Shown: positions 1 through 64,000 of the stretch, one piece after another | Position numbering within the stretch: the first letter of the stretch is position 1 | How the letters are laid out: each line of letters starts with the position of its first letter | Assembly (NCBI GenBank): GCA_003518055.1 | Contig: DOZJ01000003.1 | Coordinates: 2,046-66,045, forward strand | From: Candidatus Falkowbacteria bacterium | GTDB taxonomy: Bacteria > Patescibacteriota > Patescibacteriia > UBA11705 | DNA: 64,000 bases | Direction of reading: 5' to 3' | Program-made: the position numbers and the translations under genes | Notes under the pieces: generated by a model | The model's database searches: none | What the model was told of the DNA's origin: nothing | What the model saw: only the letters and a program-made list of their open reading frames with translations

Positions 1-2
1 GC

Positions 3-242
3 GTGGTTCAGGGTGAATTTGGATTAGGGGTAAAAATGGATTTGATTCCGGAGAATGAGGAAGTGGCGATTGGAGATTTGGTTATAACATCTGGGTTGGA
101 GGAAAAAGTGCCAAGAGGATTGGTCATCGGGTTGATTGAAAACGTGTTTGGGTCGGATGAAGATATTTTCAAAACTGCAACCGTTAAGTTGCCTATCGAC
201 TTTACCAAACTGAATATGATCAGCGTAATTATTAAACGTTGA
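3..242 (+). CDS. mreC: Rod shape-determining protein MreC, C-terminal fragment (5' end lies outside the window)
   Basis: The ORF is open from the window edge. The C-terminal sequence (VPRGLVIGLIENV...KLPIDF) resembles MreC. It lies directly upstream of an MreD-like membrane gene and PBP2, the canonical mreCD-mrdA order. Ends in TGA at 240-242. Confidence 0.7.
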   Translation: MVQGEFGLGVKMDLIPENEEVAIGDLVITSGLEEKVPRGLVIGLIENVFGSDEDIFKTATVKLPIDFTKLNMISVIIKR

Positions 243-245
243 TAT

Positions 246-779
246 ATGATGTGGAAGACCTTTAAATATTCGCTTTTGGTGCTGATGATAATCTTGTTCC
301 AGGTTTCAGTTTTGCCCTTGATGGGGGATTGGATTCAATCGGTAAATATTGTTTTATTGGTTTTAATTTTGGTTTATTTGACCAAGGGGCTGCCGCTAAC
401 TTTGATGTTGGCGTTGATCCTCGGACCTATACTTGATTTATACCATATGATATTTTTCCCGGGAGTAACGATTTGTCTTATTTTGGCCCTATTGATTGTG
501 GATGCTTTTTTTTCCAAATTTTTTACCAACAAATCATTTTATTCATTTTTGTCGATGATTTTACTGGCGGTATTCTGTTATGGCACTCTACTGAGGCTGC
601 TGTTTGGTCTGCAAACAATTATTACCGCGGGGCAAAATTATCCGATCAATCAATATTTTACCGCCTTTGGTCAATTCGCAGTTGAAGTTTTGGCGGTGAA
701 TTTTATTTGCGGCACGATATTATTTATGCTTTTCTATTTTTTTAGCGATAATTTTAAGTCAGTCATCTTGCGCGATTAG
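246..779 (+). CDS. mreD: MreD-like polytopic membrane protein
   Basis: 177-aa hydrophobic protein starting 3 nt after the mreC stop and ending 1 nt before the PBP2 ATG. The call rests mainly on position and membrane topology. Confidence 0.5.
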   Translation: MMWKTFKYSLLVLMIILFQVSVLPLMGDWIQSVNIVLLVLILVYLTKGLPLTLMLALILGPILDLYHMIFFPGVTICLILALLIVDAFFSKFFTNKSFYSFLSMILLAVFCYGTLLRLLFGLQTIITAGQNYPINQYFTAFGQFAVEVLAVNFICGTILFMLFYFFSDNFKSVILRD

Positions 780-780
780 T

Positions 781-2787
781 ATGAAAGAACGCGAGTTACA
801 AGAAGAAAGCCGGCCTCAGGAGGAATTGTTTTTCCTTGGGGATTCCGGTGTTAAGCATGGTCATTTGACCTCAAACCATGATGAATATTGGGTTGAAGAA
901 GCTTATTTGCAGGGGCAGGGAGACAATGTCCATTATTTTGGAATTAATTTATCTAAACGCCGGTTGACCTTTTTTTTAATTATATTGTTTTTTGGCGTGT
1001 TTATTCTCTTTACGAGAAGCGCGTATCTTCAAGTGATTAAAGTCGATGAGTATCTGTCCATGGCTGAAAATAATCGAATCAGGGTTTATTATTTGCAGGC
1101 GCCGCGGGGCATTATTTATGATCGAAATCAAATTGCTTTGGTCCGAAATGTAGCTAATTTCTCATTATTCATCACCCCAGTTGATTTTCCTCATGATAAG
1201 GACAAGCAAGATGAGATGAAACAAATTTTAACTCAATATTTCAACAACCCAGTGGTGACTGAAGAATTCGATAAAATACTCAGTCTAACTCCGCAGCGAA
1301 AGGAATACTACCAGCCGCACGCGGTGATCAACTCAATCGATTATGATGACGCGATAAGATTGAGATTGGCGAGTGCGGATATGGCCGGAGTGTCGGTTGG
1401 GGTGACACATCAGCGTGAATATTTGATGGCGAGCGATAATGCGCAGGACTATTGGCATAACAGTTTGGCTCATGTTTTGGGTTATGTCGGCAAGGTAAGT
1501 CAGGATGAATATGATGAATTTGGCGATGATGGTTATCTCTTTAATGATATCATCGGCAAGAGCGGTTTGGAAAAATCCTATGAAACAATTCTGAGGGGGG
1601 TCTATGGCCGGAAACAAATCGAGGTTGATTCAATGGGAAAAGAAAAAAAGATTATCGCCCAAGACGAGATCGTCAAAGGCGAAAATTTGATTTTGTCAGT
1701 TGACTACAATATGCAGACCAAACTTGAAGAATTGATTCGGGCCACATTGATAAAGGAAAATTTAACCACCGGCGTCGGTGTGGTTCAAAATCCTCAAACC
1801 GGGGAAATTTTAGCTTTGGTCTCTTTGCCGAGTTTCAATAATAATGTTTTTGTGGCCGGGATTACGGCGGAAGAATATAATATTTTGCTTCAGGATGAAA
1901 ATAAACCGTTGTTCAATCGAGCGATTAGCGGAGAATATCCGTCGGGGTCAACAATTAAACCGATGATAGCGGCTGCGGCGCTGCAAGAGGGAATAATTAC
2001 CGTGGCTACGTCATTTCTCAGTACGGGCGGAATCAGGATTTATGAATGGTTTTTTCCGGATTGGCGCGCTGGAGGTCATGGAGTAACGGATGTAAAAAAA
2101 GCCTTGGCTGATTCGGTCAATACCTTTTTTTACATTATTGGCGGCGGTTACAATGATTTTGACGGTTTGGGTAATAAAAAAATGAAACAGTATGGCGAAT
2201 TGTTCGGTTTCAATCAAAAAACCGGTATTGATTTGCCGGGAGAAAGATCGGGCTTTTTGCCGGATGAAGATTGGAAACAGCTGGTCAAAAATGAACCGTG
2301 GTACATCGGAGATACTTATCACATGGCGATCGGCCAGGGCGATGTTTTGGCCACGCCGCTGCAAATTGCCAATTACACTTCGGCTATTGCTAACGGGGGA
2401 ACCCTGTACCGGCCGCGATTAATACATTCATTGATGAAAACCGAGACCGGCGATATTCAAGAAGTGCTGCCGCAAATAATCAGAACCGGTTTTATCGATC
2501 AGAAAAATTTGGACATTGTAAAACAAGGAATGCGGCAGTCGGTGATGATCGGCAGTTCGCGTTCTCTGAGCAATTTGCCCATTCCTGCCGCTGGAAAAAC
2601 CGGCACAGCCCAATGGGGTGGGGAAGATGATGTGCCGCACGCCTGGTTTACCTCGTTCGCGCCATATGACAATCCGGAGTTAACAGTGACAATATTAATT
2701 GAAGAAGGAAAAGAAGGCAGCGAAACAGCCGCCCCAATCGCCAGAGACTTTTATTCATGGTATTATAGTGAATATATAAACCGTTAA
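781..2787 (+). CDS. mrdA: Penicillin-binding protein 2 (peptidoglycan D,D-transpeptidase)
   Basis: N-terminal TM helix followed by a transpeptidase module. Motifs seen: SxxK (SGSTIKP), SxN (DSVN) and KTG (GKTGTAQ). Sits in mreCD context. Confidence 0.9.
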   Translation: MKERELQEESRPQEELFFLGDSGVKHGHLTSNHDEYWVEEAYLQGQGDNVHYFGINLSKRRLTFFLIILFFGVFILFTRSAYLQVIKVDEYLSMAENNRIRVYYLQAPRGIIYDRNQIALVRNVANFSLFITPVDFPHDKDKQDEMKQILTQYFNNPVVTEEFDKILSLTPQRKEYYQPHAVINSIDYDDAIRLRLASADMAGVSVGVTHQREYLMASDNAQDYWHNSLAHVLGYVGKVSQDEYDEFGDDGYLFNDIIGKSGLEKSYETILRGVYGRKQIEVDSMGKEKKIIAQDEIVKGENLILSVDYNMQTKLEELIRATLIKENLTTGVGVVQNPQTGEILALVSLPSFNNNVFVAGITAEEYNILLQDENKPLFNRAISGEYPSGSTIKPMIAAAALQEGIITVATSFLSTGGIRIYEWFFPDWRAGGHGVTDVKKALADSVNTFFYIIGGGYNDFDGLGNKKMKQYGELFGFNQKTGIDLPGERSGFLPDEDWKQLVKNEPWYIGDTYHMAIGQGDVLATPLQIANYTSAIANGGTLYRPRLIHSLMKTETGDIQEVLPQIIRTGFIDQKNLDIVKQGMRQSVMIGSSRSLSNLPIPAAGKTGTAQWGGEDDVPHAWFTSFAPYDNPELTVTILIEEGKEGSETAAPIARDFYSWYYSEYINR

Positions 2788-3001
2788 ATTTTGGTGAGAT
2801 TTTTGAAAAATAATAATTAATAGTTATATGCAGTTTGATTTTTTTCAAATAATCAAGTATAATATATCTTGTTATAACCACCTGAAAAGATGTGTGTGAA
2901 CAGGCGGTTTTTTAATTAACTACAAATTACGAATCGGCTACAAATTTACAAGTTTTAATTTGTTGATTGGTAGTGAATCAGATTGTCGTAGAAAATTGTG
3001 T

Positions 3002-3460
3002 ATGAATGGAAAAATTTTGACACCGGAGGGTTTGGAAAAATTAAAAGCTGAACTCAAGGAATTGAAAGAAGTAAAATTGCCGGACATCATCGACAAAATT
3101 GAGAAGGCCAAAGAAATGGGCGATTTGTCCGAAAATGCCGAATACCACGATGCTAAGGACCAACAGGGTTTGATCAATGCCAGAATTGTTGAAATTGAGA
3201 ATATCTTGAAGATGGCAGTGGTGGAGGAAGCCACCAGCGGAGACCGAATCGGTGTCGGGTCAAGATTTACGGCCGAAGATGACCGCGGTAAACGCCAGGA
3301 TTTCACCATTGTCGGCTATAATGAAGCTGATCCGACTGCCGGCAAAATTTCCAATGAATCGCCAATGGGCGACGCGTTTATGGGGCGGCAGGCCGGAGAC
3401 TCGGTTGAGGTTGATGCACCAAAGGGTACCATAACGTTTAAAATTATTGATGTAAAGTAA
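3002..3460 (+). CDS. greA: Transcription elongation factor GreA
   Basis: MNGKILTPEGLEKLKAELKELK..., with the N-terminal coiled coil and C-terminal FKBP-like domain typical of GreA. I prefer the internal ATG at 3002 to the track start at 2960. A terminator follows. Confidence 0.9.
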   Translation: MNGKILTPEGLEKLKAELKELKEVKLPDIIDKIEKAKEMGDLSENAEYHDAKDQQGLINARIVEIENILKMAVVEEATSGDRIGVGSRFTAEDDRGKRQDFTIVGYNEADPTAGKISNESPMGDAFMGRQAGDSVEVDAPKGTITFKIIDVK

Positions 3461-3465
3461 AGAAT

Positions 3466-3493
3466 CGGCCTCACGGCCGGTTTTTTGTTTTTT
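3466..3493 (+). terminator. Rho-independent terminator after greA
   Basis: CGGCC-tcac-GGCCG stem-loop followed by TTTTTTGTTTTTTT. Confidence 0.7.
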
Positions 3494-3543
3494 TGATATT
3501 TTTGTAGTAGGATAATATTATTACCGCCAGATGGAGGTGGGGG

Positions 3544-3819
3544 ATGAAGAACGAAAAAATATTGGATGTTTTGGACCATTATGAACGGTTTTTAACTGAT
3601 AATGATGTTGAGACGCTCAAAGCATCCAAATTAGATTTCTCACAGTCCCGACAATCAACTTTGGGGCATTGTCTTGATCTGATTTTACGAATTCGTCAGC
3701 TATTAACGATAGATAGAGATGAAGCATTGATTAGGTTTGGTTTTTTGCAAGGAGTTTTTTGGATAATGGGCATAAAAACCATTTATCAGCTGCAAGTTGA
3801 CAACGGTCAATTTGACTAG
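3544..3819 (+). CDS. Hypothetical protein (91 aa)
   Basis: ORF preceded by GGAGGTGGGGG and followed by a hairpin terminator (GCCGC-gttaaaa-GCGGC + T-run, 3820-3843). No recognisable motif. Confidence 0.45.
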   Translation: MKNEKILDVLDHYERFLTDNDVETLKASKLDFSQSRQSTLGHCLDLILRIRQLLTIDRDEALIRFGFLQGVFWIMGIKTIYQLQVDNGQFD

Positions 3820-4066
3820 GCCGCGTTAAAAGCGGCTTTTTTGTTAGACTTAATTTATGAGTTGATATGGTTGAGTGATTTTTGACTTTTAGCTCAAAAT
3901 TGAGTAGAATTTACTTATAATATTATAAAAATATGCACGCAGGGATAACGATGAATCAGGCAAGAGAGATAAAGAATGCGAATTGATTGGATTAACGCTT
4001 GATGAATTTATTGAGTTGTCATTGAAGTCTTTAACAGAAATTTCTAATGAGTTGGGGTTATAGTTT

Positions 4067-5500
4067 ATGAAAATATTATTAATTCAGCCGCCCAATCAAT
4101 ACGAGGGACACAGCCGCGGCACCGCTTTCTTCCCAATAGGTCTCGGATATGTAGCCGGAGCGCTGCTCGAAGCTGGCCATGAAGTCCAGATTTTCGATAT
4201 CAATGCGTATGATTATTCTAAAACGGAAGTGCTTAGTCGATTGAATGAATTCCAATTTGACGTGATTGGGATCAGTGCCATGAGCACACAGTACAATTAT
4301 GTAAAATGGCTCGCAGCTGAAATAAAAAAGCAAAGGCCTGATATCAAGATAATTTTAGGCTGGGTTTTGGCCAGCTATAATTATCCGGAGGTTTTGAATC
4401 ACACAGCAGTTGATATCTGCGTTATTGGCGAGGGTGAAAATACCATCAAAGAATTGATGTCCAATTTTGATAACTTGAATATTGTTGACGGTATTGCTTA
4501 TAGAGAAGCCGGTAAAATCACAGTTAATAATAATCGGCGATATATAGAAAATTTAAGCCAAACACCGCGAGTGCCATATGAATTATTTCCTATGGAAATA
4601 TACATTGGGATGATCAATGTGATCGGTGTCAAACAAAAAAAACGGACGATCAATATCAGCACCGGCCGTGGCTGTCCGTTCAACTGTCATTTCTGTTCCA
4701 AATCATTTTCCGGCGTAAGGCTGCGGAGTATTGATGAGGTAATGTCGGAAATTGCCGAATTAAAGCAACAGTATCAAATCGAAGGCGTGTTTTTTACTGA
4801 TGAATGTTTGGTCTTTAGCCGGCCGAGAATTCTTGATTTATGCTCCAAAATTAAACCGCTTAATTTGGTTTGGAGTTGTCAGGGACGGGTAAATTTGGTT
4901 GACAAGGAATTGTTGACTGTAATGAAAGAGGCCGGCTGTCGAGCGGTCGGCTACGGTGTCGAGTCCGGCAGTCAGGAGATCTTGCGGGCCATGAATAAGA
5001 ACACTTTGGTTAAACAGGCGGTCGAAGCGATAAAGATGACCGATGAGGTCGGGCTGGAGCCGATTATTCAAATGATGTTTGGCTACCCGGGTGAAAATGA
5101 AAAAACGTTGCAGGAGACGGTCGATTTCTTTACCGCGATTGACCATCCGGGGACTGAGCTTTGCCCCACGACCCCTTTGCCCGGCACATATCTGTGGCAA
5201 TGGTGCAAGGAAAAGGGCTTGATTACCGATGAGAAAGAAGCATTGGAAAAATTAGAAAGTGGCTATATGCCGGACGCGGTAGATGGGTTTCAGATAAATT
5301 TTACGGATTTTCCGGCGGATAAATTACGAGAGGTAAGGTTAGCGGCTGAGGCGCAAATAAGACGCAATTATATCCGGCGGCACCCAATAAAAAGTACGAT
5401 TATGTTTGTGGATAAGGTATTTCGATTTATCAAGCGATTCGGAATTAAGAAAACCATAAAAAAAATCAGTCAAAAGTTAAAGTTAACGCGAGCTGTCTAG
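4067..5500 (+). CDS. B12-binding-domain radical SAM protein
   Basis: The N-terminal Rossmann-like region (MKILLIQPP...GLGYVAGALLEAGHEV) resembles a cobalamin-binding domain. The CxxxCxxC cluster motif is present (GRGCPFNCHFCS). Confidence 0.85.
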   Translation: MKILLIQPPNQYEGHSRGTAFFPIGLGYVAGALLEAGHEVQIFDINAYDYSKTEVLSRLNEFQFDVIGISAMSTQYNYVKWLAAEIKKQRPDIKIILGWVLASYNYPEVLNHTAVDICVIGEGENTIKELMSNFDNLNIVDGIAYREAGKITVNNNRRYIENLSQTPRVPYELFPMEIYIGMINVIGVKQKKRTINISTGRGCPFNCHFCSKSFSGVRLRSIDEVMSEIAELKQQYQIEGVFFTDECLVFSRPRILDLCSKIKPLNLVWSCQGRVNLVDKELLTVMKEAGCRAVGYGVESGSQEILRAMNKNTLVKQAVEAIKMTDEVGLEPIIQMMFGYPGENEKTLQETVDFFTAIDHPGTELCPTTPLPGTYLWQWCKEKGLITDEKEALEKLESGYMPDAVDGFQINFTDFPADKLREVRLAAEAQIRRNYIRRHPIKSTIMFVDKVFRFIKRFGIKKTIKKISQKLKLTRAV

Positions 5501-5558
5501 GGTGAACGCAGGAAAAATATCTTTTGTTGCGAATATAAATTACAATTCATGAAAATAT

Positions 5559-7040
5559 ATGGCAGACCAAAACAATGATGAAACAATTCGAAGTGAAAAA
5601 ATGAACCGTTTGATTGAGGCTGGAATTCATCCATATCCGGAAAAATTTGATAAACAAAATTTGCTCGCCGAGTGTTCAGCGTTAAAAGAAAGCTCCGGCG
5701 TGAAAACGGCCGGTCGCCTGATTATGTTCCGCGATATGGGCAAGATCACTTTTGGTCATTTGCAGGATGAAAGCGGAAAATTCCAAATAGTGCTCAAAAA
5801 GGACGAGGTTGGTGATGACCAATACAAACTGTTCACCAAAAATATTGATTTGGGTGATTTTGTCGGTGTTGAGGGGGAAATATTTACCACCAAAGCCGGA
5901 GAATTGTCGATCATGGTCAAAAAATGGACATTTTTGGGCAAGGCGCTGTTGCCGCTGCCGGAAAAATGGCACGGATTAAAAGACCGTGGGGTGGCTTATC
6001 GTCAGCGATATTTGGATTTGATCGCTAACCCGGAAACAATGGATCGATTTAAGTTTCGAAGTGATTTTATCAAAGCATTGCGGCAGTTTTATTGGTCCCG
6101 CGGCTTTAGAGAGGTCGAAACTCAGACATTGCTTCATAGCGCCACCGGCGCGCATGCCACACCATACAAAACGCATAATAACGCGCTTGATATTGATGTC
6201 TATTTACGTATTTCGCATGAATTGCCGCTCAAGGAATTAATTGTCGGCGGGTTTGATAAAGTGTTTGAACTCGGCAAGGCGTTTCGTAATGAGGGTCATG
6301 ATCCGTCGCATTTACCGGAGCATACGCATTTGGAGCATTACGCGGCTTATTGGAATTTTGAAGATAATATGAAGTTTACGGAAGATATGATCGACTACCT
6401 GTTTGAAACATTGAAGTTGCCAAGGCAATTAACCATCAGAGACCGAGATGGCCGGGAGAAAAAGGTAGATTTCAGCACCCCATTTGAAAAAATTAATTAC
6501 GTGGAATTGATCAAGAAAGATTCCGGTATTGATATTACCAAAGTTAGAGACCGTGACGAACTGATAAAGGCGATTAAAAAACAAAAGCTGGAGATTGAAG
6601 GTATGGATGAAATGGGATTCGCCAGTTTGGTTGATAATCTCTACAAGAAAATTTCTCGGCCCAAGATTGTTGGCCCGGCGTTTTTGTATTATTATCCGAT
6701 TGAATTGCAGCCTTTGGCGCGGCGGAATGATGGCGATAATAATATTGTCGATCAGTTTCAATTGGTTATCAACGGCTGGGAAATTATCAAGGCATATTCA
6801 GAGTTGGTGGATCCGATTGATCAGGATAATCGGTTCAAAGAACAAGCTGAGCTCAAAGAATCGGGAGATGAGGAAACCATGGAAGGCGATCCGGACTATA
6901 TCACGGCCATGAAACATGGGATGCCGCCGATTTCCGGTTGGGGGATGGGCGTTGACCGTATGCTGACGATTTTGACCGGACAGGAAAATCTTCGCGATGT
7001 GGTGTTGTTTCCATTGATGCGTCCAAAGGATAAAGAATAA
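5559..7040 (+). CDS. lysS: Lysyl-tRNA synthetase, class II
   Basis: N-terminal OB anticodon-binding region plus class II core motifs (FRNEG, GWGMGVDRL). Confidence 0.95.
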   Translation: MADQNNDETIRSEKMNRLIEAGIHPYPEKFDKQNLLAECSALKESSGVKTAGRLIMFRDMGKITFGHLQDESGKFQIVLKKDEVGDDQYKLFTKNIDLGDFVGVEGEIFTTKAGELSIMVKKWTFLGKALLPLPEKWHGLKDRGVAYRQRYLDLIANPETMDRFKFRSDFIKALRQFYWSRGFREVETQTLLHSATGAHATPYKTHNNALDIDVYLRISHELPLKELIVGGFDKVFELGKAFRNEGHDPSHLPEHTHLEHYAAYWNFEDNMKFTEDMIDYLFETLKLPRQLTIRDRDGREKKVDFSTPFEKINYVELIKKDSGIDITKVRDRDELIKAIKKQKLEIEGMDEMGFASLVDNLYKKISRPKIVGPAFLYYYPIELQPLARRNDGDNNIVDQFQLVINGWEIIKAYSELVDPIDQDNRFKEQAELKESGDEETMEGDPDYITAMKHGMPPISGWGMGVDRMLTILTGQENLRDVVLFPLMRPKDKE

Positions 7041-7061
7041 TCTAATTAACATTACTATAAT

Positions 7062-7469
7062 ATGAAAGAAATTTTTGAAACCCCAAAAACCGGCAGTGAA
7101 AAACCAGAACAAGAAAAGCCGGCTTTGATAGAAAGATCAAAGCAAGGGAAGGTGGAAAGAAACGCTGAAGATACCAAAAGGGGGCTCCAAGATATAGAAC
7201 GGCTGCGAGAGGAGCTACTTCAGATAATTGGAACCGATAGCTTGAGACGTAAACAAAATGCAACAAGACATGAGGGACGTGATACGAAACGGGAAAGTAA
7301 ACCGATTGGTTCATTCAAGATGTTGAGAAATTTATGGAAAGTGACGCCGCCGGAGGCCAAGACCATTTTGCTCGGCGAATTTTTGTTTAATCCGAATCGG
7401 TTGCGCGAGAGATATGAAGCGGAAAAGGATTTTCAGCAAAATATGGGCGCCCGGTGGAAAAAAGAATAA
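7062..7469 (+). CDS. Hypothetical basic/acidic protein (135 aa). It is the intact paralog of the decayed copy at 9554..9921
   Basis: ORF with a C-terminal block LWKVTPPEAKTILLGEFLFNPNRLRERYEAEKDFQQNMGARWKKE. That block recurs, disrupted, at 9775-9921. Confidence 0.55.
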   Translation: MKEIFETPKTGSEKPEQEKPALIERSKQGKVERNAEDTKRGLQDIERLREELLQIIGTDSLRRKQNATRHEGRDTKRESKPIGSFKMLRNLWKVTPPEAKTILLGEFLFNPNRLRERYEAEKDFQQNMGARWKKE

Positions 7470-7479
7470 AACTGAAAAT

Positions 7480-7730
7480 AAAGTGTCATACTACCCGCCT
7501 ACGTTACACCCTCAGCATGACAAGAGGGTTATGCTTCCCGCCTACGTTAAAACTCCGGCGGGCAGGCGAGAGCCCTGCCTACCGGCAGGCAGGCTCAGCA
7601 TGACAAGGAATTTGGGATTATGCTTCAAGAGCCTTAGTATGACAAGGAGTTTTGGGATTATATTTTCCGCCTACGTTAAAACTCCGGCGGGCCGGCAGCC
7701 TCGGTATGACAAAACGAGAAACTCCAGATA
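7480..7730. repeat. Composite intergenic repeat cluster
   Basis: A 26-nt exact direct repeat CCGCCTACGTTAAAACTCCGGCGGGC occurs at 7538-7563 and 7667-7692. CATGACAAG(A/G)G-type and TTTGGGATTAT sub-repeats are also present, plus a GC hairpin CCTGCC-taccggca-GGCAGG near 7574-7593. Confidence 0.8.
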
Positions 7731-7811
7731 ACAAAAATCGGAATGATTCAAAAAAAAGGAAAGTAAAAATAAACAAGGTCATTAAACAAAACAAATATCC
7801 CCCAAGAATGG

Positions 7812-9464
7812 TTGGCAACTTCAGACCCAGACAACCAACAAACAGCTGAAAGTCAATCTCCGGAAAAACAAAGAATTGAAGCTCAAAAGCGGGAAGTGAT
7901 AACTCGTGTCGAGCAGTTTTTGGATAAATATTTAACCGGTGAGTGTTCAGAATTTATGGCCGATTCTGATGTTGATTCTATTTTTGATTGCATAGAAGTC
8001 GGGAGTTGGGGTGTCTCATCGAGGGAGTATTATCATTTTGAAAATGATGATGGTGAAGAACAGGAAACTCGGGAAGATGTGGCGCGGCAAAATTTAATCA
8101 AATTGGACAATCTAAGACGAATTGCCAAAAGATTAATCGACGCGGCTGATGATATTGAAATTACGAATGACGGTGTTAATTCTGTTGAATTTAAAATAAC
8201 AATGCCATTCACTGTTTTTGCGTCAAAATATCGTTCTCGTTTGGTGGAGATAAAAGCAGCAACCATCTCGGCCGATAAATTGAAGATCCAGATCAACGGA
8301 GGAAGCGGCGGTAAACTTTATTATAACGATCGTCAAGCTGACAATTGGGATAAAACGGGAAAGGAATGGGTGATAATAGATGATTTGACGGACAAGGTGC
8401 GATCGGGGGAACTCGAGCCGGCGGCGGCTGAAGAATTAGAATCCAACCATTTGTTCATGGATTTGTCACGTTTTGATCGAGAAAAGGTTTACGCGCAGAT
8501 TCTAACTAAATACGCTCAACTTTTGGAGGCGGAAACGAAGCTTACTGATGAATTGTCATCATTACGTAGATTGTATCAGGTGGCGCTTGATTATGGCGCG
8601 AAGTCTTTGGTTAAGGAAGTCTTGGTTCAAGCCACGCAGGGAGATGATGAGTTAATAAAAAATCGGCGGTGGATTCGCCGGTATCACGGCAACAAAACCT
8701 TGGCCCAGTTGAATGAATTTATTAAAGATAAACCAAAAAAATTGACGGAAATGGACGCGGAGCGCTGGCGGCTACACCGTTTCATCGAGCGGTTCGCGTT
8801 TTTATATCAATTTGGCCGGAATAAGATTGATGTGAAATATGATCTGGAAGCGCGATATAATCAGATTCATAATGAATCGATCAATATTGATGGCAAGATT
8901 TATTTGAATATTACAGACGACAGTTATACGATTTATTTTGGCGCCGGCGGATTTACTTCAGTTCGTTGGGATTCTCTAGTTCCAGCGCCGATTCCCGGTT
9001 ATAACAGTTATATCGCGGAGGGAAATTCATTTGACGATGATAAGCAGATTGCTGATGAATGTAGTCAAAAATTACGAGGAAAATTTATTGATACTGATAT
9101 AGTGAATCAGATCGGGGTCCACGGATCCACTCACGAAAAATGGGTGGATAGTGACATTAGAATTGCCAGAAAAGATATTATAAATTGGTGTAAAGAAAAT
9201 GAGCTTGATGAACGTGAAGCGATTGACATGATTGCGGCCATATTCAAAAAGACGGTTGAACAAGCGCGGATCAAGGGGATAACAAAAAGCGTTGCAGCCA
9301 AACAAAATAACTTACAACCACCAATTGAAGAAAAATCGCAATTAGACGAATCGAGCGATGAACCACTGGAAGTTCCTCGATCAAATGAGCCGCGATTTGC
9401 TGCTAGTATTGGAGATTTGATTAAACAAAAAAAACCGCAAAAGTCCGGACAGCAAAAGAAATAA
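7812..9464 (+). CDS. Hypothetical acidic protein (about 550 aa)
   Basis: Long uninterrupted ORF. The start is uncertain: TTG at 7812, with no in-frame ATG until well downstream. No recognisable catalytic motif. Confidence 0.6.
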   Translation: MATSDPDNQQTAESQSPEKQRIEAQKREVITRVEQFLDKYLTGECSEFMADSDVDSIFDCIEVGSWGVSSREYYHFENDDGEEQETREDVARQNLIKLDNLRRIAKRLIDAADDIEITNDGVNSVEFKITMPFTVFASKYRSRLVEIKAATISADKLKIQINGGSGGKLYYNDRQADNWDKTGKEWVIIDDLTDKVRSGELEPAAAEELESNHLFMDLSRFDREKVYAQILTKYAQLLEAETKLTDELSSLRRLYQVALDYGAKSLVKEVLVQATQGDDELIKNRRWIRRYHGNKTLAQLNEFIKDKPKKLTEMDAERWRLHRFIERFAFLYQFGRNKIDVKYDLEARYNQIHNESINIDGKIYLNITDDSYTIYFGAGGFTSVRWDSLVPAPIPGYNSYIAEGNSFDDDKQIADECSQKLRGKFIDTDIVNQIGVHGSTHEKWVDSDIRIARKDIINWCKENELDEREAIDMIAAIFKKTVEQARIKGITKSVAAKQNNLQPPIEEKSQLDESSDEPLEVPRSNEPRFAASIGDLIKQKKPQKSGQQKK

Positions 9465-9553
9465 ATGTTAATCAAACAAATTTTATCCTGAATATTAAAT
9501 AAATTAAATGTATGTGTCCATTTGAGAGACCGGCGTAAAAACCTGAGAGTGCT

Positions 9554-9921
9554 GTGAGTGAAAAAGAAGTGTCTGCGCCAATTGCGGCGGAGATTTCATC
9601 TGAACAGAGTGTTGATCGATCAACTGACAAGGGAATAGAGGATATTGAAGCTCTGAGGGCGGATTTGCATCGTCTTTTCGCCAGTCGCCAAAAAAACGTG
9701 GCTAGAAAGCGACAACTTGCTGCTCAGACGGAATCGACCGCGCGCCGGAACATAAAGAACCGGGTTCATGGCAAATGATACGGTCGCTATGGAAGGTGGC
9801 TCCGCCTGACGCCAAGATGGCTCTGCTTGGTGAATTTTTGTTCAATCCTCGCGCGCTTCGCGAATGATATGAAAATGAACAGAATTTTCAGGAGAAAATG
9901 AAAAGACGGTGGACTGAATAA
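9554..9921 (+). pseudogene. Decayed paralog of the 7062..7469 gene (frameshift plus nonsense codon)
   Basis: Frame A (9554-9778) matches the N-terminal half of the paralog (GIEDIEALRADL vs GLQDIERLREEL). The C-terminal block continues in another frame from about 9775 (MIRSLWKVAPPDAKMALLGEFLFNPRALRE*YENEQNFQEKMKRRWTE*). An in-frame TGA at 9865-9867 sits where the paralog has AGA (Arg). Confidence 0.65.
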
Positions 9922-10000
9922 AATTCAAATGGGGATAACTGCTTGACGAAAATTTCAGATTTGATAAAGTTTATTAGTAATTATTACCAATAGAGATCCT

Positions 10001-10540
10001 ATGAGAAACTTAACTTTGGCGTTTATAATTGCGATTGTTGTTGTAGTACTTGGTTTTGGCGTTTGGTTTTATTTCTCCGATAAATCCGAACTGACAAATA
10101 TGGACAATGATTCAGATATTTCGGAAAATGTTGAAACCAAAGATAATGATTCAGCAAATGAGGCAGCAAAAACCGAACCGGATGATAGTGAGGTCACGAT
10201 CAAAAATGATGACGGTAGTTTTAATATAACAGTTGGCGTCAATGGTAGCGAAGATGGTTTTGGAGACGTAAAAGAATTTAATTTGAAAGGAGTGAATTTT
10301 GCTTTTGATGTTAAAGAAATTAAAGTGAAAAAAGGGGATACGGTCACGATCAATTTTATGAGTGAAGCCGGTTTCCATGATTTTGTCCTTGATGATTTTA
10401 AAGTAAAAACAAAACAGCTTAAAGCCGGTGAGACTGATTCAGTCGAATTTGTGGCGGATAAAACTGGGACATATGAATATTACTGTTCAGTCGGGGAGCA
10501 TAGGCAAATGGGTATGGTTGGCCGGTTGATTGTGGAATAA
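10001..10540 (+). CDS. Membrane-anchored cupredoxin (blue-copper) domain protein
   Basis: N-terminal TM helix and an acidic linker. The C-terminal cupredoxin has ligand-like residues (HDFVLDD ... YEYYCSVGEHRQMGMVGRLIV). Confidence 0.75.
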   Translation: MRNLTLAFIIAIVVVVLGFGVWFYFSDKSELTNMDNDSDISENVETKDNDSANEAAKTEPDDSEVTIKNDDGSFNITVGVNGSEDGFGDVKEFNLKGVNFAFDVKEIKVKKGDTVTINFMSEAGFHDFVLDDFKVKTKQLKAGETDSVEFVADKTGTYEYYCSVGEHRQMGMVGRLIVE

Positions 10541-10560
10541 TTACAATTTACAGAAATATA

Positions 10561-10586
10561 AAAAGAACGCGATTGGGCGTTCTTTT
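10561..10586. terminator. Bidirectional terminator between convergent genes
   Basis: Perfect 10-bp stem AAAAGAACGC / GCGTTCTTTT with a 6-nt loop. A/T runs on both sides. Confidence 0.75.
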
Positions 10587-10590
10587 GATA

Positions 10591-10839
10591 TTAACAGAGG
10601 GTCAATTCATCTCTTCGATAGACACCGGTTCCGTGATCATGAGCGACAAAATACCATTTTCGAACAAGTCCCGGAACGACAGCTGTTACTTTGCCGTTTT
10701 TGATGTTTGCGGTTCTGGTTTCCAAATAGGTTGGTTCAAAAAAATCAAACATTTTGACATCATTTACCTCTTTGGTTGAAAGCGGGCGAATTTCAGCTAC
10801 GTCGACATGATCATCTTCTCGGATTCGGATTAAGCTCAT
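10591..10839 (-). CDS. Hypothetical protein (82 aa)
   Basis: An internal ATG at 10839 is preceded by AAGGAGA. The longer track ORF (to 11058) would overlap the opposite-strand BI-1 gene, so I prefer the short form. Confidence 0.5.
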   Translation of the reverse strand: MSLIRIREDDHVDVAEIRPLSTKEVNDVKMFDFFEPTYLETRTANIKNGKVTAVVPGLVRKWYFVAHDHGTGVYRRDELTLC

Positions 10840-10978
10840 ATTTGTCTCCTTGGGGTAGTTGTGGCTTAATTTTGGTGAATTATAATCATGGAATACAGAT
10901 TTGTCAAGTGTGAGCCCTTTACAAAACCGGAAATTTGTTCTATCATATATATCGGACCCATCAACGGAGGGGGCGAAG

Positions 10979-11665
10979 ATGGAACCATTGACCTTTGATA
11001 AAAGGCTAGAGAATGTTCGCGCCAAGAGTGATGCAATGGCTTTGTTTCCTCGAACCATGCTGGTCTTGACGATTATGACGGCGACGGCCGCTTTTGGCAG
11101 TTATGTCAGTTTTGATCTGGTTTTTAGTAGTTGGACTCAGCCGGTTGGGTTGGTTATTGGGTTGTTCGTCATCCTCGCCTGGGCTAATTATCATAGCAAA
11201 AACGATCAGTTGTTTGCTGTGGTTCCGGGCATGTTGTTTGCGTTTGTGTTGGGCTTGATGATTGGACCAGCGTTGGCTATGTACTTTGAACGGCTTGGCG
11301 CGCAGGTGATGGCGGACGCTTTTTTGATGACCATTGGGCTGACGGCAGTTTTTGGCTTCATTGGCAGTTTCGTGTCATTGCCTTATCGCAAAATCGAAGG
11401 AATTTTGATGGCTGCGCTGTTCGGTTTGATTATTGTGGCCGTGGTGACAATCTTTACGGGAATGCCGTCGCATGAATTCAACACGATTTACAGTATTGTC
11501 GGTTTGGTTATTTTCATCGGGTTTTTTATGGTTGATTTCTGGCGATTGAAGCAAATGGCCAAGCATGGAATGAACGGCTGGGGTAATGCCACGATGATGG
11601 CGCTTGATATTTTCTTGGACATGGCTAACGTGTTTCTCTTCATCTTGGCGCTGGGTGATGATTGA
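10979..11665 (+). CDS. Bax inhibitor-1/YccA family membrane protein
   Basis: Seven predicted TM segments. The C-terminal signature resembles BI-1 (ALDIFLDMANVFLFILALG). ATG at 10979 follows GGAGGGGG. Confidence 0.8.
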   Translation: MEPLTFDKRLENVRAKSDAMALFPRTMLVLTIMTATAAFGSYVSFDLVFSSWTQPVGLVIGLFVILAWANYHSKNDQLFAVVPGMLFAFVLGLMIGPALAMYFERLGAQVMADAFLMTIGLTAVFGFIGSFVSLPYRKIEGILMAALFGLIIVAVVTIFTGMPSHEFNTIYSIVGLVIFIGFFMVDFWRLKQMAKHGMNGWGNATMMALDIFLDMANVFLFILALGDD

Positions 11666-11744
11666 AAGAACTTTATTAAAGTTCTTTTTTGATTAAAAAA
11701 GAACGCTTGTTTCGCGTTCTTGCCTTACTGTTAGTGGAAGGTGA

Positions 11745-12023
11745 TCACTTCGCATCAGGTTGGAATTTCCGGTACTTAAAGTATTGGCCAAACAAGATGA
11801 CGCAGAAGATAATACCAAGGCCGTCCGGAATGATCAAGAACCAGGCTTCGATCACGATTGAGTAGATGATGCGGCTGATATAGACCAAGGGTGGCAGGAT
11901 TGTCATGAAGTAACTCAGACCGGCGCGTTTGTCGTGTTTGTTTTTCCTGATTTGGCTGGGTAGGCCAATAACAATCATAATGATGGCCAAAAGCATGGTT
12001 GAAGTTCCGAAGATTTCCTGCAT
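11745..12023 (-). CDS. Small 3-TM membrane protein, possibly PQ-loop/SemiSWEET-like
   Basis: 92 aa with three hydrophobic helices and an LPSQI (PQ-like) motif in TM1. ATG at 12023 is preceded by AGGAGGA. Confidence 0.4.
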   Translation of the reverse strand: MQEIFGTSTMLLAIIMIVIGLPSQIRKNKHDKRAGLSYFMTILPPLVYISRIIYSIVIEAWFLIIPDGLGIIFCVILFGQYFKYRKFQPDAK

Positions 12024-12192
12024 GGTGTCCTCCTGATTGTGACACATAATTATATCATAATAATTAATATTTGTCAATGTTTTGTTTAGATTTAGCCTAA
12101 TATTTAATAATTATCCGAGTTGACGATAAATTTTTTCTCCAGTAAATTATATTAGCGGAGAGTAACCATAACAATTGGAAAGTGAGAGGGGG

Positions 12193-12525
12193 ATGAAAAT
12201 CGGCCAGAAGAGAATTCCCGCGTCTGGTCTTAAATTCACGATCGAAGAAGCGGGCAAAGAGCTTGCTCGAGCGACGGTGTTTATCATGACGAATGATTTG
12301 CATGAAAGACCGTTTGCTTTACTCGAAGATGTCTTTGTTGAGCCTGATCATCGCGGCCGCGGCTTAGGCAATGAATTGCTCAGGAGAATCTTGGCTCGGG
12401 TGCGTGAATTAGATTGCTATAAAATCATCGCTACCAGCCGTTTTGAACGCGGTTCGGTGCATGAATGGTACAAAAGATTGAGTTTTGTTTGTCATGGTTA
12501 TGAGTTTCGCCTCGATCTTAATTAA
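12193..12525 (+). CDS. GNAT family N-acetyltransferase
   Basis: Acetyl-CoA binding motif A is present (VEPDHRGRGLGNELLRRI). Confidence 0.8.
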   Translation: MKIGQKRIPASGLKFTIEEAGKELARATVFIMTNDLHERPFALLEDVFVEPDHRGRGLGNELLRRILARVRELDCYKIIATSRFERGSVHEWYKRLSFVCHGYEFRLDLN

Positions 12526-12627
12526 AAGGATTGTTTAGACTCGGAATCACGGGTCTTTTCTTGACAAAATGGGGGGGCAAATTATGATTAGAAGTCATCA
12601 GTTAACCACTCAAGAGGAGGTTGGATC

Positions 12628-13431
12628 ATGACGCGTGAAGATGCTTTGACCGTTGTGAATCAATATCAGGCTATTGATCGGCGGATTGCCAGATGGGAAT
12701 CCTTCCGGTTTCTTTCTTTGATAACTATTGTGCCTTGGGTCTTGATGACTTTTTTAGGCGCGTTTATGGCTGGCGTTTTTGAAATCGGTTTTTTCTTTCT
12801 GTTTGGATTTGTTGTGGGAATTATTCTGATTATCGTTGGAATGGAAATTCAGTCACGTGTTTTAAGAAAGCTCAAGTTCAAACTCTCATTGTTAACGGGT
12901 GAAAAATGTTTGGTTAAAATTTCGACCGAGCAGGGGAGTGAACAAGCGATTTATTTGGCGGATTATCAGACCGGAGAAATCTTGTGGTCTTTTGATCAGG
13001 CCGACATTCCATTGACAATGACCACACAGCAATCCATGGTAATCCGGGAGTCGGGCGAGGCGGTCATTGATGAAGAATTTCAAAATGAGAATGGAGATTA
13101 TAGCAAGTTCTCTGTTACGGTAGCTTATACTTTGAATGAATCAAAAGATGAGCCGTTGATCTCAAGGTTATATCCGGTTGGCAGTTCGTTTTGGAAGAAT
13201 TTGAATGAATTGTTTGTCGATAGGTTGTCCGAAATCGTTACGCCGTATTTTGAAGAATATAAAAAGCAAACAGAATTTGGCTTTCAGTTTGAATGGATGC
13301 GGAGGTTGGAAGCGGTTATCCGAGAAGTAATGAGTCGGTATGACTATGTGAGAGTGGTGGAAATTCGCTACTCGAGTGAATTGACGCAAAGGCAAGAAGT
13401 GAAGCTGTTCGGGGGATCGGTTGAATTGTAA
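12628..13431 (+). CDS. Hypothetical membrane protein (267 aa)
   Basis: A TTGACA-N16-TATGAT promoter and an AAGAGGAGG SD lie upstream. Two N-terminal TM helices. Confidence 0.6.
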   Translation: MTREDALTVVNQYQAIDRRIARWESFRFLSLITIVPWVLMTFLGAFMAGVFEIGFFFLFGFVVGIILIIVGMEIQSRVLRKLKFKLSLLTGEKCLVKISTEQGSEQAIYLADYQTGEILWSFDQADIPLTMTTQQSMVIRESGEAVIDEEFQNENGDYSKFSVTVAYTLNESKDEPLISRLYPVGSSFWKNLNELFVDRLSEIVTPYFEEYKKQTEFGFQFEWMRRLEAVIREVMSRYDYVRVVEIRYSSELTQRQEVKLFGGSVEL

Positions 13432-13490
13432 ATAATAAAAGATGTCAAAGACGTCTTTTTTTGATTAAAAAAAACCATCACGTTGGATGG

Positions 13491-13697
13491 TTAGACTCCG
13501 GACTGCGGTTTTGACTGTCTGACGGCCCATTTGACGAGCGGATAGAGGAACCCAAAGATGTGGACCTTGAATTTATCTTCTTCGTGCAGGTGGTCAAAAA
13601 TCTCGGGGTGGTCCTTGATCAATTTATAGCCGCGATAGCCGAAGTACAGATTAATCACGATCAATAAAATGAGTCCAACCGTTGTTTCTGGTGTCAT
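13491..13697 (-). CDS. Small membrane protein (68 aa)
   Basis: ORF with GGAGGAAAAA upstream of the ATG. One clear TM helix. Confidence 0.45.
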   Translation of the reverse strand: MTPETTVGLILLIVINLYFGYRGYKLIKDHPEIFDHLHEEDKFKVHIFGFLYPLVKWAVRQSKPQSGV

Positions 13698-13878
13698 TTT
13701 TTCCTCCGGGCGTTGGTGGACTTGTTTTTTGACCTGATATTTCCTATAATGGGATTAATTGCAATTATACCTGAAAATATGATATCGTCAAGTTGTAAAA
13801 TCTCCCCTTTGGGGGACTAAATAGATAGCTTTAAGGTTTAAGATTGATATTTTGATTTTAATATTTATTAATTGATGT

Positions 13879-15150
13879 ATGTTGGATATAAAATTTATCA
13901 GAGAAAATTTGCCGGCGGTGATTGAAGCGGCAAAAAACAAAAATATTACAGTTGATTTTGACAAACTGCTTCATTTGGATGACCAAAGACGGGATTTAAC
14001 GCAAAAGTCTGAGGAATTTAGAATGCGGAAGAATGACGCGTCGAAAAAAATTCCCACGTTGTCCGGCGCAGACAAACAAACACTGCTTGATGAGATGAAA
14101 TCTTTGTCTGACGCACAAAACAAGATTGAAGATCAGCTAACCAAGGTTAAGCACGAATTCAATGACGTGATGCTTTTGGTGCCGATGGTGCCTAGTCAAG
14201 AAACTCCCATAGGTAAAGATGATCAAGGAAACGTGGAAATAAAAAGGTGGGGAGAACCGCGGCAGTTTGATTTTGAATTCACTGATCATATAAAATTGGG
14301 TCGTGATCTCGATATCGTCGACAATGAACGGGCAGCCAAAATCGCCGGCAGCCGGTCGTATATCATGAAGGGCGACGGCGCCAGATTGGAATACGCTCTG
14401 TTGAAGTACGCCATGGATTTTATTACAAGAAAAAATTATACCATGATGAGTGTTCCGGTCATGGTCAATCGTTTCGCGCTTGAAGGTACGGGTTTTTTCC
14501 CGGGAAATGAGGAAGAAATATATGAACTTGAGCGTGACAACAAATTTTTAGTTGGAACTTCTGAAGTGTCTCTCGGCGGCTACTATTATGATGAAATTTT
14601 GGAAGGTGAAAAATTGCCGGTAAAATTTTCCGGTATTTCGACCTGTTATCGCCGTGAGGCCGGCAGCTATGGCAAAGATACGCAGGGATTGTATCGAGTT
14701 CATCAGTTCAATAAAATCGAACAGTTTATTATTTGTCGCAATGACAATAATGAGAGTCAAAAAATGTTCGATGAACTGTTGTCTAATACGGAATTATTTT
14801 TGCAAAGTTTGGGCTTGGTTTATCGAGTTTTAAATGTCTGCACCGGCGATATGGGTAAGGGTAAATATTACATGAACGATGTTGAGTGCTGGATGCCAAG
14901 CCGCAACGGGTACGGTGAAACTCACTCTTGCTCCAATTTGCATGACTTTCAATCCAGACGGTTGAATTTACGTTACAAAGATCAGGATGGCAAAGTTCAG
15001 TTTTGTCACACGTTGAATAATACGTTGGTGGCGACGCCGCGAATTTTGATTCCAATCCTCGAAAATAATCAAAATCAGGACGGTTCAATCACGATTCCGG
15101 AGGTTTTACGGCCATATATGGATAATCAGGAGCGTATTGAGAGAAGATAA
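13879..15150 (+). CDS. serS: Seryl-tRNA synthetase
   Basis: N-terminal coiled-coil arm (MLDIKFIRENL...) plus class II core motifs (FRREAGS-type, TLNNTLVATPR). Confidence 0.95.
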   Translation: MLDIKFIRENLPAVIEAAKNKNITVDFDKLLHLDDQRRDLTQKSEEFRMRKNDASKKIPTLSGADKQTLLDEMKSLSDAQNKIEDQLTKVKHEFNDVMLLVPMVPSQETPIGKDDQGNVEIKRWGEPRQFDFEFTDHIKLGRDLDIVDNERAAKIAGSRSYIMKGDGARLEYALLKYAMDFITRKNYTMMSVPVMVNRFALEGTGFFPGNEEEIYELERDNKFLVGTSEVSLGGYYYDEILEGEKLPVKFSGISTCYRREAGSYGKDTQGLYRVHQFNKIEQFIICRNDNNESQKMFDELLSNTELFLQSLGLVYRVLNVCTGDMGKGKYYMNDVECWMPSRNGYGETHSCSNLHDFQSRRLNLRYKDQDGKVQFCHTLNNTLVATPRILIPILENNQNQDGSITIPEVLRPYMDNQERIERR

Positions 15151-15245
15151 TATACAGATTGTCACGGATATGGTGATGTTTTTGTCTGGCAGCCAACTTA
15201 TAAAAGATGCGGTTTGAATTTTAAAATTACAAAAACAAATAAATT

Positions 15246-16319
15246 ATGAAGAAACTTAAAGCAAACTTCGGCGATCGGTCGTATGAAGTTTTGTACCAAA
15301 AAGGTTTGATAAATAAAGTTGGGGCGTTGGTGAAAAGGATTAAAACTGATAATCTGGCTGTTATTGTTTCTGATTCTTTTTTAAAGAAAACCTATGGTCA
15401 AAAAATTGAGCGCAGTTTAAAGGCGGCTGGATTTAAATTTACTTGGTTTTTGGTATCGAGTGGCGGCGAAAAAAGTCTAAGTGAAGTGGAGAGATTGTAT
15501 CATCATTTTGTTAAATATAAGTCATCACGACGGTCGGCGGTGATTTCGTTGGGTGGCGGTTTGGTTCAGGATTTGTCATGTTACGCATCCGCGACATACA
15601 AACGCGGGTTGAAATTGGTGCAGATTCCAACTACGTTATTGATTCAGGCGGATACGAATTTGGGTGGCTGCGCTGTGGATTTGCCTGAAGGGAAAAGTTT
15701 AGTGGGTGCATTTTATCAACCGAGCTTGGTGATTCAAGACGTAGAATTGCTGCAAAATTTGCCGGAGGTTATTTATCAGGATGGATTGGCGGAGATTATT
15801 AAATATGCCATAAACGCTGATTTTTTTGATCAATTGGAAAAAGATTTTGATAAATTGCTCAAGAAAAATTTATCAACGGTGGAAAAATATGTTTATTTAT
15901 CCAACAAGATCAAATTAAATTTGACTGAAAGAGATGAACACGACTGCCGCGATATCCGAATTCAAATTGATTTGGGGCATACTTTTTCTCACGCGCTTGA
16001 GACAGTAACCGGCTACCGGTTATCACATGGACAGGCGTTGGCTATTGGTCTTCGTGCGGCGGTAATTATGTCTCAAAAACGCGGGTTGCTCAGCGTCTCA
16101 AAACGAGAAAGAATTGAAAAATTACTTTCTGCGACCAATCTGCCGATGTCTGTACCGAAAACAGTCAGATTTGCCAGTTTGATGTCTCATATCAAGACGG
16201 ATAAAAAATGCTATGATAACAAGTTGGTATTTGTGTTAATCAAGGATTTCGGCCGGTTGATTGTGGTTGATAATGTTACCGTTAATGAGGTTAAAAATGT
16301 CTTAAATCAGCTGAAATAA
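15246..16319 (+). CDS. aroB: 3-dehydroquinate synthase-like sugar phosphate cyclase
   Basis: Motifs seen: GGGLVQDL, VQIPTTLLIQADTNLGG and the metal-site block DLGHTFSHALE. Confidence 0.75.
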   Translation: MKKLKANFGDRSYEVLYQKGLINKVGALVKRIKTDNLAVIVSDSFLKKTYGQKIERSLKAAGFKFTWFLVSSGGEKSLSEVERLYHHFVKYKSSRRSAVISLGGGLVQDLSCYASATYKRGLKLVQIPTTLLIQADTNLGGCAVDLPEGKSLVGAFYQPSLVIQDVELLQNLPEVIYQDGLAEIIKYAINADFFDQLEKDFDKLLKKNLSTVEKYVYLSNKIKLNLTERDEHDCRDIRIQIDLGHTFSHALETVTGYRLSHGQALAIGLRAAVIMSQKRGLLSVSKRERIEKLLSATNLPMSVPKTVRFASLMSHIKTDKKCYDNKLVFVLIKDFGRLIVVDNVTVNEVKNVLNQLK

Positions 16320-16450
16320 TCAGGCTTGACAGATGTCTTGTTATGTTATAATATAATTTACCCCATCACCACACAAGAGGAGGACTGAGCATGCCGGTAT
16401 TTCGTTGAGGTTTTGTCACTTTACGGGCCAATAAACAGCTGACAGAACGG

Positions 16451-16726
16451 TTGATTCGAGTGATGGTTCATTTTGGGCAGGAACTTTTATTTGATCCAAA
16501 TCGAGAATCGGGAGAGTCTGGACAGGTGGAAATTGATTTTCCTCGTGATGGCGAACTGGGTGACATTGCGGGGGTGGTCAAGACCAATGGACGCCATGTG
16601 AATTTGGGCGGGCTGTCAGGACTGCACCTGCAAGCTGAAATTGAATCAGACGAAGGTAATTTCAAGGTCAGTTATATGCTGAGTGGCCGTGAGGTATTTG
16701 GCGGCGCATCTTCGATGATTCATTGA
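16451..16726 (+). CDS. Hypothetical protein. It may be the remnant of a longer ORF that starts at 16391
   Basis: The track ORF starts at TTG. A strong SD-ATG at 16391 is in the same frame but is interrupted by TGA at 16406-16408. Hairpin terminator at 16753-16775. Confidence 0.4.
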   Translation: MIRVMVHFGQELLFDPNRESGESGQVEIDFPRDGELGDIAGVVKTNGRHVNLGGLSGLHLQAEIESDEGNFKVSYMLSGREVFGGASSMIH

Positions 16727-16819
16727 CCGGGTTGGTACAGTTAAGTATTTTTAGAGCCAAGGTTTTGGCTCTTTTATAATAAAAAAAACAGCTATATTAT
16801 AGCTGAGGCGGTGTTTGGA

Positions 16820-17224
16820 TCACCCAAATAAATTCATGATGCGAAAAATCATTGTTTCGCGTTTGCAGTTTGGCGGAAAACAGAATTGAGGAGTCTCGCG
16901 ATGTCTAAATTTAGCCCGATTCCAGCATTTCAGTGAAATAGTCACACCAAAGGATACTGAGACGGTGACATTATTAACTTGTTTTACAACGGTAAAGTCA
17001 CGTCCGGATTCATCTTCAGGTGAATTGTGGGGGTGGCGAGTGAAGTTGATAATTAACCCGTTATCAATAAGACCTTGCATCAAGTATTCGATTTCATCTT
17101 CAAGCTGTAATCCTCGAACAGCCATTCTGATTGATCGTCTTCCGTTTAATCCATTCAAATCATCTCGGCTTCGGTGTGGAAGCTGTTTTCGGCGAGCTTG
17201 CCGTTGGGGGAGGAGTTTTGGCAT
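16820..17224 (-). CDS. Hypothetical basic protein (134 aa)
   Basis: ATG at 17224 is preceded by AAGGAGGG and by a TTGACA-N17-TATTAT promoter on the minus strand. Confidence 0.5.
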   Translation of the reverse strand: MPKLLPQRQARRKQLPHRSRDDLNGLNGRRSIRMAVRGLQLEDEIEYLMQGLIDNGLIINFTRHPHNSPEDESGRDFTVVKQVNNVTVSVSFGVTISLKCWNRAKFRHRETPQFCFPPNCKRETMIFRIMNLFG

Positions 17225-17351
17225 CGGCCCTCCTTTGCGCGGTAATATTTTCAACCTGCATTTTTTATAATAAACGATAGGTTAAATGTTGTCAACCCAA
17301 TGAGAATACCATAGTTGTTGTGTAAAATTTCCAATATGTTAAAATTATTCC

Positions 17352-18494
17352 ATGTTGAATATCAAACCAAAAACTTGGCTTGAGCTGAGCCCAGAAAATG
17401 CAAAGGCTAATGTGGAAAATTTCCGTCGAAGAGTGGGGGATAGGGTTTTGATCATCGGTGTGGTCAAATCAAATGCCTATGGCCACGGAGCGCATCAAGT
17501 AGTTGAAATGATCAGGGACAAAGTTGATTATTTGGCTGTGGATTCAATCGATGAAGCCATGGAAATTAGAAATGAGGCCGGTGATAAACCGATATTGATT
17601 TTGGGTTATACTTTGTTTGATAATTTGGAAGTGGTTGTTGAAAATGGATTTGAACAGGTTGTGGCCAATCTTGAGACTTTGACTCGGTTGTCAGCCATTT
17701 CAAACCGCTTGGGGAAACAAGTAAAAATTCATTTGAAAATTGAGACCGGCACCTCAAGGCAGGGGATATTTAGAACAGAGCTAGGCTCTTATCTAAAGTT
17801 AATTCAAGACAATAATAATCTTGTACTTCGAGGCGTATCGACTCATTTTGCCAACATTGAAGATACAACCGATTCAACATTTGCCATGAAACAATTGACC
17901 GAGTTTCGGCTGGCGGTTGAATTCATCGAGTCGCAGGGTTTCTCCGGTTTTATCAAACATACAGCCAGCAGCGCCGCAGCCATTTTATTTCCGGAAACTC
18001 ATTTTGATGCGGTTCGTGTCGGTATCAGTTTGTATGGGTTGTGGTCGGCACCGCAAACAGTGGTGACTTCCGGACAAATTAACAACGGTTTTACTCTCCA
18101 GCCGGTGTTGACATGGAAAACCGTCGTGGCCCATATCAAAACCCTGCCGGCCGGAACGTATATCAGTTATGGCTGCACCGAAAAGGTGGAAAGACAAACG
18201 AAGGTCGCGGTTTTACCTATTGGTTATCGAGATGGATTTAACCGGAAATTATCTTCAATCGGTGAAGTATTGATTCACGGCAAGCGTTGTCGGGTTCTTG
18301 GCCGGGTCTGCATGAATATGATTGTGGTTAGTGTTGATCATTTGGATCATGTTACGTTGGAAGATGAGGTTGTGGTAATTGGTAAACAAGGATTAGAAAG
18401 AATTACAGCCGAAGAAATGGCAGCTAAAATCGGGACGATTAATTACGAGGTGGTAACGGGGATTAACTGGCAAATTGAGAAATTTATAGTGTGA
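17352..18494 (+). CDS. alr: Alanine racemase
   Basis: PLP-lysine motif VVKSNAYGHG and a conserved C-terminal beta domain. Confidence 0.9.
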   Translation: MLNIKPKTWLELSPENAKANVENFRRRVGDRVLIIGVVKSNAYGHGAHQVVEMIRDKVDYLAVDSIDEAMEIRNEAGDKPILILGYTLFDNLEVVVENGFEQVVANLETLTRLSAISNRLGKQVKIHLKIETGTSRQGIFRTELGSYLKLIQDNNNLVLRGVSTHFANIEDTTDSTFAMKQLTEFRLAVEFIESQGFSGFIKHTASSAAAILFPETHFDAVRVGISLYGLWSAPQTVVTSGQINNGFTLQPVLTWKTVVAHIKTLPAGTYISYGCTEKVERQTKVAVLPIGYRDGFNRKLSSIGEVLIHGKRCRVLGRVCMNMIVVSVDHLDHVTLEDEVVVIGKQGLERITAEEMAAKIGTINYEVVTGINWQIEKFIV

Positions 18495-18835
18495 TCGTGT
18501 TGGTGGGGTAACAATAACTACCGAAGTTTGGCGGTCGGATGTTGGTTTTTTACAAAAATTAGACAGGGGTAACTGGAATGGCGGAAGTAAAGAGTAAAGA
18601 GCGAATAATAAAAATGGCGTAACTGTAACTACGGAATTAACTGTAACTACGGAAGTTTGGCAAGTCGGTTGGGTTTTTTACAAAAGTATGGCAGCAACAA
18701 TAACTACCCACCTACGCTCTTACTGTGTAGAAAGCTACGGCGCCTGCCTGCCGGTAGGCAGGGGCGCGGCGGAAGTTTGGCGGATGGGGAGGCAAAAGTT
18801 TGGCTATAACAATGAAAGTTTGATGATTTTTTGTA
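18495..18835. repeat. Intergenic repeat cluster (GTAACTGTAACTACGGAAGTTTGGC family). Includes a ~130-nt unit duplicated at 45376-45505
   Basis: Multiple copies of (G)TAACTGTAACTACGGAA(G/T)T, TTTTTACAAAA and GGAAGTTTGGCGG. Positions 18651-18728 are identical over 78 nt to 45376-45453. GC hairpin at CCTGCCTGCCGGTAGGCAGG. Confidence 0.85.
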
Positions 18836-18838
18836 TAT

Positions 18839-19657
18839 ATGAGTCAATTTATCAAAAAAGATTATAAAAATTTGGAGCTGGCCAACCCGCGCAAGATTAA
18901 GGAGGCCGGCCAAAAGAAAAAACAGCTGCTCAAAGCGGTTGGCTGGGTTGGTGTCGCGGGGGTGATTTTGTTGGTGTATTGGTTGTTTTTTTCACCGCAA
19001 TTCAAAATTCAGGAAATAAACATTGGCGGCATAAACAAGATTAGTCGAGATAAGTTTGACAAGATCGTGAACGATTACCGGTATAGCCTCAAATGGTTGA
19101 TATTTTCTCGAAATAACACGCTGATTTTTTCCGAGGCCGGATTGAAGCAGCGGGTCGGTCAGAGTTATTTGCTCGAGAATATCGAGGTGGAAAAGGATTT
19201 TCCGGCTTATGTGGAAATCTGGGTCGAAGAAAAGGATTCAAATATTGTTTGGCTAACCGGTTCAATGTGTTTCAATCTCGATCAAGACGGGATGGCGATT
19301 GAAAATTGTGAAAGTGCGGTTAGAGCTAATATTATTCGAATCAAGGATGATGCGGATAACCCGGTGGCGGTGGGGAAGGGAACGGTTTCTCCAGCTACTT
19401 TGGCTCAAATGATAAAAATTCAGGAGCTGTTGGCTGGGATTGTTAAACCCGATATATTTTATTATCATGTTGATGGGCCATATTCGGTTCGAGTGACAAC
19501 CGAGCAAAATTATGAAGTCTATTTTAATCTTGAAGAGGGGATAGAGCTTCAAGTTGAACGGTTGCGGCTGCTTTTGGCTCAGGAAGAAATACAACAAAAG
19601 TTGCCGCAAATAAAGTACTTTGATTTGCGTTTTGGTGAGAAAATTTATTATCAGTAA
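18839..19657 (+). CDS. ftsQ: FtsQ/DivIB-like cell division protein (POTRA domain)
   Basis: Short cytoplasmic tail, one TM helix, then a POTRA-like start (FKIQEINIGGINKISRDKF). Confidence 0.65.
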   Translation: MSQFIKKDYKNLELANPRKIKEAGQKKKQLLKAVGWVGVAGVILLVYWLFFSPQFKIQEINIGGINKISRDKFDKIVNDYRYSLKWLIFSRNNTLIFSEAGLKQRVGQSYLLENIEVEKDFPAYVEIWVEEKDSNIVWLTGSMCFNLDQDGMAIENCESAVRANIIRIKDDADNPVAVGKGTVSPATLAQMIKIQELLAGIVKPDIFYYHVDGPYSVRVTTEQNYEVYFNLEEGIELQVERLRLLLAQEEIQQKLPQIKYFDLRFGEKIYYQ

Positions 19658-19721
19658 TAATTGACAGGTGGTCGTATATTTGTTAAGCTCTTTTGTCCAT
19701 CAACCAAGAGGAGGCGCGGGA

Positions 19722-20201
19722 ATGAAAAGCTCTTTCAAGAAGAGACTGCATATTTTTTTGAGTGAACACACCGACGTTAGGTGCCGGGTTAGAAAAATTT
19801 GGATTATTCATTGCTGTGTTGGAATAATTTGTTTTATTGTCACGGCCGCCCTATTATTGAAACGTTTGGACGAGCCGACGTTTTCAAGCGATGATCCCAA
19901 GGAATTATTTTTGATGGTGATGATGGGTGTTTACGTGGTATACGCGCTTTTGACGTTTATCCTTGCTTTGGTGAGGCGTGAATACACGATTGATCATAAT
20001 CTTGATTTTTCTTTGGTCGATAAGGATGATAATTTTGTTAGCATTAGAAATAATAAGGGACATGAATTGCACATTCCGCGGACGGCGGTGGTTCAAGAGA
20101 ATAATTCTCGATTATCAGAATCATATCTACGGATTTGGTCAGGGGATATTTATGCCAATACTCCGAAGTTATTTATCAAAGACGAGTCGAGTCAAAGGTG
20201 A
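19722..20201 (+). CDS. Hypothetical membrane protein (159 aa)
   Basis: ATG at 19722 follows AAGAGGAGG. Two TM helices. Hairpin terminator at 20251-20277 (AATCACG/CGTGATT + T-run). Confidence 0.5.
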   Translation: MKSSFKKRLHIFLSEHTDVRCRVRKIWIIHCCVGIICFIVTAALLLKRLDEPTFSSDDPKELFLMVMMGVYVVYALLTFILALVRREYTIDHNLDFSLVDKDDNFVSIRNNKGHELHIPRTAVVQENNSRLSESYLRIWSGDIYANTPKLFIKDESSQR

Positions 20202-21050
20202 TTCTCGATGTGTTTGTTTAAGGATTATGAACCGATGATTGGGTTTATGTAATCACGTTTAATGAGCGTGATTTTTTGTCCTCTATTTTACTCCACTATT
20301 ATTTTACGACACATGATTATTTTAAAGTTAATTTTGAGTGGGAGATGAGTGAAGTTGTGATGAACTAATGAACTAATAATACAAAGAGGGGGAGAAGAGT
20401 ATATTCGAAATAAATAAATTTATCTTTGTTAAATTTAAAATTTAGAATTTTTTTGTGGATAACTCATTTAGACTTTTTATCATTTATTTTGTTGTTGAAT
20501 GTGGTTGTTCTGTACTGATATTAGATAAAATAAGGCTCAAAATCGCGCTATAACGCTTGATTCTCCGCGGTTGATGGTTTGTTACCATAAAATAATAATA
20601 AATATTGATGTATAGTTACGTAATAGCACGTATTTTATAGTTAATTTTGAACGCGACACCCCCCTGATATTTTGGCTAGAATTACAATAAAAATGACCCT
20701 CAAAATTGAGTTGTGTGAGGCGATTCATTTCTTTGTGACTAAGTACATGCGGATAGTATGGAATAAAGTGGAATATAACCATTTGATCGAAAATGAGGTG
20801 TAGTGTCGTAAAAGATATATTTGGCGACACTACATCCGATGTGATTTACTGGCAGCGCGGTGCTGGAATTAGTTGAGCCTCACCGAGTAAATTTGATGAG
20901 GTTGAATGCGGTGCATATGTTTCGTCCCCCATTCTTTCGATTTCAGCGGCGTCTAAAATTTACAGAATTGCAATAGATTATATTTATCAACAGTTCCCCG
21001 TGACGCTATTGGTTATAAGTGTTATAATATAGGTGAAAAAAAACAAAAAT

Positions 21051-23210
21051 ATGCCAAAAATAAATAGTTCAACTTTACGGAAAAGGAAAAAAATCGCAAT
21101 AGCGTCACTTCTATTGTTTTTTGTAGTTTTTGCGAGCGCAGCTTGGATTTTTTTACCCAATGATCCGGCTGAGGCCGCGGCTACAGATATTTTAATCAGT
21201 GAAGTAAGAGTTTCACCAGCTCAAGTTAGCCCAAATTTACAGCCAAATCCATCATACGAAACATGGACATCATCCAGTCAGCTAGAGCCATGGTATGATA
21301 TGAATGAAGATGAGGTCGCGGATGTTGATGAATATTGTGATTTTGACAGCAGTGGAACCAGAAATTCCTATGATAAGGAAATTTTTTCCGGAGGATCAAT
21401 TACGTTAACCCCGCTCGACAAAGATTGTGGTTCCGTCACTGAGGAAACGACAGATGTTTATCACGGAACGTCTGCGGTAAAGATTGTTACCGGTGATAAT
21501 GAGATTGCGACGGTTAAATTTGCTGACGGCTCAAGAACGGATATTGAAGCTGCCACACAATACACTGTGTCTTTTTATGCCAAAGGAAGTATTGGAAATG
21601 AAAGTATATATTTAAAACTTGATCATTTTGATGTCGGGTTTGTGGAACACACGTGGGATTTTGATCTGGAAACATTTGGTGTTAATGATACAATACCAGC
21701 ATCCAGCTCTATGGTTCGCGAATCTATTTTGACCACATCCTGGACGAGATACTCTTATACATTCACCACTGGTGATGAAGCTGGTTTTTTAGATGTTCAA
21801 ATTATATCAGGAGGAACAGGTATAATGTTTGACGGAAGCGCTGATCAATCAAATCAAACATTTTATATTGATGCTCTTCAGGTTGAGGCTGCAGCGTCGG
21901 CTACCAGTTTTATGTCGGCTGACGTGACAAGCGCGACTTTTTTTGAGCTATATAATCCAACAGCCGCGGCGATTGATCTGAATAATTACAATCTGGAATA
22001 TAAATTTGATGCCAATGAATGGGCTGATTTGGCGGTGGTCTCGGAGGCAACCAGTTTGGCGGCCGGTAAACATTATTTGATTAAGGCGTCCGGTGGTGAT
22101 AAAGTGATCGCAAATGAGGCGACATTTAATAGCGCGTATACCACCAACTCAATCACAATCAGCGGAATGGCGCTTCGTGTGTGTTCGAATTCAGCAGATT
22201 GCGCGTCGACCATCAAGGATACAGTTGGACTCGGTGATGCCACGGTTTACGAAGGTACGGCTATGAGCACCACCGGCTGGAATACAGCGAAAAGTTTTGA
22301 GCGTAAAGCCTACTCAACGTCAACGTCCGTGACCATGGCGTCTGGCGGTGCGGATGAGGTGGCCGGCAACGGCTATGATTCCGAGGTAAACAATAGCGAT
22401 TTTGTGTTATTGACTACCCCTGTCCCCCAAGCGATGGCAGCGACGGCGGAAATTTATGTGGCGCCCGTAACAGGCGGCAGCGCGTCAAGCCAGCGAGCGG
22501 CGCAGGAAAATTATGATATTTTATTAGGATTAGACTTGGATGATTCAGGGGCTGAAGACACGGGAGAGGTCCCTCCTGATGATACTACTATTACTGAGGA
22601 AGAATTATTGATTGAAGAAGATAATGTTGAACCGGATGATCAGACGGATGGATCTGATACTGAGGTGATTGAGGAATCGCCGGAAGAATCATTGATACCC
22701 GAATCACCGGTAGAAAAAAATATTATCATGGAACTTGAGGCCTTGAAGGATTTTATCGCAATTAACGGCGTATTACCAAATGCGGATGATTGGGCCGTAA
22801 TTCATTTTTTGAGCTATGATTCATCCGGATTTGAAGGTGTGTCTCTAAATGATCGAGTCGGGTTGATTGAAGACTATTATGATTTATACGGAAGAATGCC
22901 GAATGACGAGGCTGACTGGGAGGTTGTCTTGTCCATGTCAACCGGTGAGAAAACTGAAGTTAAGATTAATGAATTTGAAATCCGAGCGTTGAAAGAATTT
23001 ATCAGCGTCTATGGCCGGTTGGTTGATTTTAGCGTGCCGCAGGAAGAGCGATTTGTCCACATGGTCGCCTATCATCTGAGGCCGATGGAAAGAAATTTGG
23101 TTTTGGAGAATGCCGCGTTGATAAAATTTGTAACGACATACAATCAGATACCGGATACGCCACTTTTATGGTCAGTACTGAGAGCAATTGCTTATGCCGG
23201 CGTTGAATAA
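21051..23210 (+). CDS. Secreted/anchored lamin-tail-domain (LTD) protein with an inserted jelly-roll-like domain and a conserved C-terminal repeat module
   Basis: N-terminal signal/TM. LTD signature is split (DILISEV ... FFELYNPTAAAIDLNNYNL ... SFERK ... GNGYDSEVNNSDF). An acidic linker precedes a C-terminal ~175 aa homologous to the C-terminus of the 2317-aa neighbour. I prefer the ATG at 21051 because TATAAT sits at 21023-21028. The track start is GTG at 21033. Confidence 0.8.
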   Translation: MPKINSSTLRKRKKIAIASLLLFFVVFASAAWIFLPNDPAEAAATDILISEVRVSPAQVSPNLQPNPSYETWTSSSQLEPWYDMNEDEVADVDEYCDFDSSGTRNSYDKEIFSGGSITLTPLDKDCGSVTEETTDVYHGTSAVKIVTGDNEIATVKFADGSRTDIEAATQYTVSFYAKGSIGNESIYLKLDHFDVGFVEHTWDFDLETFGVNDTIPASSSMVRESILTTSWTRYSYTFTTGDEAGFLDVQIISGGTGIMFDGSADQSNQTFYIDALQVEAAASATSFMSADVTSATFFELYNPTAAAIDLNNYNLEYKFDANEWADLAVVSEATSLAAGKHYLIKASGGDKVIANEATFNSAYTTNSITISGMALRVCSNSADCASTIKDTVGLGDATVYEGTAMSTTGWNTAKSFERKAYSTSTSVTMASGGADEVAGNGYDSEVNNSDFVLLTTPVPQAMAATAEIYVAPVTGGSASSQRAAQENYDILLGLDLDDSGAEDTGEVPPDDTTITEEELLIEEDNVEPDDQTDGSDTEVIEESPEESLIPESPVEKNIIMELEALKDFIAINGVLPNADDWAVIHFLSYDSSGFEGVSLNDRVGLIEDYYDLYGRMPNDEADWEVVLSMSTGEKTEVKINEFEIRALKEFISVYGRLVDFSVPQEERFVHMVAYHLRPMERNLVLENAALIKFVTTYNQIPDTPLLWSVLRAIAYAGVE

Positions 23211-23224
23211 AAATTTACAAAAAT

Positions 23225-23249
23225 AAAAAGGGGCTCACTCCCCTTTTTT
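23225..23249 (+). terminator. Rho-independent terminator after the first LTD gene
   Basis: AAAAAGGGG-ctcact-CCCCTTTTTT. Confidence 0.7.
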
Positions 23250-23304
23250 GATATGTTTATTCGCGTTATTGTCAATTAAACTATATGACAGCAAAGAATA
23301 ATAA

Positions 23305-23513
23305 TTAAACTCGGAAATATTGGCTGGAATATTGGTCTTTTTTTATTTTAGCGATGTTTTTATCCACTTGATGATAAAACGCCGGATAATGCTGCCTGAC
23401 AATCATGCGGCCGCGGTATTTTTGATAATATGGCGGTTTTTGGATGTGGGCAATTTCATGAGCGAGGGTTCTGAGTAAAGAATTGATGCTTTTTGGTTTG
23501 TTAAATATAATTT
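23305..23513 (-). pseudogene. Truncated 3' fragment of the HExxH (SprT/DUF45-like) gene found intact at 31002..31400
   Basis: About 190 nt (roughly 23312-23500) are near-identical to 31010-31200. The minus-strand frame reads ...NKPKSINSLLRTLAHEIAHIQKPPYYQKYRGRMIVRQHYPAFYHQVDKNIAKIKKDQYSSQYFRV*. There is a stop and no start codon upstream. Confidence 0.7.
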
Positions 23514-23693
23514 TTTCGTTTTATTTATCCACACATTTAGACTGTGATCAATAAAAGTGCTATAATAAATGCATAAACTAATATGGTATATTTTCATAAA
23601 GCTGAACCAGTTAATTGTGACAAAAGATAACCAATCAAAGGGTGTGTGTCACTCTATGATTTTTGTTAAAGATAACAGTTTTTATATAAATAA

Positions 23694-26600
23694 ATGATTC
23701 ATATGAAAAAAACAAACAGGCGATCGCGTTCGAATCATAATTTGTTGATCGCGTTTTTAATGGTTTTTATTCTTGGCACAACAGGGTATCTAACTTTGAT
23801 AAAACCTTTGGCGGTTAAAGCCGGGACATCGCCGCTTCTTATCAGTGAGGTGAAGTTTACGGGTGAAGTTGGCGGGAATTATGTTGAATTGTATAACCGC
23901 TCTGGCAGTGCCCTGTCAACGGAAGAAAATGTAGGCGTTCAATACAAGTTTCCCAGCGGCGAGTGGACTAATTTACACGTGGCATTCAGTAATGAATCAA
24001 TCCCAGCCAGTGGATTTGTTTTGTTTGGAACAGCGGGCGGTGACTTAGCTTTTGCCGATGAGGCCGCGTTTAATACCGCTATGGCCGCGAATAATAATTC
24101 CATTAACGGACTTAGTTTACGTTTGTGCGCTATATTAAGCAGTTGTGTCGATGGTAATTTGCTTGATGTCGTGGGTTTTGGTTCAAGCTCCACCACTGAA
24201 GGAACCGCAATCAGCCTCACAGATTGGGACCCGAGCAAAAGTTTTGAACGTAAGGCGATTTTTGATTCGACGGTTGGCGCTATGATTGCCGGTGGCGAGG
24301 ATGAAACGGCCGGAAATGGTTTTGATTCCGATGATAATAATTGGGATTTTGTGATGCAATCGACGGGCAATCCGCAAAATTTATCCAGCGCGGTTGAATC
24401 TTTGGATAACGCGGTATTTGAAGATGTTGTTCCCTTTATAGATCATGGACAGGTTTTCAGTTATCATGATAATGCGGATTTGTATTTGTTTGCCGCCATC
24501 TATGATGATAGTAATATTGCAACCACAGGAGCAAAAATATTTTATCGTGTCGGGACCAGCGGTGTTTTTACACAGGCTGACTCAACCAAAACCGTTGGGG
24601 CGTATGATCTGACAGGGTCTGCCTGGTATGCTTTTGTTATTCCCCAAGCAAGTTTGCAAAGCGCTGTTTCCGGGGGCGGAGTAGTCCAGTATTATCTTCA
24701 GGTGACCGATGGCGAAAATACAGCAACAATGCCGGATTACAATCCCAGCACCACGCCATTTAATATTGGCGTGACGGATGACTATGCCGGAGTTAAGTCA
24801 TTTTCCGGGGTGATAACCGATAGTCAGTTGAATTTTGTAAGGGCTTTGGTGCTTATAGAGAATTCAGGGTTTTATGCTGTTTCAAGCGCTGAGAATGGGG
24901 CTTACAGTTTCAGCAGTTTGCCAACTTCATATGAACCTGATGGGGCTTATCGGGTGATAATGGTGGCGCCAAATTATAGCTCTGCAATGGTAAGCGGCAT
25001 GAATGGATCTACGACTGTGAACGCGCAACTGCCGTTGTCATATGGGGATTTCGGTGGCGGAGACTTTGTTGGTCCTTATGTCAACTATACCGCTCCGAAC
25101 GCGGAAATGTTTGGAGCCCCGGTGGCGATATGTAATTTAAATACATCCCCGGAATCTCTGCCTGCCGGAGTAAATTTTTGTTCACCTATAATGGTCGGTT
25201 TTTCTGAAGCAATGAATAGCGGTACGGTTAATACGACAAATGTGAAACTGTACAATTTTACGACCAGCGCTTATGTTGACAATTTAGGGATAACAGCTAC
25301 AGCCCAAGATAATGAGTTTCAGGTTTTTTCCACCACTCCCCTGTCCGTCAATACGACATACGCTTTGATTTTAACCACGGATGTTCGAGATCAAGCGGGA
25401 AATGCTTTGGTGGGAAATCGAAGTGACGGTAGTTATGAAATTACTTTTACGACGGGAGGGGCGGCTTTTACCGGTGGTGGTGGTCAAACCTTCGGTTCCG
25501 GTCAGTTCCAGCCACCGTTTGTGCGAACGGTCAGTCCGAATTCAGGATCTTTTAATATCGCCATGAACGCCAATGTGTTGGTTGATTTTACGACGGCCGT
25601 AAACGTTGAAAGCGCCAACTTGGCTCGGGTTAATTTGGTCGATTTGGATTCGTCTGAGGTTGTGAGCTTGACTCGCACCTACAGCAACGATAAAACAAAA
25701 ATTATTTTAAATCCGAATTCAACTTTATCAGCTAATCAAGACTATGAAATTCGAGTTGCGGGCTCTTTTGAAAGTAGTGTCGGAGTGACGTTGGGAGATC
25801 CGCAAAACAGTCAGAATACGGATGACTACGTTTTCTTCCGCTCGTCGTTTACCACCGGTTCAACTTTAGATTCAACCGGACCGAGAGTTTTGGGCACGCT
25901 TCCGGCATCAGCTCAGACTGATGTGGCTGTGGGTTTGGGTTCGATTGAGATTGGCGTAAGCGAATCTCTTGATGCGGCGACAGTTAATACGTCAAATGTC
26001 ACCTTTAAACGAGGGAGCACGAATATTGCCGCCGATATCGAGTACGATGAAGCGTCTAAAACAATTCGATTGTTCCCTTCCAGCGCGTTGACGGCCAATG
26101 CCAGTCATACTGTAGCCGTCAAAACCGATGTGACTGATATCAATGGCAATGCTTTTAACAGTGATAATGACGGTACAAATGGTGAAGTTGATGATATTTA
26201 TACTTTTCAATTCACGACTTCCAGTACAATTGAAACAACCGCTCCGACGGTAACGAATGTCCGGTGCGATGATTATCAGTGTGTCGTGACATACAGTGAA
26301 GCGATGAATCGAGTGACAGTGACAGATACAACCGATTGGGTTGATAGTGTGGGAAAATGGGAAACCAGCGTCTTGAATAGGCTTAATTATAGTATTTCCG
26401 TTGATAAAGGGGCTGGATTGGCTACCGTGGACATAACAGAAGCGACTTTTAAATATGATGGTAATACCAATAGCGTAATTATATCCAATTTAAGGTTATA
26501 TGAAGATGTGGTTGATCTTAACAATCCGGTTCCATTAACTTTGTCGGTTTATAATGCGGCCGGCCCGGCTGATGGCGTGAGAGATATTGTCGGAAATGTC

Positions 26601-29600
26601 ATTGCCGCTTCAATCAGTATTAGCGGTACAGTTGAATCTAGCGCTCAAACCCAAGGTTTCATCGGGCCGGGCGCGACCGGGTTTGGCACGTCAGGCGTGA
26701 GCGATTTTGGAATGCATAGCGCGGCTACCATGGGCGAGAAACCAATTGGAGTTTTTCCGATGAATTCACTGGCCGGTGTAACCTCTCGCTATTTTGTTGA
26801 TTTGCCTGTGACCACGGTTATTCCGAACGGTGGAAAAATTGAATTAACATTCCCCAATGGATTTGATATTACAAATGCGGTGATTGATACCAACAGTCCG
26901 ATGAATAATGATATATCTCGCGGTTCTTCCACCATGACTTTGTCTTGCGTGGGAACTCAAGCAACGAGAACCATTACCTGTACGACTACCGGTGCTTCTG
27001 ATGCCAATGATTATTTATCTTTTGAATTAAAAACTATAATTAATAGTTCTATTCCCAAAGATTTCAACACTTCAGGTTATACGGTTGATGTTAAAACCAA
27101 GTCGGCTGATGGTTTGACTCTGTTGGAATCAATGACGACCATGCCGTTTTTCGTCACCGCGGCCGGATCCAATTCTATCACGGTCAAAGTTTATGCCGGC
27201 GGTCAGCTCGATGCCACCACCGGTACGGATGATATTGATGATGTAACCATGAATTTGTTTGTCGGTTCCCCCATGACCGGTCCCATGGATCAAACGATTA
27301 CTTTTACTAACGGCTATGCGACAACAACGATCAGTAATTTACCCGCCGGCGAATACTTTGTCTTTACCGAGCCATCAATGACAATTGGCGCCAACGAATA
27401 TGTCGGGGTGTCACCGGAGCAATTTTCACTAAATAACAACGTTACCAAGTCATTTTCGTTGAGTAAAATGGATAATTCAACGGCGGCGCCGCTGACAGTC
27501 AAGATTACCGGGGCCTTTGGCGAGACTGAAGATATTGATATTTTCGCCGGTAGTTCCAAGGGCTTTGTGGTCAAAACAATCAGTGATATCGGGACCGTAA
27601 CAAATCAGTCTTATACATTATATTTGCCTTACAACAGCGATTGGAGTATCGGTCTCGGGCCGGCAATGCCGAAAGGCGCAATCAGCGGTCAAGTCGCCAT
27701 GCCCGATTGGATGCCGCCGAAAAATAAAATGGTTCGAGTGACCGGCGTGGGCGAGACAGTCGCTTTGACCAATATGGAAACGCAGGCTGATGTTACCAGT
27801 GCTGGAGTCTCATTTACGGTGGCCTCTGCCGATTATCAAATTAACGGTTCGGTGGTTGACGGCAATGATCAAGGAATCGCTAACGCGGAGCTGTGGGCTT
27901 ACCAACCAATGGGTTTTGGCGGCAGCGGTAATAACACTCGAGCGACAACCGGCGGCAACTTCTCATTGAAGGTAGCGGAGTATGGAACGTACAAAGTAGG
28001 CGCCTTTTTACCTGGTATTCCCCAATCACCGGAATTAACATTGGAGGTAAAAGTTAACACCGGCGCCATTGATGGTAACGCCTCAGCGGATGTTTATCTA
28101 AACGGGACATTGATAACCGCTGGTAGTCCGTTTAAAATAAAATTAAGGAAAGCTGATTACACCATATCGGGTAAAGTGACGGATTCCAGCAACAATCCAA
28201 TGCAATACGCGCCGATTTGGGCCGAGGAATCCACCACGAAACAGACGGTTAACGCCATGACCGATTCCAGCGGAAATTATGTGCTTTATGTCGGTAATGG
28301 TACTTGGGTTGTCAGATCGGCGGTGCCTTTCGGTTCCAATATTTGCGGCAGTCTGACTAAAACGGTGACAATTTCCAGCGCATCCAAATCCGGTCAAAAT
28401 TTGCAACCATCATCAAGCACTTGTTACACTTTGAGCGGAACCGTGACTATTGGCGGATCGGTTGTTACCGGCGCCCCGGTGTTTATCGATGAATGGTCAG
28501 GGACGCTGGCGAGCGGTAATCCAATCGGGGTTTTTAGAGACTCGCGAACAGATTCCGCAGGACAATATTCGACACGAATTTCGAACGGCACATATCGCGT
28601 TGGGACTTGGTCAGAGGATTATGGCGAGCGGGCTATTTTAGTCACGGTTAATGGCCAGGATTCAACGGCAAATCATATCACTGTAGAGGTGGCTGATTTA
28701 AAAACATTGACCGTTAATTTTACCGGTGGCGCCAGCGACATGACTGGTTTCATGGAGGTGCGGAACGCCACAAGCACTGAACGCCGCGGTCGTCCGATCA
28801 ATGATTTATCGAATGCTGAAATTATTCAAGTTAGCGCCGGGACTTATAATGTATTTGTTCATATTGACGGTGTGGGTGACTTTAGCCAAAGCAGCGTTGA
28901 TTTAACCGCTAACGCCGTTATTACATTCAATGTGTCATCAGTGACTCGATTTGGCATTACAGGCACGGTCGAGGATGTTGATGGCAATCCGATCGAAAGC
29001 GCTTGGGTTTGGGTTCATGATCCAAATAGCAATTATAGAACAGGAGCAGCGACCAACTCGTCTGGCGCTTATACTTTGAGTGTAAAGGAAGGTTCAGGGA
29101 TGAAAATCGGTGTTGATAAACCGAATTATGTCTCCCCTGCCCCCAGAACATTAAACGTCACTGAAGCGGCTACGATAGATTTTACCGACGCTGAGAATGC
29201 CGCTTTGACCGCGACGAATTATGTGGTTTCTGGTACGGTGACGGGAACGAATTTGACTGAGGGTTTTGTGTGGGCGGAAACCGCTACGGGTGGTTGGTCA
29301 GGTAGTCCGATTGATTTGGACGGAACCTTTTCATTGCCGGTGACAAACGGAACGTGGACACTCAAAGGTATTGCTCCGCTTCACGCGCAAACGACCTATA
29401 GTGGTTCGATAACGATTAATAATGACAGTGTAACCGGTTTAAGCTTTCCTTTGACGGTTGATGTCACGAAGACAGTCAAAACGGCCATAAATTCGATTAC
29501 TCCTTCTGTCGGTGGTGTCATTCAAGACGATACGGTAGGGGCAAAAGTCGTAGTACCACCGAATGCTTTAGGCAGCGGATCGACGTCAGGAAATATGACA

Positions 29601-30647
29601 ATGCAAAAATCATATACGGCTCCGGCTACTGGCTTATACGCGCCGTTATCAGGTGAGTCAGTCAATATATCAGTTACCGATAACAATGGTCAGCAGATTA
29701 CCAATTTAAACGATGACGTGGAGTTGACTCTAGATTATTTGACTACAAGTTTACCGAGCGGAATTTCCGAAGGCGATTTGATTCCGGCTTATTGGGATAC
29801 TACAACAAATCAATGGATCCCGCTCAGCGGAGTGCAGAATTCGTCAGACAACTCATTTACAGCTCAAACCAATCACTTTACCATTTTTGGTGTGGTTTAT
29901 TCCCCGCTGTCAGTAACGACAGCATCTGGCAGCAGTCGATCCAGCCAGGAGGCGTCACAAGAGCTTGTTGATTCGATAACCGGTGATGGCTCTGGTAGTT
30001 CGACATCGATTCCGGCGACTGAAGAAACGACAGAGCCGGAAACCGCAGAACCGGAGTTAATACCCGATGAGTCAGTAACGGAAACACCTGAGACGTCCGT
30101 GGAAGCTGAAGAAGAGATGGTGAAAACATATACCCCGGATTTACCGGCAGAGCGTGATTTGGATAATGAACGAGACGCCATAAGTCGATATATCAGTTTG
30201 GAGAAAGAATTACCAACTGGTGATGACTGGAAGGTTGTCCAATTCATCAGCTACGGAAGTACGTCTGTGACTGAAGTTTTGACGACTCGGGAGCGTTCTG
30301 GTTTAGTATCTGATTATAAGGATTTGTACGGCCATTTACCGGTGACCGAGACTGATTGGAAGGATATAGATTTGATTGCTCGCGGTGAACAACCGACCCG
30401 GATTTTGACGCTTGAGGCATCAGCTATCAAGGAATTCGTAATGATTTATGGTCGATTGGTCAATTTTCAGACAGCAGCAGATGAGGATTTTATTCATATG
30501 GTGGCTTATCGCTATCGAGTGGAACAACGCGATTTGGCCAGGGAAAATACGGCTTTGGGCATATTTTCTAAGGCTTATGGTCATCTGCCCAATTCAACCC
30601 ACTTTTGGTCGGTATTGAGAGCTATATCCTATGCTAACGTGGAATAA
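23694..30647 (+). CDS. Giant surface protein (2317 aa): LTD, Ig-like modules, carboxypeptidase-regulatory-like beta-sandwich repeats and a conserved C-terminal repeat module
   Basis: N-terminal TM/signal. LTD motifs are present (LLISEVKFTG...NYVELYNRSG...SFERK...GNGFDSDDNNWDF). Four modules carry the pattern xVxFSEAMxxxTVNxxNV. Five or more repeats look like Y(T/V)(I/L)SG(K/T)VTD...G(N/A)Y(V/T)L.V..G.Y. An acidic Thr/Glu/Pro linker precedes a C-terminal domain shared with 21051..23210. Confidence 0.85.
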   Translation: MIHMKKTNRRSRSNHNLLIAFLMVFILGTTGYLTLIKPLAVKAGTSPLLISEVKFTGEVGGNYVELYNRSGSALSTEENVGVQYKFPSGEWTNLHVAFSNESIPASGFVLFGTAGGDLAFADEAAFNTAMAANNNSINGLSLRLCAILSSCVDGNLLDVVGFGSSSTTEGTAISLTDWDPSKSFERKAIFDSTVGAMIAGGEDETAGNGFDSDDNNWDFVMQSTGNPQNLSSAVESLDNAVFEDVVPFIDHGQVFSYHDNADLYLFAAIYDDSNIATTGAKIFYRVGTSGVFTQADSTKTVGAYDLTGSAWYAFVIPQASLQSAVSGGGVVQYYLQVTDGENTATMPDYNPSTTPFNIGVTDDYAGVKSFSGVITDSQLNFVRALVLIENSGFYAVSSAENGAYSFSSLPTSYEPDGAYRVIMVAPNYSSAMVSGMNGSTTVNAQLPLSYGDFGGGDFVGPYVNYTAPNAEMFGAPVAICNLNTSPESLPAGVNFCSPIMVGFSEAMNSGTVNTTNVKLYNFTTSAYVDNLGITATAQDNEFQVFSTTPLSVNTTYALILTTDVRDQAGNALVGNRSDGSYEITFTTGGAAFTGGGGQTFGSGQFQPPFVRTVSPNSGSFNIAMNANVLVDFTTAVNVESANLARVNLVDLDSSEVVSLTRTYSNDKTKIILNPNSTLSANQDYEIRVAGSFESSVGVTLGDPQNSQNTDDYVFFRSSFTTGSTLDSTGPRVLGTLPASAQTDVAVGLGSIEIGVSESLDAATVNTSNVTFKRGSTNIAADIEYDEASKTIRLFPSSALTANASHTVAVKTDVTDINGNAFNSDNDGTNGEVDDIYTFQFTTSSTIETTAPTVTNVRCDDYQCVVTYSEAMNRVTVTDTTDWVDSVGKWETSVLNRLNYSISVDKGAGLATVDITEATFKYDGNTNSVIISNLRLYEDVVDLNNPVPLTLSVYNAAGPADGVRDIVGNVIAASISISGTVESSAQTQGFIGPGATGFGTSGVSDFGMHSAATMGEKPIGVFPMNSLAGVTSRYFVDLPVTTVIPNGGKIELTFPNGFDITNAVIDTNSPMNNDISRGSSTMTLSCVGTQATRTITCTTTGASDANDYLSFELKTIINSSIPKDFNTSGYTVDVKTKSADGLTLLESMTTMPFFVTAAGSNSITVKVYAGGQLDATTGTDDIDDVTMNLFVGSPMTGPMDQTITFTNGYATTTISNLPAGEYFVFTEPSMTIGANEYVGVSPEQFSLNNNVTKSFSLSKMDNSTAAPLTVKITGAFGETEDIDIFAGSSKGFVVKTISDIGTVTNQSYTLYLPYNSDWSIGLGPAMPKGAISGQVAMPDWMPPKNKMVRVTGVGETVALTNMETQADVTSAGVSFTVASADYQINGSVVDGNDQGIANAELWAYQPMGFGGSGNNTRATTGGNFSLKVAEYGTYKVGAFLPGIPQSPELTLEVKVNTGAIDGNASADVYLNGTLITAGSPFKIKLRKADYTISGKVTDSSNNPMQYAPIWAEESTTKQTVNAMTDSSGNYVLYVGNGTWVVRSAVPFGSNICGSLTKTVTISSASKSGQNLQPSSSTCYTLSGTVTIGGSVVTGAPVFIDEWSGTLASGNPIGVFRDSRTDSAGQYSTRISNGTYRVGTWSEDYGERAILVTVNGQDSTANHITVEVADLKTLTVNFTGGASDMTGFMEVRNATSTERRGRPINDLSNAEIIQVSAGTYNVFVHIDGVGDFSQSSVDLTANAVITFNVSSVTRFGITGTVEDVDGNPIESAWVWVHDPNSNYRTGAATNSSGAYTLSVKEGSGMKIGVDKPNYVSPAPRTLNVTEAATIDFTDAENAALTATNYVVSGTVTGTNLTEGFVWAETATGGWSGSPIDLDGTFSLPVTNGTWTLKGIAPLHAQTTYSGSITINNDSVTGLSFPLTVDVTKTVKTAINSITPSVGGVIQDDTVGAKVVVPPNALGSGSTSGNMTMQKSYTAPATGLYAPLSGESVNISVTDNNGQQITNLNDDVELTLDYLTTSLPSGISEGDLIPAYWDTTTNQWIPLSGVQNSSDNSFTAQTNHFTIFGVVYSPLSVTTASGSSRSSQEASQELVDSITGDGSGSSTSIPATEETTEPETAEPELIPDESVTETPETSVEAEEEMVKTYTPDLPAERDLDNERDAISRYISLEKELPTGDDWKVVQFISYGSTSVTEVLTTRERSGLVSDYKDLYGHLPVTETDWKDIDLIARGEQPTRILTLEASAIKEFVMIYGRLVNFQTAADEDFIHMVAYRYRVEQRDLARENTALGIFSKAYGHLPNSTHFWSVLRAISYANVE

Positions 30648-30752
30648 TTAGATAAGAAAAAAAGGGCTCTTGGCTCTCTTTTTTCTTTGTGGTATACTTT
30701 TTTTAGCTAAGTGAGTCGTGATAATCAGTTTATTAAATTTTGTGATGTAAGT

Positions 30753-30986
30753 ATGTCAATTTTAGAAAAAATATTTTCGAGTAAAAAATTGTTTCAGTAT
30801 TTTGTTTTGGTGGTGGTGACCTTGTTTTTGGTCAATTTGATTTTAACGGTAATATTATTGACAAAAGTTACAACGTTAAGAGGCGCCGTTGATACTTACC
30901 AATCAAAGGAATCGCAAATGTTAAATCAAATTTACGGCCGAACGTGGACGATTCAGGGGGCTTTGGAAACGAAGAACAACAATTAG
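30753..30986 (+). CDS. Small single-TM protein (77 aa)
   Basis: ORF with one strong TM helix (YFVLVVVTLFLVNLILTVILL). The start is uncertain (track start 30711). Confidence 0.4.
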   Translation: MSILEKIFSSKKLFQYFVLVVVTLFLVNLILTVILLTKVTTLRGAVDTYQSKESQMLNQIYGRTWTIQGALETKNNN

Positions 30987-31001
30987 ATATTAACAGATCC
31001 G

Positions 31002-31400
31002 TCACGAGCGAAAATATTGGCTGAAGTACGGATCTTTTTTTATTTTGATGATGTTTTTATCGACTTGATGATAAAACGCCGGATAATGCTGTCTGACAAT
31101 CATGCGGCCGCGGTATTTTTGATAATATGGCGGTTTTTGGATGTGGGCAATTTCATGAGCGAGGGTTCTGAGTAAAGTATTAATGCTTTTGGGTTTATTG
31201 GTCTTTGGTGTCAGGACATCAAGCGCGATAGTCTTTTTTTGGAAATTGATATACCCCAAAATTAATCTCTTGCCGGTTGCTGATTGACGGCGGCTGATGA
31301 TTCGTAGTTTGTATTCATCATAGCCAAAAAGTTTTCTCACGATTTGGTGAAAAATCAACTCGACAAATTCAAGGTAGCGGTCATTTTTGTAGGCTGGCAT
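31002..31400 (-). CDS. Putative zinc metalloprotease-like protein (HExxH; SprT/DUF45-like)
   Basis: 132 aa with an LAHEIAHI motif. Its C-terminal half is duplicated as a fragment at 23305-23513. Confidence 0.55.
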   Translation of the reverse strand: MPAYKNDRYLEFVELIFHQIVRKLFGYDEYKLRIISRRQSATGKRLILGYINFQKKTIALDVLTPKTNKPKSINTLLRTLAHEIAHIQKPPYYQKYRGRMIVRQHYPAFYHQVDKNIIKIKKDPYFSQYFRS

Positions 31401-31449
31401 AGATTAAACAGAAATTAGGGGGAAATTAAACCCCGCTCAAGTTGGATCT

Positions 31450-31515
31450 GGCGGGGTAACTCTAACTACAAAAGTTTGGCGGGTTGGGTTAGTTTTTACA
31501 AAAGTTTGGCGAGGT
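31450..31515. repeat. Intergenic repeat copy (GGGGTAACTCTAACTACAAAAGTTTGGCGGG / TTTTTACAAAAGTTTGGCG)
   Basis: Matches the dispersed repeat core by direct reading. Confidence 0.75.
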
Positions 31516-31532
31516 AAGGTTGTAAATTGGAA

Positions 31533-32756
31533 TTATGGAAGATACAGCAGCGGATCGACTGGGATACCATTGAGACGGACTTCAAAGTGAAGGTGCGGTC
31601 CGGTGGTCAGGTTGCCGGCGCCGGGTGTCCCAGGGGCGCCGCCGCTTAGGCCAATAACTTCACCTTTGGATACATATTCATCCACAGAGACATAAAGGGC
31701 GCTGACGTGGCCGTAGACGGTCGAGAGGCCATTGGCATGGATTAGAGCAATATAGCTGTACCCCATTCCGGCATCTCGGGCTTTGAGTACATAACCATCG
31801 GCAGAGGCTCTGATCGGAGTGGATTGGGCTGCTCGGATATCGATGGCCGGATGTTCAAAAATATGACGAAAGGGATAAGATTTGTCGTGAAAATAGGCGG
31901 TTACCGTATTTTTTGTTACTGGCCAAATTAGAGTGCTGTCTGTCAGGGCCGGTTGTTCGGTGTCAGTGGCGGCGTCAATTTGTTCTCGTTTAAGTTTTTC
32001 GAGATTATAAATTTCGTTATTGGCCGCTTCTTGTTCTTGTTTGGCCTGCCAGAAAAGATCGTAAAATTTTTGTTCTGACTCTTTGGTGTCAAACAGCAGA
32101 TCATCTTTATAATTGACTTCGCCCGCGAATTCCGCTTGCTGAATTTTTAATTCTTGTTTTAAATCGGTTAATTGCGTGTGTTTTTTGTCCATGTCGGATT
32201 TCTGGGTTTCAAGCTCCCCTTTTAGCCGTTTGATGCTATCAAGGGATTTTTGAAGGTTGTTGGATAATATTTTGGTGTTTTCAAGATGAATGAAAAAATC
32301 CGAGAGTGAATTGTTTAGAACAAAAATTTCTAGCGCGCCGGTGTCGTTTTGATAATGAAGGTGTTTCAGCGTTTCGCCTAACTCCCCTTTTTTCTTGTCG
32401 ATTTCATTCTCATGAGTCAAAATCTGCAATTCTGTTTGCCGGATTTCCAACTCGTTTTTTTTGACTTCTTGCTCGGTGGTCTCAATTTCGAGCTTGGTTT
32501 GGGCGATTTTATTGGTCAGAACGTCAATTTGATTTTGCAGGGATACGGCTTCTTCTTGTTTCTGCTGGATGTTTTTTTTGTAGATAGCTTGTTGCTTTTC
32601 CAATTCTTGAATTTTTTCTTGCGTAGATTTGATTTGGCTGTCGAGGTCATCAACGGTTTGAGCTATGATTGGGAGTCTCGGCAAAAGAAAAAATATACTT
32701 ATAACCGATAAGCCGCCAATCCATTTGATAGATTGTTTGAAATAGGATTTCATCAC
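31533..32756 (-). CDS. M23 family metallopeptidase with a long N-terminal coiled coil (EnvC-like)
   Basis: Signal/TM, about 250 aa of heptad-rich coiled coil, then a C-terminal M23 domain with HxxxD-type and GPHLHFEV motifs. Confidence 0.85.
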   Translation of the reverse strand: MMKSYFKQSIKWIGGLSVISIFFLLPRLPIIAQTVDDLDSQIKSTQEKIQELEKQQAIYKKNIQQKQEEAVSLQNQIDVLTNKIAQTKLEIETTEQEVKKNELEIRQTELQILTHENEIDKKKGELGETLKHLHYQNDTGALEIFVLNNSLSDFFIHLENTKILSNNLQKSLDSIKRLKGELETQKSDMDKKHTQLTDLKQELKIQQAEFAGEVNYKDDLLFDTKESEQKFYDLFWQAKQEQEAANNEIYNLEKLKREQIDAATDTEQPALTDSTLIWPVTKNTVTAYFHDKSYPFRHIFEHPAIDIRAAQSTPIRASADGYVLKARDAGMGYSYIALIHANGLSTVYGHVSALYVSVDEYVSKGEVIGLSGGAPGTPGAGNLTTGPHLHFEVRLNGIPVDPLLYLP

Positions 32757-32826
32757 AATTATTATAACAGATTTTGTTTAAAATGTGAATTCGGCTGTTG
32801 AAATAAAAAAACAGCCCCATGAGGGG

Positions 32827-34362
32827 CTATTGTTGACTAAGGTTTAATAGAGCGTGTTTTAACCGGTTAAGGCATTTGGTTTTGCCCAGAACTCCGGCGA
32901 TTTCGAATGGTCCGGGTGATTTTTCCCGGCCGGACAGGGCAACCCGAAGCGGCCAAAGCACATCACCATTTTGAAGGTTGTTGTGATCAATCATGTTTCT
33001 GATTTCTTTTTCGAGTTGGTCGGCGGTAAAGTGATCTTCCGGTGTTTTGATGAGTATTTCAAGGAGATATTGCAGGGCTTGGATGGTGGTGTCTTTGTCC
33101 GATTTTTTAAAAATTAACATTGTCGGATCAAGGTCCAGTTTGGCTGGGAAGACAAATTTGATCGCGTCGGAAATTTCGTTCAGGCGGCGGATGCGATTTT
33201 TTTCCAGCGAACAATAACGTTTAATGTCATTAAAGGTAATTTTTTCTTTGGTTAGCCGGTTGGTGTATTTGTTGTCGCTTTCATCGGTAACTAATTCAGC
33301 TGAGATTAAATAAGGTATACATTCGGTTGTGAATTGATCGTCGGATAAGCCTCGGAGATATACGCCATTGATCCAATCCAATTTTTCCAGATCAAAAACC
33401 GCGCCTTTTTTGTGGACATTATCAAGAGAAAATTGTTTGATCATCTCGTCGCGCGTATAAACTTCTTGTTCAGTCCCCGCGTTCCAGCCGAGCAAAGCAA
33501 TGAAATTTATTAAAGCGTCTTTCAAAAAGCCGGCTTGGATAAAGTCTTTGACGGAGACGTCGCCGTCGCGCTTACTCATTTTCTTTTTATTATTGTTGAG
33601 AATTTGGGGTAGGTGCGCGAAAACCGGAGCCTGCCAACCGAAAGATTCATATAACAAAACATGTTTTGGCGTGCTGGCAATCCATTCATCGCCGCGCATG
33701 ATGTGCGTGATTTTCATCAAGTGGTCGTCAATGATGTTGGCAAAGTGATAGGTCGGGAAACCGTCTGTTTTTACTAAGACAAAATCATCCAGATCTTTGG
33801 TGTTGACTTTGATGGCGCCGCGGATCGTGTCTTCAAATACAACCTCTTTTTCCTCAGGCATTTTGAATCGGATGACAAATGGGGCTTTTTGTTTTAACTT
33901 TTGTGTCACTTCGTCTTTTGATAAATGGCGGCACAAACCATCGTATTTGGGCGGCAGATTATCTTTTTTTTGCTGTTCGCGGAGATCGTCCAAGCGTTCT
34001 TTGGAACAGAAACAATAGTAGGCTTTATTTTTGGCCAGTAAAGTTTTTATGTGTTTTTGGTAAATGTCCAGACGTTCAGATTGAACATAGGGTCCATAGT
34101 CCCCTTTTTGATTGATTTTACCGTTGTCCAGATATGGTCCTTCATCATAGTCTAAACCAGCCCACTCCAAGGTCTGAAGCAGGTCTTCGAGGGCGCCCGG
34201 CACAAACCGCGTGCGGTCGGTGTCTTCGATGCGAACAATAAAGGTGCCGTCTTGATGACGAGCGAAAAGATAGTTGTATAAGATAGTGCGCAGATTGCCG
34301 ATGTGGACATAGCCGGTCGGGCTAGGGGCAATACGGACGCGGATGTTGGTGTTGGTGGGCAT
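32827..34362 (-). CDS. gltX: Glutamyl-tRNA synthetase
   Basis: HIGH-type motif (PSPTGYVHIGNLR) and KMSKS motif (KMSKR). Confidence 0.95.
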   Translation of the reverse strand: MPTNTNIRVRIAPSPTGYVHIGNLRTILYNYLFARHQDGTFIVRIEDTDRTRFVPGALEDLLQTLEWAGLDYDEGPYLDNGKINQKGDYGPYVQSERLDIYQKHIKTLLAKNKAYYCFCSKERLDDLREQQKKDNLPPKYDGLCRHLSKDEVTQKLKQKAPFVIRFKMPEEKEVVFEDTIRGAIKVNTKDLDDFVLVKTDGFPTYHFANIIDDHLMKITHIMRGDEWIASTPKHVLLYESFGWQAPVFAHLPQILNNNKKKMSKRDGDVSVKDFIQAGFLKDALINFIALLGWNAGTEQEVYTRDEMIKQFSLDNVHKKGAVFDLEKLDWINGVYLRGLSDDQFTTECIPYLISAELVTDESDNKYTNRLTKEKITFNDIKRYCSLEKNRIRRLNEISDAIKFVFPAKLDLDPTMLIFKKSDKDTTIQALQYLLEILIKTPEDHFTADQLEKEIRNMIDHNNLQNGDVLWPLRVALSGREKSPGPFEIAGVLGKTKCLNRLKHALLNLSQQ

Positions 34363-34365
34363 AAA

Positions 34366-34582
34366 CTACGAAAGTTAGATTGTCAGATGTGAATTAGGGT
34401 GTAACTATAACTACGGAAGTTTGGCGGGGTAACTGTAACGGCGGAAGTTTGGCGGGGTAACTGTAACTACGGAAGTTAGGCGGGTGTAACTGTAACTACG
34501 GAAGTAACTATAACTACGGAAGTTAGGCGGGGGTAACTGTAACTACGGAAGTAACTGTAACTACGGAAGTTAGGCGGGGTAA
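34366..34582. repeat. Tandem array of about 7 units (21-30 nt) of the dispersed repeat GGGGTAACTGTAACTACGGAAGTT(T/A)GGCGG
   Basis: Units abut one another with no unique spacers. Each contains the internal duplication GTAACT-GTAACTA. Confidence 0.9.
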
Positions 34583-34583
34583 G

Positions 34584-34976
34584 TTAAGGTTTATTTAAGT
34601 TTGGATTTATTATACGATAAATGTTAACATTTTTTTGATTAAAGTGAACTAATAAACCAAGTTTTATTCCCGACAATTTTAAATATTCTTTGACTTGATA
34701 AAAATGCTTTTGGGAAATTAGGGATGAGGCTTTAATTTCTATAATAATACAATCTTCAATCAGAAAGTCAATCTTACGATAAGTAATCTCACGACCGTAT
34801 AATTGAAGTGGAATTTTGGATTCTTTTACGTAATTTATTGTTTTTTGTTTGAGTAGTGATTCAAGTAGTTGACAATATGATGCTTCCCTGAGACCGTAAC
34901 CGAGTTGTTTGTATATTTGATAAAATAGTCCGTTCAAGACATATGAAAGATCCTCAAAATAAAAATGAGTCTGCAT
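34584..34976 (-). CDS. GxxExxY family protein (PD-(D/E)XK nuclease fold)
   Basis: 130 aa. Contains GYGLREASY (G-x-x-E-x-x-Y) and a downstream block IDFLIEDCIIIEIKA that resembles the D...(D/E)xK core. Confidence 0.7.
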   Translation of the reverse strand: MQTHFYFEDLSYVLNGLFYQIYKQLGYGLREASYCQLLESLLKQKTINYVKESKIPLQLYGREITYRKIDFLIEDCIIIEIKASSLISQKHFYQVKEYLKLSGIKLGLLVHFNQKNVNIYRIINPNLNKP

Positions 34977-35105
34977 ATGGTTTATTATACCATATGGTGA
35001 TAAGTATGGTAAGATAACGGCTGATAAAATAATTATTGTTTGTGTGCGTTAACAGTTAAAAAATACTTATTTTAGCTAAACTTCCGTAGTTATCGTTATA
35101 CCCTA

Positions 35106-35134
35106 TTGACAAATTATAATAAGTATGATATAAT
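35106..35134 (+). promoter_or_regulatory. Perfect sigma70-type promoter P1 (TTGACA-N17-TGaTATAAT)
   Basis: TTGACA at 35106-35111, a 17-nt spacer, an extended -10 TG, and TATAAT at 35129-35134. Confidence 0.7.
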
Positions 35135-35295
35135 GGCTAATCAAGCTGAGAAATTCATTGGCACATTGGCATTCATATATAAGACATTTGGATCTTTTTG
35201 TTGAGGGGTAACTGTAACTACGGAAGTATTACTACTAACGTTTTTACATTCATATAGTATATCGCTTGTCGTGATATTATATATAAAGACACCTC

Positions 35296-35324
35296 TTGAC
35301 AAAATGATTTAGATGTGATATAAT
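35296..35324 (+). promoter_or_regulatory. Perfect sigma70-type promoter P2 (TTGACA-N17-TGaTATAAT), upstream of the GC-rich CDS
   Basis: TTGACA at 35296-35301, a 17-nt spacer, an extended -10 TG, and TATAAT at 35319-35324. No intervening terminator with a T-run was seen before 35683. Confidence 0.7.
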
Positions 35325-35682
35325 GTTAAGCATGAACTTTGATATAACCATAACTACCAGACTACGCTGAAGCTACGTCTGGCACAGCGAAAGTTTAGCA
35401 GCAGCAAGAAGGCAGCAACTATTATTGAATTTGAGTTTGTGTCAACCTGAACTTGTTTCAGGTTCTACAAAATCAGATTCAATGATGGTTGTGAGATGTC
35501 TCCAACCTGTCCGGTGTAAATGGTCAAGACCAAAGAACTTCTTAAGCTTCACTCTGGTCCCCACATATCAAAACCGGGACCTATGAGCCGATTAGCGGCT
35601 GACAAAAGTGAAGTCGAAGATCAGCGGTCAAGACCAACCAAATCGTTTTTGGGGCACAGCCCCGCTTCATGGAGGAATCCAG

Positions 35683-36768
35683 ATGACCGAGCAGAGCACC
35701 CGCATCTCCACCCTCGTCGACTACGTCAACAACCACGGCACGTCGATCCGGCCCAACGTCATGGTCGAGTCCGATCTCGTCACCGGGCGCCCCTTCCCCG
35801 CGCGTTTCGCGCGGGTGCTGGTGGCGACCCAGCAGCTGTTCAACAACATCGACGTGAAGATGCTGCAGGAGCAGATTTTCAGGCTCAACGGCGAGCAGCG
35901 CGACGCCGGCAAGCCGATGCTCGACGGCAGCCACATCACGCTCAGCGAGGCGCTCGCGAACGCCGCGGCGGTCATCAAGTACCGCGACGCCATCGACCCG
36001 CTCCTGATCAACCGCGACGCGCGACTCACCGGCTTCCAGGTGTCCGAGCTGTCGCTCGACCCGACGGAGCTGGAGAAGCACCTCGCGGCAGGCGCCGGCA
36101 CGATCGACATGACCCGTGTCGCGGCCTGGTCCAAGAAGCAGAGCCTCTACGAGGCCGCGCTCGCGGCCCGCGCGGCGATCTTCGACGACCTGCGCAGCCG
36201 CGACGTCACCCCCGAGGAGCCCAACGGCTGGAGCCTGGCCCAGTGCCAGACGTCCGACTTCTGGGCGGCCTACGAGGAGGCGATCAAGGCCTTCGCGGTC
36301 GAGGTCGGCTTCGAGTGGGACGGCACGCCGACCACGCCGACTCCGCCGGTCTACCCCGTCACGGTCGTCCGCGTGTTCCACCGGGACGACATGTCGACCG
36401 GCTTCCGGTACATCCCCATGGTGGCGGACGGTCGGCACAAGGCGGCCGTGCAGATCCTCTGGGAGCAGCACGTCGAGTGGTCCCAGGAGCGCCAGAAGCC
36501 GCCGACGTTCTACCGCCGGTTCGTGTCGGAGGTCTGCGTCCCCCTGAACCTGCTGCAGGACATGCTCCGCAGCGAGGGCGTCAAGGACGACCGGCCGACG
36601 GTCGAGGCGAAGGTCTCGAGCCTCGCCGCGTCCCTGTCCGCCATTAGGGACAACCGGAACGCCGAGTACGAGGGCGGCCGGCGCAACCGCGACGAGGACA
36701 ACGACCGCCGCGGCAGCCGGGGCAAGCGCGGCAACACCCGCCAGAACCACCCCTACTCCCGCGGCTGA
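35683..36768 (+). CDS. Foreign-composition hypothetical protein (361 aa) with an Arg/Gly/Asn/Asp-rich C-terminal tail
   Basis: ATG at 35683 lies 6 nt after GGAGGA. 58 of the first 60 codons end in G or C, which marks this as the true frame. The overlapping ORFs in other frames are Arg/Ala/Pro/Gly-rich shadows. It has an internal Pro/Thr linker (GTPTTPTPPVYP) and the tail NRNAEYEGGRRNRDEDNDRRGSRGKRGNTRQNHPYSRG. I recognised no catalytic motif. Confidence 0.8.
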   Translation: MTEQSTRISTLVDYVNNHGTSIRPNVMVESDLVTGRPFPARFARVLVATQQLFNNIDVKMLQEQIFRLNGEQRDAGKPMLDGSHITLSEALANAAAVIKYRDAIDPLLINRDARLTGFQVSELSLDPTELEKHLAAGAGTIDMTRVAAWSKKQSLYEAALAARAAIFDDLRSRDVTPEEPNGWSLAQCQTSDFWAAYEEAIKAFAVEVGFEWDGTPTTPTPPVYPVTVVRVFHRDDMSTGFRYIPMVADGRHKAAVQILWEQHVEWSQERQKPPTFYRRFVSEVCVPLNLLQDMLRSEGVKDDRPTVEAKVSSLAASLSAIRDNRNAEYEGGRRNRDEDNDRRGSRGKRGNTRQNHPYSRG

Positions 36769-36842
36769 CCGCAACCAACCCACCTCCCGATCTTTCCGTC
36801 TCGAATCTGAGGCATCACAAGCGAAAAACTCTACGAACATAA

Positions 36843-36874
36843 AGACCTAGCATTGCCTGGGTCTTTTTCGTTTT
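36843..36874 (+). terminator. Rho-independent terminator downstream of the GC-rich CDS
   Basis: AGACCT-agcattgcct-GGGTCT (6 bp including one G-U pair) followed by TTTTCGTTTT. Confidence 0.55.
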
Positions 36875-37051
36875 AAAAGTGTGGGCTGTTTAGTTATCAA
36901 TTCACATCTGTCAGTAGACAATGATATGTTTGCTATTTTTGTAAAGCCGTTAGTTTCTAGTTGTCAGAAATAGTAGGTTGCTTCGTCGTTACTACGTACT
37001 CCTCGCAACATAAAAAGGATCAAAAAAATAAAAAAAGATGTTGGTTGATTC

Positions 37052-37080
37052 TTGACTTAACAATCTGTTTGCAGTATGAT
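37052..37080 (+). promoter_or_regulatory. Sigma70-type promoter (TTGACT-N17-TATGAT) for the 37156 gene
   Basis: Read directly from the sequence. The leader contains a CCCTGC/GCAGGG hairpin and three SD-like GGAGG elements before the ATG. Confidence 0.6.
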
Positions 37081-37155
37081 AAATTTAATACAGTTAATAA
37101 AAGGAGGCATCTATCCCCTGCTCGAGGAGGCGCAGGGAGCCAAGGAGGTGACCTA

Positions 37156-37743
37156 ATGTCAAATAAAGACACGGCTGGTGGTTTTTTCCGGGTCACCGAT
37201 GACTTTTGGGCCAATTTGCTCCTTAGGGAGATGAAGTTTCACGCCGGAGACAACGGTTTTGATGTGGCGGAAATATTCATCGACAGAGATCGCCGGCTGG
37301 TGCTAATGGTGCCGAGATTGCCGTCAGATATCACCAAGTTGAATTTGATGGAGGTTGAGCGACTGATCGCCGAGCCTGATGATTTTGAGGAAATGGATGA
37401 CATGCCGTTTTCTCTTTCCGTTATCCGGTCTGCGGGATTGGTGTATTTCATCAAGTTTAATGTGGGTGAAATAAATGTCTCCGTATTGATGCCGGTTCCA
37501 TATTCTTTGTACAGTCAGGATTTTGACGGCTATGTCGGTTTCGTCAAGGTAAATAATGTAACATGGACTGACGCCAAAAACCTGGACCTAGATTCTTCGA
37601 AGTTTTCGGTTGTTTATCGAGATTATGTTTCGGGCTTCATGGAAATTTGCCTCGCGGTTGGCCGCGATGAACAAAATAAACCGATTCCGGTACTGCCATC
37701 GGTCACGATGAGCACTGACGGACGGAAATTTATAAGAGTATAA
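37156..37743 (+). CDS. Hypothetical protein (195 aa)
   Basis: ATG at 37156 follows AAGGAGGTGA, the full anti-SD complement. Hairpin terminator CAGACT/AGTCTG at 37746-37772. No recognisable motif. Confidence 0.6.
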   Translation: MSNKDTAGGFFRVTDDFWANLLLREMKFHAGDNGFDVAEIFIDRDRRLVLMVPRLPSDITKLNLMEVERLIAEPDDFEEMDDMPFSLSVIRSAGLVYFIKFNVGEINVSVLMPVPYSLYSQDFDGYVGFVKVNNVTWTDAKNLDLDSSKFSVVYRDYVSGFMEICLAVGRDEQNKPIPVLPSVTMSTDGRKFIRV

Positions 37744-37778
37744 AAACAGACTTTAACGAAGTCTGCTTTTGTTTATAT

Positions 37779-37888
37779 ACTGTAACTGCGAAAGTATGGC
37801 CGTGGGGGCTACTTATACAAAATGAGTATAGTTAAAGTAAAAAGTGGAGGGAAAAGTTTTTACAAAAGTTTGGCGGGTGTAGCTGTAA
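37779..37888. repeat. Intergenic repeat copies (ACTGTAACTGCGAAAGTATGGCC ... TTTTTACAAAAGTTTGGCGGGTGTAGCTGTAA)
   Basis: Diverged members of the dispersed repeat family, read directly. Confidence 0.7.
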
Positions 37889-37892
37889 TAAA

Positions 37893-38348
37893 TTATTCAA
37901 TGTATTTCAAAATTATCTCTAGCGACCCATGACGCTGGGTATGGATGTATTTTTTTAGTTCGTCTTTGGTGACCCATTTGAAATCATCGGCTTCGAGTTC
38001 GTCGCTTTGATCAAGATGAAAGTCATTGTCAGTGCCGGAAAAGGTTAAAATAAAAATTGTTTGCTCTTGGCCAATGTAGCCTTCCGCCTCATAGTATTTA
38101 AGCTTCAAAATTTTTTTTGGCCAGTCATAACGATATTGCTCGGGCAGTTTTTCTTTGACAGTTAAAAATTGTGGCTCAACGCCCAATTCTTCCGAGGCTT
38201 CACGCACCACTGCTTGTTCCGGCGTTTCTCCTTGGTCCACTCCCCCTTGAGGAAATTGCCAATGATTAAAACGCGGGTTGTGTTGGATTAAAAATTTGTC
38301 ATTTTGGGTAATAACGGCGATAACATTGGGGCGATATTTGTTTGGCAT
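37893..38348 (-). CDS. NUDIX hydrolase
   Basis: Nudix box GGVDQGETPEQAVVREASEELGV. Confidence 0.85.
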   Translation of the reverse strand: MPNKYRPNVIAVITQNDKFLIQHNPRFNHWQFPQGGVDQGETPEQAVVREASEELGVEPQFLTVKEKLPEQYRYDWPKKILKLKYYEAEGYIGQEQTIFILTFSGTDNDFHLDQSDELEADDFKWVTKDELKKYIHTQRHGSLEIILKYIE

Positions 38349-38349
38349 A

Positions 38350-38448
38350 GAGTTTTTACAAAGTGGTTATAGTTTTTTACAAAAGTATAACAGCAACTAC
38401 GAAAGCTTGACGGTTAGTGGCAGGGTTTTACAAAAGGTTGGCGGGGCG
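38350..38448. repeat. Intergenic repeat copies (TTTTTACAAAGT..., TTTTTTACAAAAGTATAACAGCAACTACGAAAGCTTGAC, TTTTACAAAAGGTTGGCGGGG)
   Basis: Diverged members of the same repeat family, lying between two minus-strand genes. Confidence 0.7.
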
Positions 38449-38449
38449 G

Positions 38450-39199
38450 TTAGGAAGGTTTGCGGTCTTTGTGGGCCAATGAATGTTTCAGGCAGATTAG
38501 GGGAAAAACAATTACAGCTTTGAAAATTCTGTTGATTCGTTTGGGTTGTTTATATAGACGAAAAAGCCACTCTAATCCGAGTCGGCGCATGATTTCGGGG
38601 GCTCTGGTTTGGCGGCCGGTGATAAAGTCAAAGCTGCCGCCGACCCCCAGACCGAGCTTGGCGGTGATGTTGAGGTCGCGAAGCTGATGGAGCAATGATT
38701 CTTGAATTGGCGCGCCATGGGTGGTAAAAATAATATCAGGTTTAGTGTTATTGATATGATCCAATAAATCGTTGGTAATGTCAGCGCTTTTGTACCCATG
38801 AAGTTTGAGATTCGGATAATCGTTTAGCACGGATTTTTTTATTTCGATCAGTGAAGACAAAGAGTCGGGGTGATTGATGATAAATATGGTTAGCCTCCGG
38901 TCGTGTGCCAGCTGCAAAAGATATTTGGTCAAATCCGAACCGGTGTGACGATGCTGGATTTGTTGGCCGGAAAGAAAGGCGCCGATTTTTAACCCAAAGC
39001 CGTCAGGAATGTTCATGTCGCCTTGGTTAAGAACATCTTGGAACTTTTTATTTTGGCGCGCGTGAAGACATATTTCCGGATTGGGCGTAAATAAAAGTTT
39101 TAATTTTGTTTGACGCAAAAAACCGTCAATCTCTTGATAGAGATCGGATTCCGAGCAATCATGAATAACGGTATCGAGGATGGTAATTTTTTGAGTCAT
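38450..39199 (-). CDS. tagA: WecB/TagA/CpsF family glycosyltransferase
   Basis: Motifs typical of the family: FTPNPEI, NIPDGFGL and GVGGSFDFITG. Confidence 0.85.
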   Translation of the reverse strand: MTQKITILDTVIHDCSESDLYQEIDGFLRQTKLKLLFTPNPEICLHARQNKKFQDVLNQGDMNIPDGFGLKIGAFLSGQQIQHRHTGSDLTKYLLQLAHDRRLTIFIINHPDSLSSLIEIKKSVLNDYPNLKLHGYKSADITNDLLDHINNTKPDIIFTTHGAPIQESLLHQLRDLNITAKLGLGVGGSFDFITGRQTRAPEIMRRLGLEWLFRLYKQPKRINRIFKAVIVFPLICLKHSLAHKDRKPS

Positions 39200-39249
39200 A
39201 AGAAAAACAGCAAATTAGCTGTTTTCAGTATATATAAAGTGATTGATTT

Positions 39250-39612
39250 TTACAATTCCGGAAACGGCTCCAACGAATAAATTTTTTGTCTGTCGGATTC
39301 CGAGATTAAATTTTTATCGGATAAAATTTTGACCAAAGTCTTAAATTTTGAGTCTTCTTTGCGAATTAAAACCACCAAATCTCCGCGCAGATCAGCCAGT
39401 TTTTCATCCAAGTAATCCTTGGTGACCATGGTGGCTTCGATACGGTTAATTCTGGATTCAATAACGTCAAAGCGCTGATCAATGGCATTAAAGCGCTGAT
39501 CAATGGCATCAAAACGTCGATCAATTGATTCGAATTTTTGATCAACAACAGTTGAGAATTGGTTGATCGCGGCCAAAATTTCTTGTTTATCCGTATGGTC
39601 CATATTTTTCAT
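39250..39612 (-). CDS. Coiled-coil protein with heptad IDQRF(D/N)A repeats
   Basis: 120 aa. The peptide FESIDRRFDAIDQRFNAIDQRFDVIESRINRIE is encoded by 21-bp tandem units at 39469-39531. Confidence 0.6.
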   Translation of the reverse strand: MKNMDHTDKQEILAAINQFSTVVDQKFESIDRRFDAIDQRFNAIDQRFDVIESRINRIEATMVTKDYLDEKLADLRGDLVVLIRKEDSKFKTLVKILSDKNLISESDRQKIYSLEPFPEL

Positions 39613-39737
39613 TGAATGGATTTATTATATCATGATGACAAATCAACGCAATGTTTCGGATTGTGACCAAATTTGGTATAATTAAATTAGAAATCTGGCA
39701 GTGGTTTCGGATAACCTGAGCCGGAAAGGGGTTTGTC

Positions 39738-39953
39738 ATGCTCAGGGGTGAATATCTGCCGTGCCTCGGGTGCGCCTATTACAAAAATTGCCCATGGGCG
39801 CGAAACCAGAAACTCTGTCCTGGATTCCGGAGTGCGATTTCACCGGAATGCCTTGAGGAGAACCGTCGTGAAGCGGAAAGACGCTTGCGGCGCGATCCCC
39901 GGTCGGCCTTGTCATTGGCCCAGTGGCTGCATTTGGGTCAAGACGCGGCTTAA
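39738..39953 (+). CDS. Possible small Cys-rich protein (71 aa). The same locus could instead be a structured RNA
   Basis: ATG is preceded by GAAAGGGG. Contains CLGC...C...C. A terminator hairpin (AAAGAGC...GCTCTTT) follows the stop. The region is locally GC-richer than its surroundings, and three overlapping ORFs make the coding call weak. Confidence 0.3.
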   Translation: MLRGEYLPCLGCAYYKNCPWARNQKLCPGFRSAISPECLEENRREAERRLRRDPRSALSLAQWLHLGQDAA

Positions 39954-40018
39954 CCAACCCAAAAGAGCTGGCTCACTGAGCGAGCTCTTTGACTTTGTGA
40001 TGCAAAACTTGACATAGT

Positions 40019-40046
40019 AAAATGTTAGGTTATAATAAATTAGCAC
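40019..40046 (+). promoter_or_regulatory. clpB promoter (TTGACA-N16-TATAAT)
   Basis: TTGACA at 40019-40024 and TATAAT at 40041-40046. Confidence 0.65.
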
Positions 40047-40049
40047 TCG

Positions 40050-40076
40050 TTATTATTGACTGCCAACGGGGCTTTA
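40050..40076 (+). promoter_or_regulatory. CIRCE-like inverted repeat (candidate HrcA operator)
   Basis: TTAGCACTC-N9-GACTGCCAA compared with the consensus TTAGCACTC-N9-GAGTGCTAA. The left arm is perfect and the right arm matches 7 of 9. It begins 4 nt after the -10 box. Confidence 0.55.
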
Positions 40077-40169
40077 CTGGATGATTTTAAATAATCTATT
40101 CTATAATAATTTTAGTAATGAGTGATTGGTGTTCAGAATTTACGATTTAGAATTTTAAAATTTAATTTT

Positions 40170-42800
40170 ATGGATATCAATAAATTTACCACAAAAGCTC
40201 AAGAGGCGCTCCAAGCGGCTCAAGCTTTGATGTTTGAACGAAAGCACGCGCAAGTTGATGTGTCTCATTTGTTGTACGCACTATTGGAACAGGAACAAAG
40301 CATTGTCACCACGATTTTGCGTAACAGTGAAGTCGATATGTCCGCGTTGATCACGGAGGTTGAATCTTTGATGCGTCAGATGCCGGAATCATTTACGGAA
40401 AATGTGGCGGACGGACAAGTGATGGTGACTCCGGCGATGAATTTTGTAATAGTCAACTCAGAGAAAATCGCGCGAAAAATGGGTGATGATTATGTCAGCA
40501 CCGAGCATTTGTTTCTGGCGCTGTTAACGGTCAACTCCCCCATCAAACGGGTCTTGGAATATTATCAAATAAACGAGAAAGTGGTTCTCGAGCAGTTGAA
40601 AAATCTTCGCGGCGCGCAGAAGGTTGATTCTCGTGAACCGGAAGCCAAATATCAGGCGTTGGAAAAATACGCGGTTAATTTGACTGAGATGGCGCGGCAG
40701 GAAAAATTGGATCCGATAATCGGTCGAGATGAAGAAATTAGACGAATTTTGCAGGTATTATCACGCCGAACCAAAAATAACCCAGTCTTGATCGGTGAGC
40801 CGGGTACGGGTAAGACCGCGGTGGTGGAAGGTTTGGCTCAAAGAATCGTATCCGGAGATGTGCCGGAAAATTTGAAAAATAAAGAAGTCCTATCGATCGA
40901 TATCAGTTCTTTGATTGCCGGTGCCAAATTTCGGGGCGAATTTGAAGATCGATTAAAGGCAGTGCTGAAAGAAATTAAACAATCAGGAGATAAATATATT
41001 ATTTTTATCGATGAACTTCATACCATCGTCGGTGCCGGAGCGACTGAAGGGTCAATTGACGCCTCCAATATGCTCAAACCGGCGTTGGCGCGCGGTGAAT
41101 TGCGTTGTGTTGGCGCGACCACGACCAAAGAGTATCAAAAATATATTGAAAAGGACGCGGCTTTGGAGCGCCGATTCCAACCGGTTCGAATTGATCAACC
41201 GAGCGTGGATGATACGATCGCGATATTGCGTGGTATCAAGGAAAAATATGAGATTCATCACGGTGTGCGAATAACCGATGATGCTATTGTGGCGGCGGCG
41301 AAATTGTCAAACCGATATATCACGGAACGGTTTTTACCTGATAAAGCCATTGACTTGATTGATGAGGCCACTTCAGCGCTGAGAATCGAATTGAACAGTA
41401 TGCCGATTGAACTGGATCAGGCCAAGCGCCGATTAATGAAATTGGAAATTGAAAAGAGCGCTTTGGAAAAAGAAAAGAGTGCTAAAACCAAAGATCGGCT
41501 GATGGAAATTAAGAAAGAAATGGCTGAAATCAAAGAAAAGACCAAGGAGCTGGAGCTGCATTGGACCAAAGAAAAAGAAATTATTTCGGCGATGCAAGAC
41601 GCGCAAAAGCAGATTGATAAATTGAAACAAGAGGCGGAAATATTGGAACGCCAATCAGAATTCGACAAGGTGGCGGAGATTCGTTACGGCCGGATTCCTG
41701 ATCTGGAAAAGAAAATGAACTCCAGCCGGGAAAAACTGCGCAAGTTGCAGAGTGGTCCGGGCGGCAAACAAATTTTAAAGGAAGAAGTGACGGAAGAAGA
41801 TATTGCCGATGTTTTGTCCAAATGGACCGGCATTCCGGTGATCAAAATGCTGCAAACCGAGGCGGAGAGATTGGTTAGGGCTGAGGAAGTTTTGGCTGAA
41901 CGGGTGGTCGGACAAAAGATGGCGATCAAATCCGTCGCCAACGCGTTGAGGCGGTCACGGGCCGGATTGGCCGAGGAGAACAAACCGATCGGGTCATTTC
42001 TCTTCATGGGGCCGACAGGTGTGGGTAAAACCGAATTGGCCAAAGCGTTGGCTGAATTTATGTTTGATGATGAAGAAGCGATAATCCGGGTTGATATGAG
42101 TGAATATATGGAAAAGCACGCGGTGTCAAAGTTTATCGGTTCACCTCCCGGATATATTGGTTATGAAGAAGGCGGACAGTTGACAGAGCAAGTGCGGCGA
42201 AAACCATATTCAGTTATATTGTTTGACGAGATTGAAAAAGCGCACCCTGAAGTGTTCAATTCTTTGTTACAAATGCTTGACGACGGACAAATGACTGACG
42301 CCAAGGGACGGAAAGTTAATTTCAAGAATACAATTATAATCATGACCAGCAATATCGGCAGTGATTTGATTTTGAGTTCGTCAACCAAAACTTCACTTGG
42401 TTTTGGCGAGGCGGAAACAGAAAGCCAGAAAGCAGATGATTTGCGTGATCGGATCATGAAGCTGCTCCGTGAGCAATTTAAACCGGAATTCCTCAATCGA
42501 ATTGATGAAATTATCATGTTTGAAGCTTTGAGCCGCGACGATATCAGGCAGGTGGTTGACTTGCAGCTGGAGCGGGTTGCCAAACGATTGGTGGAAAAAG
42601 ATTTGGAGTTAGTTTTCACCAGTAATTTGAAAGATATGCTGGCCAAAGAAGGTTATGATCCGGCTTTTGGCGCGAGGCCGCTCAAACGGTTGATCCAAAA
42701 TAAGATTCTCGATCCCCTAGCCCTTCAAATTATCGAAGGTAAAACTAAAAAGAAGATTAAAGTGGATTTTGTCGCCGAGCAGGTGAAGTTCGGGCGGTAA
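40170..42800 (+). CDS. clpB: ATP-dependent chaperone ClpB
   Basis: Clp N-domain, two AAA+ modules ([16 protein letters not shown]) and the long middle coiled coil diagnostic of ClpB. Confidence 0.95.
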
Positions 42801-43004
42801 AGATATTTTAGAATTAATGTCATAAGGACGTAAAATACAAAAGTTGCCGGTTGTGATAACAGTTGGCAATTTTTGTTTAGTTTTGGTTTTTTTGTGGGAT
42901 TTTACGGTTTATTGTTTGTGCTGGTTCGTTAATTACGCTGATCGGATAAATTCAACTACAAATAGTCGCCGAGTTGTGTTATAATGGGATTAAAGAAAAA
43001 AAAT

Positions 43005-44378
43005 ATGCGGAGAAAAATATTTTACACCATCATGGTTTTGATCATAGGTTTGGGGTCTTTTTCGCCGTTCGCGGCGACAGAAGCGATTGAATTTAATCGG
43101 CATCTAGTCATAAGCGATGATCAGATGTTCAATCCGAGTGCTATGACACTGGCTGAAATCCAAAAGTTTTTGGAATTGAAAAATTCGTATTTAGCGACTT
43201 TGACTGTGCCTGACATTGACGGCGCGCAAAAAACAGCGGCGGCCATAATCGACGGCGCGGCTAAACGTCATGGTGTTAATCCAAAATTGATTCTGGTAAT
43301 GCTGCAAAAAGAGCAAAGTTTGGTCGAGGATCCTAATCCCAGTTACAAACAAATCGATTGGGCTATGGGTTATGGCGTGTGTGACAGCTGCAGTCTCAAT
43401 GATCCGTTATTGTTGATTTATAAAGGTTTTGCCAATCAAGTGGATAAGGCAATCGCCCGATTGAGATGGTATAGTGACAATCCAACCGTATTTAAAACAG
43501 TCGGCCAAACATATATTATTGATGGACAAGACGTAACGCCGATGACTCAAGCGACGGCAAATTTATACAGCTACACGCCGCATATTCACGGTAATTATTT
43601 GTTTTGGAAAATATGGCAGCGGTGGTTCAAACAATATTATCCCGATGGATCGCTGTTAAAAACTTATGACGCTCCCACTGTCTGGTTAATTCAATTCGGA
43701 GAAAAAAGAGCCTTTGTCAACATGTCTTCTCTTATATCCCGATATGATCCAAAGCGGATTTTGACCGTCACCACCGAAGAACTTGATAAATATGAAGTCG
43801 GCGCCCCGATCAAATATCCGAATTATTCGCTCTTGAAAGAACCGACTGGATCAATTTATTTACTCGTAGGCGACACATTGAAACATATTGATACTATGGA
43901 CACGTTCAGGTTATTAGGATTTAATCCGCTAGAAATTATCGAGGTGGAGACCGGTGATCTTGACGGCTATAATATTGGTGAGGAAATTACCATGAAAAGT
44001 TCATATCCGCTTGGAGCTTTGCTGCAAAACAAAGACACCGGTGGAGTTTATTACGTTCAGAACGGAGTCAAACATCCATTGATCGCGATTGAGATTATGA
44101 GGATAAATTATCCCGGTTATCGCTTGATTCCGGTAGACGCGGTCGAGCTTGAAAATTTTGATGATGGTGATATGATTGGATATCGTGAAGGAGCGCTGCT
44201 CAAGGGTTCGGATAAACCAACCGTTTATGTCGTGTCAGGCGCTACCCGACGGCCGATCGTGTCAGGCGAGGTCTTTGAACGGCTTGGTTACAAGTGGACT
44301 GATGTTTATACCGTATCCGAAGGATCTTTGGTGGTGCTGCCGCTCGGTCAAAGCGTGGATTTGTCATTTAAAGAATAA
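43005..44378 (+). CDS. Secreted hypothetical protein, possibly cell-wall associated
   Basis: Signal peptide (MRRKIFYTIMVLIIGLGSFSPFAA). The block HGVNPKLILVMLQKEQSLV resembles blocks seen in wall-hydrolase-associated proteins; this is a weak call. The track ATG at 42984 overlaps a TATAAT box, so I prefer 43005. Confidence 0.55.
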   Translation: MRRKIFYTIMVLIIGLGSFSPFAATEAIEFNRHLVISDDQMFNPSAMTLAEIQKFLELKNSYLATLTVPDIDGAQKTAAAIIDGAAKRHGVNPKLILVMLQKEQSLVEDPNPSYKQIDWAMGYGVCDSCSLNDPLLLIYKGFANQVDKAIARLRWYSDNPTVFKTVGQTYIIDGQDVTPMTQATANLYSYTPHIHGNYLFWKIWQRWFKQYYPDGSLLKTYDAPTVWLIQFGEKRAFVNMSSLISRYDPKRILTVTTEELDKYEVGAPIKYPNYSLLKEPTGSIYLLVGDTLKHIDTMDTFRLLGFNPLEIIEVETGDLDGYNIGEEITMKSSYPLGALLQNKDTGGVYYVQNGVKHPLIAIEIMRINYPGYRLIPVDAVELENFDDGDMIGYREGALLKGSDKPTVYVVSGATRRPIVSGEVFERLGYKWTDVYTVSEGSLVVLPLGQSVDLSFKE

Positions 44379-44385
44379 AGTTTGA

Positions 44386-45186
44386 TTGAACGACATTATG
44401 ATTGTATTTGCGGCGGTGGTCCCCCACCCGCCATTAATCATTCCCAGCTTGGGAAAAGATAATACAAAAAAATTGACTAAAACTCAAGAAGCTTTTGAAA
44501 TTTTAAAAAAAGAATTTGAGGCGGCTAAACCTGATACGGTTGTAATATTTTCACCGCATGGAGATATATATCCGGATGCGTTTACCATCAATACTTTGCC
44601 TGAATATGAGTTGAATTTTGAAGATTTCGGCGACTTTGAAACTCGGATGAATTTTGTCGGTGACCTAGGATTGATCAATCGATTCCGGGAACAAGTGGAA
44701 ACTACCCTACCGGTGGTGTTAAAATCAGAGTCGGTGCTTGATTATGGCGTGGGCATTCCATTGTATTCTCTCGCTCAGGCATATAAAAATTTCAAAATAA
44801 TGCCGATAAATTCTTCCTTACTTGACCTCGAACAGCATTTGAATTTTGGCGAGGAATTGAAAGAAGCGATATTTTCAAGTGAAAAAAAGGTGGCGATAAT
44901 CGCCTCAGCTGATTTGAGTCATCGGCTGTCAAAAAATGCTCCAGCCGGGTTTTCACCGAAAGCCAAGGATTTTGATAAAAAAATTATTCAGTATTTGAAA
45001 CAAAAAAAAGTAGATCAGATGATCCAATTCGATTCCCAGCTGCTCAAGGAGGCCGAAGAGTGCGGGTTGAGACCGATTATGATGTTGATGGGAGTGATTA
45101 GGAATATGAATTATGATTTTCAGGTTTTGAGTTATGAGTCGCCTTTTGGGGTGGGATATTTGGTGGGAGAGTGTTTGTTGAAGTAA
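44386..45186 (+). CDS. Class III extradiol dioxygenase (LigB/DODA-like) family protein
   Basis: Motifs seen: AAVVPHPPLIIP, FSPHGD and ASADLSHRL. The start is uncertain (TTG at 44386 or ATG at 44398). Confidence 0.6.
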   Translation: MNDIMIVFAAVVPHPPLIIPSLGKDNTKKLTKTQEAFEILKKEFEAAKPDTVVIFSPHGDIYPDAFTINTLPEYELNFEDFGDFETRMNFVGDLGLINRFREQVETTLPVVLKSESVLDYGVGIPLYSLAQAYKNFKIMPINSSLLDLEQHLNFGEELKEAIFSSEKKVAIIASADLSHRLSKNAPAGFSPKAKDFDKKIIQYLKQKKVDQMIQFDSQLLKEAEECGLRPIMMLMGVIRNMNYDFQVLSYESPFGVGYLVGECLLK

Positions 45187-45545
45187 CTGTAACTACGAAA
45201 GTTTGGCAGCAAGTAGATAGTTTTACGAAAATTAGGCGGGCGTAACTGTAACTACGGAATTAACTGTAACTACCCGCCTACGCTCTTACTTCCACCTACG
45301 CATAACGCTTATGCCTTCGCTAAAGCTATGGCATACAGGTCGGTGGACAGGGTGTAGAGCTACGGCGGGCGCGGCGGAAGTTTGGCAAGTCGGTTGGGTT
45401 TTTTACAAAAGTATGGCAGCAACAATAACTACCCACCTACGCTCTTACTGTGTGAGCTACGGCGCCTGCCTGCCGGTAGGCAGGGGCGCAGCGGAGGTTT
45501 GGCGGGGATTGGTTGCGTAGGGTTAATTCAGGGAAAAGAAAGGCG
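45181..45545. repeat. Intergenic repeat cluster that includes the second copy of the ~130-nt unit
   Basis: GTAACTGTAACTACGAAAGTTTGGCAGCAAG and GCGTAACTGTAACTACGGAATTAACTGTAACTAC (the latter also at 18618-18650). Positions 45376-45505 match 18651-18783. Confidence 0.85.
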
Positions 45546-45594
45546 GATTATGTTCGCTTTTTTTAGTCTGTTAAGGTAAAATAAAGGTGAAACT

Positions 45595-47481
45595 ATGACT
45601 AAAATCGCTCACGTGACGCCATTAAGAAAACTGCCAAGAGAGATGGATTACTTTGATTATATTATTCCCGATAAGCTCGCGGCGGTGGTTAAGGTTGGTT
45701 CACTGGTTGAAATTCCGTTCAAGCAAAGTATGGTTCAAGGGTTGGTCGTGGGGATAGATAAGGAAAGTAAATTCAAAAAATTGAAAATGATTGATGATAT
45801 AATCGACTCTGAGCTGGTCCTGCCGGAATGGCAGATAAATTTTATCAAATGGTTTGCTGATTATTATTTTTATTCATTGTCATCAACTGTTCGGATGTTC
45901 GTGCCGGAAAAACCTAAACTTAAAAGAAAGGCAAAGGAGCCCGCGATTGGTCAAATTAGCGCAACGGTTAAACATAACAAAGAAATTGATAAATTGGGGC
46001 AGCTGTTGATGAAAAAAAGCCAACGTGAGAATTTAATTATTAATCATGATCAGGAAAAGAATAATCAATTGATAATAAATTTGATTGAACAAACGGTTAC
46101 TGCCGGCCGGCAAATCATAATCATGGTGCCGCACGTGGAAAAAATTAAAGACGTGTTGCAAATAATTCCCGAGAAATTTTCGGCCTTGATCGCCGTCGTT
46201 GACAGCGGTCTTTTTCGCCAAAAAAACGCTTGGCATGAGGCTTGGCGGAATATTCGCTTGAATCAAAAACAGATTATTGTCGGTACGCGATCGGCTCTTT
46301 TGACGCCGGTTGATGATTTGGCTTATGTCTACATAAATGAAGCGGAATCGATTGATTACAAGAATTGGGACCAAAATCCGCGATATCATGGAACCACATT
46401 AGCGCGGAAAATGGCTGAACTGACCGGCGCGAAAGTAATTCTCAGTTCCCCGGCGCCGAATATTGAAGATTATTTTGTGATTAAGAAAAACAATCAGCCG
46501 ATTATAACCTTGGGAGCTAACATTAAAACAGATGAATTACAGATCATTGATTTGAATAGTGTCAGGCGAAAAGAATTTACCTATTATAGTCCGCAGTTGC
46601 TTGATAATATCAGGCGGACATTGGCGACAGGAAAGAGGGTTGTTTTGTTTTTGAATAAACGAGGATTCTCCAGTCAAACGAGATGTAATGCCTGCGATTT
46701 TATTGCCAAGTGTCCTAGTTGTGATTTGCCGCTCGTGTCAACGGAAACAGAGTTGGTGTGTTATTCGTGTCAACATCGTGAGCCGGCTTTGACCGTATGC
46801 CCCAAATGTCATCGTGGTCAATTAAAGGATTTGGGGCTGGGAATTGATCAAGCGGCCGCGGATTTGAAGGGTGAATTTGCCGGCGTAAGTATTGCCGATC
46901 CGAAAGCGCGGATTTATTTGACGACAACATTACCCACTGATAAAACCGTATTTAATGATGTTGCTTTTATCGGGGTTATCTCTTGGGACAGTATGTTGTA
47001 TTTGACTGATTTTCGGCTGATGACGCGATTTTTTCAGCAGATATGGACATTGACCGTGCTCAAGAGAATGTGGGCGCCAGAAGCCAAAATTTTGCTTCAA
47101 ACGGCATTGCCGGACACTTTGGCGATAAAATATATATATCAGGATTATAAGCGGTATTTTGATTCAGAATTAGCAAAAAGAGAGATGTTTCATTATCCGC
47201 CCCAAAGCCGACTGATCAGTATTTTTACCCAGAATAAGGATAAAAAGACCGGTCAAGCTGAAGCTAAACAGCTGTACGAACAGCTATATAGGCAGTTTTA
47301 TGCTGACAAAAATTTGCAGATATCTGTCCCCTATCAGCCGCATAGGCAGATGACTCGGGGGCAGTATCGATATTATATTTTGATAAAAATTCTTAATGAT
47401 GACACGGCGATTCGAAGCTGGATTAAAGAGTTTTTGCCGGATTACTGGACCATTGACATTGACCCGATGAATGTAGTATAA
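45595..47481 (+). CDS. priA: Primosomal protein N' (PriA)-like, with degenerate ATPase motifs
   Basis: N-terminal 3'-DNA-binding-like domain. The Cys-rich region CNACDFIAKCPSCDLPLV...CYSCQH...CPKCH is typical of PriA. The Walker A position reads NHDQEKNN and the DExH position reads NEAES. Confidence 0.75.
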   Translation: MTKIAHVTPLRKLPREMDYFDYIIPDKLAAVVKVGSLVEIPFKQSMVQGLVVGIDKESKFKKLKMIDDIIDSELVLPEWQINFIKWFADYYFYSLSSTVRMFVPEKPKLKRKAKEPAIGQISATVKHNKEIDKLGQLLMKKSQRENLIINHDQEKNNQLIINLIEQTVTAGRQIIIMVPHVEKIKDVLQIIPEKFSALIAVVDSGLFRQKNAWHEAWRNIRLNQKQIIVGTRSALLTPVDDLAYVYINEAESIDYKNWDQNPRYHGTTLARKMAELTGAKVILSSPAPNIEDYFVIKKNNQPIITLGANIKTDELQIIDLNSVRRKEFTYYSPQLLDNIRRTLATGKRVVLFLNKRGFSSQTRCNACDFIAKCPSCDLPLVSTETELVCYSCQHREPALTVCPKCHRGQLKDLGLGIDQAAADLKGEFAGVSIADPKARIYLTTTLPTDKTVFNDVAFIGVISWDSMLYLTDFRLMTRFFQQIWTLTVLKRMWAPEAKILLQTALPDTLAIKYIYQDYKRYFDSELAKREMFHYPPQSRLISIFTQNKDKKTGQAEAKQLYEQLYRQFYADKNLQISVPYQPHRQMTRGQYRYYILIKILNDDTAIRSWIKEFLPDYWTIDIDPMNVV

Positions 47482-47550
47482 TATGAGCGTTTTGTATCAG
47501 GGCAATTTGTTAATTAGATAATGCAAATCAATAAATCTAACGGCATATAT

Positions 47551-48042
47551 ATGATTTTACCAATAATTAAATATCCTAATAAAAATCTTCGAAAAAAATC
47601 TCAGGATTTATCCAAAGAACAGATTCTGTCTCCCGAGACTCAAGGATTTATCGTCAATTTGATTGAGACCATGTTTAAGGAAGACGGTTTGGGGTTGGCG
47701 GCGGTACAGGTTGATAAGCATTGGAACATGTTTGCCGTGGCCACCGAGGACGGCCCGATGGTTTTTATCAATCCGAAAATTGTTTATAAATCGTGGCTCA
47801 AAGAAACAGACGAAGAAGGTTGTTTGTCGGTTCCGGGTGTATATGGTTTGGTCAAACGGCCAAAAACCGTCATTATTAAGGCACTGGACCGCAATGGAAA
47901 TAAATTGTCGATGAAAGCCAAAGGGCTTTTTGCCCGAGTGCTGCAGCATGAAGCTGATCACACGCAAGGTGTTTTATTTATTGACAAGACAAATAAAATT
48001 ACCCGAGGTGATGATGTTTTGCGAGAATTAAACACTAAATAA
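47551..48042 (+). CDS. def: Peptide deformylase
   Basis: Motifs GLAAVQV, EGCLSVPG and QHEADH. Confidence 0.9.
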   Translation: MILPIIKYPNKNLRKKSQDLSKEQILSPETQGFIVNLIETMFKEDGLGLAAVQVDKHWNMFAVATEDGPMVFINPKIVYKSWLKETDEEGCLSVPGVYGLVKRPKTVIIKALDRNGNKLSMKAKGLFARVLQHEADHTQGVLFIDKTNKITRGDDVLRELNTK

Positions 48043-48099
48043 TTTTGAATTTTTTTTGAATTAAAGTGGTTGACGGCCAATCAGTTACAAGATAAAAAT

Positions 48100-49074
48100 A
48101 TGGGTGAGAAAAAAAGAAAAATAGTTTTCATGGGTACTTCAGAATTTGCCGTGCCAATATTAACACGGTTAAATCAGTGTCATGAAGTGGTTCTGGTGGT
48201 TGCGTCGCCGGATAAGCCGGCCGGCCGGAAACAGATTCTAACGCCGCCGCCGGTAAAGGTTTTGGCCCAAGAGTTGGGCTTGCCGGTGGAACAGCCGGTA
48301 AAATTGAGGGGAAATGAAAATTTTTTAAATCGATTAAATGAGATCAGTCCGGAATTAATTGTGGTGGTGGCGTATGGAAAAATTTTACCGGCTGAAATAA
48401 TTAATCTGCCTGAGCATGGGTGTGTAAACGTGCACGGTTCCATTCTGCCGAAATATCGAGGTCCGTCGCCGATTCAAACCGCGATCTTGAATGGTGATAA
48501 GGAAACGGGCGTGTCGTTCATCTTGATGGATCTGGGTATGGACACGGGTGATATTATTGAGTCTCATTCACTTGAAATAACCGCTGATGATAATTTTAAT
48601 ACTTTAAGTGGTAAATTATCCACGCTAGCTGCGGACAAAATATGTCCAATTGTAGACGGATATATAAAAGGAGAACTAAATCTTGAAGTTCAAGAAGATG
48701 ATGATGCGACGTATTGCTACAAGATGACTGAGGAGTTGGGAAAAATTCAATGGTCATTGTCGGCTCGAGCGATTGCCAATCGAGTCAGAGCCATCAGCGA
48801 GAAGGTCGGGGTTTATGGATTTTATGATAAAAAACGTTTGAGCATCATTGAAGCTGATTTTATTGATAGTGCCTGTCCTGAAGACAAGGCGGAATTACCT
48901 GTTGGGACGGTTTTAATGGGAATAGAGACTGAAACCAACCAGAAAATCATTTGCGTAAAATGCGGCAAAGGCCGACTGATTTTGAAGAAAGTCCAACTTG
49001 AGGGCCGGCAACCAATGGAAATAAAGGATTTTATCAACGGACAGCAAAAGTTCGTGGGATCAGTGCTAACATAA
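48100..49074 (+). CDS. fmt: Methionyl-tRNA formyltransferase
   Basis: IVFMGTSEFAVP and HGSILPKYRGPSPIQ. Sits in the def-fmt operon order. Confidence 0.9.
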   Translation: MGEKKRKIVFMGTSEFAVPILTRLNQCHEVVLVVASPDKPAGRKQILTPPPVKVLAQELGLPVEQPVKLRGNENFLNRLNEISPELIVVVAYGKILPAEIINLPEHGCVNVHGSILPKYRGPSPIQTAILNGDKETGVSFILMDLGMDTGDIIESHSLEITADDNFNTLSGKLSTLAADKICPIVDGYIKGELNLEVQEDDDATYCYKMTEELGKIQWSLSARAIANRVRAISEKVGVYGFYDKKRLSIIEADFIDSACPEDKAELPVGTVLMGIETETNQKIICVKCGKGRLILKKVQLEGRQPMEIKDFINGQQKFVGSVLT

Positions 49075-49152
49075 TACAAAAGGAGCCATTGGGGCTCTTT
49101 TTTGTCGGAGTTCATTGAATATGCGATAATTCAAGTGTAAAAATCAAAGAAT

Positions 49153-49578
49153 ATGATAATAAAACTTTCAGGTTGCGCCATTGTTAACGAACGGGGGGAA
49201 ATGCTTCTGTTGTGGAAAATAAACCAAGGTCATTATGAGTTTCCCGGCGGCAAGGTTGAGTCCGGAGAGACGCTGGAACAAGCGGCAATTCGTGAATGTC
49301 GGGAGGAATTGGGAGTTGATGTGACGTTGGGTGACTATATTGGAGCGGAAGAATTTGAAACCAAGGGAGGTAAATTTCGGAGTCATAAATTTTTTGGGAT
49401 GATAAAAAAAGGACAAACACCCAAAGTTAATGAACCGGAAAAATTTGAAAAATTATTTTGGCTGCCCATGGATCGTTATACTGAATTTTCCTGCGCTCCA
49501 AATGTAAAAAAAGTCTGTCAAAGATACATTGATGGTGAACTCAAATTACCATTTGAAATTAAAATGAAAATAAGATAA
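49153..49578 (+). CDS. NUDIX hydrolase (MutT-like)
   Basis: Nudix box GGKVESGETLEQAAIRECREELGV. Confidence 0.8.
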   Translation: MIIKLSGCAIVNERGEMLLLWKINQGHYEFPGGKVESGETLEQAAIRECREELGVDVTLGDYIGAEEFETKGGKFRSHKFFGMIKKGQTPKVNEPEKFEKLFWLPMDRYTEFSCAPNVKKVCQRYIDGELKLPFEIKMKIR

Positions 49579-49596
49579 AACGATAAAAAATATTTT

Positions 49597-50367
49597 ATGT
49601 CAGATTACTACTCTATCCCCAGGGCGGCAAATTGGAATTTTGATCCGAAAAAGAAAAATAATTTCAAGCTTAGCCGATCAAAGCTAGATTTATACATGGA
49701 ATGTCCACGGTGTTTTTATTTGGATAATCGTTTGGGGTTGAAACGTCCGTCTGGATTCCCTTTTAACTTGAACAGCGCGGTCGATACGCTGCTGAAAAAA
49801 GAATTTGATATTCATCGAGCTAAAAGACAGGCTCATCCGTTAATGAAAAAATACAAAATTGAAGCTGTGCCAGCTGATCACGAGCAGCTGAATGTGTGGC
49901 GGGAAAATTTTCAGGGAATTACCTATGATCACAAAGAAACCGGTTTGAAGATCACCGGCGCTATTGATGATTTGTGGATTGATAAACAAGGCAAGTATAT
50001 CGTGGTCGATTACAAGGCAACCAGCAAAGATGAAGTCATTAAGGATATCAACAAACCGTGGCAGATCGGTTATAAACGACAAATGGAGGTGTATCAGTGG
50101 CTTTTGCGTCAAAATGGCTACAAAGTAGCCGACACCGGATACTTTGTCTATTGCAATGGTCGGACCGATCTTGAAGCCTTTGATGCCAAACTGGAATTTG
50201 ACATCAGTATTATCCCCTACCTTGGTAATGATTCGTGGGTGGAGCCGGCAATTATAAAGGCTTATAAATGTTTGAAAAGCAATACGCTGCCTAAATCAAG
50301 CAAAAATTGTGATTATTGCCGGTATCGAAGTGTCGTTAGTAAGGTTGAAGGTCATGGTAGCGTTTAA
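49597..50367 (+). CDS. PD-(D/E)XK nuclease superfamily protein (Cas4/RecB-like, Cys-containing)
   Basis: N-terminal CPRCFY, core GAIDDLWIDKQGKYIVVDYKAT (D...D-x-K) and C-terminal CDYCRY. Confidence 0.65.
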   Translation: MSDYYSIPRAANWNFDPKKKNNFKLSRSKLDLYMECPRCFYLDNRLGLKRPSGFPFNLNSAVDTLLKKEFDIHRAKRQAHPLMKKYKIEAVPADHEQLNVWRENFQGITYDHKETGLKITGAIDDLWIDKQGKYIVVDYKATSKDEVIKDINKPWQIGYKRQMEVYQWLLRQNGYKVADTGYFVYCNGRTDLEAFDAKLEFDISIIPYLGNDSWVEPAIIKAYKCLKSNTLPKSSKNCDYCRYRSVVSKVEGHGSV

Positions 50368-50417
50368 ATACGGTAAATTGTGTTGCAATTTAATCAGAAA
50401 GGGTTAAGAAAAATTTT

Positions 50418-50801
50418 ATGAAAAAATTAAACTGTTCATTGCGGCTCCCCTCTTGGGTTTACGGTGGTGTGATTAGTCTGGCAGTATTTTTAATGTTGTA
50501 TTATTTTAATAACATAATTCAAGATTGGAATTTGGCTGGACCGGTGGAGAGTTTTTTGGCCGTAATTGTCAGAGGCGGGCTTTTGGTTGTCATGATTCCA
50601 TTGTATATTTTGTTTAGTTATATTGGGTTTATTCTGGACGCGATTTTCCACACCGGAGTTGGATATGAATCTTTGGGTGTGTTTCCGGCCGGCGTTATGT
50701 TTATGAAAGCGGTAGGGCTGGTTTATTTTTTTACAGTCGGCGCGGTGGCGGTGGTTATTTATCGTAAGGTTTGGCCATCAATTCCCAAGAAATTAAATTA
50801 A
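50418..50801 (+). CDS. Hypothetical membrane protein (127 aa)
   Basis: Four hydrophobic helices. ORF only. Confidence 0.5.
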   Translation: MKKLNCSLRLPSWVYGGVISLAVFLMLYYFNNIIQDWNLAGPVESFLAVIVRGGLLVVMIPLYILFSYIGFILDAIFHTGVGYESLGVFPAGVMFMKAVGLVYFFTVGAVAVVIYRKVWPSIPKKLN

Positions 50802-50984
50802 CTTTTTTGTTGTTTGCGTTGATAGAGTGATAATCTAAAAAGGGATGACAAGCTCTGTGGCTTAATGATGTAATCCAGCGGTTTTCAGGCTGGTGTTTTA
50901 TATATAAACAATGGCGGTTATTGACGTTATGAGTCGCCTATGTTAAGGTGATTTGTTGTAACTTGACAAAATAACGGAGGAAGC

Positions 50985-53078
50985 ATGAGCAACGAACACA
51001 AATATTTTTGGGAAGAAGCAGTGGCCATTTTACGACGATTGCGGATTCGCACCAAACAAAAATATTTTGAACTTTGCAACATTGATAATCGATTTTCTCG
51101 AACCCCGGGATCTTTTTATCGTGACTGCTGGGTGGAAAAGGGTAAATGGCCCGGTTTCTTGGGATTCAAACCGTTTCGGACTGAGAAAACCAGTTACGTC
51201 ACGTGGGAAGAAGCAGCTGTCGCGGCCAGAAAATTGGGGTTTGCTACTGCGGATGATTATAAATTAGACTATGAAACAGATCCCAAATTGCACTCAAGCC
51301 CGCAAAAACTTTATAGATATGTATGGAAGAAAAATGGTGGCTGGCCCGGCTTTTTGGGTACAATCGGCAAAAAGAAACGAAAAAAATTTTACGCTACTTG
51401 GGCTGAAGCGTCAGCCGCTGCTCGGCGGTTAAAATTCAAAACCATTCGAGAGTATGTTAACGGTCGGAAACAAGATCCACGACTTCACTCTAAACCAAAC
51501 AAACTATATGCGGCTGAGTGGAAATCGAATGGCGGTTGGAAAGGATTTCTTGGAAATTCAGGCATAAGAAAACGACAGGATATTTATCCTACGTGGAATC
51601 TCGCTTCAGCTGCAGCCAAAAAACTGGGAATTAAACGAAGTGAAGATTATAGTAAAGTGTATAAAAAAGACCCCAAGCTGCCGGGCAACCCCAATCTCGC
51701 TTATGAGGATGTTTGGCAGAAGAATGGACGCTGGGCCGGATTCTTGGGGACAAGGACAAAACCTAATCCGGATGAAAAATACGCGACTTGGGAAGAAGCA
51801 TCGGCCGCTGCCAAAAAAATTGGGTTTATTTCGACTGATGATTATAACCAGCGATTTGCTGAAACTGATCCGAAATTGCCGGGAAAACCAAGTGACAAGT
51901 ATCGGAGTGTTTGGAAAAAAAACGGCCGTTGGATCGGTTACCTTGGTTTAAAAATGGTTTCACCCATCCGCGGTCATAAATATGTTACTTGGCATGAAGC
52001 ATCTAAGGCCGCTCAAAGATTAGGCATCAAAAATGGAATAGAATACAAACGTCGATACAAAAGTGATCCAAAGCTGCCGCTGAAGCCGGCCCAATTGTAT
52101 AAGATTGAATGGAAGAAGCGCGGCAGCATGGCTGGTTTTCTGGCACGAATATTTTCATATGTCAGATGGGAAGAAGCATCGGCCGCCGCTCGAAAATTGA
52201 ATATTCGGACCATCAAAGAATATCAGAAAAAACATTGTTTGGATCCACGATTGCCAAGCAATCCGGCCCATACTTACAAATCTGTCTGGGTGAAAAAAGG
52301 TCTTTGGCTGGGATTCCTCGGCAAAACTAAGGTGGAAAAATACGCTACTTGGGATGAGGCGGTGAAGGCGGTTAGACGATTAAGAATTACGTCATGCCGC
52401 GATTATCAAAATCGATACCGTTGTGACCCGAAGTTGCCGGTCAGACCATATATAAATTACAGAAACGTTTGGGTTTTGCTCGGTAAGTGGAGTGGTTTTA
52501 TCGGTCGGAAATCTCATTTTTATTCGACTTGGCAGGAAGCGTCAAAGGCCGCGATTGCTTTGGGCATCAAGACTCAAAAAGAGTACAAACAGAATTATTG
52601 GGATGATCCAAAATTACCAAGCACTCCAGATGTGGTTTATCAATCGTTGTGGAAAGTTAATGGCGGTTATTGGGGGTTTTTGGGTAAAACAAAGAAATAT
52701 CAATCTTGGTCAGAAGCGGCAAAAGCGGCGCGCAGTCTAAAAATCAGGAATAATCAAGAGTACAAAATAAAATACAAGTTGAATCCGAAATTACCGGCCT
52801 GTCCGGATCATTATTATAAAAATGATTGGAAAAGAAATGGCTGCTGGAACGGATTCCTCGGATTGACGCCAAAAAAATATTATGACACATGGATTGAAGC
52901 GTCGACTGCGACGATAACATTGGGAATTAAATATCAGCAAGAATATCGTCAACGATACAAACAAGATCCCCGGCTTCCGCCTAGCCCGGATTTAGTTTAC
53001 AAGGATGTCTGGGTTGATAACGGGCGCTGGCTGGGATTTCTCGGCCGGACAAATAGAATATTGAAAGCTCGCAAATAA
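50985..53078 (+). CDS. Tandem-repeat protein: 11 copies of a ~58-aa W-E-E-A...DPKLP...Y...W...G-W-x-G-F-L-G unit
   Basis: Eleven units each end in (W/Y)xGFLG-like sequence. Unit consensus: Y(A/V)TWEEAS(A/K)AA(R/K)KLGIK...EY...Y..DPKLP..P...Y...W..NG.W.GFLG. SD GGAGGAAGC precedes the ATG. Confidence 0.75.
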   Translation: MSNEHKYFWEEAVAILRRLRIRTKQKYFELCNIDNRFSRTPGSFYRDCWVEKGKWPGFLGFKPFRTEKTSYVTWEEAAVAARKLGFATADDYKLDYETDPKLHSSPQKLYRYVWKKNGGWPGFLGTIGKKKRKKFYATWAEASAAARRLKFKTIREYVNGRKQDPRLHSKPNKLYAAEWKSNGGWKGFLGNSGIRKRQDIYPTWNLASAAAKKLGIKRSEDYSKVYKKDPKLPGNPNLAYEDVWQKNGRWAGFLGTRTKPNPDEKYATWEEASAAAKKIGFISTDDYNQRFAETDPKLPGKPSDKYRSVWKKNGRWIGYLGLKMVSPIRGHKYVTWHEASKAAQRLGIKNGIEYKRRYKSDPKLPLKPAQLYKIEWKKRGSMAGFLARIFSYVRWEEASAAARKLNIRTIKEYQKKHCLDPRLPSNPAHTYKSVWVKKGLWLGFLGKTKVEKYATWDEAVKAVRRLRITSCRDYQNRYRCDPKLPVRPYINYRNVWVLLGKWSGFIGRKSHFYSTWQEASKAAIALGIKTQKEYKQNYWDDPKLPSTPDVVYQSLWKVNGGYWGFLGKTKKYQSWSEAAKAARSLKIRNNQEYKIKYKLNPKLPACPDHYYKNDWKRNGCWNGFLGLTPKKYYDTWIEASTATITLGIKYQQEYRQRYKQDPRLPPSPDLVYKDVWVDNGRWLGFLGRTNRILKARK

Positions 53079-53128
53079 ATCTTGCGGGTTTTTTAATCAA
53101 AAAACCGGCGCTAAGCCGGTTGTCTGGG

Positions 53129-53626
53129 TTATCTGGCAATCAGAAATTTACGTTTATTATCGCTCAGATTCATGAAGTCATCGGCGGCCTCAATTAACTT
53201 GGCACTGGTTGATTCTTTGAAGGCGACCACTTCTACGCGGCAGCCGGTGGTGTTCTGAAGATATTCAATCAATGGGACATAATCACCGTCACCCGAAACC
53301 AAAATGATCACATCCAAGCTTTTGGCCAGTTTAATGGCGTCGACGGCAATACCGACGTCCCAATCGGCTTTTTTGCTCCCATCGGGAAATATTTGCAGGT
53401 CTTTGGTTTTGACTTCATAGCCTGATTTGGCCAGAGCGTCAAAAAATTTCCCCTCGGCGCCCTCAAGTGTGGCTATGCCATAAGCAATGGCTCGGATCAG
53501 TTTTCGATTGCCGACCGATTCGGTTAGAATATTACCAAAGCTGACTTTTTTCTTGTATAAGGCTTTGGCGCTGTAATAAAGATTTTGAATGTCGACGAGC
53601 ACGCCGACGCGTTGGTCTTGATACAT
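53129..53626 (-). CDS. NYN domain (LabA-like) protein
   Basis: VGVLVDIQNLYYSA ... ILVSGDGDYVPLIEYLQ, the typical NYN/LabA core. Confidence 0.8.
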   Translation of the reverse strand: MYQDQRVGVLVDIQNLYYSAKALYKKKVSFGNILTESVGNRKLIRAIAYGIATLEGAEGKFFDALAKSGYEVKTKDLQIFPDGSKKADWDVGIAVDAIKLAKSLDVIILVSGDGDYVPLIEYLQNTTGCRVEVVAFKESTSAKLIEAADDFMNLSDNKRKFLIAR

Positions 53627-53711
53627 AGATTTTGATAAACGGTAAGAGTTAAGTTGTGATTATATTTTTAGTAATAGAAATAAAAGTAAAACCGGTACGC
53701 ATAAAGCGTCA

Positions 53712-55220
53712 TTAAGATGATTTTTGGTGTGTCTTTTCGGTTGGAGATTGACTAAATAATTGTAGCACAGCTGTTAGAAATATGATATATCCGATTCCGA
53801 GCGGATGGTTCAGATATGGACTGAATGCGTGGACGGTTGAAAGAAAAATTAAACCAAGCAAAAAACCGTACAATAACCAAGCATTGTCTTGGGTTGATGT
53901 CCGGATCAATGACCAGGTTTTTTTGCCGATTGATATCAATAAACCAAGATAAATGAATAATCCAAAGAGGCCGATTTTCAAGATAATATCAAGATAGCCC
54001 CACTCAAAAGCATAAGTAGTGTATTCGCCGGTGGGATTTTTTTCAAGCACCCGGGGATCAAGACTGGTATAGGTGACGGTTGAGCCAAAACCGGAGCCGA
54101 TAACCGGATGGGTGGTCAAACTTTTAGCTAGGTTCGGTAATTGACTCCACCGGCTGGAAACGGCTGATTCGTTGAGGTTGATTCTATCTTTGAGCATTTC
54201 ACTCGGGTTAATTGCCGGTAGATTGGGCCAAGGAAAATAGATGACGGCCAGAAGCGCGGCCACGCTGACGATCAAGATACCCATAAGGTTTATGATCAGA
54301 CCCGCTCCCCGTTTAATTTTATGTTTATTGAGGTATAAAAAGATAATGAGAAAAATAAACCCGGTTAAAAGTAGTCCAACCCAATTGCTGCGGGAGAGAT
54401 TTAAGATTGAAACCGCTGTAAGCGCGATGATGGCGATATATGGTAACAGGTTGGATTTTGTTGGCCGCAGTTGGCTGTTAATTAAAAACAAGAGCGATAA
54501 AATTATAAAAAAACCAATACCGGTGTAAATGTGGCTTTGAAAAAAAATGCGGTAAAAACTGCCTGACAACAAGGTAATCTCCCCTATTCCTGTGTCCCTA
54601 ACCCAGCGATAGACCGGTTTAATGGCGCTGAAATTATGAGAAAAATAATAAAGCAAGCCCATACTTTTGAGCACGGTCCAGGCAATACCGGCTGAAATAA
54701 CGGAAATCAGCGGTTTTAACGTATCTTTTGATGTCAAACCATCGACGGCAGGCCCAAGATAAAGGAAAAACAACCAAGCATTGAAATCAGAATAAATGTT
54801 GATTAAACCATTATGTCTGATTAAACCAAAAATCAAGCTCCACAGAACGACAAAGCCTAGAATCAGGAACCACTTGAAATTAAAAACAGAAAAAATATTA
54901 GTTCGACGGAAACGAACTAGGCCGACACACCAAGCAAGGATTATCGCACAAAAGATTCCAAGGCGAATGCCAATTTCCTGATTGGCAACGATTAAATTGA
55001 ACAAATGGCCTTGAGAACCGATGGTCAGTTCAGAAAACGCGATCATTAACCCGAGTGGTAGCCGGTATAATGATAAACCAAAGGTGATGAGAACAATTAG
55101 AATGAACAGGGTGTTTCCCAATATGTTGTTGTCATTGGCAATAAAAGAAAACACTTCAAAGATAAAAAAAAGCGGCAGGCACCATAAAAACCATTTTGAC
55201 GAGAAAAAAATATTTTTCAT
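53712..55220 (-). CDS. O-antigen ligase/polymerase-like polytopic membrane protein
   Basis: About 12 TM segments. Lies in a glycosyltransferase cluster. ATG at 55220 overlaps the upstream gene's stop (ATGA). The N-terminal extension in the track ORF is rejected. Confidence 0.55.
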   Translation of the reverse strand: MKNIFFSSKWFLWCLPLFFIFEVFSFIANDNNILGNTLFILIVLITFGLSLYRLPLGLMIAFSELTIGSQGHLFNLIVANQEIGIRLGIFCAIILAWCVGLVRFRRTNIFSVFNFKWFLILGFVVLWSLIFGLIRHNGLINIYSDFNAWLFFLYLGPAVDGLTSKDTLKPLISVISAGIAWTVLKSMGLLYYFSHNFSAIKPVYRWVRDTGIGEITLLSGSFYRIFFQSHIYTGIGFFIILSLLFLINSQLRPTKSNLLPYIAIIALTAVSILNLSRSNWVGLLLTGFIFLIIFLYLNKHKIKRGAGLIINLMGILIVSVAALLAVIYFPWPNLPAINPSEMLKDRINLNESAVSSRWSQLPNLAKSLTTHPVIGSGFGSTVTYTSLDPRVLEKNPTGEYTTYAFEWGYLDIILKIGLFGLFIYLGLLISIGKKTWSLIRTSTQDNAWLLYGFLLGLIFLSTVHAFSPYLNHPLGIGYIIFLTAVLQLFSQSPTEKTHQKSS

Positions 55221-55648
55221 ACTATTTCCGGTAGATAGAGTTTGTACAAGCGGTGATCCAGATCGTCGGACATGAAGTATGTGAATGGTTCGAGGTCGGC
55301 TTGCAGGCTTTTGTCTATGACCGGGTGGTCTTTGACATTCCCCAAAGCGATGTCGATAATTAATTGGTTGTCTTGAAGCCAAAGATGATCAATGTCATGA
55401 TGATAAAAATATCCGGACTGGATGTACAGCCGATGATTAGAGCCTCTGTTTATGTATCGGCGCAAATCATCAAGCAAGCTTTCAAGATTAACAGATATAA
55501 CCAAAGATTCGATCACTCGCCCCCGATGAAATCCCGCGCCGGATTGCTCCAGAAGGAATTCCTCCACCAGATTTTTTAGCCGCATAAAATCAATGGCCGG
55601 CGAAATTACCTTTATTATTGGAGTGATTTTTTTGTGAAGTAATATCAT
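55217..55648 (-). CDS. Hypothetical protein (143 aa), translationally coupled to the downstream membrane protein
   Basis: I prefer the internal ATG at 55648 because the longer track ORF would overlap the GT2 gene. Its stop overlaps the next start as ATGA. Confidence 0.45.
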   Translation of the reverse strand: MILLHKKITPIIKVISPAIDFMRLKNLVEEFLLEQSGAGFHRGRVIESLVISVNLESLLDDLRRYINRGSNHRLYIQSGYFYHHDIDHLWLQDNQLIIDIALGNVKDHPVIDKSLQADLEPFTYFMSDDLDHRLYKLYLPEIV

Positions 55649-55653
55649 ATTGG

Positions 55654-56541
55654 TTACAGTTTTGATTGAGTGCGCGGTTTTATTTTTAATAGTTGAACGA
55701 TATAGGCGAGAAAAAGGCTGATCGGCGACAGTATGAGCAGCAGCAGGTATTGCGGCCATGGGCGGTATTTTTTGAAAAAGATAAGCATGCCGGTGATAAA
55801 TCGTCGTTGTTTCGGCAGAGATGATTTTTGTTCGAAACTTTTGCCTTCAAAGTGAAAGACTTCGGAAAGCGGAACGTAACGAATCTTTTGCCCCTTTATG
55901 GTCAAATTGTAACACAGATCAACATCTTCCCACCAGATGGGATACTCTTCATTCCAACCGTCAAGCAGACGAATAACTTCAGCGCGAATAAAAACAAAGG
56001 CGCCCATAATTTGGTCCACCTCAGATTCTTGCGTATAGTCAAAATCTTTTCTGAGATATTTTTTTAGGCATTTGGGTTGGAATAAATGATGTAGTTTGAG
56101 TAGGATCAAAACTTGATCGCAAATAGTCGGGTTGGTTTTGATATTGGGCTGGGTGGTCCGGTCGCCATAAAGCAGTTTGGTGGTGCAGGCGGCGATGTCG
56201 CGATGGGAATCCATATACTGTTTCAATTTGAAGACGGTATTTTCGGTGAATTCCATGTCGGGATTCATAAATAAAGTATATTCCCCCTTTGCTTCTTTCA
56301 AACCCTGATTATTGGCCTTGGCAAATCCCAGATTTTGGCGATTCTCAATGATAAGCAGTTGGCCGGTTTGAATCTGGGGCTGAAATTGGCGGCGTAAATA
56401 TTCGGTTGAACCGTCGTTTGATGCATTATCCACAATAATCACTTCAAAAGTAATATTTTCCGTAAATTTAAAAATCGTTTCCAAACACTTTAGTAGAAAT
56501 TCCCGAACATTCCAATTTACGATGATAATCGAGACATCCAT
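55654..56541 (-). CDS. Family 2 glycosyltransferase
   Basis: MDVSIIIVNWN...VIIVDNASNDGS and a DxD-type region, typical of GT2. Confidence 0.85.
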   Translation of the reverse strand: MDVSIIIVNWNVREFLLKCLETIFKFTENITFEVIIVDNASNDGSTEYLRRQFQPQIQTGQLLIIENRQNLGFAKANNQGLKEAKGEYTLFMNPDMEFTENTVFKLKQYMDSHRDIAACTTKLLYGDRTTQPNIKTNPTICDQVLILLKLHHLFQPKCLKKYLRKDFDYTQESEVDQIMGAFVFIRAEVIRLLDGWNEEYPIWWEDVDLCYNLTIKGQKIRYVPLSEVFHFEGKSFEQKSSLPKQRRFITGMLIFFKKYRPWPQYLLLLILSPISLFLAYIVQLLKIKPRTQSKL

Positions 56542-56580
56542 AGAATTTGAAACCAGTATCGACTGCCGACAGTGGTGTTT

Positions 56581-57795
56581 TTATGATTTTTCGTTTAAAT
56601 ATGAATCAACCAGACTCATCATTTTATCAACGCGTGCCTGCCAGGTGTGAGACTTGATTAGATTTTGACGGTTTAAGACTTGTTGAGGTGAGTTGTCCTT
56701 GAGCGCCCGGTTGATAAGATCACTAAAGGCGTTAGCATCGGAAGCGGTTTTTATATCATTCGGAAAAAGCTCGGTGCCGGCCACTGGCGTGCTGACAATC
56801 GGTTTGCCGGCAGCCAAATATTCATACAGCTTCATCGGGTTCATAGATTCGACAAACGCTGATTGACGATGCGGCATGATGGCGACATCAAACCGGTGAA
56901 GATAAGCCGGCAGCAAGCGGTAATCAACGCGGCCGGTCAAAATGACATTGGGTAGGTCGGCAATCTTTTTATCCCAAGCTTTTTTGACTGCAGCCCAAAT
57001 CGGACCGCAGACAATGAAAGTTTTTTCCGGATTTAATTTTACAACGGCGGCGAATAGGTCGAGGTCAAAGCGGCCTTCAATGGTACCAACATAACCGATA
57101 AAGGGTCCTTTTTTATTATCGATAATCGTTGGCTGCGATATTAATTTCGGATCAATAAAATGGTCAAAATCAACGCCGTTAGGGACCCAATAAACATGGT
57201 CTGACCGGTCGTTTTGATGGAAAAAATCCTTCATGGCGGATGAAACCGTGAAGATTAAGTCAGCTTTGGCGGCGATGGTTTGATATTTGTCGGTTAACTT
57301 TTTGCGGCTCATCAGCTTTGAATAGGCGGTGTGCTCCAACCAATTGTCAACCGTATCGAAAACAAAAAGTTTTTCATCCAATCGGCCAATAAATTCGGTG
57401 AACATCGGATTATATGACCAAAAAATAATATTATTTAAATTGAGAGATTTTTTGACCCGATTCAATTCTCTAGCGACAATTTTCCAGGAGAAATTATTAT
57501 CAATCGTTGAGTAAACGTAAAGATCAGGTGCTTGGCGGAAGCAGGCGCTGGTCAAGTCGCCGTAGATCATTTCGCCGTTTTTAACACCGGTAAGAATGTT
57601 TTGAATATAATGTTTAACGGTTTTTTTGAGGCCGATGGGGAAAAAATCAACGCTGACAATTCTCTCGACGTTTGGGTGCCGGAGCAAAGCATTTAAAATA
57701 AAATAATTGCGATTGACAATCCCCCGGTGCCAATCTGACATCGTGGACATGTTAAACATGACTATATCGAATTTACTTTGATCGGATTTTAACAT
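56581..57795 (-). CDS. GT-B fold glycosyltransferase (GT4-like)
   Basis: C-terminal nucleotide-sugar binding region (ESMNPMKLYEYLAAGKPIVST), an E-x7-E-like motif. Confidence 0.75.
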   Translation of the reverse strand: MLKSDQSKFDIVMFNMSTMSDWHRGIVNRNYFILNALLRHPNVERIVSVDFFPIGLKKTVKHYIQNILTGVKNGEMIYGDLTSACFRQAPDLYVYSTIDNNFSWKIVARELNRVKKSLNLNNIIFWSYNPMFTEFIGRLDEKLFVFDTVDNWLEHTAYSKLMSRKKLTDKYQTIAAKADLIFTVSSAMKDFFHQNDRSDHVYWVPNGVDFDHFIDPKLISQPTIIDNKKGPFIGYVGTIEGRFDLDLFAAVVKLNPEKTFIVCGPIWAAVKKAWDKKIADLPNVILTGRVDYRLLPAYLHRFDVAIMPHRQSAFVESMNPMKLYEYLAAGKPIVSTPVAGTELFPNDIKTASDANAFSDLINRALKDNSPQQVLNRQNLIKSHTWQARVDKMMSLVDSYLNEKS

Positions 57796-57842
57796 GGGAT
57801 ATGGATATTGGAGAACAGCTTTATAATAAAATACGACCGCGG

Positions 57843-58328
57843 TTAATTATCCGGACCGTCTTGATCAGTCTCAGGGCCGGCCACGTCATCGATTTTTTTG
57901 CTTAAATCCTTGACCCGCTGCATGACCTGAAGAAATTCTTCTTCTTCATCATCAGATAGATTGTCGGGCATGACATGGTAAGCGGATTTGAGCGACGAGA
58001 GAGTATTTTGCATTTTTCCCGTAATGGCCTGCATCATCACTTCTCGTGACGGCATCCGATCCTTGTGCATGACTCTCGGCCCCTTGTAGTAGCCAAGAGA
58101 CTGCATGGTTTCATCGTCTTCATCCGGCCATGGTTCTTGGGTGCTTTGGCTGTTGAGCAAGACGAATCGATCGTCACGATTAAGCAATTCAATCAAATGA
58201 TCCGGTTCAAATTTTAAGTTATTTTTTTCTTCATCCATTAGATCGTATAGCTTTAGAATCGGAATCAAAAATTCGTCTTCTTCGAGTAGAATGGTTTCGG
58301 CGAGTTGCTTGATTTCATCGTCAGTCAT
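57843..58328 (-). CDS. Hypothetical acidic protein (161 aa)
   Basis: ORF only. Strongly acidic. Confidence 0.5.
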   Translation of the reverse strand: MTDDEIKQLAETILLEEDEFLIPILKLYDLMDEEKNNLKFEPDHLIELLNRDDRFVLLNSQSTQEPWPDEDDETMQSLGYYKGPRVMHKDRMPSREVMMQAITGKMQNTLSSLKSAYHVMPDNLSDDEEEEFLQVMQRVKDLSKKIDDVAGPETDQDGPDN

Positions 58329-58378
58329 ATGAATTCATGATAATAATTTTTGAGAATGAAAGTCTTGAACGAGAGAGG

Positions 58379-59395
58379 TTAAAATAAGGTTTGTTTTGTC
58401 CCCTCGGTGTCAGCACCATCGTTTGACGGTGTCAGATTCGGCGCGTATAGACGATTGCCGAGTGCGAATAGGCGGTCGGAAATGTTTTCACCGCGGGTTT
58501 GCAACTCTTCGGTTAGCATATAAGCTAGGTTGGTTTTTGAAGACAACTGATCAAGGTGGTGGAGGGCGAGAGCCTCGGTGGTCATGGGTTTGATCGGACT
58601 GCCGAATTCCAACTCGCCATGGTGGCTGAGAATAACATGCTGGACCTGCAAAGCGGTTTCAGCTGGGAAATCTTTGATGGCGGCAATCAGAGCGGAAATT
58701 TTGTTGCTGATGATTGTAATGTGGCCGAGAAGGTGGCCGGCGGTGGTCCGGGTGGTGGCGGTTTCCGTGTTCAATTCATAAACTTTGCCGGCGTCATGAA
58801 GGATAATCCCGGCGGTCAGAATATCCATGTTTAATTTGGGATAAATATCTTTGAGCGGCCGGCTGAGGAGCAGCATGTCGGTTATATGCTCCATTAAACC
58901 ATGCAAATATGCGTGGTGAATGTATTCGGCGGCGGGGCAAAGCTTGAATTTTTCAATAAAGTTCTTATCTTTGAAAATTTCTTTCAATAATTTTTGGATA
59001 AACGGATCAGCCACTTCGTTGATAGCGTTTTTGATTTGAAGATATAGTTTTTCCGGATCGTGAATAGATGATTTGATATAATCAGATGAATTGACGCTTT
59101 GGCGATCAATGACCATGAGATGTTTGATGGTTAACTGTTTTTGATTTTTAAATTCAGAAACCGTCCCATCGACGCTGACAATGTCACCCGGATTGGCCGG
59201 TTCGCAATCGGCGAGAGCATCCGACCAGATTTTAGCCGGTATGTCGCCGGTTTTATCCTGAAGAATTAAATCCTTGTAGGTCTTCCCAGCGGCGGTGGTT
59301 TTGGTATTTTGATTTTTGAGGGCGAAACTGACACCCTGAATGTCATCATTGGGTTTCAAATCAGCGATATACAGCTGCTTCATAGCGGGAGTCAT
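58379..59395 (-). CDS. yhaM: YhaM-like 3'-5' exoribonuclease (OB-fold + HD domain)
   Basis: N-terminal OB fold followed by an HD domain (HHAYLHGLMEH, IILHDAGK). Confidence 0.8.
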   Translation of the reverse strand: MTPAMKQLYIADLKPNDDIQGVSFALKNQNTKTTAAGKTYKDLILQDKTGDIPAKIWSDALADCEPANPGDIVSVDGTVSEFKNQKQLTIKHLMVIDRQSVNSSDYIKSSIHDPEKLYLQIKNAINEVADPFIQKLLKEIFKDKNFIEKFKLCPAAEYIHHAYLHGLMEHITDMLLLSRPLKDIYPKLNMDILTAGIILHDAGKVYELNTETATTRTTAGHLLGHITIISNKISALIAAIKDFPAETALQVQHVILSHHGELEFGSPIKPMTTEALALHHLDQLSSKTNLAYMLTEELQTRGENISDRLFALGNRLYAPNLTPSNDGADTEGTKQTLF

Positions 59396-59511
59396 TTTAG
59401 ATAATTATAGACTAATTATAGCAGGATTTTTCAGGAGAATAAACATTATTGACACGGTTTGGTATTTGTGGTAATATATCCAATTCGTTAACAACCATGG
59501 AGGAGGGCGCG

Positions 59512-59691
59512 ATGGATTGGTGGATGCATCTGTTGCTGTGGATCTTGGGTCCGGTGCTGATTGCGCCTTTAGCTTATGTTAAATGTCGCGTTGTGGATAA
59601 AGTTGATCATAAATTGGCTTTGGTAGGGGGGGCGATTTATACCGGAGCTTATTATTTAGTCGGACTGGTAATATATTTTTGTTCTATGTAG
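59512..59691 (+). CDS. Small 2-TM membrane protein (59 aa)
   Basis: TTGACA-N17-TAATAT promoter. GGAGGAGGG SD before the ATG at 59512. Confidence 0.4.
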   Translation: MDWWMHLLLWILGPVLIAPLAYVKCRVVDKVDHKLALVGGAIYTGAYYLVGLVIYFCSM

Positions 59692-59727
59692 CAATAAAAA
59701 AACTCAAGTATTACTTGAGATTTTTGT

Positions 59728-60078
59728 TTATATTTGCCGTTCGGCAACTAAATTTTGCAGATCAGTCATTAGAGATAGGCCGTGAGGTTTAACTCTGATC
59801 ATGTCAGCTCTAGGATGAGTCGCTTGATCTCGGGCCGTGTGAAGAGCACAAACCAGATTTGGGTGATTGGCTTTGATGTGATCCAACAGCTCCAAGCCAT
59901 TCATTTTCGGCATATCCAAATCAATAATAGCGGCCTGAATCTTGTGACCCTTACGATGAAGAATGTCGATGGCTTCGGCTCCGTCAGCGGCTTCGTAACT
60001 TTTCATGCGGTTACGAGTAGCCATGTGACGGAGCATGTCTCGAATATCTTCATCATCATCCACGATTAGGACTTTCAT
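59728..60078 (-). CDS. Single-domain response regulator (CheY-like receiver)
   Basis: MKVLIVDDDEDIR ... IIDLDMPKMNGLELL. No output domain and no adjacent histidine kinase. Confidence 0.85.
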   Translation of the reverse strand: MKVLIVDDDEDIRDMLRHMATRNRMKSYEAADGAEAIDILHRKGHKIQAAIIDLDMPKMNGLELLDHIKANHPNLVCALHTARDQATHPRADMIRVKPHGLSLMTDLQNLVAERQI

Positions 60079-60247
60079 CCCTTTAACGCCTCCATGTGGT
60101 CGAACGTAAAAGGAATACTATCAAATACACGTGATTTTGTCAATTGGGTCGGTGGATAGTTTAATTTGGCTAAAATAGGTGTCTTATTGACGAGGTTTGG
60201 AGATTGTGTTATAATTCGATGTTGCAACCCATAACAAGGAGGATGAG

Positions 60248-60781
60248 ATGGATCGGAAGCCGCTATTTATCACTACTTTTCGTGAGTGGGATTTTCATGA
60301 TATTCGTACTGGTCAGACAGTGATGGTTCCGGCGGGACGTTATCAAGTCGCACGAATTGACTGTCCCCGATTTCATTGTGACAAGCTGGTTTTGATGAAT
60401 TATTCACCTGACGCTTGTATCGGGATGGCTGAAGGCGCGGTTCGGCAATGGCACGATGGCCAGATCAGTCCCAAGACGCTGGTTCCAATTTCTTGGGGAG
60501 ATTTTCAAATCAGATTTGAAAATGACGATGCCCCAGAAAGAAATATTGGTTATGATGAAATAAATCCGAGAGCTGATTTTGGTTTTGGTCATGATGGTAA
60601 TATGATTATCCATGAAATCTTTGTGGCGACTCATAACAGTCAGCATATCGATCGTTCAATCAATGCTGTGAATTTTGAACTGGCAGCGGTTCTGGTCGCT
60701 TATTTCCGCGGGTTTGGGTTCGTGGTAGACTGCGATCAGCAGCTAGAAACTATCCGTGTTCGTCATCCCCAGTTGGTGTAA
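60248..60781 (+). CDS. Hypothetical protein (177 aa)
   Basis: TTGACG-N17-TATAAT promoter and AAGGAGG SD. No recognisable motif. Confidence 0.55.
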   Translation: MDRKPLFITTFREWDFHDIRTGQTVMVPAGRYQVARIDCPRFHCDKLVLMNYSPDACIGMAEGAVRQWHDGQISPKTLVPISWGDFQIRFENDDAPERNIGYDEINPRADFGFGHDGNMIIHEIFVATHNSQHIDRSINAVNFELAAVLVAYFRGFGFVVDCDQQLETIRVRHPQLV

Positions 60782-60856
60782 AAAAATAAGCTTACATTCA
60801 GTCGTAACTGATGTAAAAATTATTTTCAACCAAAACCAAAGAATCGGAGGGCTGGC

Positions 60857-61225
60857 ATGAGACAGATTAGAATTGATGATTGTAATTTTCTCGTTCAAGA
60901 AGGTGCGATTGAAACTCAAGCTCTACTTCGCGGCCAGCGGGCTGAAGTTTTCCGGCCGATTATTCGTTTTGAACGTATTCGGGTGATTCCGTTGTATCTG
61001 TTTGAAGCCGGCAGCCATACGATTATCGGATCTGAGGTTTTGGTCGTGGTTGACGACGTAATGTATTATTTTTACGATGAACGTCTTGAAATTGATGAAT
61101 ATCTGCTGATTTGTGACGGAAGGTTGTATCGTCCCACGGAAGAACCGGTAGAGGTAAACTTGCATTTTTCTCTGCGTCAAGTCAAGATTGAACCGGCTGT
61201 GACGACGCAGCTCGAAAAGATTTAA
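60857..61225 (+). CDS. Hypothetical protein (122 aa)
   Basis: SD GGAGGG. Terminator CTCCA-gaaag-TGGAG + T-run at 61230-61253. Confidence 0.55.
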   Translation: MRQIRIDDCNFLVQEGAIETQALLRGQRAEVFRPIIRFERIRVIPLYLFEAGSHTIIGSEVLVVVDDVMYYFYDERLEIDEYLLICDGRLYRPTEEPVEVNLHFSLRQVKIEPAVTTQLEKI

Positions 61226-61295
61226 AAAACTCCAGAAAGTGGAGATTTTTTTATTTACAAGAAAAACCAACGACGAATAGCTGATGTATGCTTTT

Positions 61296-61510
61296 AAAAG
61301 CGTGCCGGTGACAGCAGTGGTCATCCTTCGATCCTGCCGATCGAGAACCTTCCGCCTTCACTATCGTTTCGGCGGACAAGCAGGGTGACAAAATGTTTTA
61401 TGCACGCTTCGACCATTCGACTAGGCTCGGGGCAAGCTTGGCGTCCCGGATAAACCAACGGGGCAGGTATGGTGACATACGTTCCCCGTGTTATGCTGGT
61501 GGTTTTCATT
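61296..61510. ncRNA. Candidate structured non-coding RNA (class and strand unknown)
   Basis: A GC-richer intergenic block lies between a terminator and a convergent gene end. A long-range 8-bp pairing links 61298-61305 (AAGCGTGC) to 61402-61409 (GCACGCTT) and encloses local hairpins. GGTGACA occurs three times (61307, 61384, 61471). The 62-aa track ORF here looks non-coding. Confidence 0.3.
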
Positions 61511-61522
61511 CGGATTAAAATG

Positions 61523-61996
61523 TCATGTGAAAAATTTCAAATAGTAAGCGGCGATGCTGAAAGCGATCGAGACATTGAGGCTTTCCTTTGTTCCGGTCAT
61601 TGGGAGGTGTAGAACGTGGTCACAGCGGTTCAAAAGTTGTGGTGATAACCCTTTGACTTCATTGCCGACCATTAGCGCTAGCTTAGATTTTGGTTTGAAT
61701 CGGCGAATGTCGAGGCTCTCCCCTGTCATCTCTAGGGCAATGATGATATAACCGTTTTGTTTTAATTTTTCAATCACGCGCCAAGTATGGAATTCGTATT
61801 TCCACGGTACGGTATGATGGGCACCAAGAGCGGTTTTGGCGATTTTTTGTTCATTTTTGTCCGGCCGGCCGGAATAGCCGGTCAGATAGATTTTTTCAAT
61901 TCCAACCGCGTCAGCCGTGCGAAAAATCGAGCCGACATTGTATAGACTGCGAATATTGGGTAAAATTACGGTTATTTTCGGGTCTTTAATTGACAT
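61523..61996 (-). CDS. SpoU/TrmH family RNA 2'-O-methyltransferase
   Basis: LYNVGSIFRTADAVG, MVGNEVKGL and SLNVSIAFSIAAY, the three SpoU motifs. Confidence 0.85.
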   Translation of the reverse strand: MSIKDPKITVILPNIRSLYNVGSIFRTADAVGIEKIYLTGYSGRPDKNEQKIAKTALGAHHTVPWKYEFHTWRVIEKLKQNGYIIIALEMTGESLDIRRFKPKSKLALMVGNEVKGLSPQLLNRCDHVLHLPMTGTKESLNVSIAFSIAAYYLKFFT

Positions 61997-62050
61997 AATT
62001 ACTGATAGGTGATATCATAATGAGTTCACCTTACCACAAGGAGGCTGGGA

Positions 62051-62353
62051 ATGAAAAACGAGATTGATAACGAGATCGGTACCCCATACATGTTCATATC
62101 AATCATTTTATTTCTGTTCGGTGTCCTATCCTTTGTGGCTATCTTTTTGCGAGTGTTGATTGTAAACAATGTTATCAGATCCAACACGGTTGAAGGACAG
62201 CAATATTTATTGCAGAATATGCCGTCATACTTGTTTCTCGTGATGGTAGGCGTTCTGAGCTTTGGTCTTGAAATAATCATGATGAAGCTGTTGCAAATCC
62301 AGAATAATCAACAGGTGCTCATGGACGAATTAAGGGAAATCGCTGGTAAGTAA
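62051..62353 (+). CDS. Small membrane protein (100 aa)
   Basis: AAGGAGG SD. Two TM helices. Confidence 0.5.
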   Translation: MKNEIDNEIGTPYMFISIILFLFGVLSFVAIFLRVLIVNNVIRSNTVEGQQYLLQNMPSYLFLVMVGVLSFGLEIIMMKLLQIQNNQQVLMDELREIAGK

Positions 62354-62420
62354 TGAGAATCTACGGATGCTTACATTGAAATTGTGAGATAGTTATAACC
62401 GAGAATAATTCTCGGTTTTT

Positions 62421-63467
62421 TCATTGTAGAAACATCGCGTCGCCAAAACTATAAAAGCGGTATTTTTTTTTGATGGCCAAATTATACAGTTCCAATGTTT
62501 TTTCGCGGCCGATAAAGGCTGAAACCAGCATCAAGAGAGATGATTGAGGCAGATGGAAGTTGGTGATCATGGCGTCAATGACTTTGAACTTGTAGCCGGG
62601 GTAAATAAAAATATTAATTTCTCTCTTTATTGTTCTGGCTGGTTTGGTGGAGATAATATCCGGGGCTAAGGCTTCGAGCGTTCTTACCGACGTGGTACCG
62701 ACAGCAATCACCCGCCCGCCGGTTTTTTTTACCGCGCGGATTTTTTTTATTAAGGCCGATTTAATTTCAATAGCTTCGGCGTGTAGTTGGTGTTTTTCCA
62801 CGTCATCAACCGTAACCGGAGAAAAAGTCCCTAGACCGACGTGCAAAGTAAGAAATCCAACCCCAATCCCCTGCTTTTTTATTTTGGTCAACAATCGGCT
62901 GGTGAAATGTAGGCCGGCGGTCGGCGCGGCGGCGGAGCCTGATTGACGAGCGTATATTGTTTGATAAAAAGATTTAAGTTTAGCGTCCGTGGTTTTGAGT
63001 GAAGGATGAATGTAAGGTGGAATTGGGGTTTCACCGAAACGATTTAAAATCGCTTCGAATTTTTTTTCGGACACATTAAATTTGACGCGCCAGCTCTTGT
63101 CGTCAATTTTTGTGATTAAAACGGCTGATAATAAACTTGGAAAATTGACGCGGCTGCCCGGTTTCAAGTGGTGGCCGCGGATCATTGTTTCCCACTCTCC
63201 ATAGCCTAGATTTTTCAACAGTAAAAATTCAATTTTCCCGCCGGTTTCAGCTTTGAAGCCGTGAAGCCGGGCCGGTCTGACTTTGGTATCATTTAAAATC
63301 AATAAATCGCCCGGCCGCAGATAATCAGGCAGATGATTAAATGTTTGATGCGTGACTTTTTGCTCTTTTGAATCGTAAATGAGAAGTTTGCAGCTATCCC
63401 TTGGTGTTGCCGGGTGGCTGGCAATGAGAGTTGGCGGCAAATGATAATTAAAATCAGAGACTTTCAT
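62421..63467 (-). CDS. queA: S-adenosylmethionine:tRNA ribosyltransferase-isomerase
   Basis: MKVSDFNYHLPPTLIA..., SGSAAAPTAGLHFT and the C-terminal YRFYSFGDAMF. Confidence 0.95.
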   Translation of the reverse strand: MKVSDFNYHLPPTLIASHPATPRDSCKLLIYDSKEQKVTHQTFNHLPDYLRPGDLLILNDTKVRPARLHGFKAETGGKIEFLLLKNLGYGEWETMIRGHHLKPGSRVNFPSLLSAVLITKIDDKSWRVKFNVSEKKFEAILNRFGETPIPPYIHPSLKTTDAKLKSFYQTIYARQSGSAAAPTAGLHFTSRLLTKIKKQGIGVGFLTLHVGLGTFSPVTVDDVEKHQLHAEAIEIKSALIKKIRAVKKTGGRVIAVGTTSVRTLEALAPDIISTKPARTIKREINIFIYPGYKFKVIDAMITNFHLPQSSLLMLVSAFIGREKTLELYNLAIKKKYRFYSFGDAMFLQ

Positions 63468-63900
63468 GTATTTTTTGTTTTAGCATATCAATACTCAGAC
63501 GGTCATCATATTCTTCACCCACGTAGCTGAATAATACGTCGTGTTCTGATGATATTAAGTAAACAGCAGGCTTGGATGTCTTGTGGGTTTTGTAAACAGT
63601 GGTTAAACCAAGATCAGTGATGAGTTTTGTGTCCGGATCGGATAGAATCGGAAAGGGCAGCTTTAGAAACGTTTTCAATAGGCTGGATTTGAGCTGACTG
63701 TCATTGGAAATGGCGACGATCTTGATATTTTTTTGATTGAAGAAGTCTATGTTTTTGGCTAATTCAATTAATTGTTTTTTGCAATAACCGCACCAGGCGC
63801 CGCGAAAAAATATTAAAAGCACCGGATTGTTTTGGCCGTATTCATAAAGATTGAAATTGGAATTGTCAGGTGCCGTCAAGGTAAAATCGTTGAATCGCAT
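63454..63900 (-). CDS. Thioredoxin-fold peroxiredoxin-like protein (AhpC/TSA family)
   Basis: FFRGAWCGYCKKQL active-site region. ATG at 63900. The 3' end overlaps the queA start by 14 nt. Confidence 0.75.
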   Translation of the reverse strand: MRFNDFTLTAPDNSNFNLYEYGQNNPVLLIFFRGAWCGYCKKQLIELAKNIDFFNQKNIKIVAISNDSQLKSSLLKTFLKLPFPILSDPDTKLITDLGLTTVYKTHKTSKPAVYLISSEHDVLFSYVGEEYDDRLSIDMLKQKIHESL

Positions 63901-63905
63901 ATAAA

Positions 63906-64000
63906 TTAACAACAATCGTCGAGATGAAGGTTTTGGCTGATATTTTCGGCTTCAGCTTCATATTTTTTTAGGCAGTCTTCAGAGCAGAATTTCACTCCGT
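63906..64000 (-). CDS. C-terminal fragment of a gene running off the window (FCSEDC zinc-binding-like motif)
   Basis: The minus-strand frame reads ...GVKFCSEDCLKKYEAEAENISQNLHLDDCC*. The ORF is open to the window edge. Confidence 0.35.
   Translation of the reverse strand, partial: GVKFCSEDCLKKYEAEAENISQNLHLDDCC

Follow-up and report, generated by a model that had tools for sequence, protein, structure and literature searches.

The LTD surface-protein genes and their surroundings

The window, a 64-kb stretch of DNA, comes from an uncultured groundwater bacterium. Two large genes for LTD surface proteins follow each other on its plus strand. The first, g1 (21033..23210, +), encodes 725 aa from a GTG start, or 719 aa from an ATG at 21051, with an N-terminal hydrophobic segment, a jelly-roll/CBM-like domain, an LTD and a 170-aa C-terminal helical-repeat domain. 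Its match to the Pfam LTD model (PF00932, E=1e-7, 32.8 bits) falls just short of the gathering score of 34.3, and precomputed Pfam annotation assigns an LTD to the protein. In addition, it matches Pfam CBM_4_9 (E=4e-5) and, beyond the cut-off, the NCBIfam model GTA_spike_fiber (E=1.4e-11). The second gene, hereafter named the giant gene (23694..30647, +), encodes 2317 aa: an N-terminal hydrophobic segment, an LTD, three Big_5 domains, CarboxypepD_reg repeats and a C-terminal domain of the g1 type. The giant protein has no match to Pfam LTD at E<=0.01, and its LTD is assigned because of 41.6% amino acid identity to the LTD region of g1 over 173 aa.

The two proteins align only in this region and at the C-terminus, where identity is 37.6% over 255 aa and 43% when only the 170-aa domain is counted, as the preliminary description of this DNA had stated. 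At the DNA level, identity is 51% in the LTD region and 54% in the C-terminal region. Local DNA alignment of the genes gave at best a 63-nt match at 75%, and they share no exact word longer than 14 nt; no high-identity tract, and no recent DNA exchange between g1 and the giant gene, was found. The GC content of the giant gene (45-47%, against 42.5% for the window) was considered as a sign of foreign origin and is not distinctive. The gene itself was found on one contig only.

The C-terminal domain common to both proteins is represented in more than 1000 protein clusters at 50% identity. It is widespread, unannotated and covered by no family model. Its fold is predicted with confidence and matches no solved structure. 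A word-indexed protein search with this domain gave a single match, and an exhaustive HMM search proved necessary. We found nothing in the literature on LTD proteins or on this C-terminal domain.

Relatives compared below are CG10_39_11 (hereafter CG10), which is the nearest, RIFOXY (RIF) and L011; a metagenome scan gave none closer than CG10 among the matches listed. The g1 protein is 45% identical to its CG10 orthologue and 44% to the 717-aa RIF orthologue. The giant protein is 59.5% identical over 2296 aa to a 2547-aa CG10 protein and 35% over 1889 aa to a collinear 2890-aa orthologue in L011. Since g1 and the giant gene each have their own orthologue in CG10, the LTD paralogues are older than the split between the window and CG10 lineages; with a short form in RIF and a giant form in L011, this agrees with the old duplication proposed in the preliminary description. 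LTD genes evolve fast, with 45-59% amino acid identity between orthologues, compared with 75-79% for the gltX, M23 and HExxH genes described below.

Several signals lie around these genes. A bidirectional intrinsic-terminator-like hairpin (23225..23248), obtained in a terminator scan of both strands, is located downstream of g1. Upstream of the giant gene, a promoter-like site (TAGACT-17-TATAAT with TG; 23538..23566, +), whose role as a promoter is putative, falls in a part of the spacer conserved with CG10. A second promoter-like site (TTGATG-17-TATAAT) lies at 23483-23511. The giant gene is followed by a terminator-like hairpin (30663..30677, +) and by orf77 (30753..30986, +), which encodes a small predicted membrane protein of 77 aa; CG10 has a conserved copy of orf77 (68%), and RIF and L011 have none. 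We also observed a 20-nt intergenic motif that is specific to this genome and a GC-rich island that is syntenic.

The gltX-M23-HExxH array

Downstream of orf77, on the opposite strand, lies an intact gene of 132 aa containing an HExxH motif (31002..31400, -). It is the last gene of an array that starts, by synteny, with gltX, the gene of glutamyl-tRNA synthetase (32827..34362, -; Pfam tRNA-synt_1c, E=5e-107), and continues with an M23 peptidase gene (31533..32756, -; Pfam Peptidase_M23, E=1e-23) directly upstream of the HExxH gene. The same order, with the HExxH gene downstream of gltX and the M23 peptidase gene, is found in 36 of 47 species-level Patescibacteria loci, and an LTD or C-terminal-domain neighbour in only 3 of 51. 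In the window, orf77 separates the intact HExxH gene from the giant gene, and so the two arrangements of LTD gene and HExxH sequence are not equivalent. Therefore, the "module" of surface protein and HExxH gene put forward in the preliminary description does not hold: the HExxH gene belongs to the gltX-M23 array.

The product is a mini-zincin of the Wss1/SprT type. Its HExxH motif is carried by a helix of a zincin fold, as in these proteases, but its profile scores stay below threshold, both for SprT-like (PF10263; E=0.021, 15.1 bits against 25.6) and for Wss1/WLM (PF08325; E=0.17, 12.4 bits against 26). A profile of the HExxH family had no match among PDB sequences at E<=10. There is no histidine six residues past the second histidine of the motif (HEIAHIQKPPY); the invariant H105 is a candidate for the third zinc ligand of this putative protease. 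The protein has no hydrophobic segment and is probably cytoplasmic. Our literature search returned nothing on bacterial Wss1-like genes adjoining M23 peptidases.

A remnant of the HExxH gene facing g1

A second HExxH sequence lies between g1 and the giant gene (23305..23505, -). It consists of the last 66 codons and the stop codon of the 132-aa gene, with an intact reading frame. Homology runs in register from the stop codons (23305-23307 in the remnant, 31002-31004 in the intact gene) to about 23502 and 31199, and includes an ungapped direct repeat of 191 nt (23312-23502 and 31009-31199) at 92% identity, with blastn E values of about 1e-74 to 1e-77. The remnant retains the LAHEIAHI sequence and terminates at the same codon position as the intact gene. 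An in-frame TAA stands immediately upstream of it, no ATG, GTG or TTG occurs in the remnant 5' of the HExxH motif, and the gene callers of the source assembly predicted no gene there. Its stop codon is 94 nt from that of g1, the two being convergent across the bidirectional terminator. Thus, the 3' fragment and the intact gene of the preliminary description are both present, and the repeat is real, with 92% identity over 191 nt against 51-54% DNA identity in the common domains of the flanking large genes.

These two copies, one fragment and one intact, are the only HExxH-like sequences in the 64-kb window. They are among the longest and closest repeats in the window and form the only high-identity repeat in 19-33 kb. 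A 52-aa plus-strand ORF, antisense to the HExxH frame (23320-23478 and 31017-31175), occurs in each of the two copies and stays open in the CG10 and RIF sequences; it was rejected as a gene, its conservation mirroring that of the sense strand and a stop interrupting it in L011.

Mosaic divergence of the remnant

Overall, the remnant is 89-92% identical to the window's own intact gene and 78% identical to the CG10 gene. However, divergence is distributed very unevenly. In a core of 128 nt (23353..23480, -), only two mismatches, both synonymous, separate the remnant from the intact gene (31050..31177, -), whereas its edges are 18-29% diverged from that gene. At the 3' edge, 13 of 45 positions differ from the window's gene and 13 of 45 from the CG10 orthologue. 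The 5' edge shows 7 of 25 mismatches to each, or 4 of 22 to the window's gene when the first codon, which falls beyond the end of homology, is left out. Hence, the "near-identical" fragment of the preliminary description is near-identical in its core and not at its edges. The change is abrupt: mismatches are 2/128 in the core and 17/67 in the edges (Fisher p=2.7e-7), and 128 nt, the longest stretch with at most two mismatches, was reached in none of 100,000 permutations (p<1e-5). Such a switch between near-identity and older divergence is typical of a gene-conversion tract.

In the same core, the window's gene and the CG10 gene differ at 30 of 128 positions, and the remnant is 98.4% identical to the former and 77% to the latter. 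Informative sites of the core pair the remnant with the window's gene 12 times, the remnant with CG10 never, and the window's gene with CG10 once. The edges offer few such sites (2, 1 and 1 for the same pairings at the 3' edge). Because the edges are equally far from the window's gene and from CG10, the recent event corresponds to a conversion tract of about 128-150 nt within an older remnant. A HExxH event much younger than the LTD duplication, as first described, is thus borne out by the recombination signal, but it was not a simple recent copy. We infer that conversion went from the intact gene to the remnant, with 31050..31177 as the probable donor stretch.

The simplest version of the preliminary description, a single recent copy of all 200 nt whose mismatches cluster at the ends by chance, would account for the overall excess of identity to the window's own gene. 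It is nevertheless very improbable, since the clustering is far beyond chance, the remnant edges are no nearer to the window's gene than to CG10, and no mechanism is evident by which a 200-nt piece of a nearby gene would land at precisely the ancestral site and in the ancestral orientation. It is scarcely credible that the remnant arose by assembly, through a chimeric path in a region of shared k-mers. Metagenome assemblies can mix strains, and the remnant locus is present in one assembly only (JGI Ga0103682_10000014); three other assemblies are 100% identical on the side of the intact gene, and their sequence stops short of the remnant. But the junction at 23503 lies outside any repeat, where a de Bruijn graph has no shared path, the diverged edges exclude one sequence used twice, and the g1-giant adjacency is seen independently in three CG10 assemblies.

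The contrast between core and edges could also suggest that the remnant is kept for a function, as a recombination handle through which the population loses and regains the 7.7-kb giant-gene cassette, as a trans-antisense RNA, with g1 read-through RNA carrying about 190 nt complementary to the HExxH mRNA, or as part of the giant-gene promoter. Indeed, the promoter-like site at 23483-23511 straddles the remnant junction. In addition, about half of the apparently fragment-specific changes are synonymous, so that they are not obviously dominated by non-synonymous ones; this gives a hint of constraint from tiny counts, polarised unreliably at such divergence. A retained function is distinctly unlikely, however. 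Synonymous sites of the functional gene are saturated between the window and CG10, with third positions about 0.5 identical where the residue is the same. Two differences in the core, compared with 30 to CG10, thus point to a copy made recently and not to constraint over a long time. Of the two promoter candidates, the better one (23538-23566) is not part of the remnant. Rfam gave no family at gathering score over the whole window, and only two sub-threshold matches in 20.2-31.6 kb. Finally, the HExxH protein is alone in its 90%-identity cluster, so that no hybrid protein of the deletion type is on record, and CG10 has the same gene pair with no remnant. The remnant at 23305-23505 thus appears to be a non-functional scar.

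Origin of the remnant

RIF has its intact HExxH gene opposite the g1 orthologue, across a 65-nt spacer with a terminator, in the same position and orientation as the remnant. In L011, the intact gene faces the giant orthologue in a convergent arrangement like that of remnant and g1. The hairpin at 23225..23248 matches the position of the terminator between LTD gene and intact HExxH gene in both relatives. The remnant therefore keeps the ancestral position and orientation relative to g1, as expected of a tandem-duplication scar. In CG10, the 201-nt spacer between g1 and the giant gene contains only short AT-rich matches to the HExxH sequence (blastn and local alignment with shuffled controls, p=0.01-0.07), and it aligns to 23509-23587 of the window, reaching the remnant junction. 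Since CG10 shares both the adjacency and the spacer, the g1-giant adjacency predates the window/CG10 split.

The best explanation, with a probability of about 0.6, is an old rearrangement scar that was kept recognisable, and recently refreshed, by ectopic gene conversion from the intact HExxH gene, and that the CG10 lineage deleted. The HExxH gene would once have directly faced g1 across the shared terminator, and the remnant would be its 3' third. A rearrangement with one breakpoint near HExxH codon 66-67, possibly a tandem duplication of a unit made up of the LTD gene, the terminator and the 3' part of HExxH, or an insertion to the same effect, would then have put the giant gene between g1 and the intact HExxH copy before the split from the CG10_39_11 lineage, with orf77 arriving together with the giant gene or later. 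Ectopic, presumably RecA-dependent, conversion from the intact copy 7.7 kb downstream would have followed, its latest tract covering at least 128 nt (23353-23480), and the CG10 lineage would have lost the remnant by deletion. This reading carries two demands. The first is one more event at least, since orf77 separates the giant gene from HExxH but has no counterpart between g1 and the remnant. The second concerns age: a neutral remnant from before the window/CG10 split would be expected to have reached saturation, so edges of about 71-75% identity need earlier rounds of conversion or a younger origin. Homology upstream of g1 (20202-21060), expected of a tandem duplication, was not found against 23491-23720 (score 28, null mean 24, p=0.12); the age of the event could have erased it.

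A rival reading is re-insertion after the split. The Jukes-Cantor (JC) distance of the remnant edges, about 0.37, is easier to reconcile with an origin no earlier than the window/CG10 split than with a far greater age. An ancestor with the RIF-like arrangement would have taken up a "giant-orf77-HExxH" block from a related strain. Homology in HExxH/M23 would have anchored one end of the block, and the other end would have come in at codon 66-67 by an illegitimate joint, as in homology-facilitated illegitimate recombination. In this case, the remnant would be the tail of the recipient's own gene, and the mosaic would reflect donor/recipient divergence and the crossover point. The topology is exactly what one-sided homologous integration leaves, and gene content at this convergent junction differs among relatives. 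We nevertheless regard this as unlikely: CG10 has the g1-giant adjacency and a homologous spacer up to the junction, and a single crossover predicts one divergence switch, whereas the remnant is diverged, near-identical and diverged again.

Under the conversion reading, the giant gene and orf77 are flanked by direct repeats, the remnant and the intact gene. A single crossover between these repeats would remove the 7.7-kb cassette and leave a RIFOXY-like "g1 facing HExxH" arrangement. That RIF has this predicted product would also suit the recombination handle. It is a long shot that the cassette is in fact excised and re-inserted by homologous recombination. Were this so, it would act as a presence/absence switch for the 2317-aa surface protein in the population, recurrent conversion would preserve the ability of the repeats to recombine, and RIFOXY would carry the product of an excision that became fixed.

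Discussion

Candidate Phyla Radiation organisms have been seen only through metagenomes, and how they recombine is difficult to follow. This locus offers a clean, datable ectopic gene conversion in such a genome, a result of modest importance that also corrects a tempting misreading, in which the HExxH gene is counted as belonging to a surface-protein module. The convergent junction where the gltX-M23-HExxH array meets the alr-ftsQ cluster is a site of gain, loss and remodelling of very fast-evolving surface-protein genes in Falkowbacteria. Two side observations may matter more for genome annotation, namely the C-terminal domain and the Wss1-like mini-protease fixed beside the M23 peptidase gene.

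Wss1, SprT (Spartan) and minigluzincin proteases are the closest relatives of the HExxH gene. Unlike Wss1 and SprT, its product is below profile thresholds and has 132 aa with no accessory domains, and in Patescibacteria the gene has a fixed place after an M23 peptidase gene.

Truncated duplicates arise at the borders of tandem duplications, of Campbell-type integrations and of homology-facilitated illegitimate recombination. Here too, partial-gene direct repeats flank extra DNA, one being complete and the other cut at the breakpoint. However, the region examined contains no mobile-element genes, att-like sites or integrase near the locus, and the event is old, with the repeat secondarily homogenised.

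In silent-cassette antigenic variation (Neisseria pilS to pilE, Borrelia vls, Mycoplasma genitalium MgPa repeats), several donor cassettes hold partial silent copies of a surface gene. The locus resembles these systems in having a truncated, promoter-less copy near surface-protein genes and a conversion tract between copies. In contrast to them, the truncated copy derives from a small protease gene and not from the surface-protein genes, there is one copy and no cassette bank, and the two LTD genes have no common tract above 75% identity. The ongoing surface-antigen diversification by recombination suggested in the preliminary description is therefore not supported, the converted sequence coming from a gene that encodes no surface protein. 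What is left of the idea is the fast evolution of the LTD genes and the differing gene content at the junction.

The closest parallel is ectopic (non-allelic) gene conversion in bacterial chromosomes, where a gene recombines with a duplicate or incomplete copy of itself, as in the concerted evolution of tufA and tufB in Salmonella. Direct copies a few kb apart, a sharply bounded near-identical tract flanked by older divergence and a presumed dependence on RecA are common features. Unlike the tufA/tufB type, one partner here is a dead 3' fragment, probably the recipient, and conversion creates no variation in an expressed gene and brings no evident benefit. Overall, this is bacterial gene conversion of an ordinary kind in a tidy form, and the locus is no switching system for surface antigens.

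A start-less HExxH gene copy behind the short LTD gene

The 132-aa HExxH protein encoded in the window (31002-31400, minus strand) is 100% identical to a Candidatus Falkowbacteria MAG protein (locus tag DF272_03565), and JGI contig Ga0103682_10000014 (173.7 kb) is a 100% match to the window, whose GC content is 42.5%. The source organism is therefore a member of the Candidate Phyla Radiation/Patescibacteria. A start-less copy of the last 66 codons and stop codon of the HExxH gene (23305-23505, minus strand; hereafter named the remnant) lies between two genes for lamin tail domain (LTD) surface proteins: the short g1 (21033-23210, plus strand; 725 aa from GTG, 719 aa from ATG) and the giant gene (23694-30647, plus strand; 2317 aa). 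Positions 23312-23502 and 31009-31199 form an ungapped direct repeat of 191 nt with 92% identity (blastn, E ~1e-74), and in-register homology of remnant and intact gene runs from the stop codon (23305-23307 and 31002-31004) to around 23502 and 31199. The remnant, which reads ...NKPKSINSLLRTLAHEIAHIQKPPYYQKYRGRMIVRQHYPAFYHQVDKNIAKIKKDQYSSQYFRV* on the minus strand, preserves the frame of these 66 codons and shares the position of its stop codon with the intact gene. Immediately upstream of the remnant there is an in-frame TAA, and no ATG, GTG or TTG was found ahead of its HExxH motif.

The remnant is positioned 94 nt from the g1 stop codon and is convergent with g1, with a bidirectional terminator (23225-23248) in between. 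Its orientation and position toward g1 are those of the intact HExxH gene in the RIFOXY relatives. Such a placement is as expected of a scar, and a random insertion is hard to reconcile with it. The remnant is covered by a single assembly, while ~0.9-1.1 kb around the intact gene are confirmed at 100% identity by three other assemblies. Misassembly is nonetheless unlikely, because the junction at 23503 falls outside any repeat, the edges of the remnant differ in sequence from the intact gene, and the g1-giant adjacency is found again in three assemblies of the relative CG10_39_11 (hereafter CG10).

Mosaic identity of the remnant

The remnant was aligned codon by codon with the intact gene of the window and the orthologues of the two nearest relatives. 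In a core of 128 nt (23353-23480, matching 31050-31177), remnant and window gene differ at only 2 positions, both synonymous, whereas each of them differs from the CG10 gene at 30/128. In the 3' edge (45 nt), remnant and window gene show 13 mismatches, as do remnant and CG10, as compared to 9 between window gene and CG10; in the 5' edge (25 nt), the corresponding values are 7 (4/22 without the first codon), 7 and 4. The difference between core and edges is significant (Fisher's test, p = 2.7e-7), and none of 100,000 random placements of the 22 mismatches gave a 128-nt stretch with at most two of them. Within the core, 12 informative sites group the remnant with the window gene and none with CG10. 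Informative sites are few in the edges, and those of the 3' edge are split 2, 1 and 1 among the three possible groupings. A near-identical core between diverged edges, with sites grouping with the window gene, points to a recent tract of ~128-150 nt within an older copy, a classic gene-conversion signature as judged from these alignments.

Silent sites are saturated between the window and CG10, such that a neutral remnant predating their split should be beyond recognition. As the edges still retain ~71-75% identity, the remnant must either have been converted in previous rounds as well or have originated somewhat later, with at least two time layers in both cases.

The two LTD forms are old and fast-evolving

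g1 and giant can be aligned in two regions only, the LTD region (41.6% amino acid identity over 173 aa) and a C-terminal domain (43% over 170 aa), with codon-aligned DNA identities of 51% and 54%, respectively. Third-position identity is ~0.5 in both regions, even where the residues are identical, hence silent sites are saturated. No DNA tract exceeds 63 nt at 75% identity. The sharp contrast between the HExxH segment (92% over 191 nt) and the large genes, pointed out in the preliminary description, is thus correct.

In CG10 (Falkowbacteria; HExxH protein 76% identical), the locus contains, in this order, a g1-like gene (704 aa), a giant (2547 aa), a 77-aa gene named orf77 and the HExxH gene, which the M23 peptidase gene and gltX precede. 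In RIFOXYD2_FULL_35_9 and RIFOXYC2_FULL_36_12 (HExxH 64%), a lone 717-aa LTD gene, with alanine racemase and ftsQ on its other side, directly faces an intact HExxH gene across a 65-nt spacer containing a terminator. At a further locus, L011 (HExxH 60%), one 2890-aa giant faces the HExxH gene directly. Orthologues of g1 are the CG10 g1-like protein (45%) and the 717-aa protein (44% over the full length, 61-63% in the LTD region), whereas the window giant corresponds to the CG10 giant (59.5% over 2296 aa), and the L011 giant is collinear with the giants of CG10 (33%/2603 aa) and the window (35%/1889 aa). Since each form has its own orthologues, both are older than the radiation of these lineages, as had been proposed for the duplication, and where a lineage has a single LTD gene, the other has been lost from the locus.

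LTD orthologues are only 45% and 59.5% identical, as compared to 75-79% for gltX, M23 and HExxH, and the LTD genes thus evolve fast. Domains are gained and lost: a CBM-like domain ahead of the LTD is retained in the CG10 giant, as in g1, and lost from the window giant. The gene content of the junction also varies among relatives. Residues 134-300 of g1 (21432-21932), a jelly-roll domain, match NCBIfam NF048003 ‘phage head spike fiber domain’ (GTA_spike_fiber) above cut-off (E=1.4e-11) and, weakly, CBM_4_9.

The 201-nt g1-giant spacer of CG10 is not significantly similar to any HExxH gene. Part of the spacer aligns to window positions 23509-23587, reaching the inner junction of the remnant, and the terminator and g1 stop follow directly; the window therefore carries an additional block of ~260 nt that includes the remnant. 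orf77 (30753-30986, plus strand), which CG10 shares (68%) but the RIFOXY relatives and L011 lack, is a small predicted membrane protein gene located between the terminator of giant and the HExxH stop codon, with a promoter-like site of its own (30670-30698).

The C-terminal domain and the HExxH family

A profile built from the two window copies of the C-terminal domain matched 1162 representatives of 50%-identity clusters, 963 of them at E<=1e-10. The matched proteins range from 120 to 3508 aa, with the domain almost always at their very C-terminal end. Among the best 149 representatives, 105 start with an N-terminal hydrophobic segment. Its only Pfam match was sub-threshold (pseudomurein-binding repeat, E = 6e-4), and NCBIfam gave none. 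We suggest that it is a putative domain for attaching secreted Patescibacteria proteins to the cell envelope. The L011 giant (10393-19062, minus strand) carries one and a half copies, an extension also seen in several database proteins.

Relatives of the HExxH gene were surveyed at 51 species-level Patescibacteria loci, 47 of which had enough sequence. In 36/47, an M23 peptidase gene is found in the same orientation at most 1.5 kb upstream; gltX usually precedes it, and ftsQ is often convergent from the opposite side. A convergent neighbour with the C-terminal domain of the LTD proteins occurs at only 3/51 loci, which argues against the HExxH gene being part of an LTD module, as first described. 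H82, E83, H86 and H105 are invariant. The family stays below every Pfam and NCBIfam threshold (SprT-like 15.1 bits, WLM 12.4 bits), and its profile found no matches among PDB sequences. The most fitting description of its product is that of a Wss1/SprT-like mini-zincin travelling with an M23 peptidase.

Intergenic repeats and a GC-rich island

A 20-nt intergenic motif, GTAACTGTAACTACGGAAGT, often followed by TTGGCGG, is present in 15 copies at up to 2 mismatches (0 expected), at 18508-18656, 31456-31475, 34401-34570, 35080-35227 and 45183-45261. Fourteen copies are on the plus strand regardless of the orientation of neighbouring genes, and seven are in tandem upstream of gltX. The motif was not found in CG10, the RIFOXY relatives and the other loci compared. 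A second repeat of 134 nt (18650-18783 and 45375-45505; 95.5% identity) includes a GC-rich hairpin and lies next to copies of the motif. Also upstream of gltX, a GC-rich island (~35500-37000) reaches 60-70% GC in a 42% GC genome; the syntenic position in CG10, the RIFOXY relatives, L011 and another relative's locus, L012, has 58-71% GC, against 37-44% for the loci overall. Both strands carry long open ORFs, and a 386-aa plus-strand frame is weakly conserved with CG10. The island has no match in Pfam or Rfam and no homologue by word-indexed search.

A gene remnant probably refreshed by gene conversion

The most likely history would start from an LTD gene facing HExxH, with a terminator common to both. 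Before the split of the window and CG10 lineages, a rearrangement that broke HExxH near codon 66-67 would have brought in a second LTD gene, separating the first from a complete copy of HExxH, while the 3' third of HExxH stayed behind g1. A tandem duplication comprising the LTD gene, the terminator and the HExxH 3' part could account for this, as could an integration with the same outcome. orf77 would then have come to sit after giant, which requires one additional event. The remnant would have been deleted in the CG10 lineage and, in that of the window, repeatedly overwritten through ectopic gene conversion, with the intact gene at a distance of 7.7 kb as the donor and 23353-23480 as the latest tract. 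Transfer from the intact gene to the remnant is the probable direction because the common core encodes the most conserved residues of the family. One weak point of this history is that a simple tandem duplication predicts homology upstream of g1 and giant, and none was detectable (p = 0.12).

Remnant and intact gene are direct repeats flanking giant and orf77. A single crossover in the 128-nt core would delete this cassette and restore a RIFOXY-like arrangement, in which HExxH would be complete, though hybrid. No hybrid protein is on record, the 90%-identity cluster of the HExxH protein having one member, which is weak negative evidence.

The preliminary description had proposed recent recombination at the HExxH gene and, with it, a site of surface-antigen diversification. 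The observation itself holds, and its interpretation is supported in part, including the recent recombination of the HExxH segment. However, DNA comparison of g1 and giant gave no trace of recent recombination between them, and the converted sequence is part of a gene for a small protease that lacks any hydrophobic segment. The locus does not constitute an antigenic-variation system of the cassette type; what it holds is best read as a gene remnant that conversion has refreshed, a fresh instance of an already known phenomenon.

Follow-up and report, generated by a model that had tools for sequence, protein, structure and literature searches.

By its structure model and its motif, the 2317-residue protein encoded in the 64,000-nucleotide stretch of Candidatus Falkowbacteria DNA analysed here (the window; contig DOZJ01000003.1) carries a MAIN domain, and it ends in a module (C-module in what follows) that is widespread at the C-terminus of secreted proteins. 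We consider it rather probable that this giant protein is a wall- or envelope-tethered fibril, releasable by force, with a predicted self-cleavage in the MAIN domain and a predicted anchorage through the C-module. The features on which this reading is based are listed in Table 1.

The gene and its domains

The open reading frame is uninterrupted on the + strand from the ATG at position 23694 to the stop codon at 30645-30647 and takes up 10.9% of the window, as a previous reading made from the sequence alone (hereafter the sequence-only reading) had reported with a figure of about 11%; the attribution of a giant multidomain secreted protein to a small-genome bacterium also holds, the host being a member of the Patescibacteria. 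NCBI record HCC23229.1, a hypothetical protein of Candidatus Falkowbacteria, corresponds to the 2317-aa form; other gene callers use the second Met, at 23703, and obtain 2314 aa. The gene is the largest of its neighbourhood. The terminator-like hairpin that closes the upstream paralogue implies that it is transcribed separately, and no tRNA or Rfam family was found in the whole window.

Table 1. Features of the giant gene and of its surroundings (window positions; aa, residues of the 2317-aa protein)
Feature	Position	Strand	Basis
Signal peptide, aa 1-43	23694..23822	+	n-region KKTNRRSRSNH (basic), hydrophobic core LLIAFLMVFILGTTGYLTLI, putative SPase I site AVKA|GT
LTD-like (lamin tail domain) beta-sandwich, aa 44-235, also in upstream paralogue	23823..24398	+	sub-threshold Pfam match, paralogue alignment
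Region aa 236-482 with one weak CarboxypepD_reg-like copy (aa 371-446)	24399..25139	+	Pfam E 0.0017, 19.1 bits; conserved in L005 orthologue
Three Big_5 bacterial Ig-like domains, aa 483-587, 607-721, 726-842	25140..26219	+	Pfam PF13205
Possible divergent fourth Ig-like module, aa 846-1010	26229..26723	+	hhalign against Big_5 copies: probability 53%, E 1.4e-4, C-terminal half only
Conserved core, aa 1011-1380, no Pfam match	26724..27833	+	collinear in homologous giants of 2199-3508 aa
CarboxypepD_reg (transthyretin-like) beta-sandwich array, aa 1381-1920	27834..29453	+	copies start near aa 1381, 1489, 1578, 1753, 1843
MAIN domain (microbial GAIN_B/ZU5-like autoproteolysis-inducing beta-sandwich), aa 1926-2070	29469..29903	+	structure model, profile alignment, Pfam hits in homologues
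Predicted catalytic motif H2061-F2062-T2063, predicted scissile bond F2062|T2063	29874..29882	+	conservation, model position
Acidic low-complexity linker, aa 2071-2142, starting with conserved SSRSSQEASQE	29904..30119	+	18 D/E versus 1 K/R, pI 4.05
C-terminal module, aa 2143-2317, four ~40-aa helix-loop-helix repeats, proposed cell-envelope anchor	30120..30644	+	AF2, self-hhalign, profile searches
Upstream paralogue, 725 aa, NCBI HCC23227.1: signal peptide, CBM_4_9-like, LTD, acidic linker, C-module	21033..23210	+	alignment, Pfam, HMM
Two sigma-70-like promoter candidates upstream of giant gene	23483-23511; 23538-23566 (latter with extended -10 TG)	+	consensus scan, 10/12 matches each; pattern matches only
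Intrinsic-terminator-like hairpin at end of upstream paralogue	23225..23248	+	sequence scan
Terminator-like hairpin immediately past giant stop codon	30663..30677	+	sequence scan

The gene and its architecture are conserved in related genomes: a second Falkowbacteria genome encodes a collinear orthologue (59% identity across 2303 aa, without frame breaks), and full-length collinear homologues with 25-36% identity are present in Kuenenbacteria and Parcubacteria. At the N-terminus, where a TM segment or signal had been noticed, the basic n-region, a hydrophobic core of 20 residues (about 20-22 aa; Kyte-Doolittle maximum 2.37) and the putative SPase I site can all be read from the sequence, and hydropathy agrees; cleavage of the signal peptide is predicted at this site. 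The adjacent region matches the LTD family (PF00932, aa 44-162) with E 2.7e-5 and 24.9 bits, below the gathering cut-off of 34.3, and the paralogue falls just short of the same value (32.8 bits). The two regions are 42% identical (aa 303-473 of the paralogue), and a profile search of PDB sequences for the LTD gave nothing significant and no lamin-tail match. It is probably a distant LTD member, here termed LTD-like and not classed as LTD.

The Big_5 family (PF13205) is recognized in three stretches with 89.5 bits overall (gathering cut-off 23.6; single-segment E-values 1.4e-10, 1.1e-10 and 5.5e-15), and CarboxypepD_reg (PF13620) in five stretches with E 2e-29 and 102.2 bits (gathering cut-off 32.3), among them segment matches at aa 1382-1453, 1490-1541 and 1755-1831; there are two further weak copies. 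The repeats of the giant are only 28-42% identical to each other and no DNA-level tandem repeats of relevance occur inside the gene; judging from these values the repeats are old and diverged, with no recent tandem duplication of DNA. Overall, the domain searches sustain the three Big_5 domains, the at least five carboxypeptidase regulatory-like sandwiches, the acidic linker (by its composition) and the C-module of the sequence-only reading. Its lamin tail domain stands as a similarity that stays below the Pfam cut-off, and the fourth of its four Ig-like modules is doubtful, aa 846-1010 having no Pfam match and an hhalign probability of 53%; this stretch is conserved in the giant homologues. 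A larger block without Pfam matches, aa 846-1385, had gone unnoticed and is collinearly conserved in homologous giants; a word-indexed homology search with aa 846-1480 returned one match. No enzymatic passenger domain was detected, and a phmmer search of PDB sequences with the whole protein found nothing.

The MAIN domain and its predicted cleavage site

The sequence-only reading had also missed the GAIN/ZU5-type domain at aa 1926-2070. The structure model of this region is of high confidence and has the beta-sandwich fold of GAIN subdomain B and ZU5; in it the HFT motif occupies a 4-residue turn between strands 134-139 and 144-149, ahead of the last strand. The His is the sole invariant column of the family alignments (A4, A5), the Thr/Ser position is conserved in at least 90% of the sequences, and H-x-[ST] is present in 30 of the 31 family copies. 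The domain aligns by sequence-profile comparison with the GPS motif 'FWD..W...HLT.FA' of three adhesion GPCRs (the HLT of ADGRF1, ADGRG3 and ADGRG1), and homologues have ZU5 and GPS Pfam matches. A MAIN HMM gave no match in the upstream paralogue HCC23227.1. The SSRSSQEASQE motif, with which the linker begins, is common to the giant, the paralogue and the proteins P0009 and P0016.

Bacterial MAIN domains have been found experimentally to cleave at H-x-|S/T, the pieces remaining associated, and virtually all MAIN proteins are reported to be ordered as signal peptide, adhesion or enzyme domains, MAIN and cell-surface anchor (Brogan & Rudner 2026, a preprint, bioRxiv 10.64898/2026.05.12.724683). 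Patescibacteria are not mentioned in the text or the accessible supplements of that preprint. In the giant, no beta domain comes after MAIN, a signal peptide and ectodomains stand before it, and the C-module lies where an anchor would be expected. By analogy, autoproteolysis at F2062|T2063 is most likely. Not all GAIN/ZU5 domains with the motif actually cleave.

The C-terminal module and the proposed tethered fibril

That the C-terminal module is shared with the neighbouring ORF at 21033..23210, as had been noticed, is confirmed by an identity of 37% (E 2.6e-41). The AF2 model of the module has a pLDDT of 95.1, and self-hhalign recognizes its internal repeats with probabilities of 98%, 97.5% and 94.6%; the repeat pattern is R.L..E..A...F...YG.LP....W..v..IAY. 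The giant fits the traits of the family as a whole, which are a length of ~175 aa and conserved Y-G, P, W, A-Y and R-A-I-A-Y positions; in module numbering, the strongly conserved residues are R59, W80, Y130, E142, W163 and Y171. Its score against profile A1, to which its own sequence had contributed, is 324.6 bits, and a 26-sequence HMM (A2) gives E 1.2e-64. An exhaustive profile search recovered 1183 representative clusters at 50% identity, the named hits being mostly Patescibacteria; a word-indexed homology search with the module alone returned one fragment. Scanning genome contigs with A1 gave four Falkowbacteria loci with the module. It is present on two adjacent genes both here and in L005, and the syntenic locus of one related Falkowbacteria genome holds only the small paralogue.

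Across the family the module is found at the end of exported proteins: in 147 of 150 no more than 5 aa separate it from the C-terminus, and 98 of 124 complete-looking members have an apparent signal peptide. The number of repeats varies from 4 to 8. In 29 representative proteins the module follows a MAIN motif at a distance of 14-225 aa, and its partners are extracellular passengers (fn3, cohesin, CHB_HEX_C_1, HYR, LTD, Big, polysaccharide deacetylase). Some members, such as P0028 and P0044, are little more than signal peptide and module. Cohesin co-occurs with it in 7 of 97 members, and the succession of cohesin and C-module mirrors the cohesin-SLH order of anchoring scaffoldins.

Searches of the C-terminal region (aa 1991-2317) against Pfam at E up to 10 gave no match, and those of the module against NCBIfam at E up to 1 no relevant one; against the PDB, a profile search gave nothing significant and the best Foldseek E was 1.7. 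The C-terminus of the giant (...RAISYANVE) has no LPXTG motif or TM segment, and no profile or motif of known retention devices (LPXTG/sortase, SLH, CWB2, LysM, PG_binding_1, choline-binding, T9SS CTD, PEP-CTERM) matches there. Dockerin, DUF4214-like and PG_binding_1-like identities were rejected, as no profile or fold matched; so was annexin-like membrane binding, the annexins in the Foldseek list having meaningless TM-scores of 0.14-0.18. On these searches the family, for which neither Pfam and NCBIfam nor the PDB holds a relative, appears to be new and is defined here.

We infer that the C-module is probably the cell-surface anchor of its proteins; the best reading, by analogy, is that it takes the place of the sortase signals or SLH domains of other MAIN proteins. 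Some observations run against this. The C-module of the giant is acidic (pI 5.05) compared with a family median of 9.1. PG_binding_1 is also present in two family members, where it would be redundant if the C-module bound peptidoglycan. No phage endolysin fusion, which would have pointed to wall binding, and no other relatives were found in a limited scan of viral contigs, a weak negative obtained with two peptide patterns only.

On the reading of a tethered fibril, the ~240-kDa giant would be exported via Sec and displayed on the surface, and removal of the signal peptide would leave a mature chain of LTD-like domain, sandwich string, MAIN, acidic spacer and C-module. The ~2000 residues of Ig-like and transthyretin-like sandwiches, roughly 18 domains by count, could extend to a fibre of several tens of nm. 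His2061 would activate Thr2063 for an N-to-O acyl shift, and hydrolysis of the ester would cut the chain at the predicted bond; this chemistry is taken from Brogan & Rudner 2026. The two products would not separate, the last beta-strand (TIFGVVY) keeping its place in the sandwich; the 28-kDa C-terminal fragment would carry spacer and C-module. The latter would keep the whole protein on the envelope without a covalent bond, its ligand being the wall itself, a polymer of the wall or some other component of the envelope. Once a host cell or a particle, for instance, is bound to the fibre, mechanical load could draw the last strand from the sandwich, and the 212-kDa ectodomain would come free; such force-dependent release is proposed by analogy.

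An alternative to which we assign a low probability is that the giant is an S-layer lattice protein, with the sandwich array tiling a 2D lattice and the C-module as its anchor. Big_5 Ig-like arrays occur in S-layer proteins, which counts in its favour, as does the full-length collinear conservation across Parcubacteria lineages, since such an architecture suggests a structural role. The combination of a surface domain with a shared anchor also follows the bipartite plan described for S-layer proteins, in which further proteins encoded by a genome have the anchor domain of its S-layer protein as well (bioRxiv 10.1101/2025.04.02.646754). Yet 2300 aa, a beads-on-a-string succession of ~18 domains and a predicted self-cleaving release domain are more typical of fibrillar adhesins, and in the related genome mentioned above the small paralogue stands alone at the syntenic locus. 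The sequence-only reading had named host attachment and S-layer formation as candidate roles; MAIN together with the proposed anchor would speak more for a tethered adhesin or fibril that can be released than for a lattice protein.

It is likewise unlikely that the topology is reversed, with the hydrophobic N-terminus retained as a signal-anchor in the membrane and the C-module acting as a distal tip for binding a ligand or host, possibly shed after MAIN cleavage. The N-terminal segment could be such a membrane anchor, its core being long, and the conserved aromatic and charged residues of the C-module are as expected for a binding site in a module that has no similarity to known wall anchors. 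Against this, the giant, its orthologue, its paralogue and many other proteins of the family have small residues at -3/-1, ~8 residues past the core (AVKA|G, NVSA|G, AEA|A, AQA|A); where MAIN and GAIN proteins have been studied by experiment, the anchor follows the cut on its C-terminal side, and the near-minimal P0028 and P0044 fit the tip of a stalk poorly.

Improbable, in our estimate, is a C-module that serves not as an anchor but as recognition domain for an export or processing system (compare T9SS CTDs and sortase/exosortase signals) or as a dockerin-like docking module. Its nearly strict C-terminal position, the co-occurrence with cohesin and the helix-loop-helix repeats would suit such a function; known sorting signals, however, do not look like a module of 175 aa that varies in its number of repeats and is modelled with very high confidence, none of the sorting-signal models of NCBIfam or Pfam matches, the Ca-binding D-x-N-x-D dockerin motif is missing from the sequence, and no dedicated machinery gene is evident beside the giant gene. 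Finally, there is next to no probability that the ORF arose by faulty assembly or annotation or is a pseudogene in decay, and nothing was found to speak for it: the 2314-aa form is encoded identically on five independently assembled groundwater contigs, which include samples of PRJNA292723 (the four that are listed represent several groundwater samples from two sources, ENA and Logan), the orthologue has an unbroken frame, and two segments, the C-module and the MAIN domain, gave confident folds, so that frameshifts or stops in the ORF are very unlikely.

Significance and comparison with known systems

Patescibacteria represent a very large part of bacterial diversity, and to our knowledge, type IV pili aside, little is known of how they retain and use surface proteins. 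Every member brought into culture lives in attachment to other microbes (PMC11623550). If the C-module is an anchor, the displayed proteins of Patescibacteria genomes would be identifiable with a single profile, which recovers >1100 clusters at 50% identity, and the MAIN domain of the giant would extend force-triggered ectodomain release, so far mainly a matter of Bacillota, to ultrasmall episymbionts. A broader proposal, which we put forward tentatively and with less than even confidence, is that the C-module, with a fold absent from the PDB, is the main lineage-specific surface anchor of Parcubacteria-type Patescibacteria and marks their displayed 'surfaceome'; the giant would then be a releasable attachment fibre, whose MAIN domain lets the cell detach from the host, or leave the adhesin on it, under load.

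Like the Mobiluncus mulieris adhesin (PMC10619420) and the Apilactobacillus 'Giant' proteins (PMC12863079), the protein is very large, secreted, composed mostly of tandem beta-sandwiches and encoded by the largest gene of its neighbourhood. Unlike in those adhesins, its repeats are old and heterogeneous rather than near-identical tandem copies, its architecture is collinear from Falkowbacteria to Kuenenbacteria and Parcubacteria, and there is no LPXTG. The C-module resembles wall-anchoring repeats (SLH, CWB2, choline-binding, LysM, Cpl-7) in being terminal, tandemly repeated and shared by many secreted proteins with interchangeable passengers; as in these repeats and in cohesin-SLH scaffoldins, repeat number varies, several copies occur per neighbourhood, and some members have it after a cohesin. 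It resembles none of them in sequence or structure, however, and differs from monoderm wall anchors in occurring mostly in Patescibacteria among the named hits.

With the GAIN domain of adhesion GPCRs and polycystins (subdomain B with the GPS motif) and the ZU5/FIIND domains of ankyrin, UNC5, NLRP1 and CARD8, the giant has in common the alignable signature 'FWD..W....H-L-T-x-F-A' and a predicted cleavage position between the last two strands. It differs in that there is no helical GAIN_A subdomain, there are no GPS cysteines, and no 7TM receptor follows; the cut would therefore serve release and not tethered-agonist signalling. The giant also resembles MAIN surface proteins such as Bacillus subtilis YfkN (10.64898/2026.05.12.724683), with which it shares the order of signal peptide, adhesion-type domains, GAIN_B/ZU5-like sandwich and, putatively, C-terminal retention element, the H-x-S/T in a turn ahead of the last strand, the large size and the Ig-like or fn3-like passengers. 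It departs from the proteins of that study in that its host is a Patescibacteria bacterium and its cleavage is a prediction, and from other MAIN proteins in that its candidate for retention is an undescribed four-repeat helical module in place of a sortase signal, SLH or known wall-binding domain.

Gene, locus and neighbourhood

The gene for the giant protein runs without interruption on the forward strand from the ATG at 23694 to the stop codon at 30645-30647; its 2317 codons occupy 10.9% of the window, in agreement with an earlier description of a single ORF covering about 11% of it. NCBI lists the 2317-aa form as HCC23229.1 ('hypothetical protein DF272_03555 [Candidatus Falkowbacteria bacterium]'). 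With its start placed at the second Met (23703), the protein was found on five contigs; the four places shown for these lie in several groundwater samples from two sources (ENA, Logan). Because of this recurrence, the objection that a frameshift might be hidden in the ORF fails. Two in-frame ATGs, separated by three codons, are available as starts: the NCBI annotation takes the first, other callers the second (2314 aa), and no clear Shine-Dalgarno sequence was seen 5' of either. The hairpins on both sides of the gene and the promoter-like sites in front of it (see the table) make it look monocistronic.

The giant gene is surrounded in the window by chromosomal genes of ordinary kinds (DHQ synthase, alanine racemase, FtsQ, M23 peptidase, GltX). 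For the C-terminal region of the protein, the nearest genomic relatives are in four Candidatus Falkowbacteria MAGs. At one Falkowbacteria locus (L005) the orthologue has 2547 aa and aligns collinearly over 2303 aa at 59% identity; a small paralogue lies before it, and the M23-peptidase and gltX genes come after it, as in the window. An N-terminal region of ~220 extra residues, similar to the paralogue's, precedes its LTD. At another (L006, Candidatus Falkowbacteria RIFOXYC2_FULL_36_12, 6369-8522 and flanks), the syntenic interval, in the order alr, ftsQ, paralogue, M23, gltX, holds only a 717-aa paralogue, and the giant gene is therefore variably present at this locus. The giants of loci L007 and L008 exceed 2839 aa and have the MAIN domain (a microbial autoproteolytic domain of GAIN_B/ZU5 type) as well as the C-terminal helical repeat module (C-module).

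Elsewhere in the window, at 35500-36900, there is an island of about 1.3 kb with 64-71% GC, against ~30% in its flanks and ~42% in the genome. Of the several frames that are open on both strands, only the forward one at 35608..36768 (386 aa, 'MTEQSTRISTLVDY...') looks like genuine protein-coding sequence; it has no match in Pfam, Rfam or PDB sequences. The island also occurs in two independent assemblies (L001 and L002), called there on the opposite strand, and may have come in as a gene from a high-GC donor.

Domain composition of the giant protein

Features of the giant gene (window coordinates) and protein (residues, aa)
Feature	Position	Support
Terminator-like hairpin closing the upstream paralogue gene	23225-23248	
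Promoter-like sites 5' of the giant gene	23483-23566	
Second terminator-like hairpin, after the giant stop codon	30663-30677	
LTD	aa 44-162	Pfam E 2.7e-5, 24.9 bits (cut-off 34.3)
Weak CarboxypepD_reg copy	aa 371-446	Pfam on segments
Big_5, three copies	aa 483-587, 607-721, 726-842	Pfam 89.5 bits (cut-off 23.6)
CarboxypepD_reg, five stretches		Pfam 102 bits (cut-off 32.3)
Acidic linker	aa 2071-2142	18 acidic vs 1 basic residue

Most of the architecture proposed from sequence alone was recovered by Pfam searches with the full-length protein and with segments of it, with Big_5 and CarboxypepD_reg above their cut-offs; an NCBIfam search added nothing. The at least five carboxypeptidase regulatory-like repeats and the acidic linker are borne out. 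Three of the four Ig-like modules are Big_5 domains, while the supposed fourth (aa 846-1010) resembles them weakly (hhalign probability 53%). The LTD is matched at a sub-threshold score, and a profile search of PDB sequences with this region gave no match. The N-terminal signal is also upheld: a basic n-region and a 20-residue hydrophobic core lead to AVKA|G (the L005 orthologue has NVSA|G and the paralogue AEA|A at the equivalent place), and we infer a cleavable Sec signal. The internal repeats are 28-42% identical and old; no DNA-level tandem repeat was found within the gene. At the start of the linker a short motif, 'SS(R)SSQ(R/E)A(A/S)QE..(Y)D', is conserved in the giant (window 29931-29963, aa ~2080-2090), the paralogue (window ~22500) and two further family proteins (P0009, P0016), perhaps as a site of processing or recognition.

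Pfam models leave aa 846-1380 and aa 1920-2317 uncovered. The first of these blocks (window 26229-27833, about 535 aa), which like aa 236-366 is without a fold assignment, is kept in several Patescibacteria lineages, and aa 846-1385 lie inside the collinear alignments with giant homologues, so that three or four domains beyond Pfam coverage are probably present in it. These homologues, from Kuenenbacteria, Parcubacteria and other Patescibacteria, are 2199-3508 aa long and 25-36% identical; with one of them (P0013) a single HSP spans aa 46 to aa 2316. The comparison with related genomes thus indicates that the protein is conserved, rather than a chance succession of domains, and for this reason a structural, S-layer-like role is still a live alternative. 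Overall, the observations of the sequence-only reading are confirmed, and its interpretation is in part supported.

The MAIN domain and the C-terminal module

The reading we prefer, that of a MAIN-domain surface protein, involves a domain the sequence-only reading had missed. In many family members the stretch of ~130 residues upstream of the C-module ends in '...T.HLT.FA...', where the giant has 'TNHFTIFGVV'. An iterated HMM built from aa 1926-2075 found the domain in 31 of the 197 sequences searched. The copies are 13-33% identical overall to that of the giant; His is the sole invariant column, and the Thr/Ser two residues on is at least 90% conserved. The H-x-[ST] motif is present in 30 of the 31 copies (HLT 19, HFT 6, HFS 2, HLS 2, HWT 1), at 14-225 residues before the C-module in the 29 representative proteins where this was measurable. 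The fold is identified by four lines of evidence: Pfam matches to ZU5 in 3 of 17 members (best E 1.3e-5); Pfam matches to GPS in 2 of the 17; alignment, at E 0.012-0.12, of the profile ('klaYfDettgeWvplg...takvdHLTdfavv') to GPS regions in ADGRF1, ADGRG3 and ADGRG1; and an AF2 model (pLDDT 93.2, pTM 0.87) of a beta-sandwich, with N-H-F-T located in a four-residue turn before the last strand.

The C-module had been described as shared, and BLAST within the window finds it in the upstream paralogue (37% identity over the last ~250 residues, E 2.6e-41; the LTD is common at 42%). A profile of the last 175 residues of three sequences, searched exhaustively against 1.84 billion representatives, matched 1183 proteins at E <=1e-3 and 982 at E <=1e-10. 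In 147 of the best 150 of the 1183, no more than 5 residues follow the module; the proteins carrying it are 107 to 3508 aa long, and 5-8 repeat units occur in some. Those members that have a name are called 'hypothetical protein' and are mostly patescibacterial, with no precomputed Pfam domain over the module, which was likewise never matched in Pfam scans of 10 and 97 members. The partner domains in these scans are extracellular: fn3 (11), cohesin (7), CHB_HEX_C_1 (6), Fn3_assoc (5), HYR (4), LTD (3), PG_binding_1 (2), Ig-like domains and a polysaccharide deacetylase. A signal-peptide-like N-terminus is present in 98 of 124 complete-looking members; those without it look like truncated gene calls. 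The AlphaFold2 model (54-sequence alignment; pLDDT 95.1, pTM 0.86) is all-alpha, with four helix-loop-helix units, and self-hhalign of the family profile gives four internal repeats (probabilities 98%, 97.5%, 94.6%). Neither Foldseek of the model against the PDB (E <=1e-3) nor the profile against PDB sequences returned anything significant; with no Pfam, NCBIfam or PDB match, this is a large family without a relative in the libraries searched, solved structures included. The giant's own module is acidic (pI 5.05, family median 9.1). No fusion to an endolysin was seen in a limited scan of viral contigs.

Some members from outside the window (P0027, P0035, P0043, P0040, P0060) have an N-terminal cohesin together with an expanded C-module (5-8 separate HMM matches per protein), which suggests scaffold-like surface proteins in Patescibacteria. 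The paralogue (HCC23227.1, 725 aa, window 21033-23210) consists of signal peptide, CBM_4_9-like jelly roll, LTD, acidic linker and C-module; MAIN is absent from it, and it would accordingly be a tethered protein with no means of release.

Comparison with described MAIN proteins

The fold of aa 1926-2070 is exactly the one described in bacteria and archaea, and named MAIN, by Brogan & Rudner (bioRxiv, May 2026, 10.64898/2026.05.12.724683), whose text and available supplements make no mention of Patescibacteria. According to these authors MAIN proteins are displayed on the surface and are cut between a hydrophobic residue and the S/T of H-x-S/T, the products staying stably associated; their near-universal order is signal peptide, adhesion or enzyme domains, MAIN and a cell-surface anchor, the latter being a sortase signal, wall-binding domains or SLH. 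The giant would be exported through Sec and lose its signal peptide. By the published mechanism, and from its fold and motif, its MAIN domain would then fold and cut at F2062|T2063, leaving an N-terminal product of 212 kDa (aa 44-2062) and a C-terminal one of 28 kDa (aa 2063-2317) that the inserted last strand would hold together. Position and family behaviour suggest that the acidic spacer and C-module retain the complex on the envelope; by analogy, load on the fibre might release the ectodomain.

We read the C-module as a retention device mainly because it fills the anchor slot of the MAIN-protein order. Its strict C-terminal position, promiscuous extracellular partners and variable repeat number argue the same way, and so does the placing of the module after cohesin, much as SLH follows cohesin in anchoring scaffoldins. 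S-layer anchor domains, too, are common to many proteins of one genome and swappable (bioRxiv 10.1101/2025.04.02.646754). The C-module is the best candidate for a surface anchor specific to Patescibacteria. Apart from the anchor slot, which a new helical module fills, the giant has its parts in the order of the MAIN proteins of Brogan & Rudner; it is a new patescibacterial variant of these recently described surface proteins.

What the first reader, a model, noticed from the sequence alone, without database searches (positions are those of the whole stretch)
30090..30644. Uncharacterised C-terminal four-repeat module shared by both surface proteins (candidate envelope-anchoring domain)
The last ~175-185 aa of both LTD proteins (22680-23207 and 30090-30644) align well, and both end in FWSVLRAISYANVE / LWSVLRAIAYAGVE. 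Each contains four degenerate ~40-aa repeats with the pattern (E/A)xxA(L/I)xxFxxxYGxLPxxxxxWxV(L/V)xx(I/M)(A/S)Y. Examples are ELEALKDFIAINGVLPNADDWAVIHFLSY, VGLIEDYYDLYGRMPNDEADWEVVLSMS, IRALKEFISVYGRLVDFSVPQEERFVHMVAY and NAALIKFVTTYNQIPDTPLLWSVLRAIAY. An acidic Glu/Thr/Pro-rich linker precedes the module. I do not recognise it as SLH, LysM, a sortase signal or CWB2. A conserved C-terminal module on two otherwise different giant extracellular proteins suggests a lineage-specific cell-envelope attachment or secretion/sorting domain.
Basis: partly seen in the sequence, partly recalled or inferred. Interest (0 to 1): 0.55.

Follow-up and report, generated by a model that had tools for sequence, protein, structure and literature searches.

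The report
Uncharacterised C-terminal surface-anchor domain of Patescibacteria
Both neighbouring giant secreted proteins end in the same four-repeat, all-helical domain, which belongs to a large unnamed family found at the very C-terminus of hundreds of different secreted proteins of ultra-small (Patescibacteria/CPR) bacteria and most likely holds them on the cell envelope.

Summary
ORFs 21033-23210 (725 aa) and 23694-30647 (2317 aa) end in homologous ~165-aa modules (41% identity, E 3e-50). Each module consists of four homologous ~41-aa helix-loop-helix repeats and follows an acidic Glu/Thr/Pro-rich linker.

- **Spread:** a profile search found 1183 cluster representatives (977 at E<=1e-10). 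All named sources are Patescibacteria, and the nearest genomes are Candidatus Falkowbacteria.
- **Position:** the module is almost always the last thing in the protein, with a fixed 4-5-residue tail that usually ends in Arg or Lys.
- **Carriers:** it sits behind signal peptides and more than 20 kinds of extracellular domains.
- **Exceptions:** in the four cases where something follows the module, it is PG_binding_1 (three) or SH3_3 (one).

My best reading (about 0.5) is a lineage-specific, non-covalent envelope-retention domain, analogous to SLH or CWB2 but unrelated to them. The ligand is unknown and nothing was tested biochemically. Two facts remain unexplained: some signal-peptide-less standalone copies exist, and the charge varies (window copies pI 4.5-5, family median 9.4).

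The parts
30150..30644 (+). C-terminal four-repeat module of the 2317-aa protein (aa 2153-2317); it ends at the last codon before the stop at 30645-30647
   Evidence: Family HMM match to profile positions 1-164, E 2e-61. AlphaFold2 model pLDDT 96.8, pTM 0.88, eight long helices forming four hairpins.
30150..30281 (+). Repeat 1 (module residues 1-44; helices 4-18 and 24-35)
   Evidence: Repeat-unit HMM hit at aa 2155-2192; AF2 secondary structure; hhalign R1 vs R3 97.9%.
30282..30407 (+). Repeat 2 (module residues 45-86; helices 46-60 and 67-77); contains the invariant R49, P64 and W70
   Evidence: Repeat-unit HMM hit at aa 2199-2236; invariant columns of alignment A2.
30408..30533 (+). Repeat 3 (module residues 87-128; helices 86-100 and 109-120); its loop is longer and it lacks the Pro/Trp of the other repeats (YGRLVNF...DFIHMVAY)
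   Evidence: Repeat-unit HMM hit at aa 2238-2280; hhalign R3 vs R4 98.0%.
30534..30644 (+). Repeat 4 (module residues 129-165; helices 129-143 and 150-161), followed by the fixed-length C-terminal tail (WSVLRAISY-ANVE)
   Evidence: Repeat-unit HMM hit at aa 2280-2314. The tail after the invariant Tyr is 4-5 aa in 310 of 320 family members.
29931..30149 (+). Acidic Ser/Thr/Pro/Glu-rich linker preceding the module in the 2317-aa protein
   Evidence: 26% Asp+Glu, 41% Thr+Pro+Ser, 3% Lys+Arg. Across the family the 50 aa upstream of the module are Glu-enriched, 11.4% against 4.0%.
23694..30647 (+). Carrier gene 2: 2317-aa secreted protein. Order of parts: N-terminal hydrophobic signal, LTD-like domain, Big_5 x3, CarboxypepD_reg x5, linker, module
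   Evidence: ORF list and translation; Pfam; LTD-like region 42% identical to that of the 725-aa protein.
22716..23207 (+). C-terminal four-repeat module of the 725-aa protein (aa 562-725); repeat boundaries approximately 22707-22841, 22842-22970, 22971-23096 and 23097-23207
   Evidence: Family HMM E 9e-57 and four repeat-unit hits; 41% identity to the other module.
22527..22706 (+). Acidic linker preceding the module in the 725-aa protein
   Evidence: 42% Asp+Glu and no Lys or Arg over 60 aa.
21033..23210 (+). Carrier gene 1: 725-aa secreted protein. Order of parts: signal peptide (hydrophobic core aa 21-41, AEA-A site), LTD interrupted by a CBM_4_9 / GTA-spike-fibre-like jelly-roll, linker, module

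Best explanation
The last ~165 residues of both proteins form one autonomously folding, all-alpha domain built from four homologous ~41-aa helix-loop-helix repeats (consensus l..E..Ai..F..iYgrlP....DW..V..IAYG). The domain belongs to a large, unnamed family that appears confined to Patescibacteria (CPR).

Proposed mechanism, with each step marked as shown or inferred:
1. The carrier is exported by Sec through an N-terminal signal peptide that looks cleavable. The signal peptides are shown; cleavage is inferred.
2. The carrier then has no membrane anchor, lipobox or LPXTG signal (shown by the sequence).
3. The C-terminal module binds non-covalently to a component of the cell's own envelope, which could be peptidoglycan, a wall-associated polymer or the S-layer base (inferred; ligand unknown).
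4. The acidic Glu/Thr/Pro-rich linker spans the wall, and the variable passenger domains (LTD, Ig-like, fn3, CarboxypepD_reg, proteases and others) are displayed outward (inferred).

Functionally this resembles SLH, CWB2, LysM or choline-binding C-terminal repeat modules of Gram-positive bacteria, but the module is not homologous to any of them.
For: **A real, widespread family**
- 1183 representatives at E<=1e-3 and 977 at E<=1e-10 among 50%-identity clusters.
- Source names are only 'hypothetical protein' from Patescibacteria, Parcubacteria, Falkowbacteria or Kuenenbacteria.
- The nearest genomes are Ca. Falkowbacteria.

**Position**
- The module ends within 5 residues of the C-terminus in 147 of the 150 best hits.
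- It ends at the last residue in 86 of 88 ORFs from an independent metagenome sample.
- The tail after the invariant Tyr is 4-5 aa in 310 of 320 proteins.

**Carriers are exported and diverse**
- 56 of 68 complete carrier ORFs have an N-terminal hydrophobic run, and many show AxA-type sites.
- Among 130 carriers the passengers include fn3, several Ig-like families, LTD, cohesin, PKD, CarboxypepD_reg, subtilase, GH18 and polysaccharide deacetylase.

**Linkers**
- Glu/Thr/Pro-rich segments precede the module.

**Exceptions point to the wall**
- In the four cases where the module is not terminal, it is followed by PG_binding_1 (P0056, P0096, the L038 ORF) or SH3_3 (P0052). This places this end of the protein at the wall.

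**A wall exists to bind**
- The organism has peptidoglycan genes: PBP transpeptidase, alanine racemase, FtsQ and an M23 peptidase.

**Repeat number varies, as in wall-binding repeat modules**
- Variants have two-repeat units, 4+2 repeats, or 6-10 repeats.

**The fold is confident**
- pLDDT 96.8, four helical hairpins.
Against: - No binding experiment or ligand exists, so the role rests on architecture and analogy.
- No classical peptidoglycan hydrolase (amidase, lysozyme, NlpC/P60, M23) was seen among 130 carriers. True wall-binding modules are usually also found on autolysins.
- Net charge is not conserved: family median pI 9.4, against 5.0 and 4.5 for the two window copies. This argues against one simple electrostatic ligand.
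- Conserved standalone module genes without a signal peptide exist, with in-frame stops just upstream (L006 10001-10462, L009 1482-1985). An extracellular anchor does not explain them.
- The near-invariant tail length and terminal Arg/Lys hint that the free C-terminus itself matters. Simple non-covalent binding does not require that.
- AFDB-wide fold search and HHpred were not available, so a remote relationship to a known family is not excluded.
Confidence: 0.5

Rival explanations
1. Protein-protein docking or lattice module. The domain binds another protein, such as an S-layer subunit, a cohesin-like receptor or itself. Carriers would then be retained or assembled on a proteinaceous surface layer rather than on the wall polymer, on the dockerin/cohesin or S-layer-associated-protein principle.
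For: - Many different passengers share one C-terminal helical repeat module, as in cellulosomal dockerins.
- Six of 130 carriers also contain a cohesin domain, and these tend to have 6-10 repeats.
- Peptidoglycan hydrolases are absent among the carriers.
- Variable charge is easier to reconcile with co-evolving protein partners.
- Standalone soluble copies could act as caps or competitors.
Against: - No conserved partner gene was found next to module genes. The shared neighbours in one subfamily are best explained by synteny.
- There is no Pfam dockerin signal.
- Cohesin co-occurs in only a small minority of carriers.
- The rare C-terminal additions are wall-binding domains, not protein-binding ones.
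Confidence: 0.2
2. Host-adhesion tip. The carriers stay attached through an uncleaved N-terminal signal anchor, and the C-terminal module is the distal end. It would bind the cell wall of the host bacterium on which the episymbiont lives.
For: - Cultivated Patescibacteria are obligate episymbionts, as stated in the abstract of PMC11623550.
- The N-terminal hydrophobic segments could act as signal anchors; this is my inference.
- Variable charge could track different host walls.
- Association with PG_binding_1 or SH3_3 is also compatible with binding a foreign wall.
Against: - Many carriers have short h-regions followed by clear AxA motifs, typical of cleaved signal peptides.
- The strongly conserved module sequence (W..vRAIAYSGA.R across hundreds of clusters) contrasts with the rapid diversification expected of host-recognition tips.
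- It is the passenger domains that are hypervariable and adhesin-like.
- Some carriers are only signal peptide, linker and module (for example P0188).
Confidence: 0.12
3. Sorting or processing signal. The folded module, with its fixed C-terminal tail, is recognised by a dedicated machine. That machine could be a transpeptidase that links the C-terminus covalently to the wall, a protease, or a secretion or assembly factor.
For: - The placement is extremely strict: the tail is 5 aa in 281 and 4 aa in 29 of 320 proteins, and the last residue is Arg or Lys in 301 of 320.
- Nothing follows the module in more than 97% of proteins.
Against: - It has none of the tripartite motif, hydrophobic helix and basic tail typical of sortase or exosortase signals (sequence).
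- No NCBIfam sorting-domain model matches.
- No conserved enzyme gene lies nearby.
- The two window copies end in Glu, not Arg or Lys, so the terminal residue is not essential.
- A 165-aa, four-repeat domain with variable repeat number is unlike any known sorting signal.
- Single-membrane cells need no second export step.
Confidence: 0.08

Closest known systems
SLH domains (PF00395) and CWB2 repeats (PF04122) of Gram-positive S-layer and surface proteins
   Same: A terminal module made of a few tandem repeats folds into one unit. It is shared by many otherwise unrelated secreted proteins of one lineage and is used for non-covalent retention on the wall. These roles for SLH and CWB2 come from established knowledge, not from tests here.
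   Different: - No sequence match.
- Four repeats rather than three.
- The all-alpha hairpin fold has no significant PDB neighbour.
- The ligand is unknown.
- The distribution is confined to Patescibacteria.
PMBR, pseudomurein-binding repeat (PF09373) of PeiP/PeiW and methanogen surface proteins
   Same: It is the only Pfam family giving any signal. The shared motif is a short 'helix + (Y/F)xxxxG(R)xP', and PMBR is also a tandem repeat implicated in wall binding.
   Different: - Scores are below threshold: 20.0 bits against a 24.9-bit cut-off, covering only 13 of 33 profile positions, in 3 of 33 family members.
- hhalign of the repeat profile against the four PeiP repeats gives 7% probability.
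- In the PeiP repeats the G-R-E-P-R motif is followed by a short hydrophobic, strand-like segment (IVYV); that this is a strand is my reading of the sequence. Here a second helix follows.
PG_binding_1 (PF01471) and Cpl-7/CW_7 repeats: small helical peptidoglycan-binding modules
   Same: Both are all-helical, often repeated and often C-terminal. PG_binding_1 is physically fused behind this module in three family members.
   Different: - hhalign against PG_binding_1 gives 1% probability.
- Co-occurrence in one protein suggests a complementary function, not the same one.
Dockerin modules of cellulosomal proteins
   Same: A duplicated helical C-terminal module is appended to many different extracellular proteins, and some family members carry cohesin domains.
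   Different: - No dockerin Pfam match.
- No EF-hand-type calcium-binding loops are evident; I judged this by reading the sequence and did not test it.
- About 165 aa, against roughly 70 aa for a dockerin (figure from established knowledge).

Membership tests
PMBR (PF09373) | Match to the Pfam model at or above the gathering score (24.9 bits) | tested here: not met
   The best score in the window is 20.0 bits (E 6.7e-4), on repeat 2 of the 725-aa protein only. The 2317-aa copy gives nothing, and only 3 of 33 family members give weak hits.
PMBR (PF09373) | Repeat architecture: one helix, then the G-R-E-P-R motif, then a short strand; about 33 aa per unit | tested here: not met
   hhalign of the repeat-unit profile against the four PeiP repeats gives 7% probability over 11 columns. 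The AF2 model has helix-loop-helix units of about 41 aa and no strands.
PG_binding_1 (PF01471) | Sequence or profile similarity to the three-helix peptidoglycan-binding domain | tested here: not met
   No Pfam hit falls on the module. hhalign against three PG_binding_1 domains taken from family members gives 1% probability.
SLH / LysM / CWB2 / choline-binding / GW-SH3 / WxL / dockerin | Match to the corresponding Pfam model | tested here: not met
   None of these families appears at E<=1 for the two window proteins, at E<=0.1 for 33 modules, or at E<=10 for single repeats.
Sortase (LPXTG) or exosortase-type C-terminal sorting signals | Short motif, then a hydrophobic transmembrane helix, then a basic tail at the C-terminus | tested here: not met
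   The translations end in an amphipathic helix plus ANVE or AGVE. They have no LPXTG and no hydrophobic stretch. No NCBIfam sorting-domain model matches.
Non-covalent cell-envelope anchoring repeat modules (a functional class, not a homology family) | Carried by Sec-exported proteins that lack another anchor | tested here: met
   N-terminal hydrophobic signal segments occur in 56 of 68 complete carriers. Neither window protein has a second transmembrane segment, and AxA-type sites are visible.
Non-covalent cell-envelope anchoring repeat modules (a functional class, not a homology family) | Terminal tandem-repeat module shared by many unrelated passenger domains within a lineage | tested here: met
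Non-covalent cell-envelope anchoring repeat modules (a functional class, not a homology family) | Demonstrated binding to peptidoglycan, a secondary wall polymer or the S-layer | not testable with these tools
   This needs binding assays with purified module and envelope fractions.
Any structurally characterised fold | Significant global structural similarity to a solved structure | tested here: not met

The most novel reading that the evidence does not exclude
The module is a new-fold envelope-attachment device whose strictly terminal, fixed-length tail (typically SGAxR-COOH) is part of the mechanism. For example, a dedicated Patescibacteria-specific enzyme or receptor could recognise the tail, or the free C-terminus could be covalently coupled to the wall. 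That would be a surface-protein sorting pathway distinct from sortase, exosortase and the known non-covalent anchors.
Probability: 0.1. Interest if true: 0.85.

Novelty: new variant of a known kind. Interest (0 to 1): 0.6.

Why it matters
Patescibacteria (CPR) make up a large share of bacterial diversity, live attached to other microbes, and encode many giant surface proteins. How they keep such proteins on a wall-bounded, single-membrane cell is essentially unknown.

A single conserved C-terminal domain is present on hundreds of different exported proteins and matches no Pfam or NCBIfam model and no solved structure. That makes it a concrete, clonable handle with several uses:
- It can be tested for wall, S-layer or host binding.
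- It can serve as a bioinformatic marker to list the displayed surface proteome of each genome.
- It can serve as an affinity or labelling reagent for uncultivated cells.

If it proves to be the main anchoring system of these lineages, it would join SLH, CWB2 and LysM as a new class of cell-surface display module. It also merits a domain-family entry.

Tried and rejected
- **Word-index homologue search with the single module** found only one fragment (P0001). The family appeared only with the exhaustive profile search.
- **PMBR relationship:** rejected after fetching PeiP from phage psiM2 and running hhalign.
- **PG_binding_1 relationship:** rejected.
- **PDB sequence search:** nothing, with either the single sequence or the profile.
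- **PDB fold search:** only generic helical-bundle hits. The AFDB library was unavailable.
- **Phage or viral origin, or use as an endolysin wall-binding domain:** no copies in IMG/VR or in GenBank phages.
- **Conserved partner or receptor gene:** neighbourhoods of three long contigs and 80 metagenome loci show no general partner. One subfamily shares sigma-70, DUF5667, a giant secreted protein and HU as neighbours, which I attribute to synteny. A small transmembrane ORF lies downstream in the window and its closest relatives but is not general.
- **Genome scan with the 33-sequence alignment** failed because no stretch was conserved enough. A closer alignment found only two Falkowbacteria genomes.
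- **Recent duplication or gene conversion between the two window copies:** rejected, since the DNA is only about half identical.
- **Rfam on the window:** nothing.
- **Literature searches**, including for the sequence motif, found no description of the domain.
Full report

All quoted peptide strings are present. The four example repeats all come from the 725-aa protein.

The two tails align over 175 residues at 41% identity (BLASTP E 3e-50). At DNA level they are only about half identical and Tandem Repeats Finder reports no array, so the duplication is old.

Four lines of evidence support four internal repeats:
- Shuffle tests give z-scores of 5-8 for many non-orthologous repeat pairs.
- A repeat-unit HMM finds exactly four units in each protein and nothing else in the six-frame translation of the window.
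- Profile-profile comparison of the four repeat blocks across 33 family members gives 90-98% probability for all six pairs, and 98.6% for the first half against the second half.
- The predicted structure has four helical hairpins.

The acidic linkers are real. Region 22527-22706 is 42% Asp+Glu. Region 29931-30149 is 26% Asp+Glu and 41% Thr+Pro+Ser.

The two proteins are also paralogous at their N-terminal ends. They share a signal segment and an LTD-like domain at 42% identity (E 6e-40). Their middles differ: a CBM_4_9 / GTA-spike-like jelly-roll in one, and Big_5 plus CarboxypepD_reg arrays in the other.

**2. What is it?**

A profile of the module was searched against 1.84 billion cluster representatives. 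It found 1183 proteins at E<=1e-3 and 977 at E<=1e-10, ranging from 107 to 3508 aa among the 150 best listed.

The only names the sources give are 'hypothetical protein' or names taken from other domains in the protein. The organisms are Patescibacteria group, Parcubacteria, Falkowbacteria and Kuenenbacteria. Two hits are labelled Latescibacteria and Nanoarchaeia and are probably mis-binned. The nearest species-representative genomes are two Candidatus Falkowbacteria (66% and 47% identity). A syntenic metagenome fragment also exists (L001).

The window encodes a PBP transpeptidase, alanine racemase, FtsQ and an M23 peptidase, so the organism makes peptidoglycan.

No curated family covers the module:
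- Pfam-A and NCBIfam give nothing above threshold for the window copies, for 33 diverse modules, or for 8 members of the commonest subfamily.
- The precomputed Pfam field is empty for nearly all hits.

**3. Structure**

With a 33-sequence alignment, AlphaFold2 gives a very confident model: pLDDT 96.8, pTM 0.88, and 160 of 165 residues at 90 or above. It has eight long helices arranged as four hairpins with a period of about 42 residues.

**4. Family anatomy**

*Position.* The module ends within five residues of the C-terminus in 147 of the 150 best hits. It ends at the very last residue in 86 of 88 ORFs from an independent set of 80 metagenome loci.

*Tail.* After the invariant Tyr of the last helix, the tail is five residues in 281 and four in 29 of 320 proteins. 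It ends in Arg or Lys in 301 of them, typically as SGAKR or SGATR. The window copies end in ANVE and AGVE, a rare variant.

*Carriers.* They are exported: 56 of 68 complete ORFs have an N-terminal hydrophobic run, often followed by AxA-type sites. Passenger domains in 130 scanned carriers include:
- fn3, several Ig-like families, LTD, cohesin, PKD, HYR and CarboxypepD_reg;
- beta-helix and LRR domains;
- subtilase, GH18, polysaccharide deacetylase, ice-binding-like and prenyltransferase-toroid domains.

*Linkers.* Glu/Thr/Pro-rich segments commonly precede the module.

*Repeat number.* It varies. There are two-repeat units separated by Pro/Ala linkers (P0052), 4+2 arrangements, and 6-10 repeats behind a cohesin domain.

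*Exceptions.* In the four cases where the module is not terminal, it is followed by PG_binding_1 (P0056, P0096, the L038 ORF) or by SH3_3 (P0052).

**5. How it most likely works**

*Shown:*
- The module is a conserved, autonomously folding, strictly C-terminal helical repeat domain.
- It sits on Sec-exported proteins with many different extracellular passengers.
- The organisms have a wall and a single membrane.

*Inferred:*
- After signal-peptide cleavage the carriers have no other anchor.
- The module therefore retains them by binding non-covalently to an envelope component.
- The linker spans the wall.

This is the logic of SLH, CWB2, LysM and choline-binding modules. I give it about 0.5.

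*Rivals:*
- Docking to a protein partner or S-layer (0.2). Cohesin co-occurrence, the absence of autolysin carriers and variable charge favour it. The lack of any conserved partner gene counts against it.
- A host-wall adhesion tip (0.12). Cleavable-looking signal peptides count against it, as does the module being far more conserved than its passengers.
- A sorting or processing signal (0.08). The rigid tail favours it. Against it are the lack of a transmembrane segment or motif, the lack of an associated enzyme, and the Glu-terminal window copies.

**6. What does not fit**

- Module charge is not conserved. The family median pI is 9.4 (net +5), but the window copies have pI 5.0 and 4.5.
- A small set of conserved, intact, standalone module genes lack a signal peptide and cannot be extended upstream (L006 10001-10462, L009 1482-1985). 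At least one other short copy is a frameshifted fragment (L005). Many short database entries are probably contig-edge fragments.
- No peptidoglycan hydrolase was seen among the carriers.

**7. Comparison with known families**

The only Pfam signal is PMBR, the pseudomurein-binding repeat. It scores 20.0 bits against a cut-off of 24.9, covers 13 of 33 profile positions, and appears in 3 of 33 members.

I fetched PeiP from phage psiM2, confirmed its four PMBR repeats, and compared profiles. hhalign gives 7% probability over 11 columns. The resemblance is confined to a 'helix + YGRxP' turn. In PeiP this turn is followed by a strand-like hydrophobic segment, whereas here a second helix follows.

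PG_binding_1 is unrelated (1%). SLH, LysM, CWB2, choline-binding, GW, WxL, dockerin and sortase-type signals are all absent. The module is therefore functionally comparable to known anchoring repeat modules but is not a member of any of them.

**8. Novelty and verdict**

I found no description of the domain in the paper library, including by searching for its sequence motif. No copies occur in phage collections.

I rate it a new variant of a known kind: a previously unnamed, apparently Patescibacteria-specific domain family that most likely does a known job, surface retention, with an unrelated fold.

Interest is 0.6. It is a well-defined, abundant and testable handle on how CPR bacteria display their surface proteins. 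Its function remains inferred, and an existing entry in resources I could not query (InterPro beyond Pfam and NCBIfam, AFDB clusters) cannot be excluded.

Noticed in passing
window 21189-21215 and 21927-22451 (725-aa protein): The LTD of the 725-aa protein appears to be split. Its first strand (ILISEVRVS) follows the signal peptide directly. The rest of the domain resumes about 240 residues later (FFELYN...). In between lies an inserted CBM_4_9-like / GTA 'head spike fibre'-like jelly-roll (NF048003, E 1.4e-11). In the 2317-aa paralogue the same LTD is contiguous.
   Followed up: partly
window 50985-53078 (+): A 697-aa protein consists largely of ten Pfam INT_rpt ('integrase repeat unit', PF14882) repeats, E 3.7e-133. 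It has no other detected domain.
   Followed up: no
window 20202-21032: An unusually long (about 830 nt) AT-rich gap without a long ORF lies upstream of the 725-aa surface-protein gene. No Rfam family matches anywhere in the window.
   Followed up: no
L006 10001-10462; L009 1482-1985; L008 454-954: Some Parcubacteria-type genomes have conserved standalone module-only genes (153-167 aa). They lack a signal peptide, use a TTG start and have in-frame stops just upstream. They lie between an HTH-protein gene and an HU gene. In L006 and related loci a sigma-70/DUF5667 pair and a giant secreted protein are nearby; these recur in about 10-20 of 80 loci.
   Followed up: partly
window 30711-30986 (+), 31002-31400 (-), 31533-32756 (-); also L001 and L002: Three genes lie downstream of the giant gene: a small single-pass membrane ORF, a 132-aa ORF with an HExxH motif (LAHEIAH), and an M23 peptidase. 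The order is conserved in the two closest relatives, though the small ORF is not conserved downstream of module genes in general.
   Followed up: partly
P0052, P0026, P0033, P0041, P0004-P0008 (family members, not in the window): The family has architectural variants. Some have autonomous two-repeat units separated by Pro/Ala linkers. Some have 4+2 repeat arrangements. Some have an N-terminal cohesin domain followed by 6-10 repeats. The basic folding unit may therefore be a pair of hairpins.
   Followed up: partly
window about 29880-29930 (…NHFTIFGVVYSP) and carriers P0029, P0031, P0035: A short motif (H-x-[ST]-x-F-[AG]-[VL]-x-G) recurs at the end of the last beta-rich domain, just before the linker, in several otherwise different carriers.
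   Followed up: no
window 35520-36840: Long ORFs overlap on both strands here: 375 and 386 aa on the + strand, 419 aa on the - strand. The minus-strand ORF has no Pfam match, and the coding strand was not resolved.
   Followed up: no
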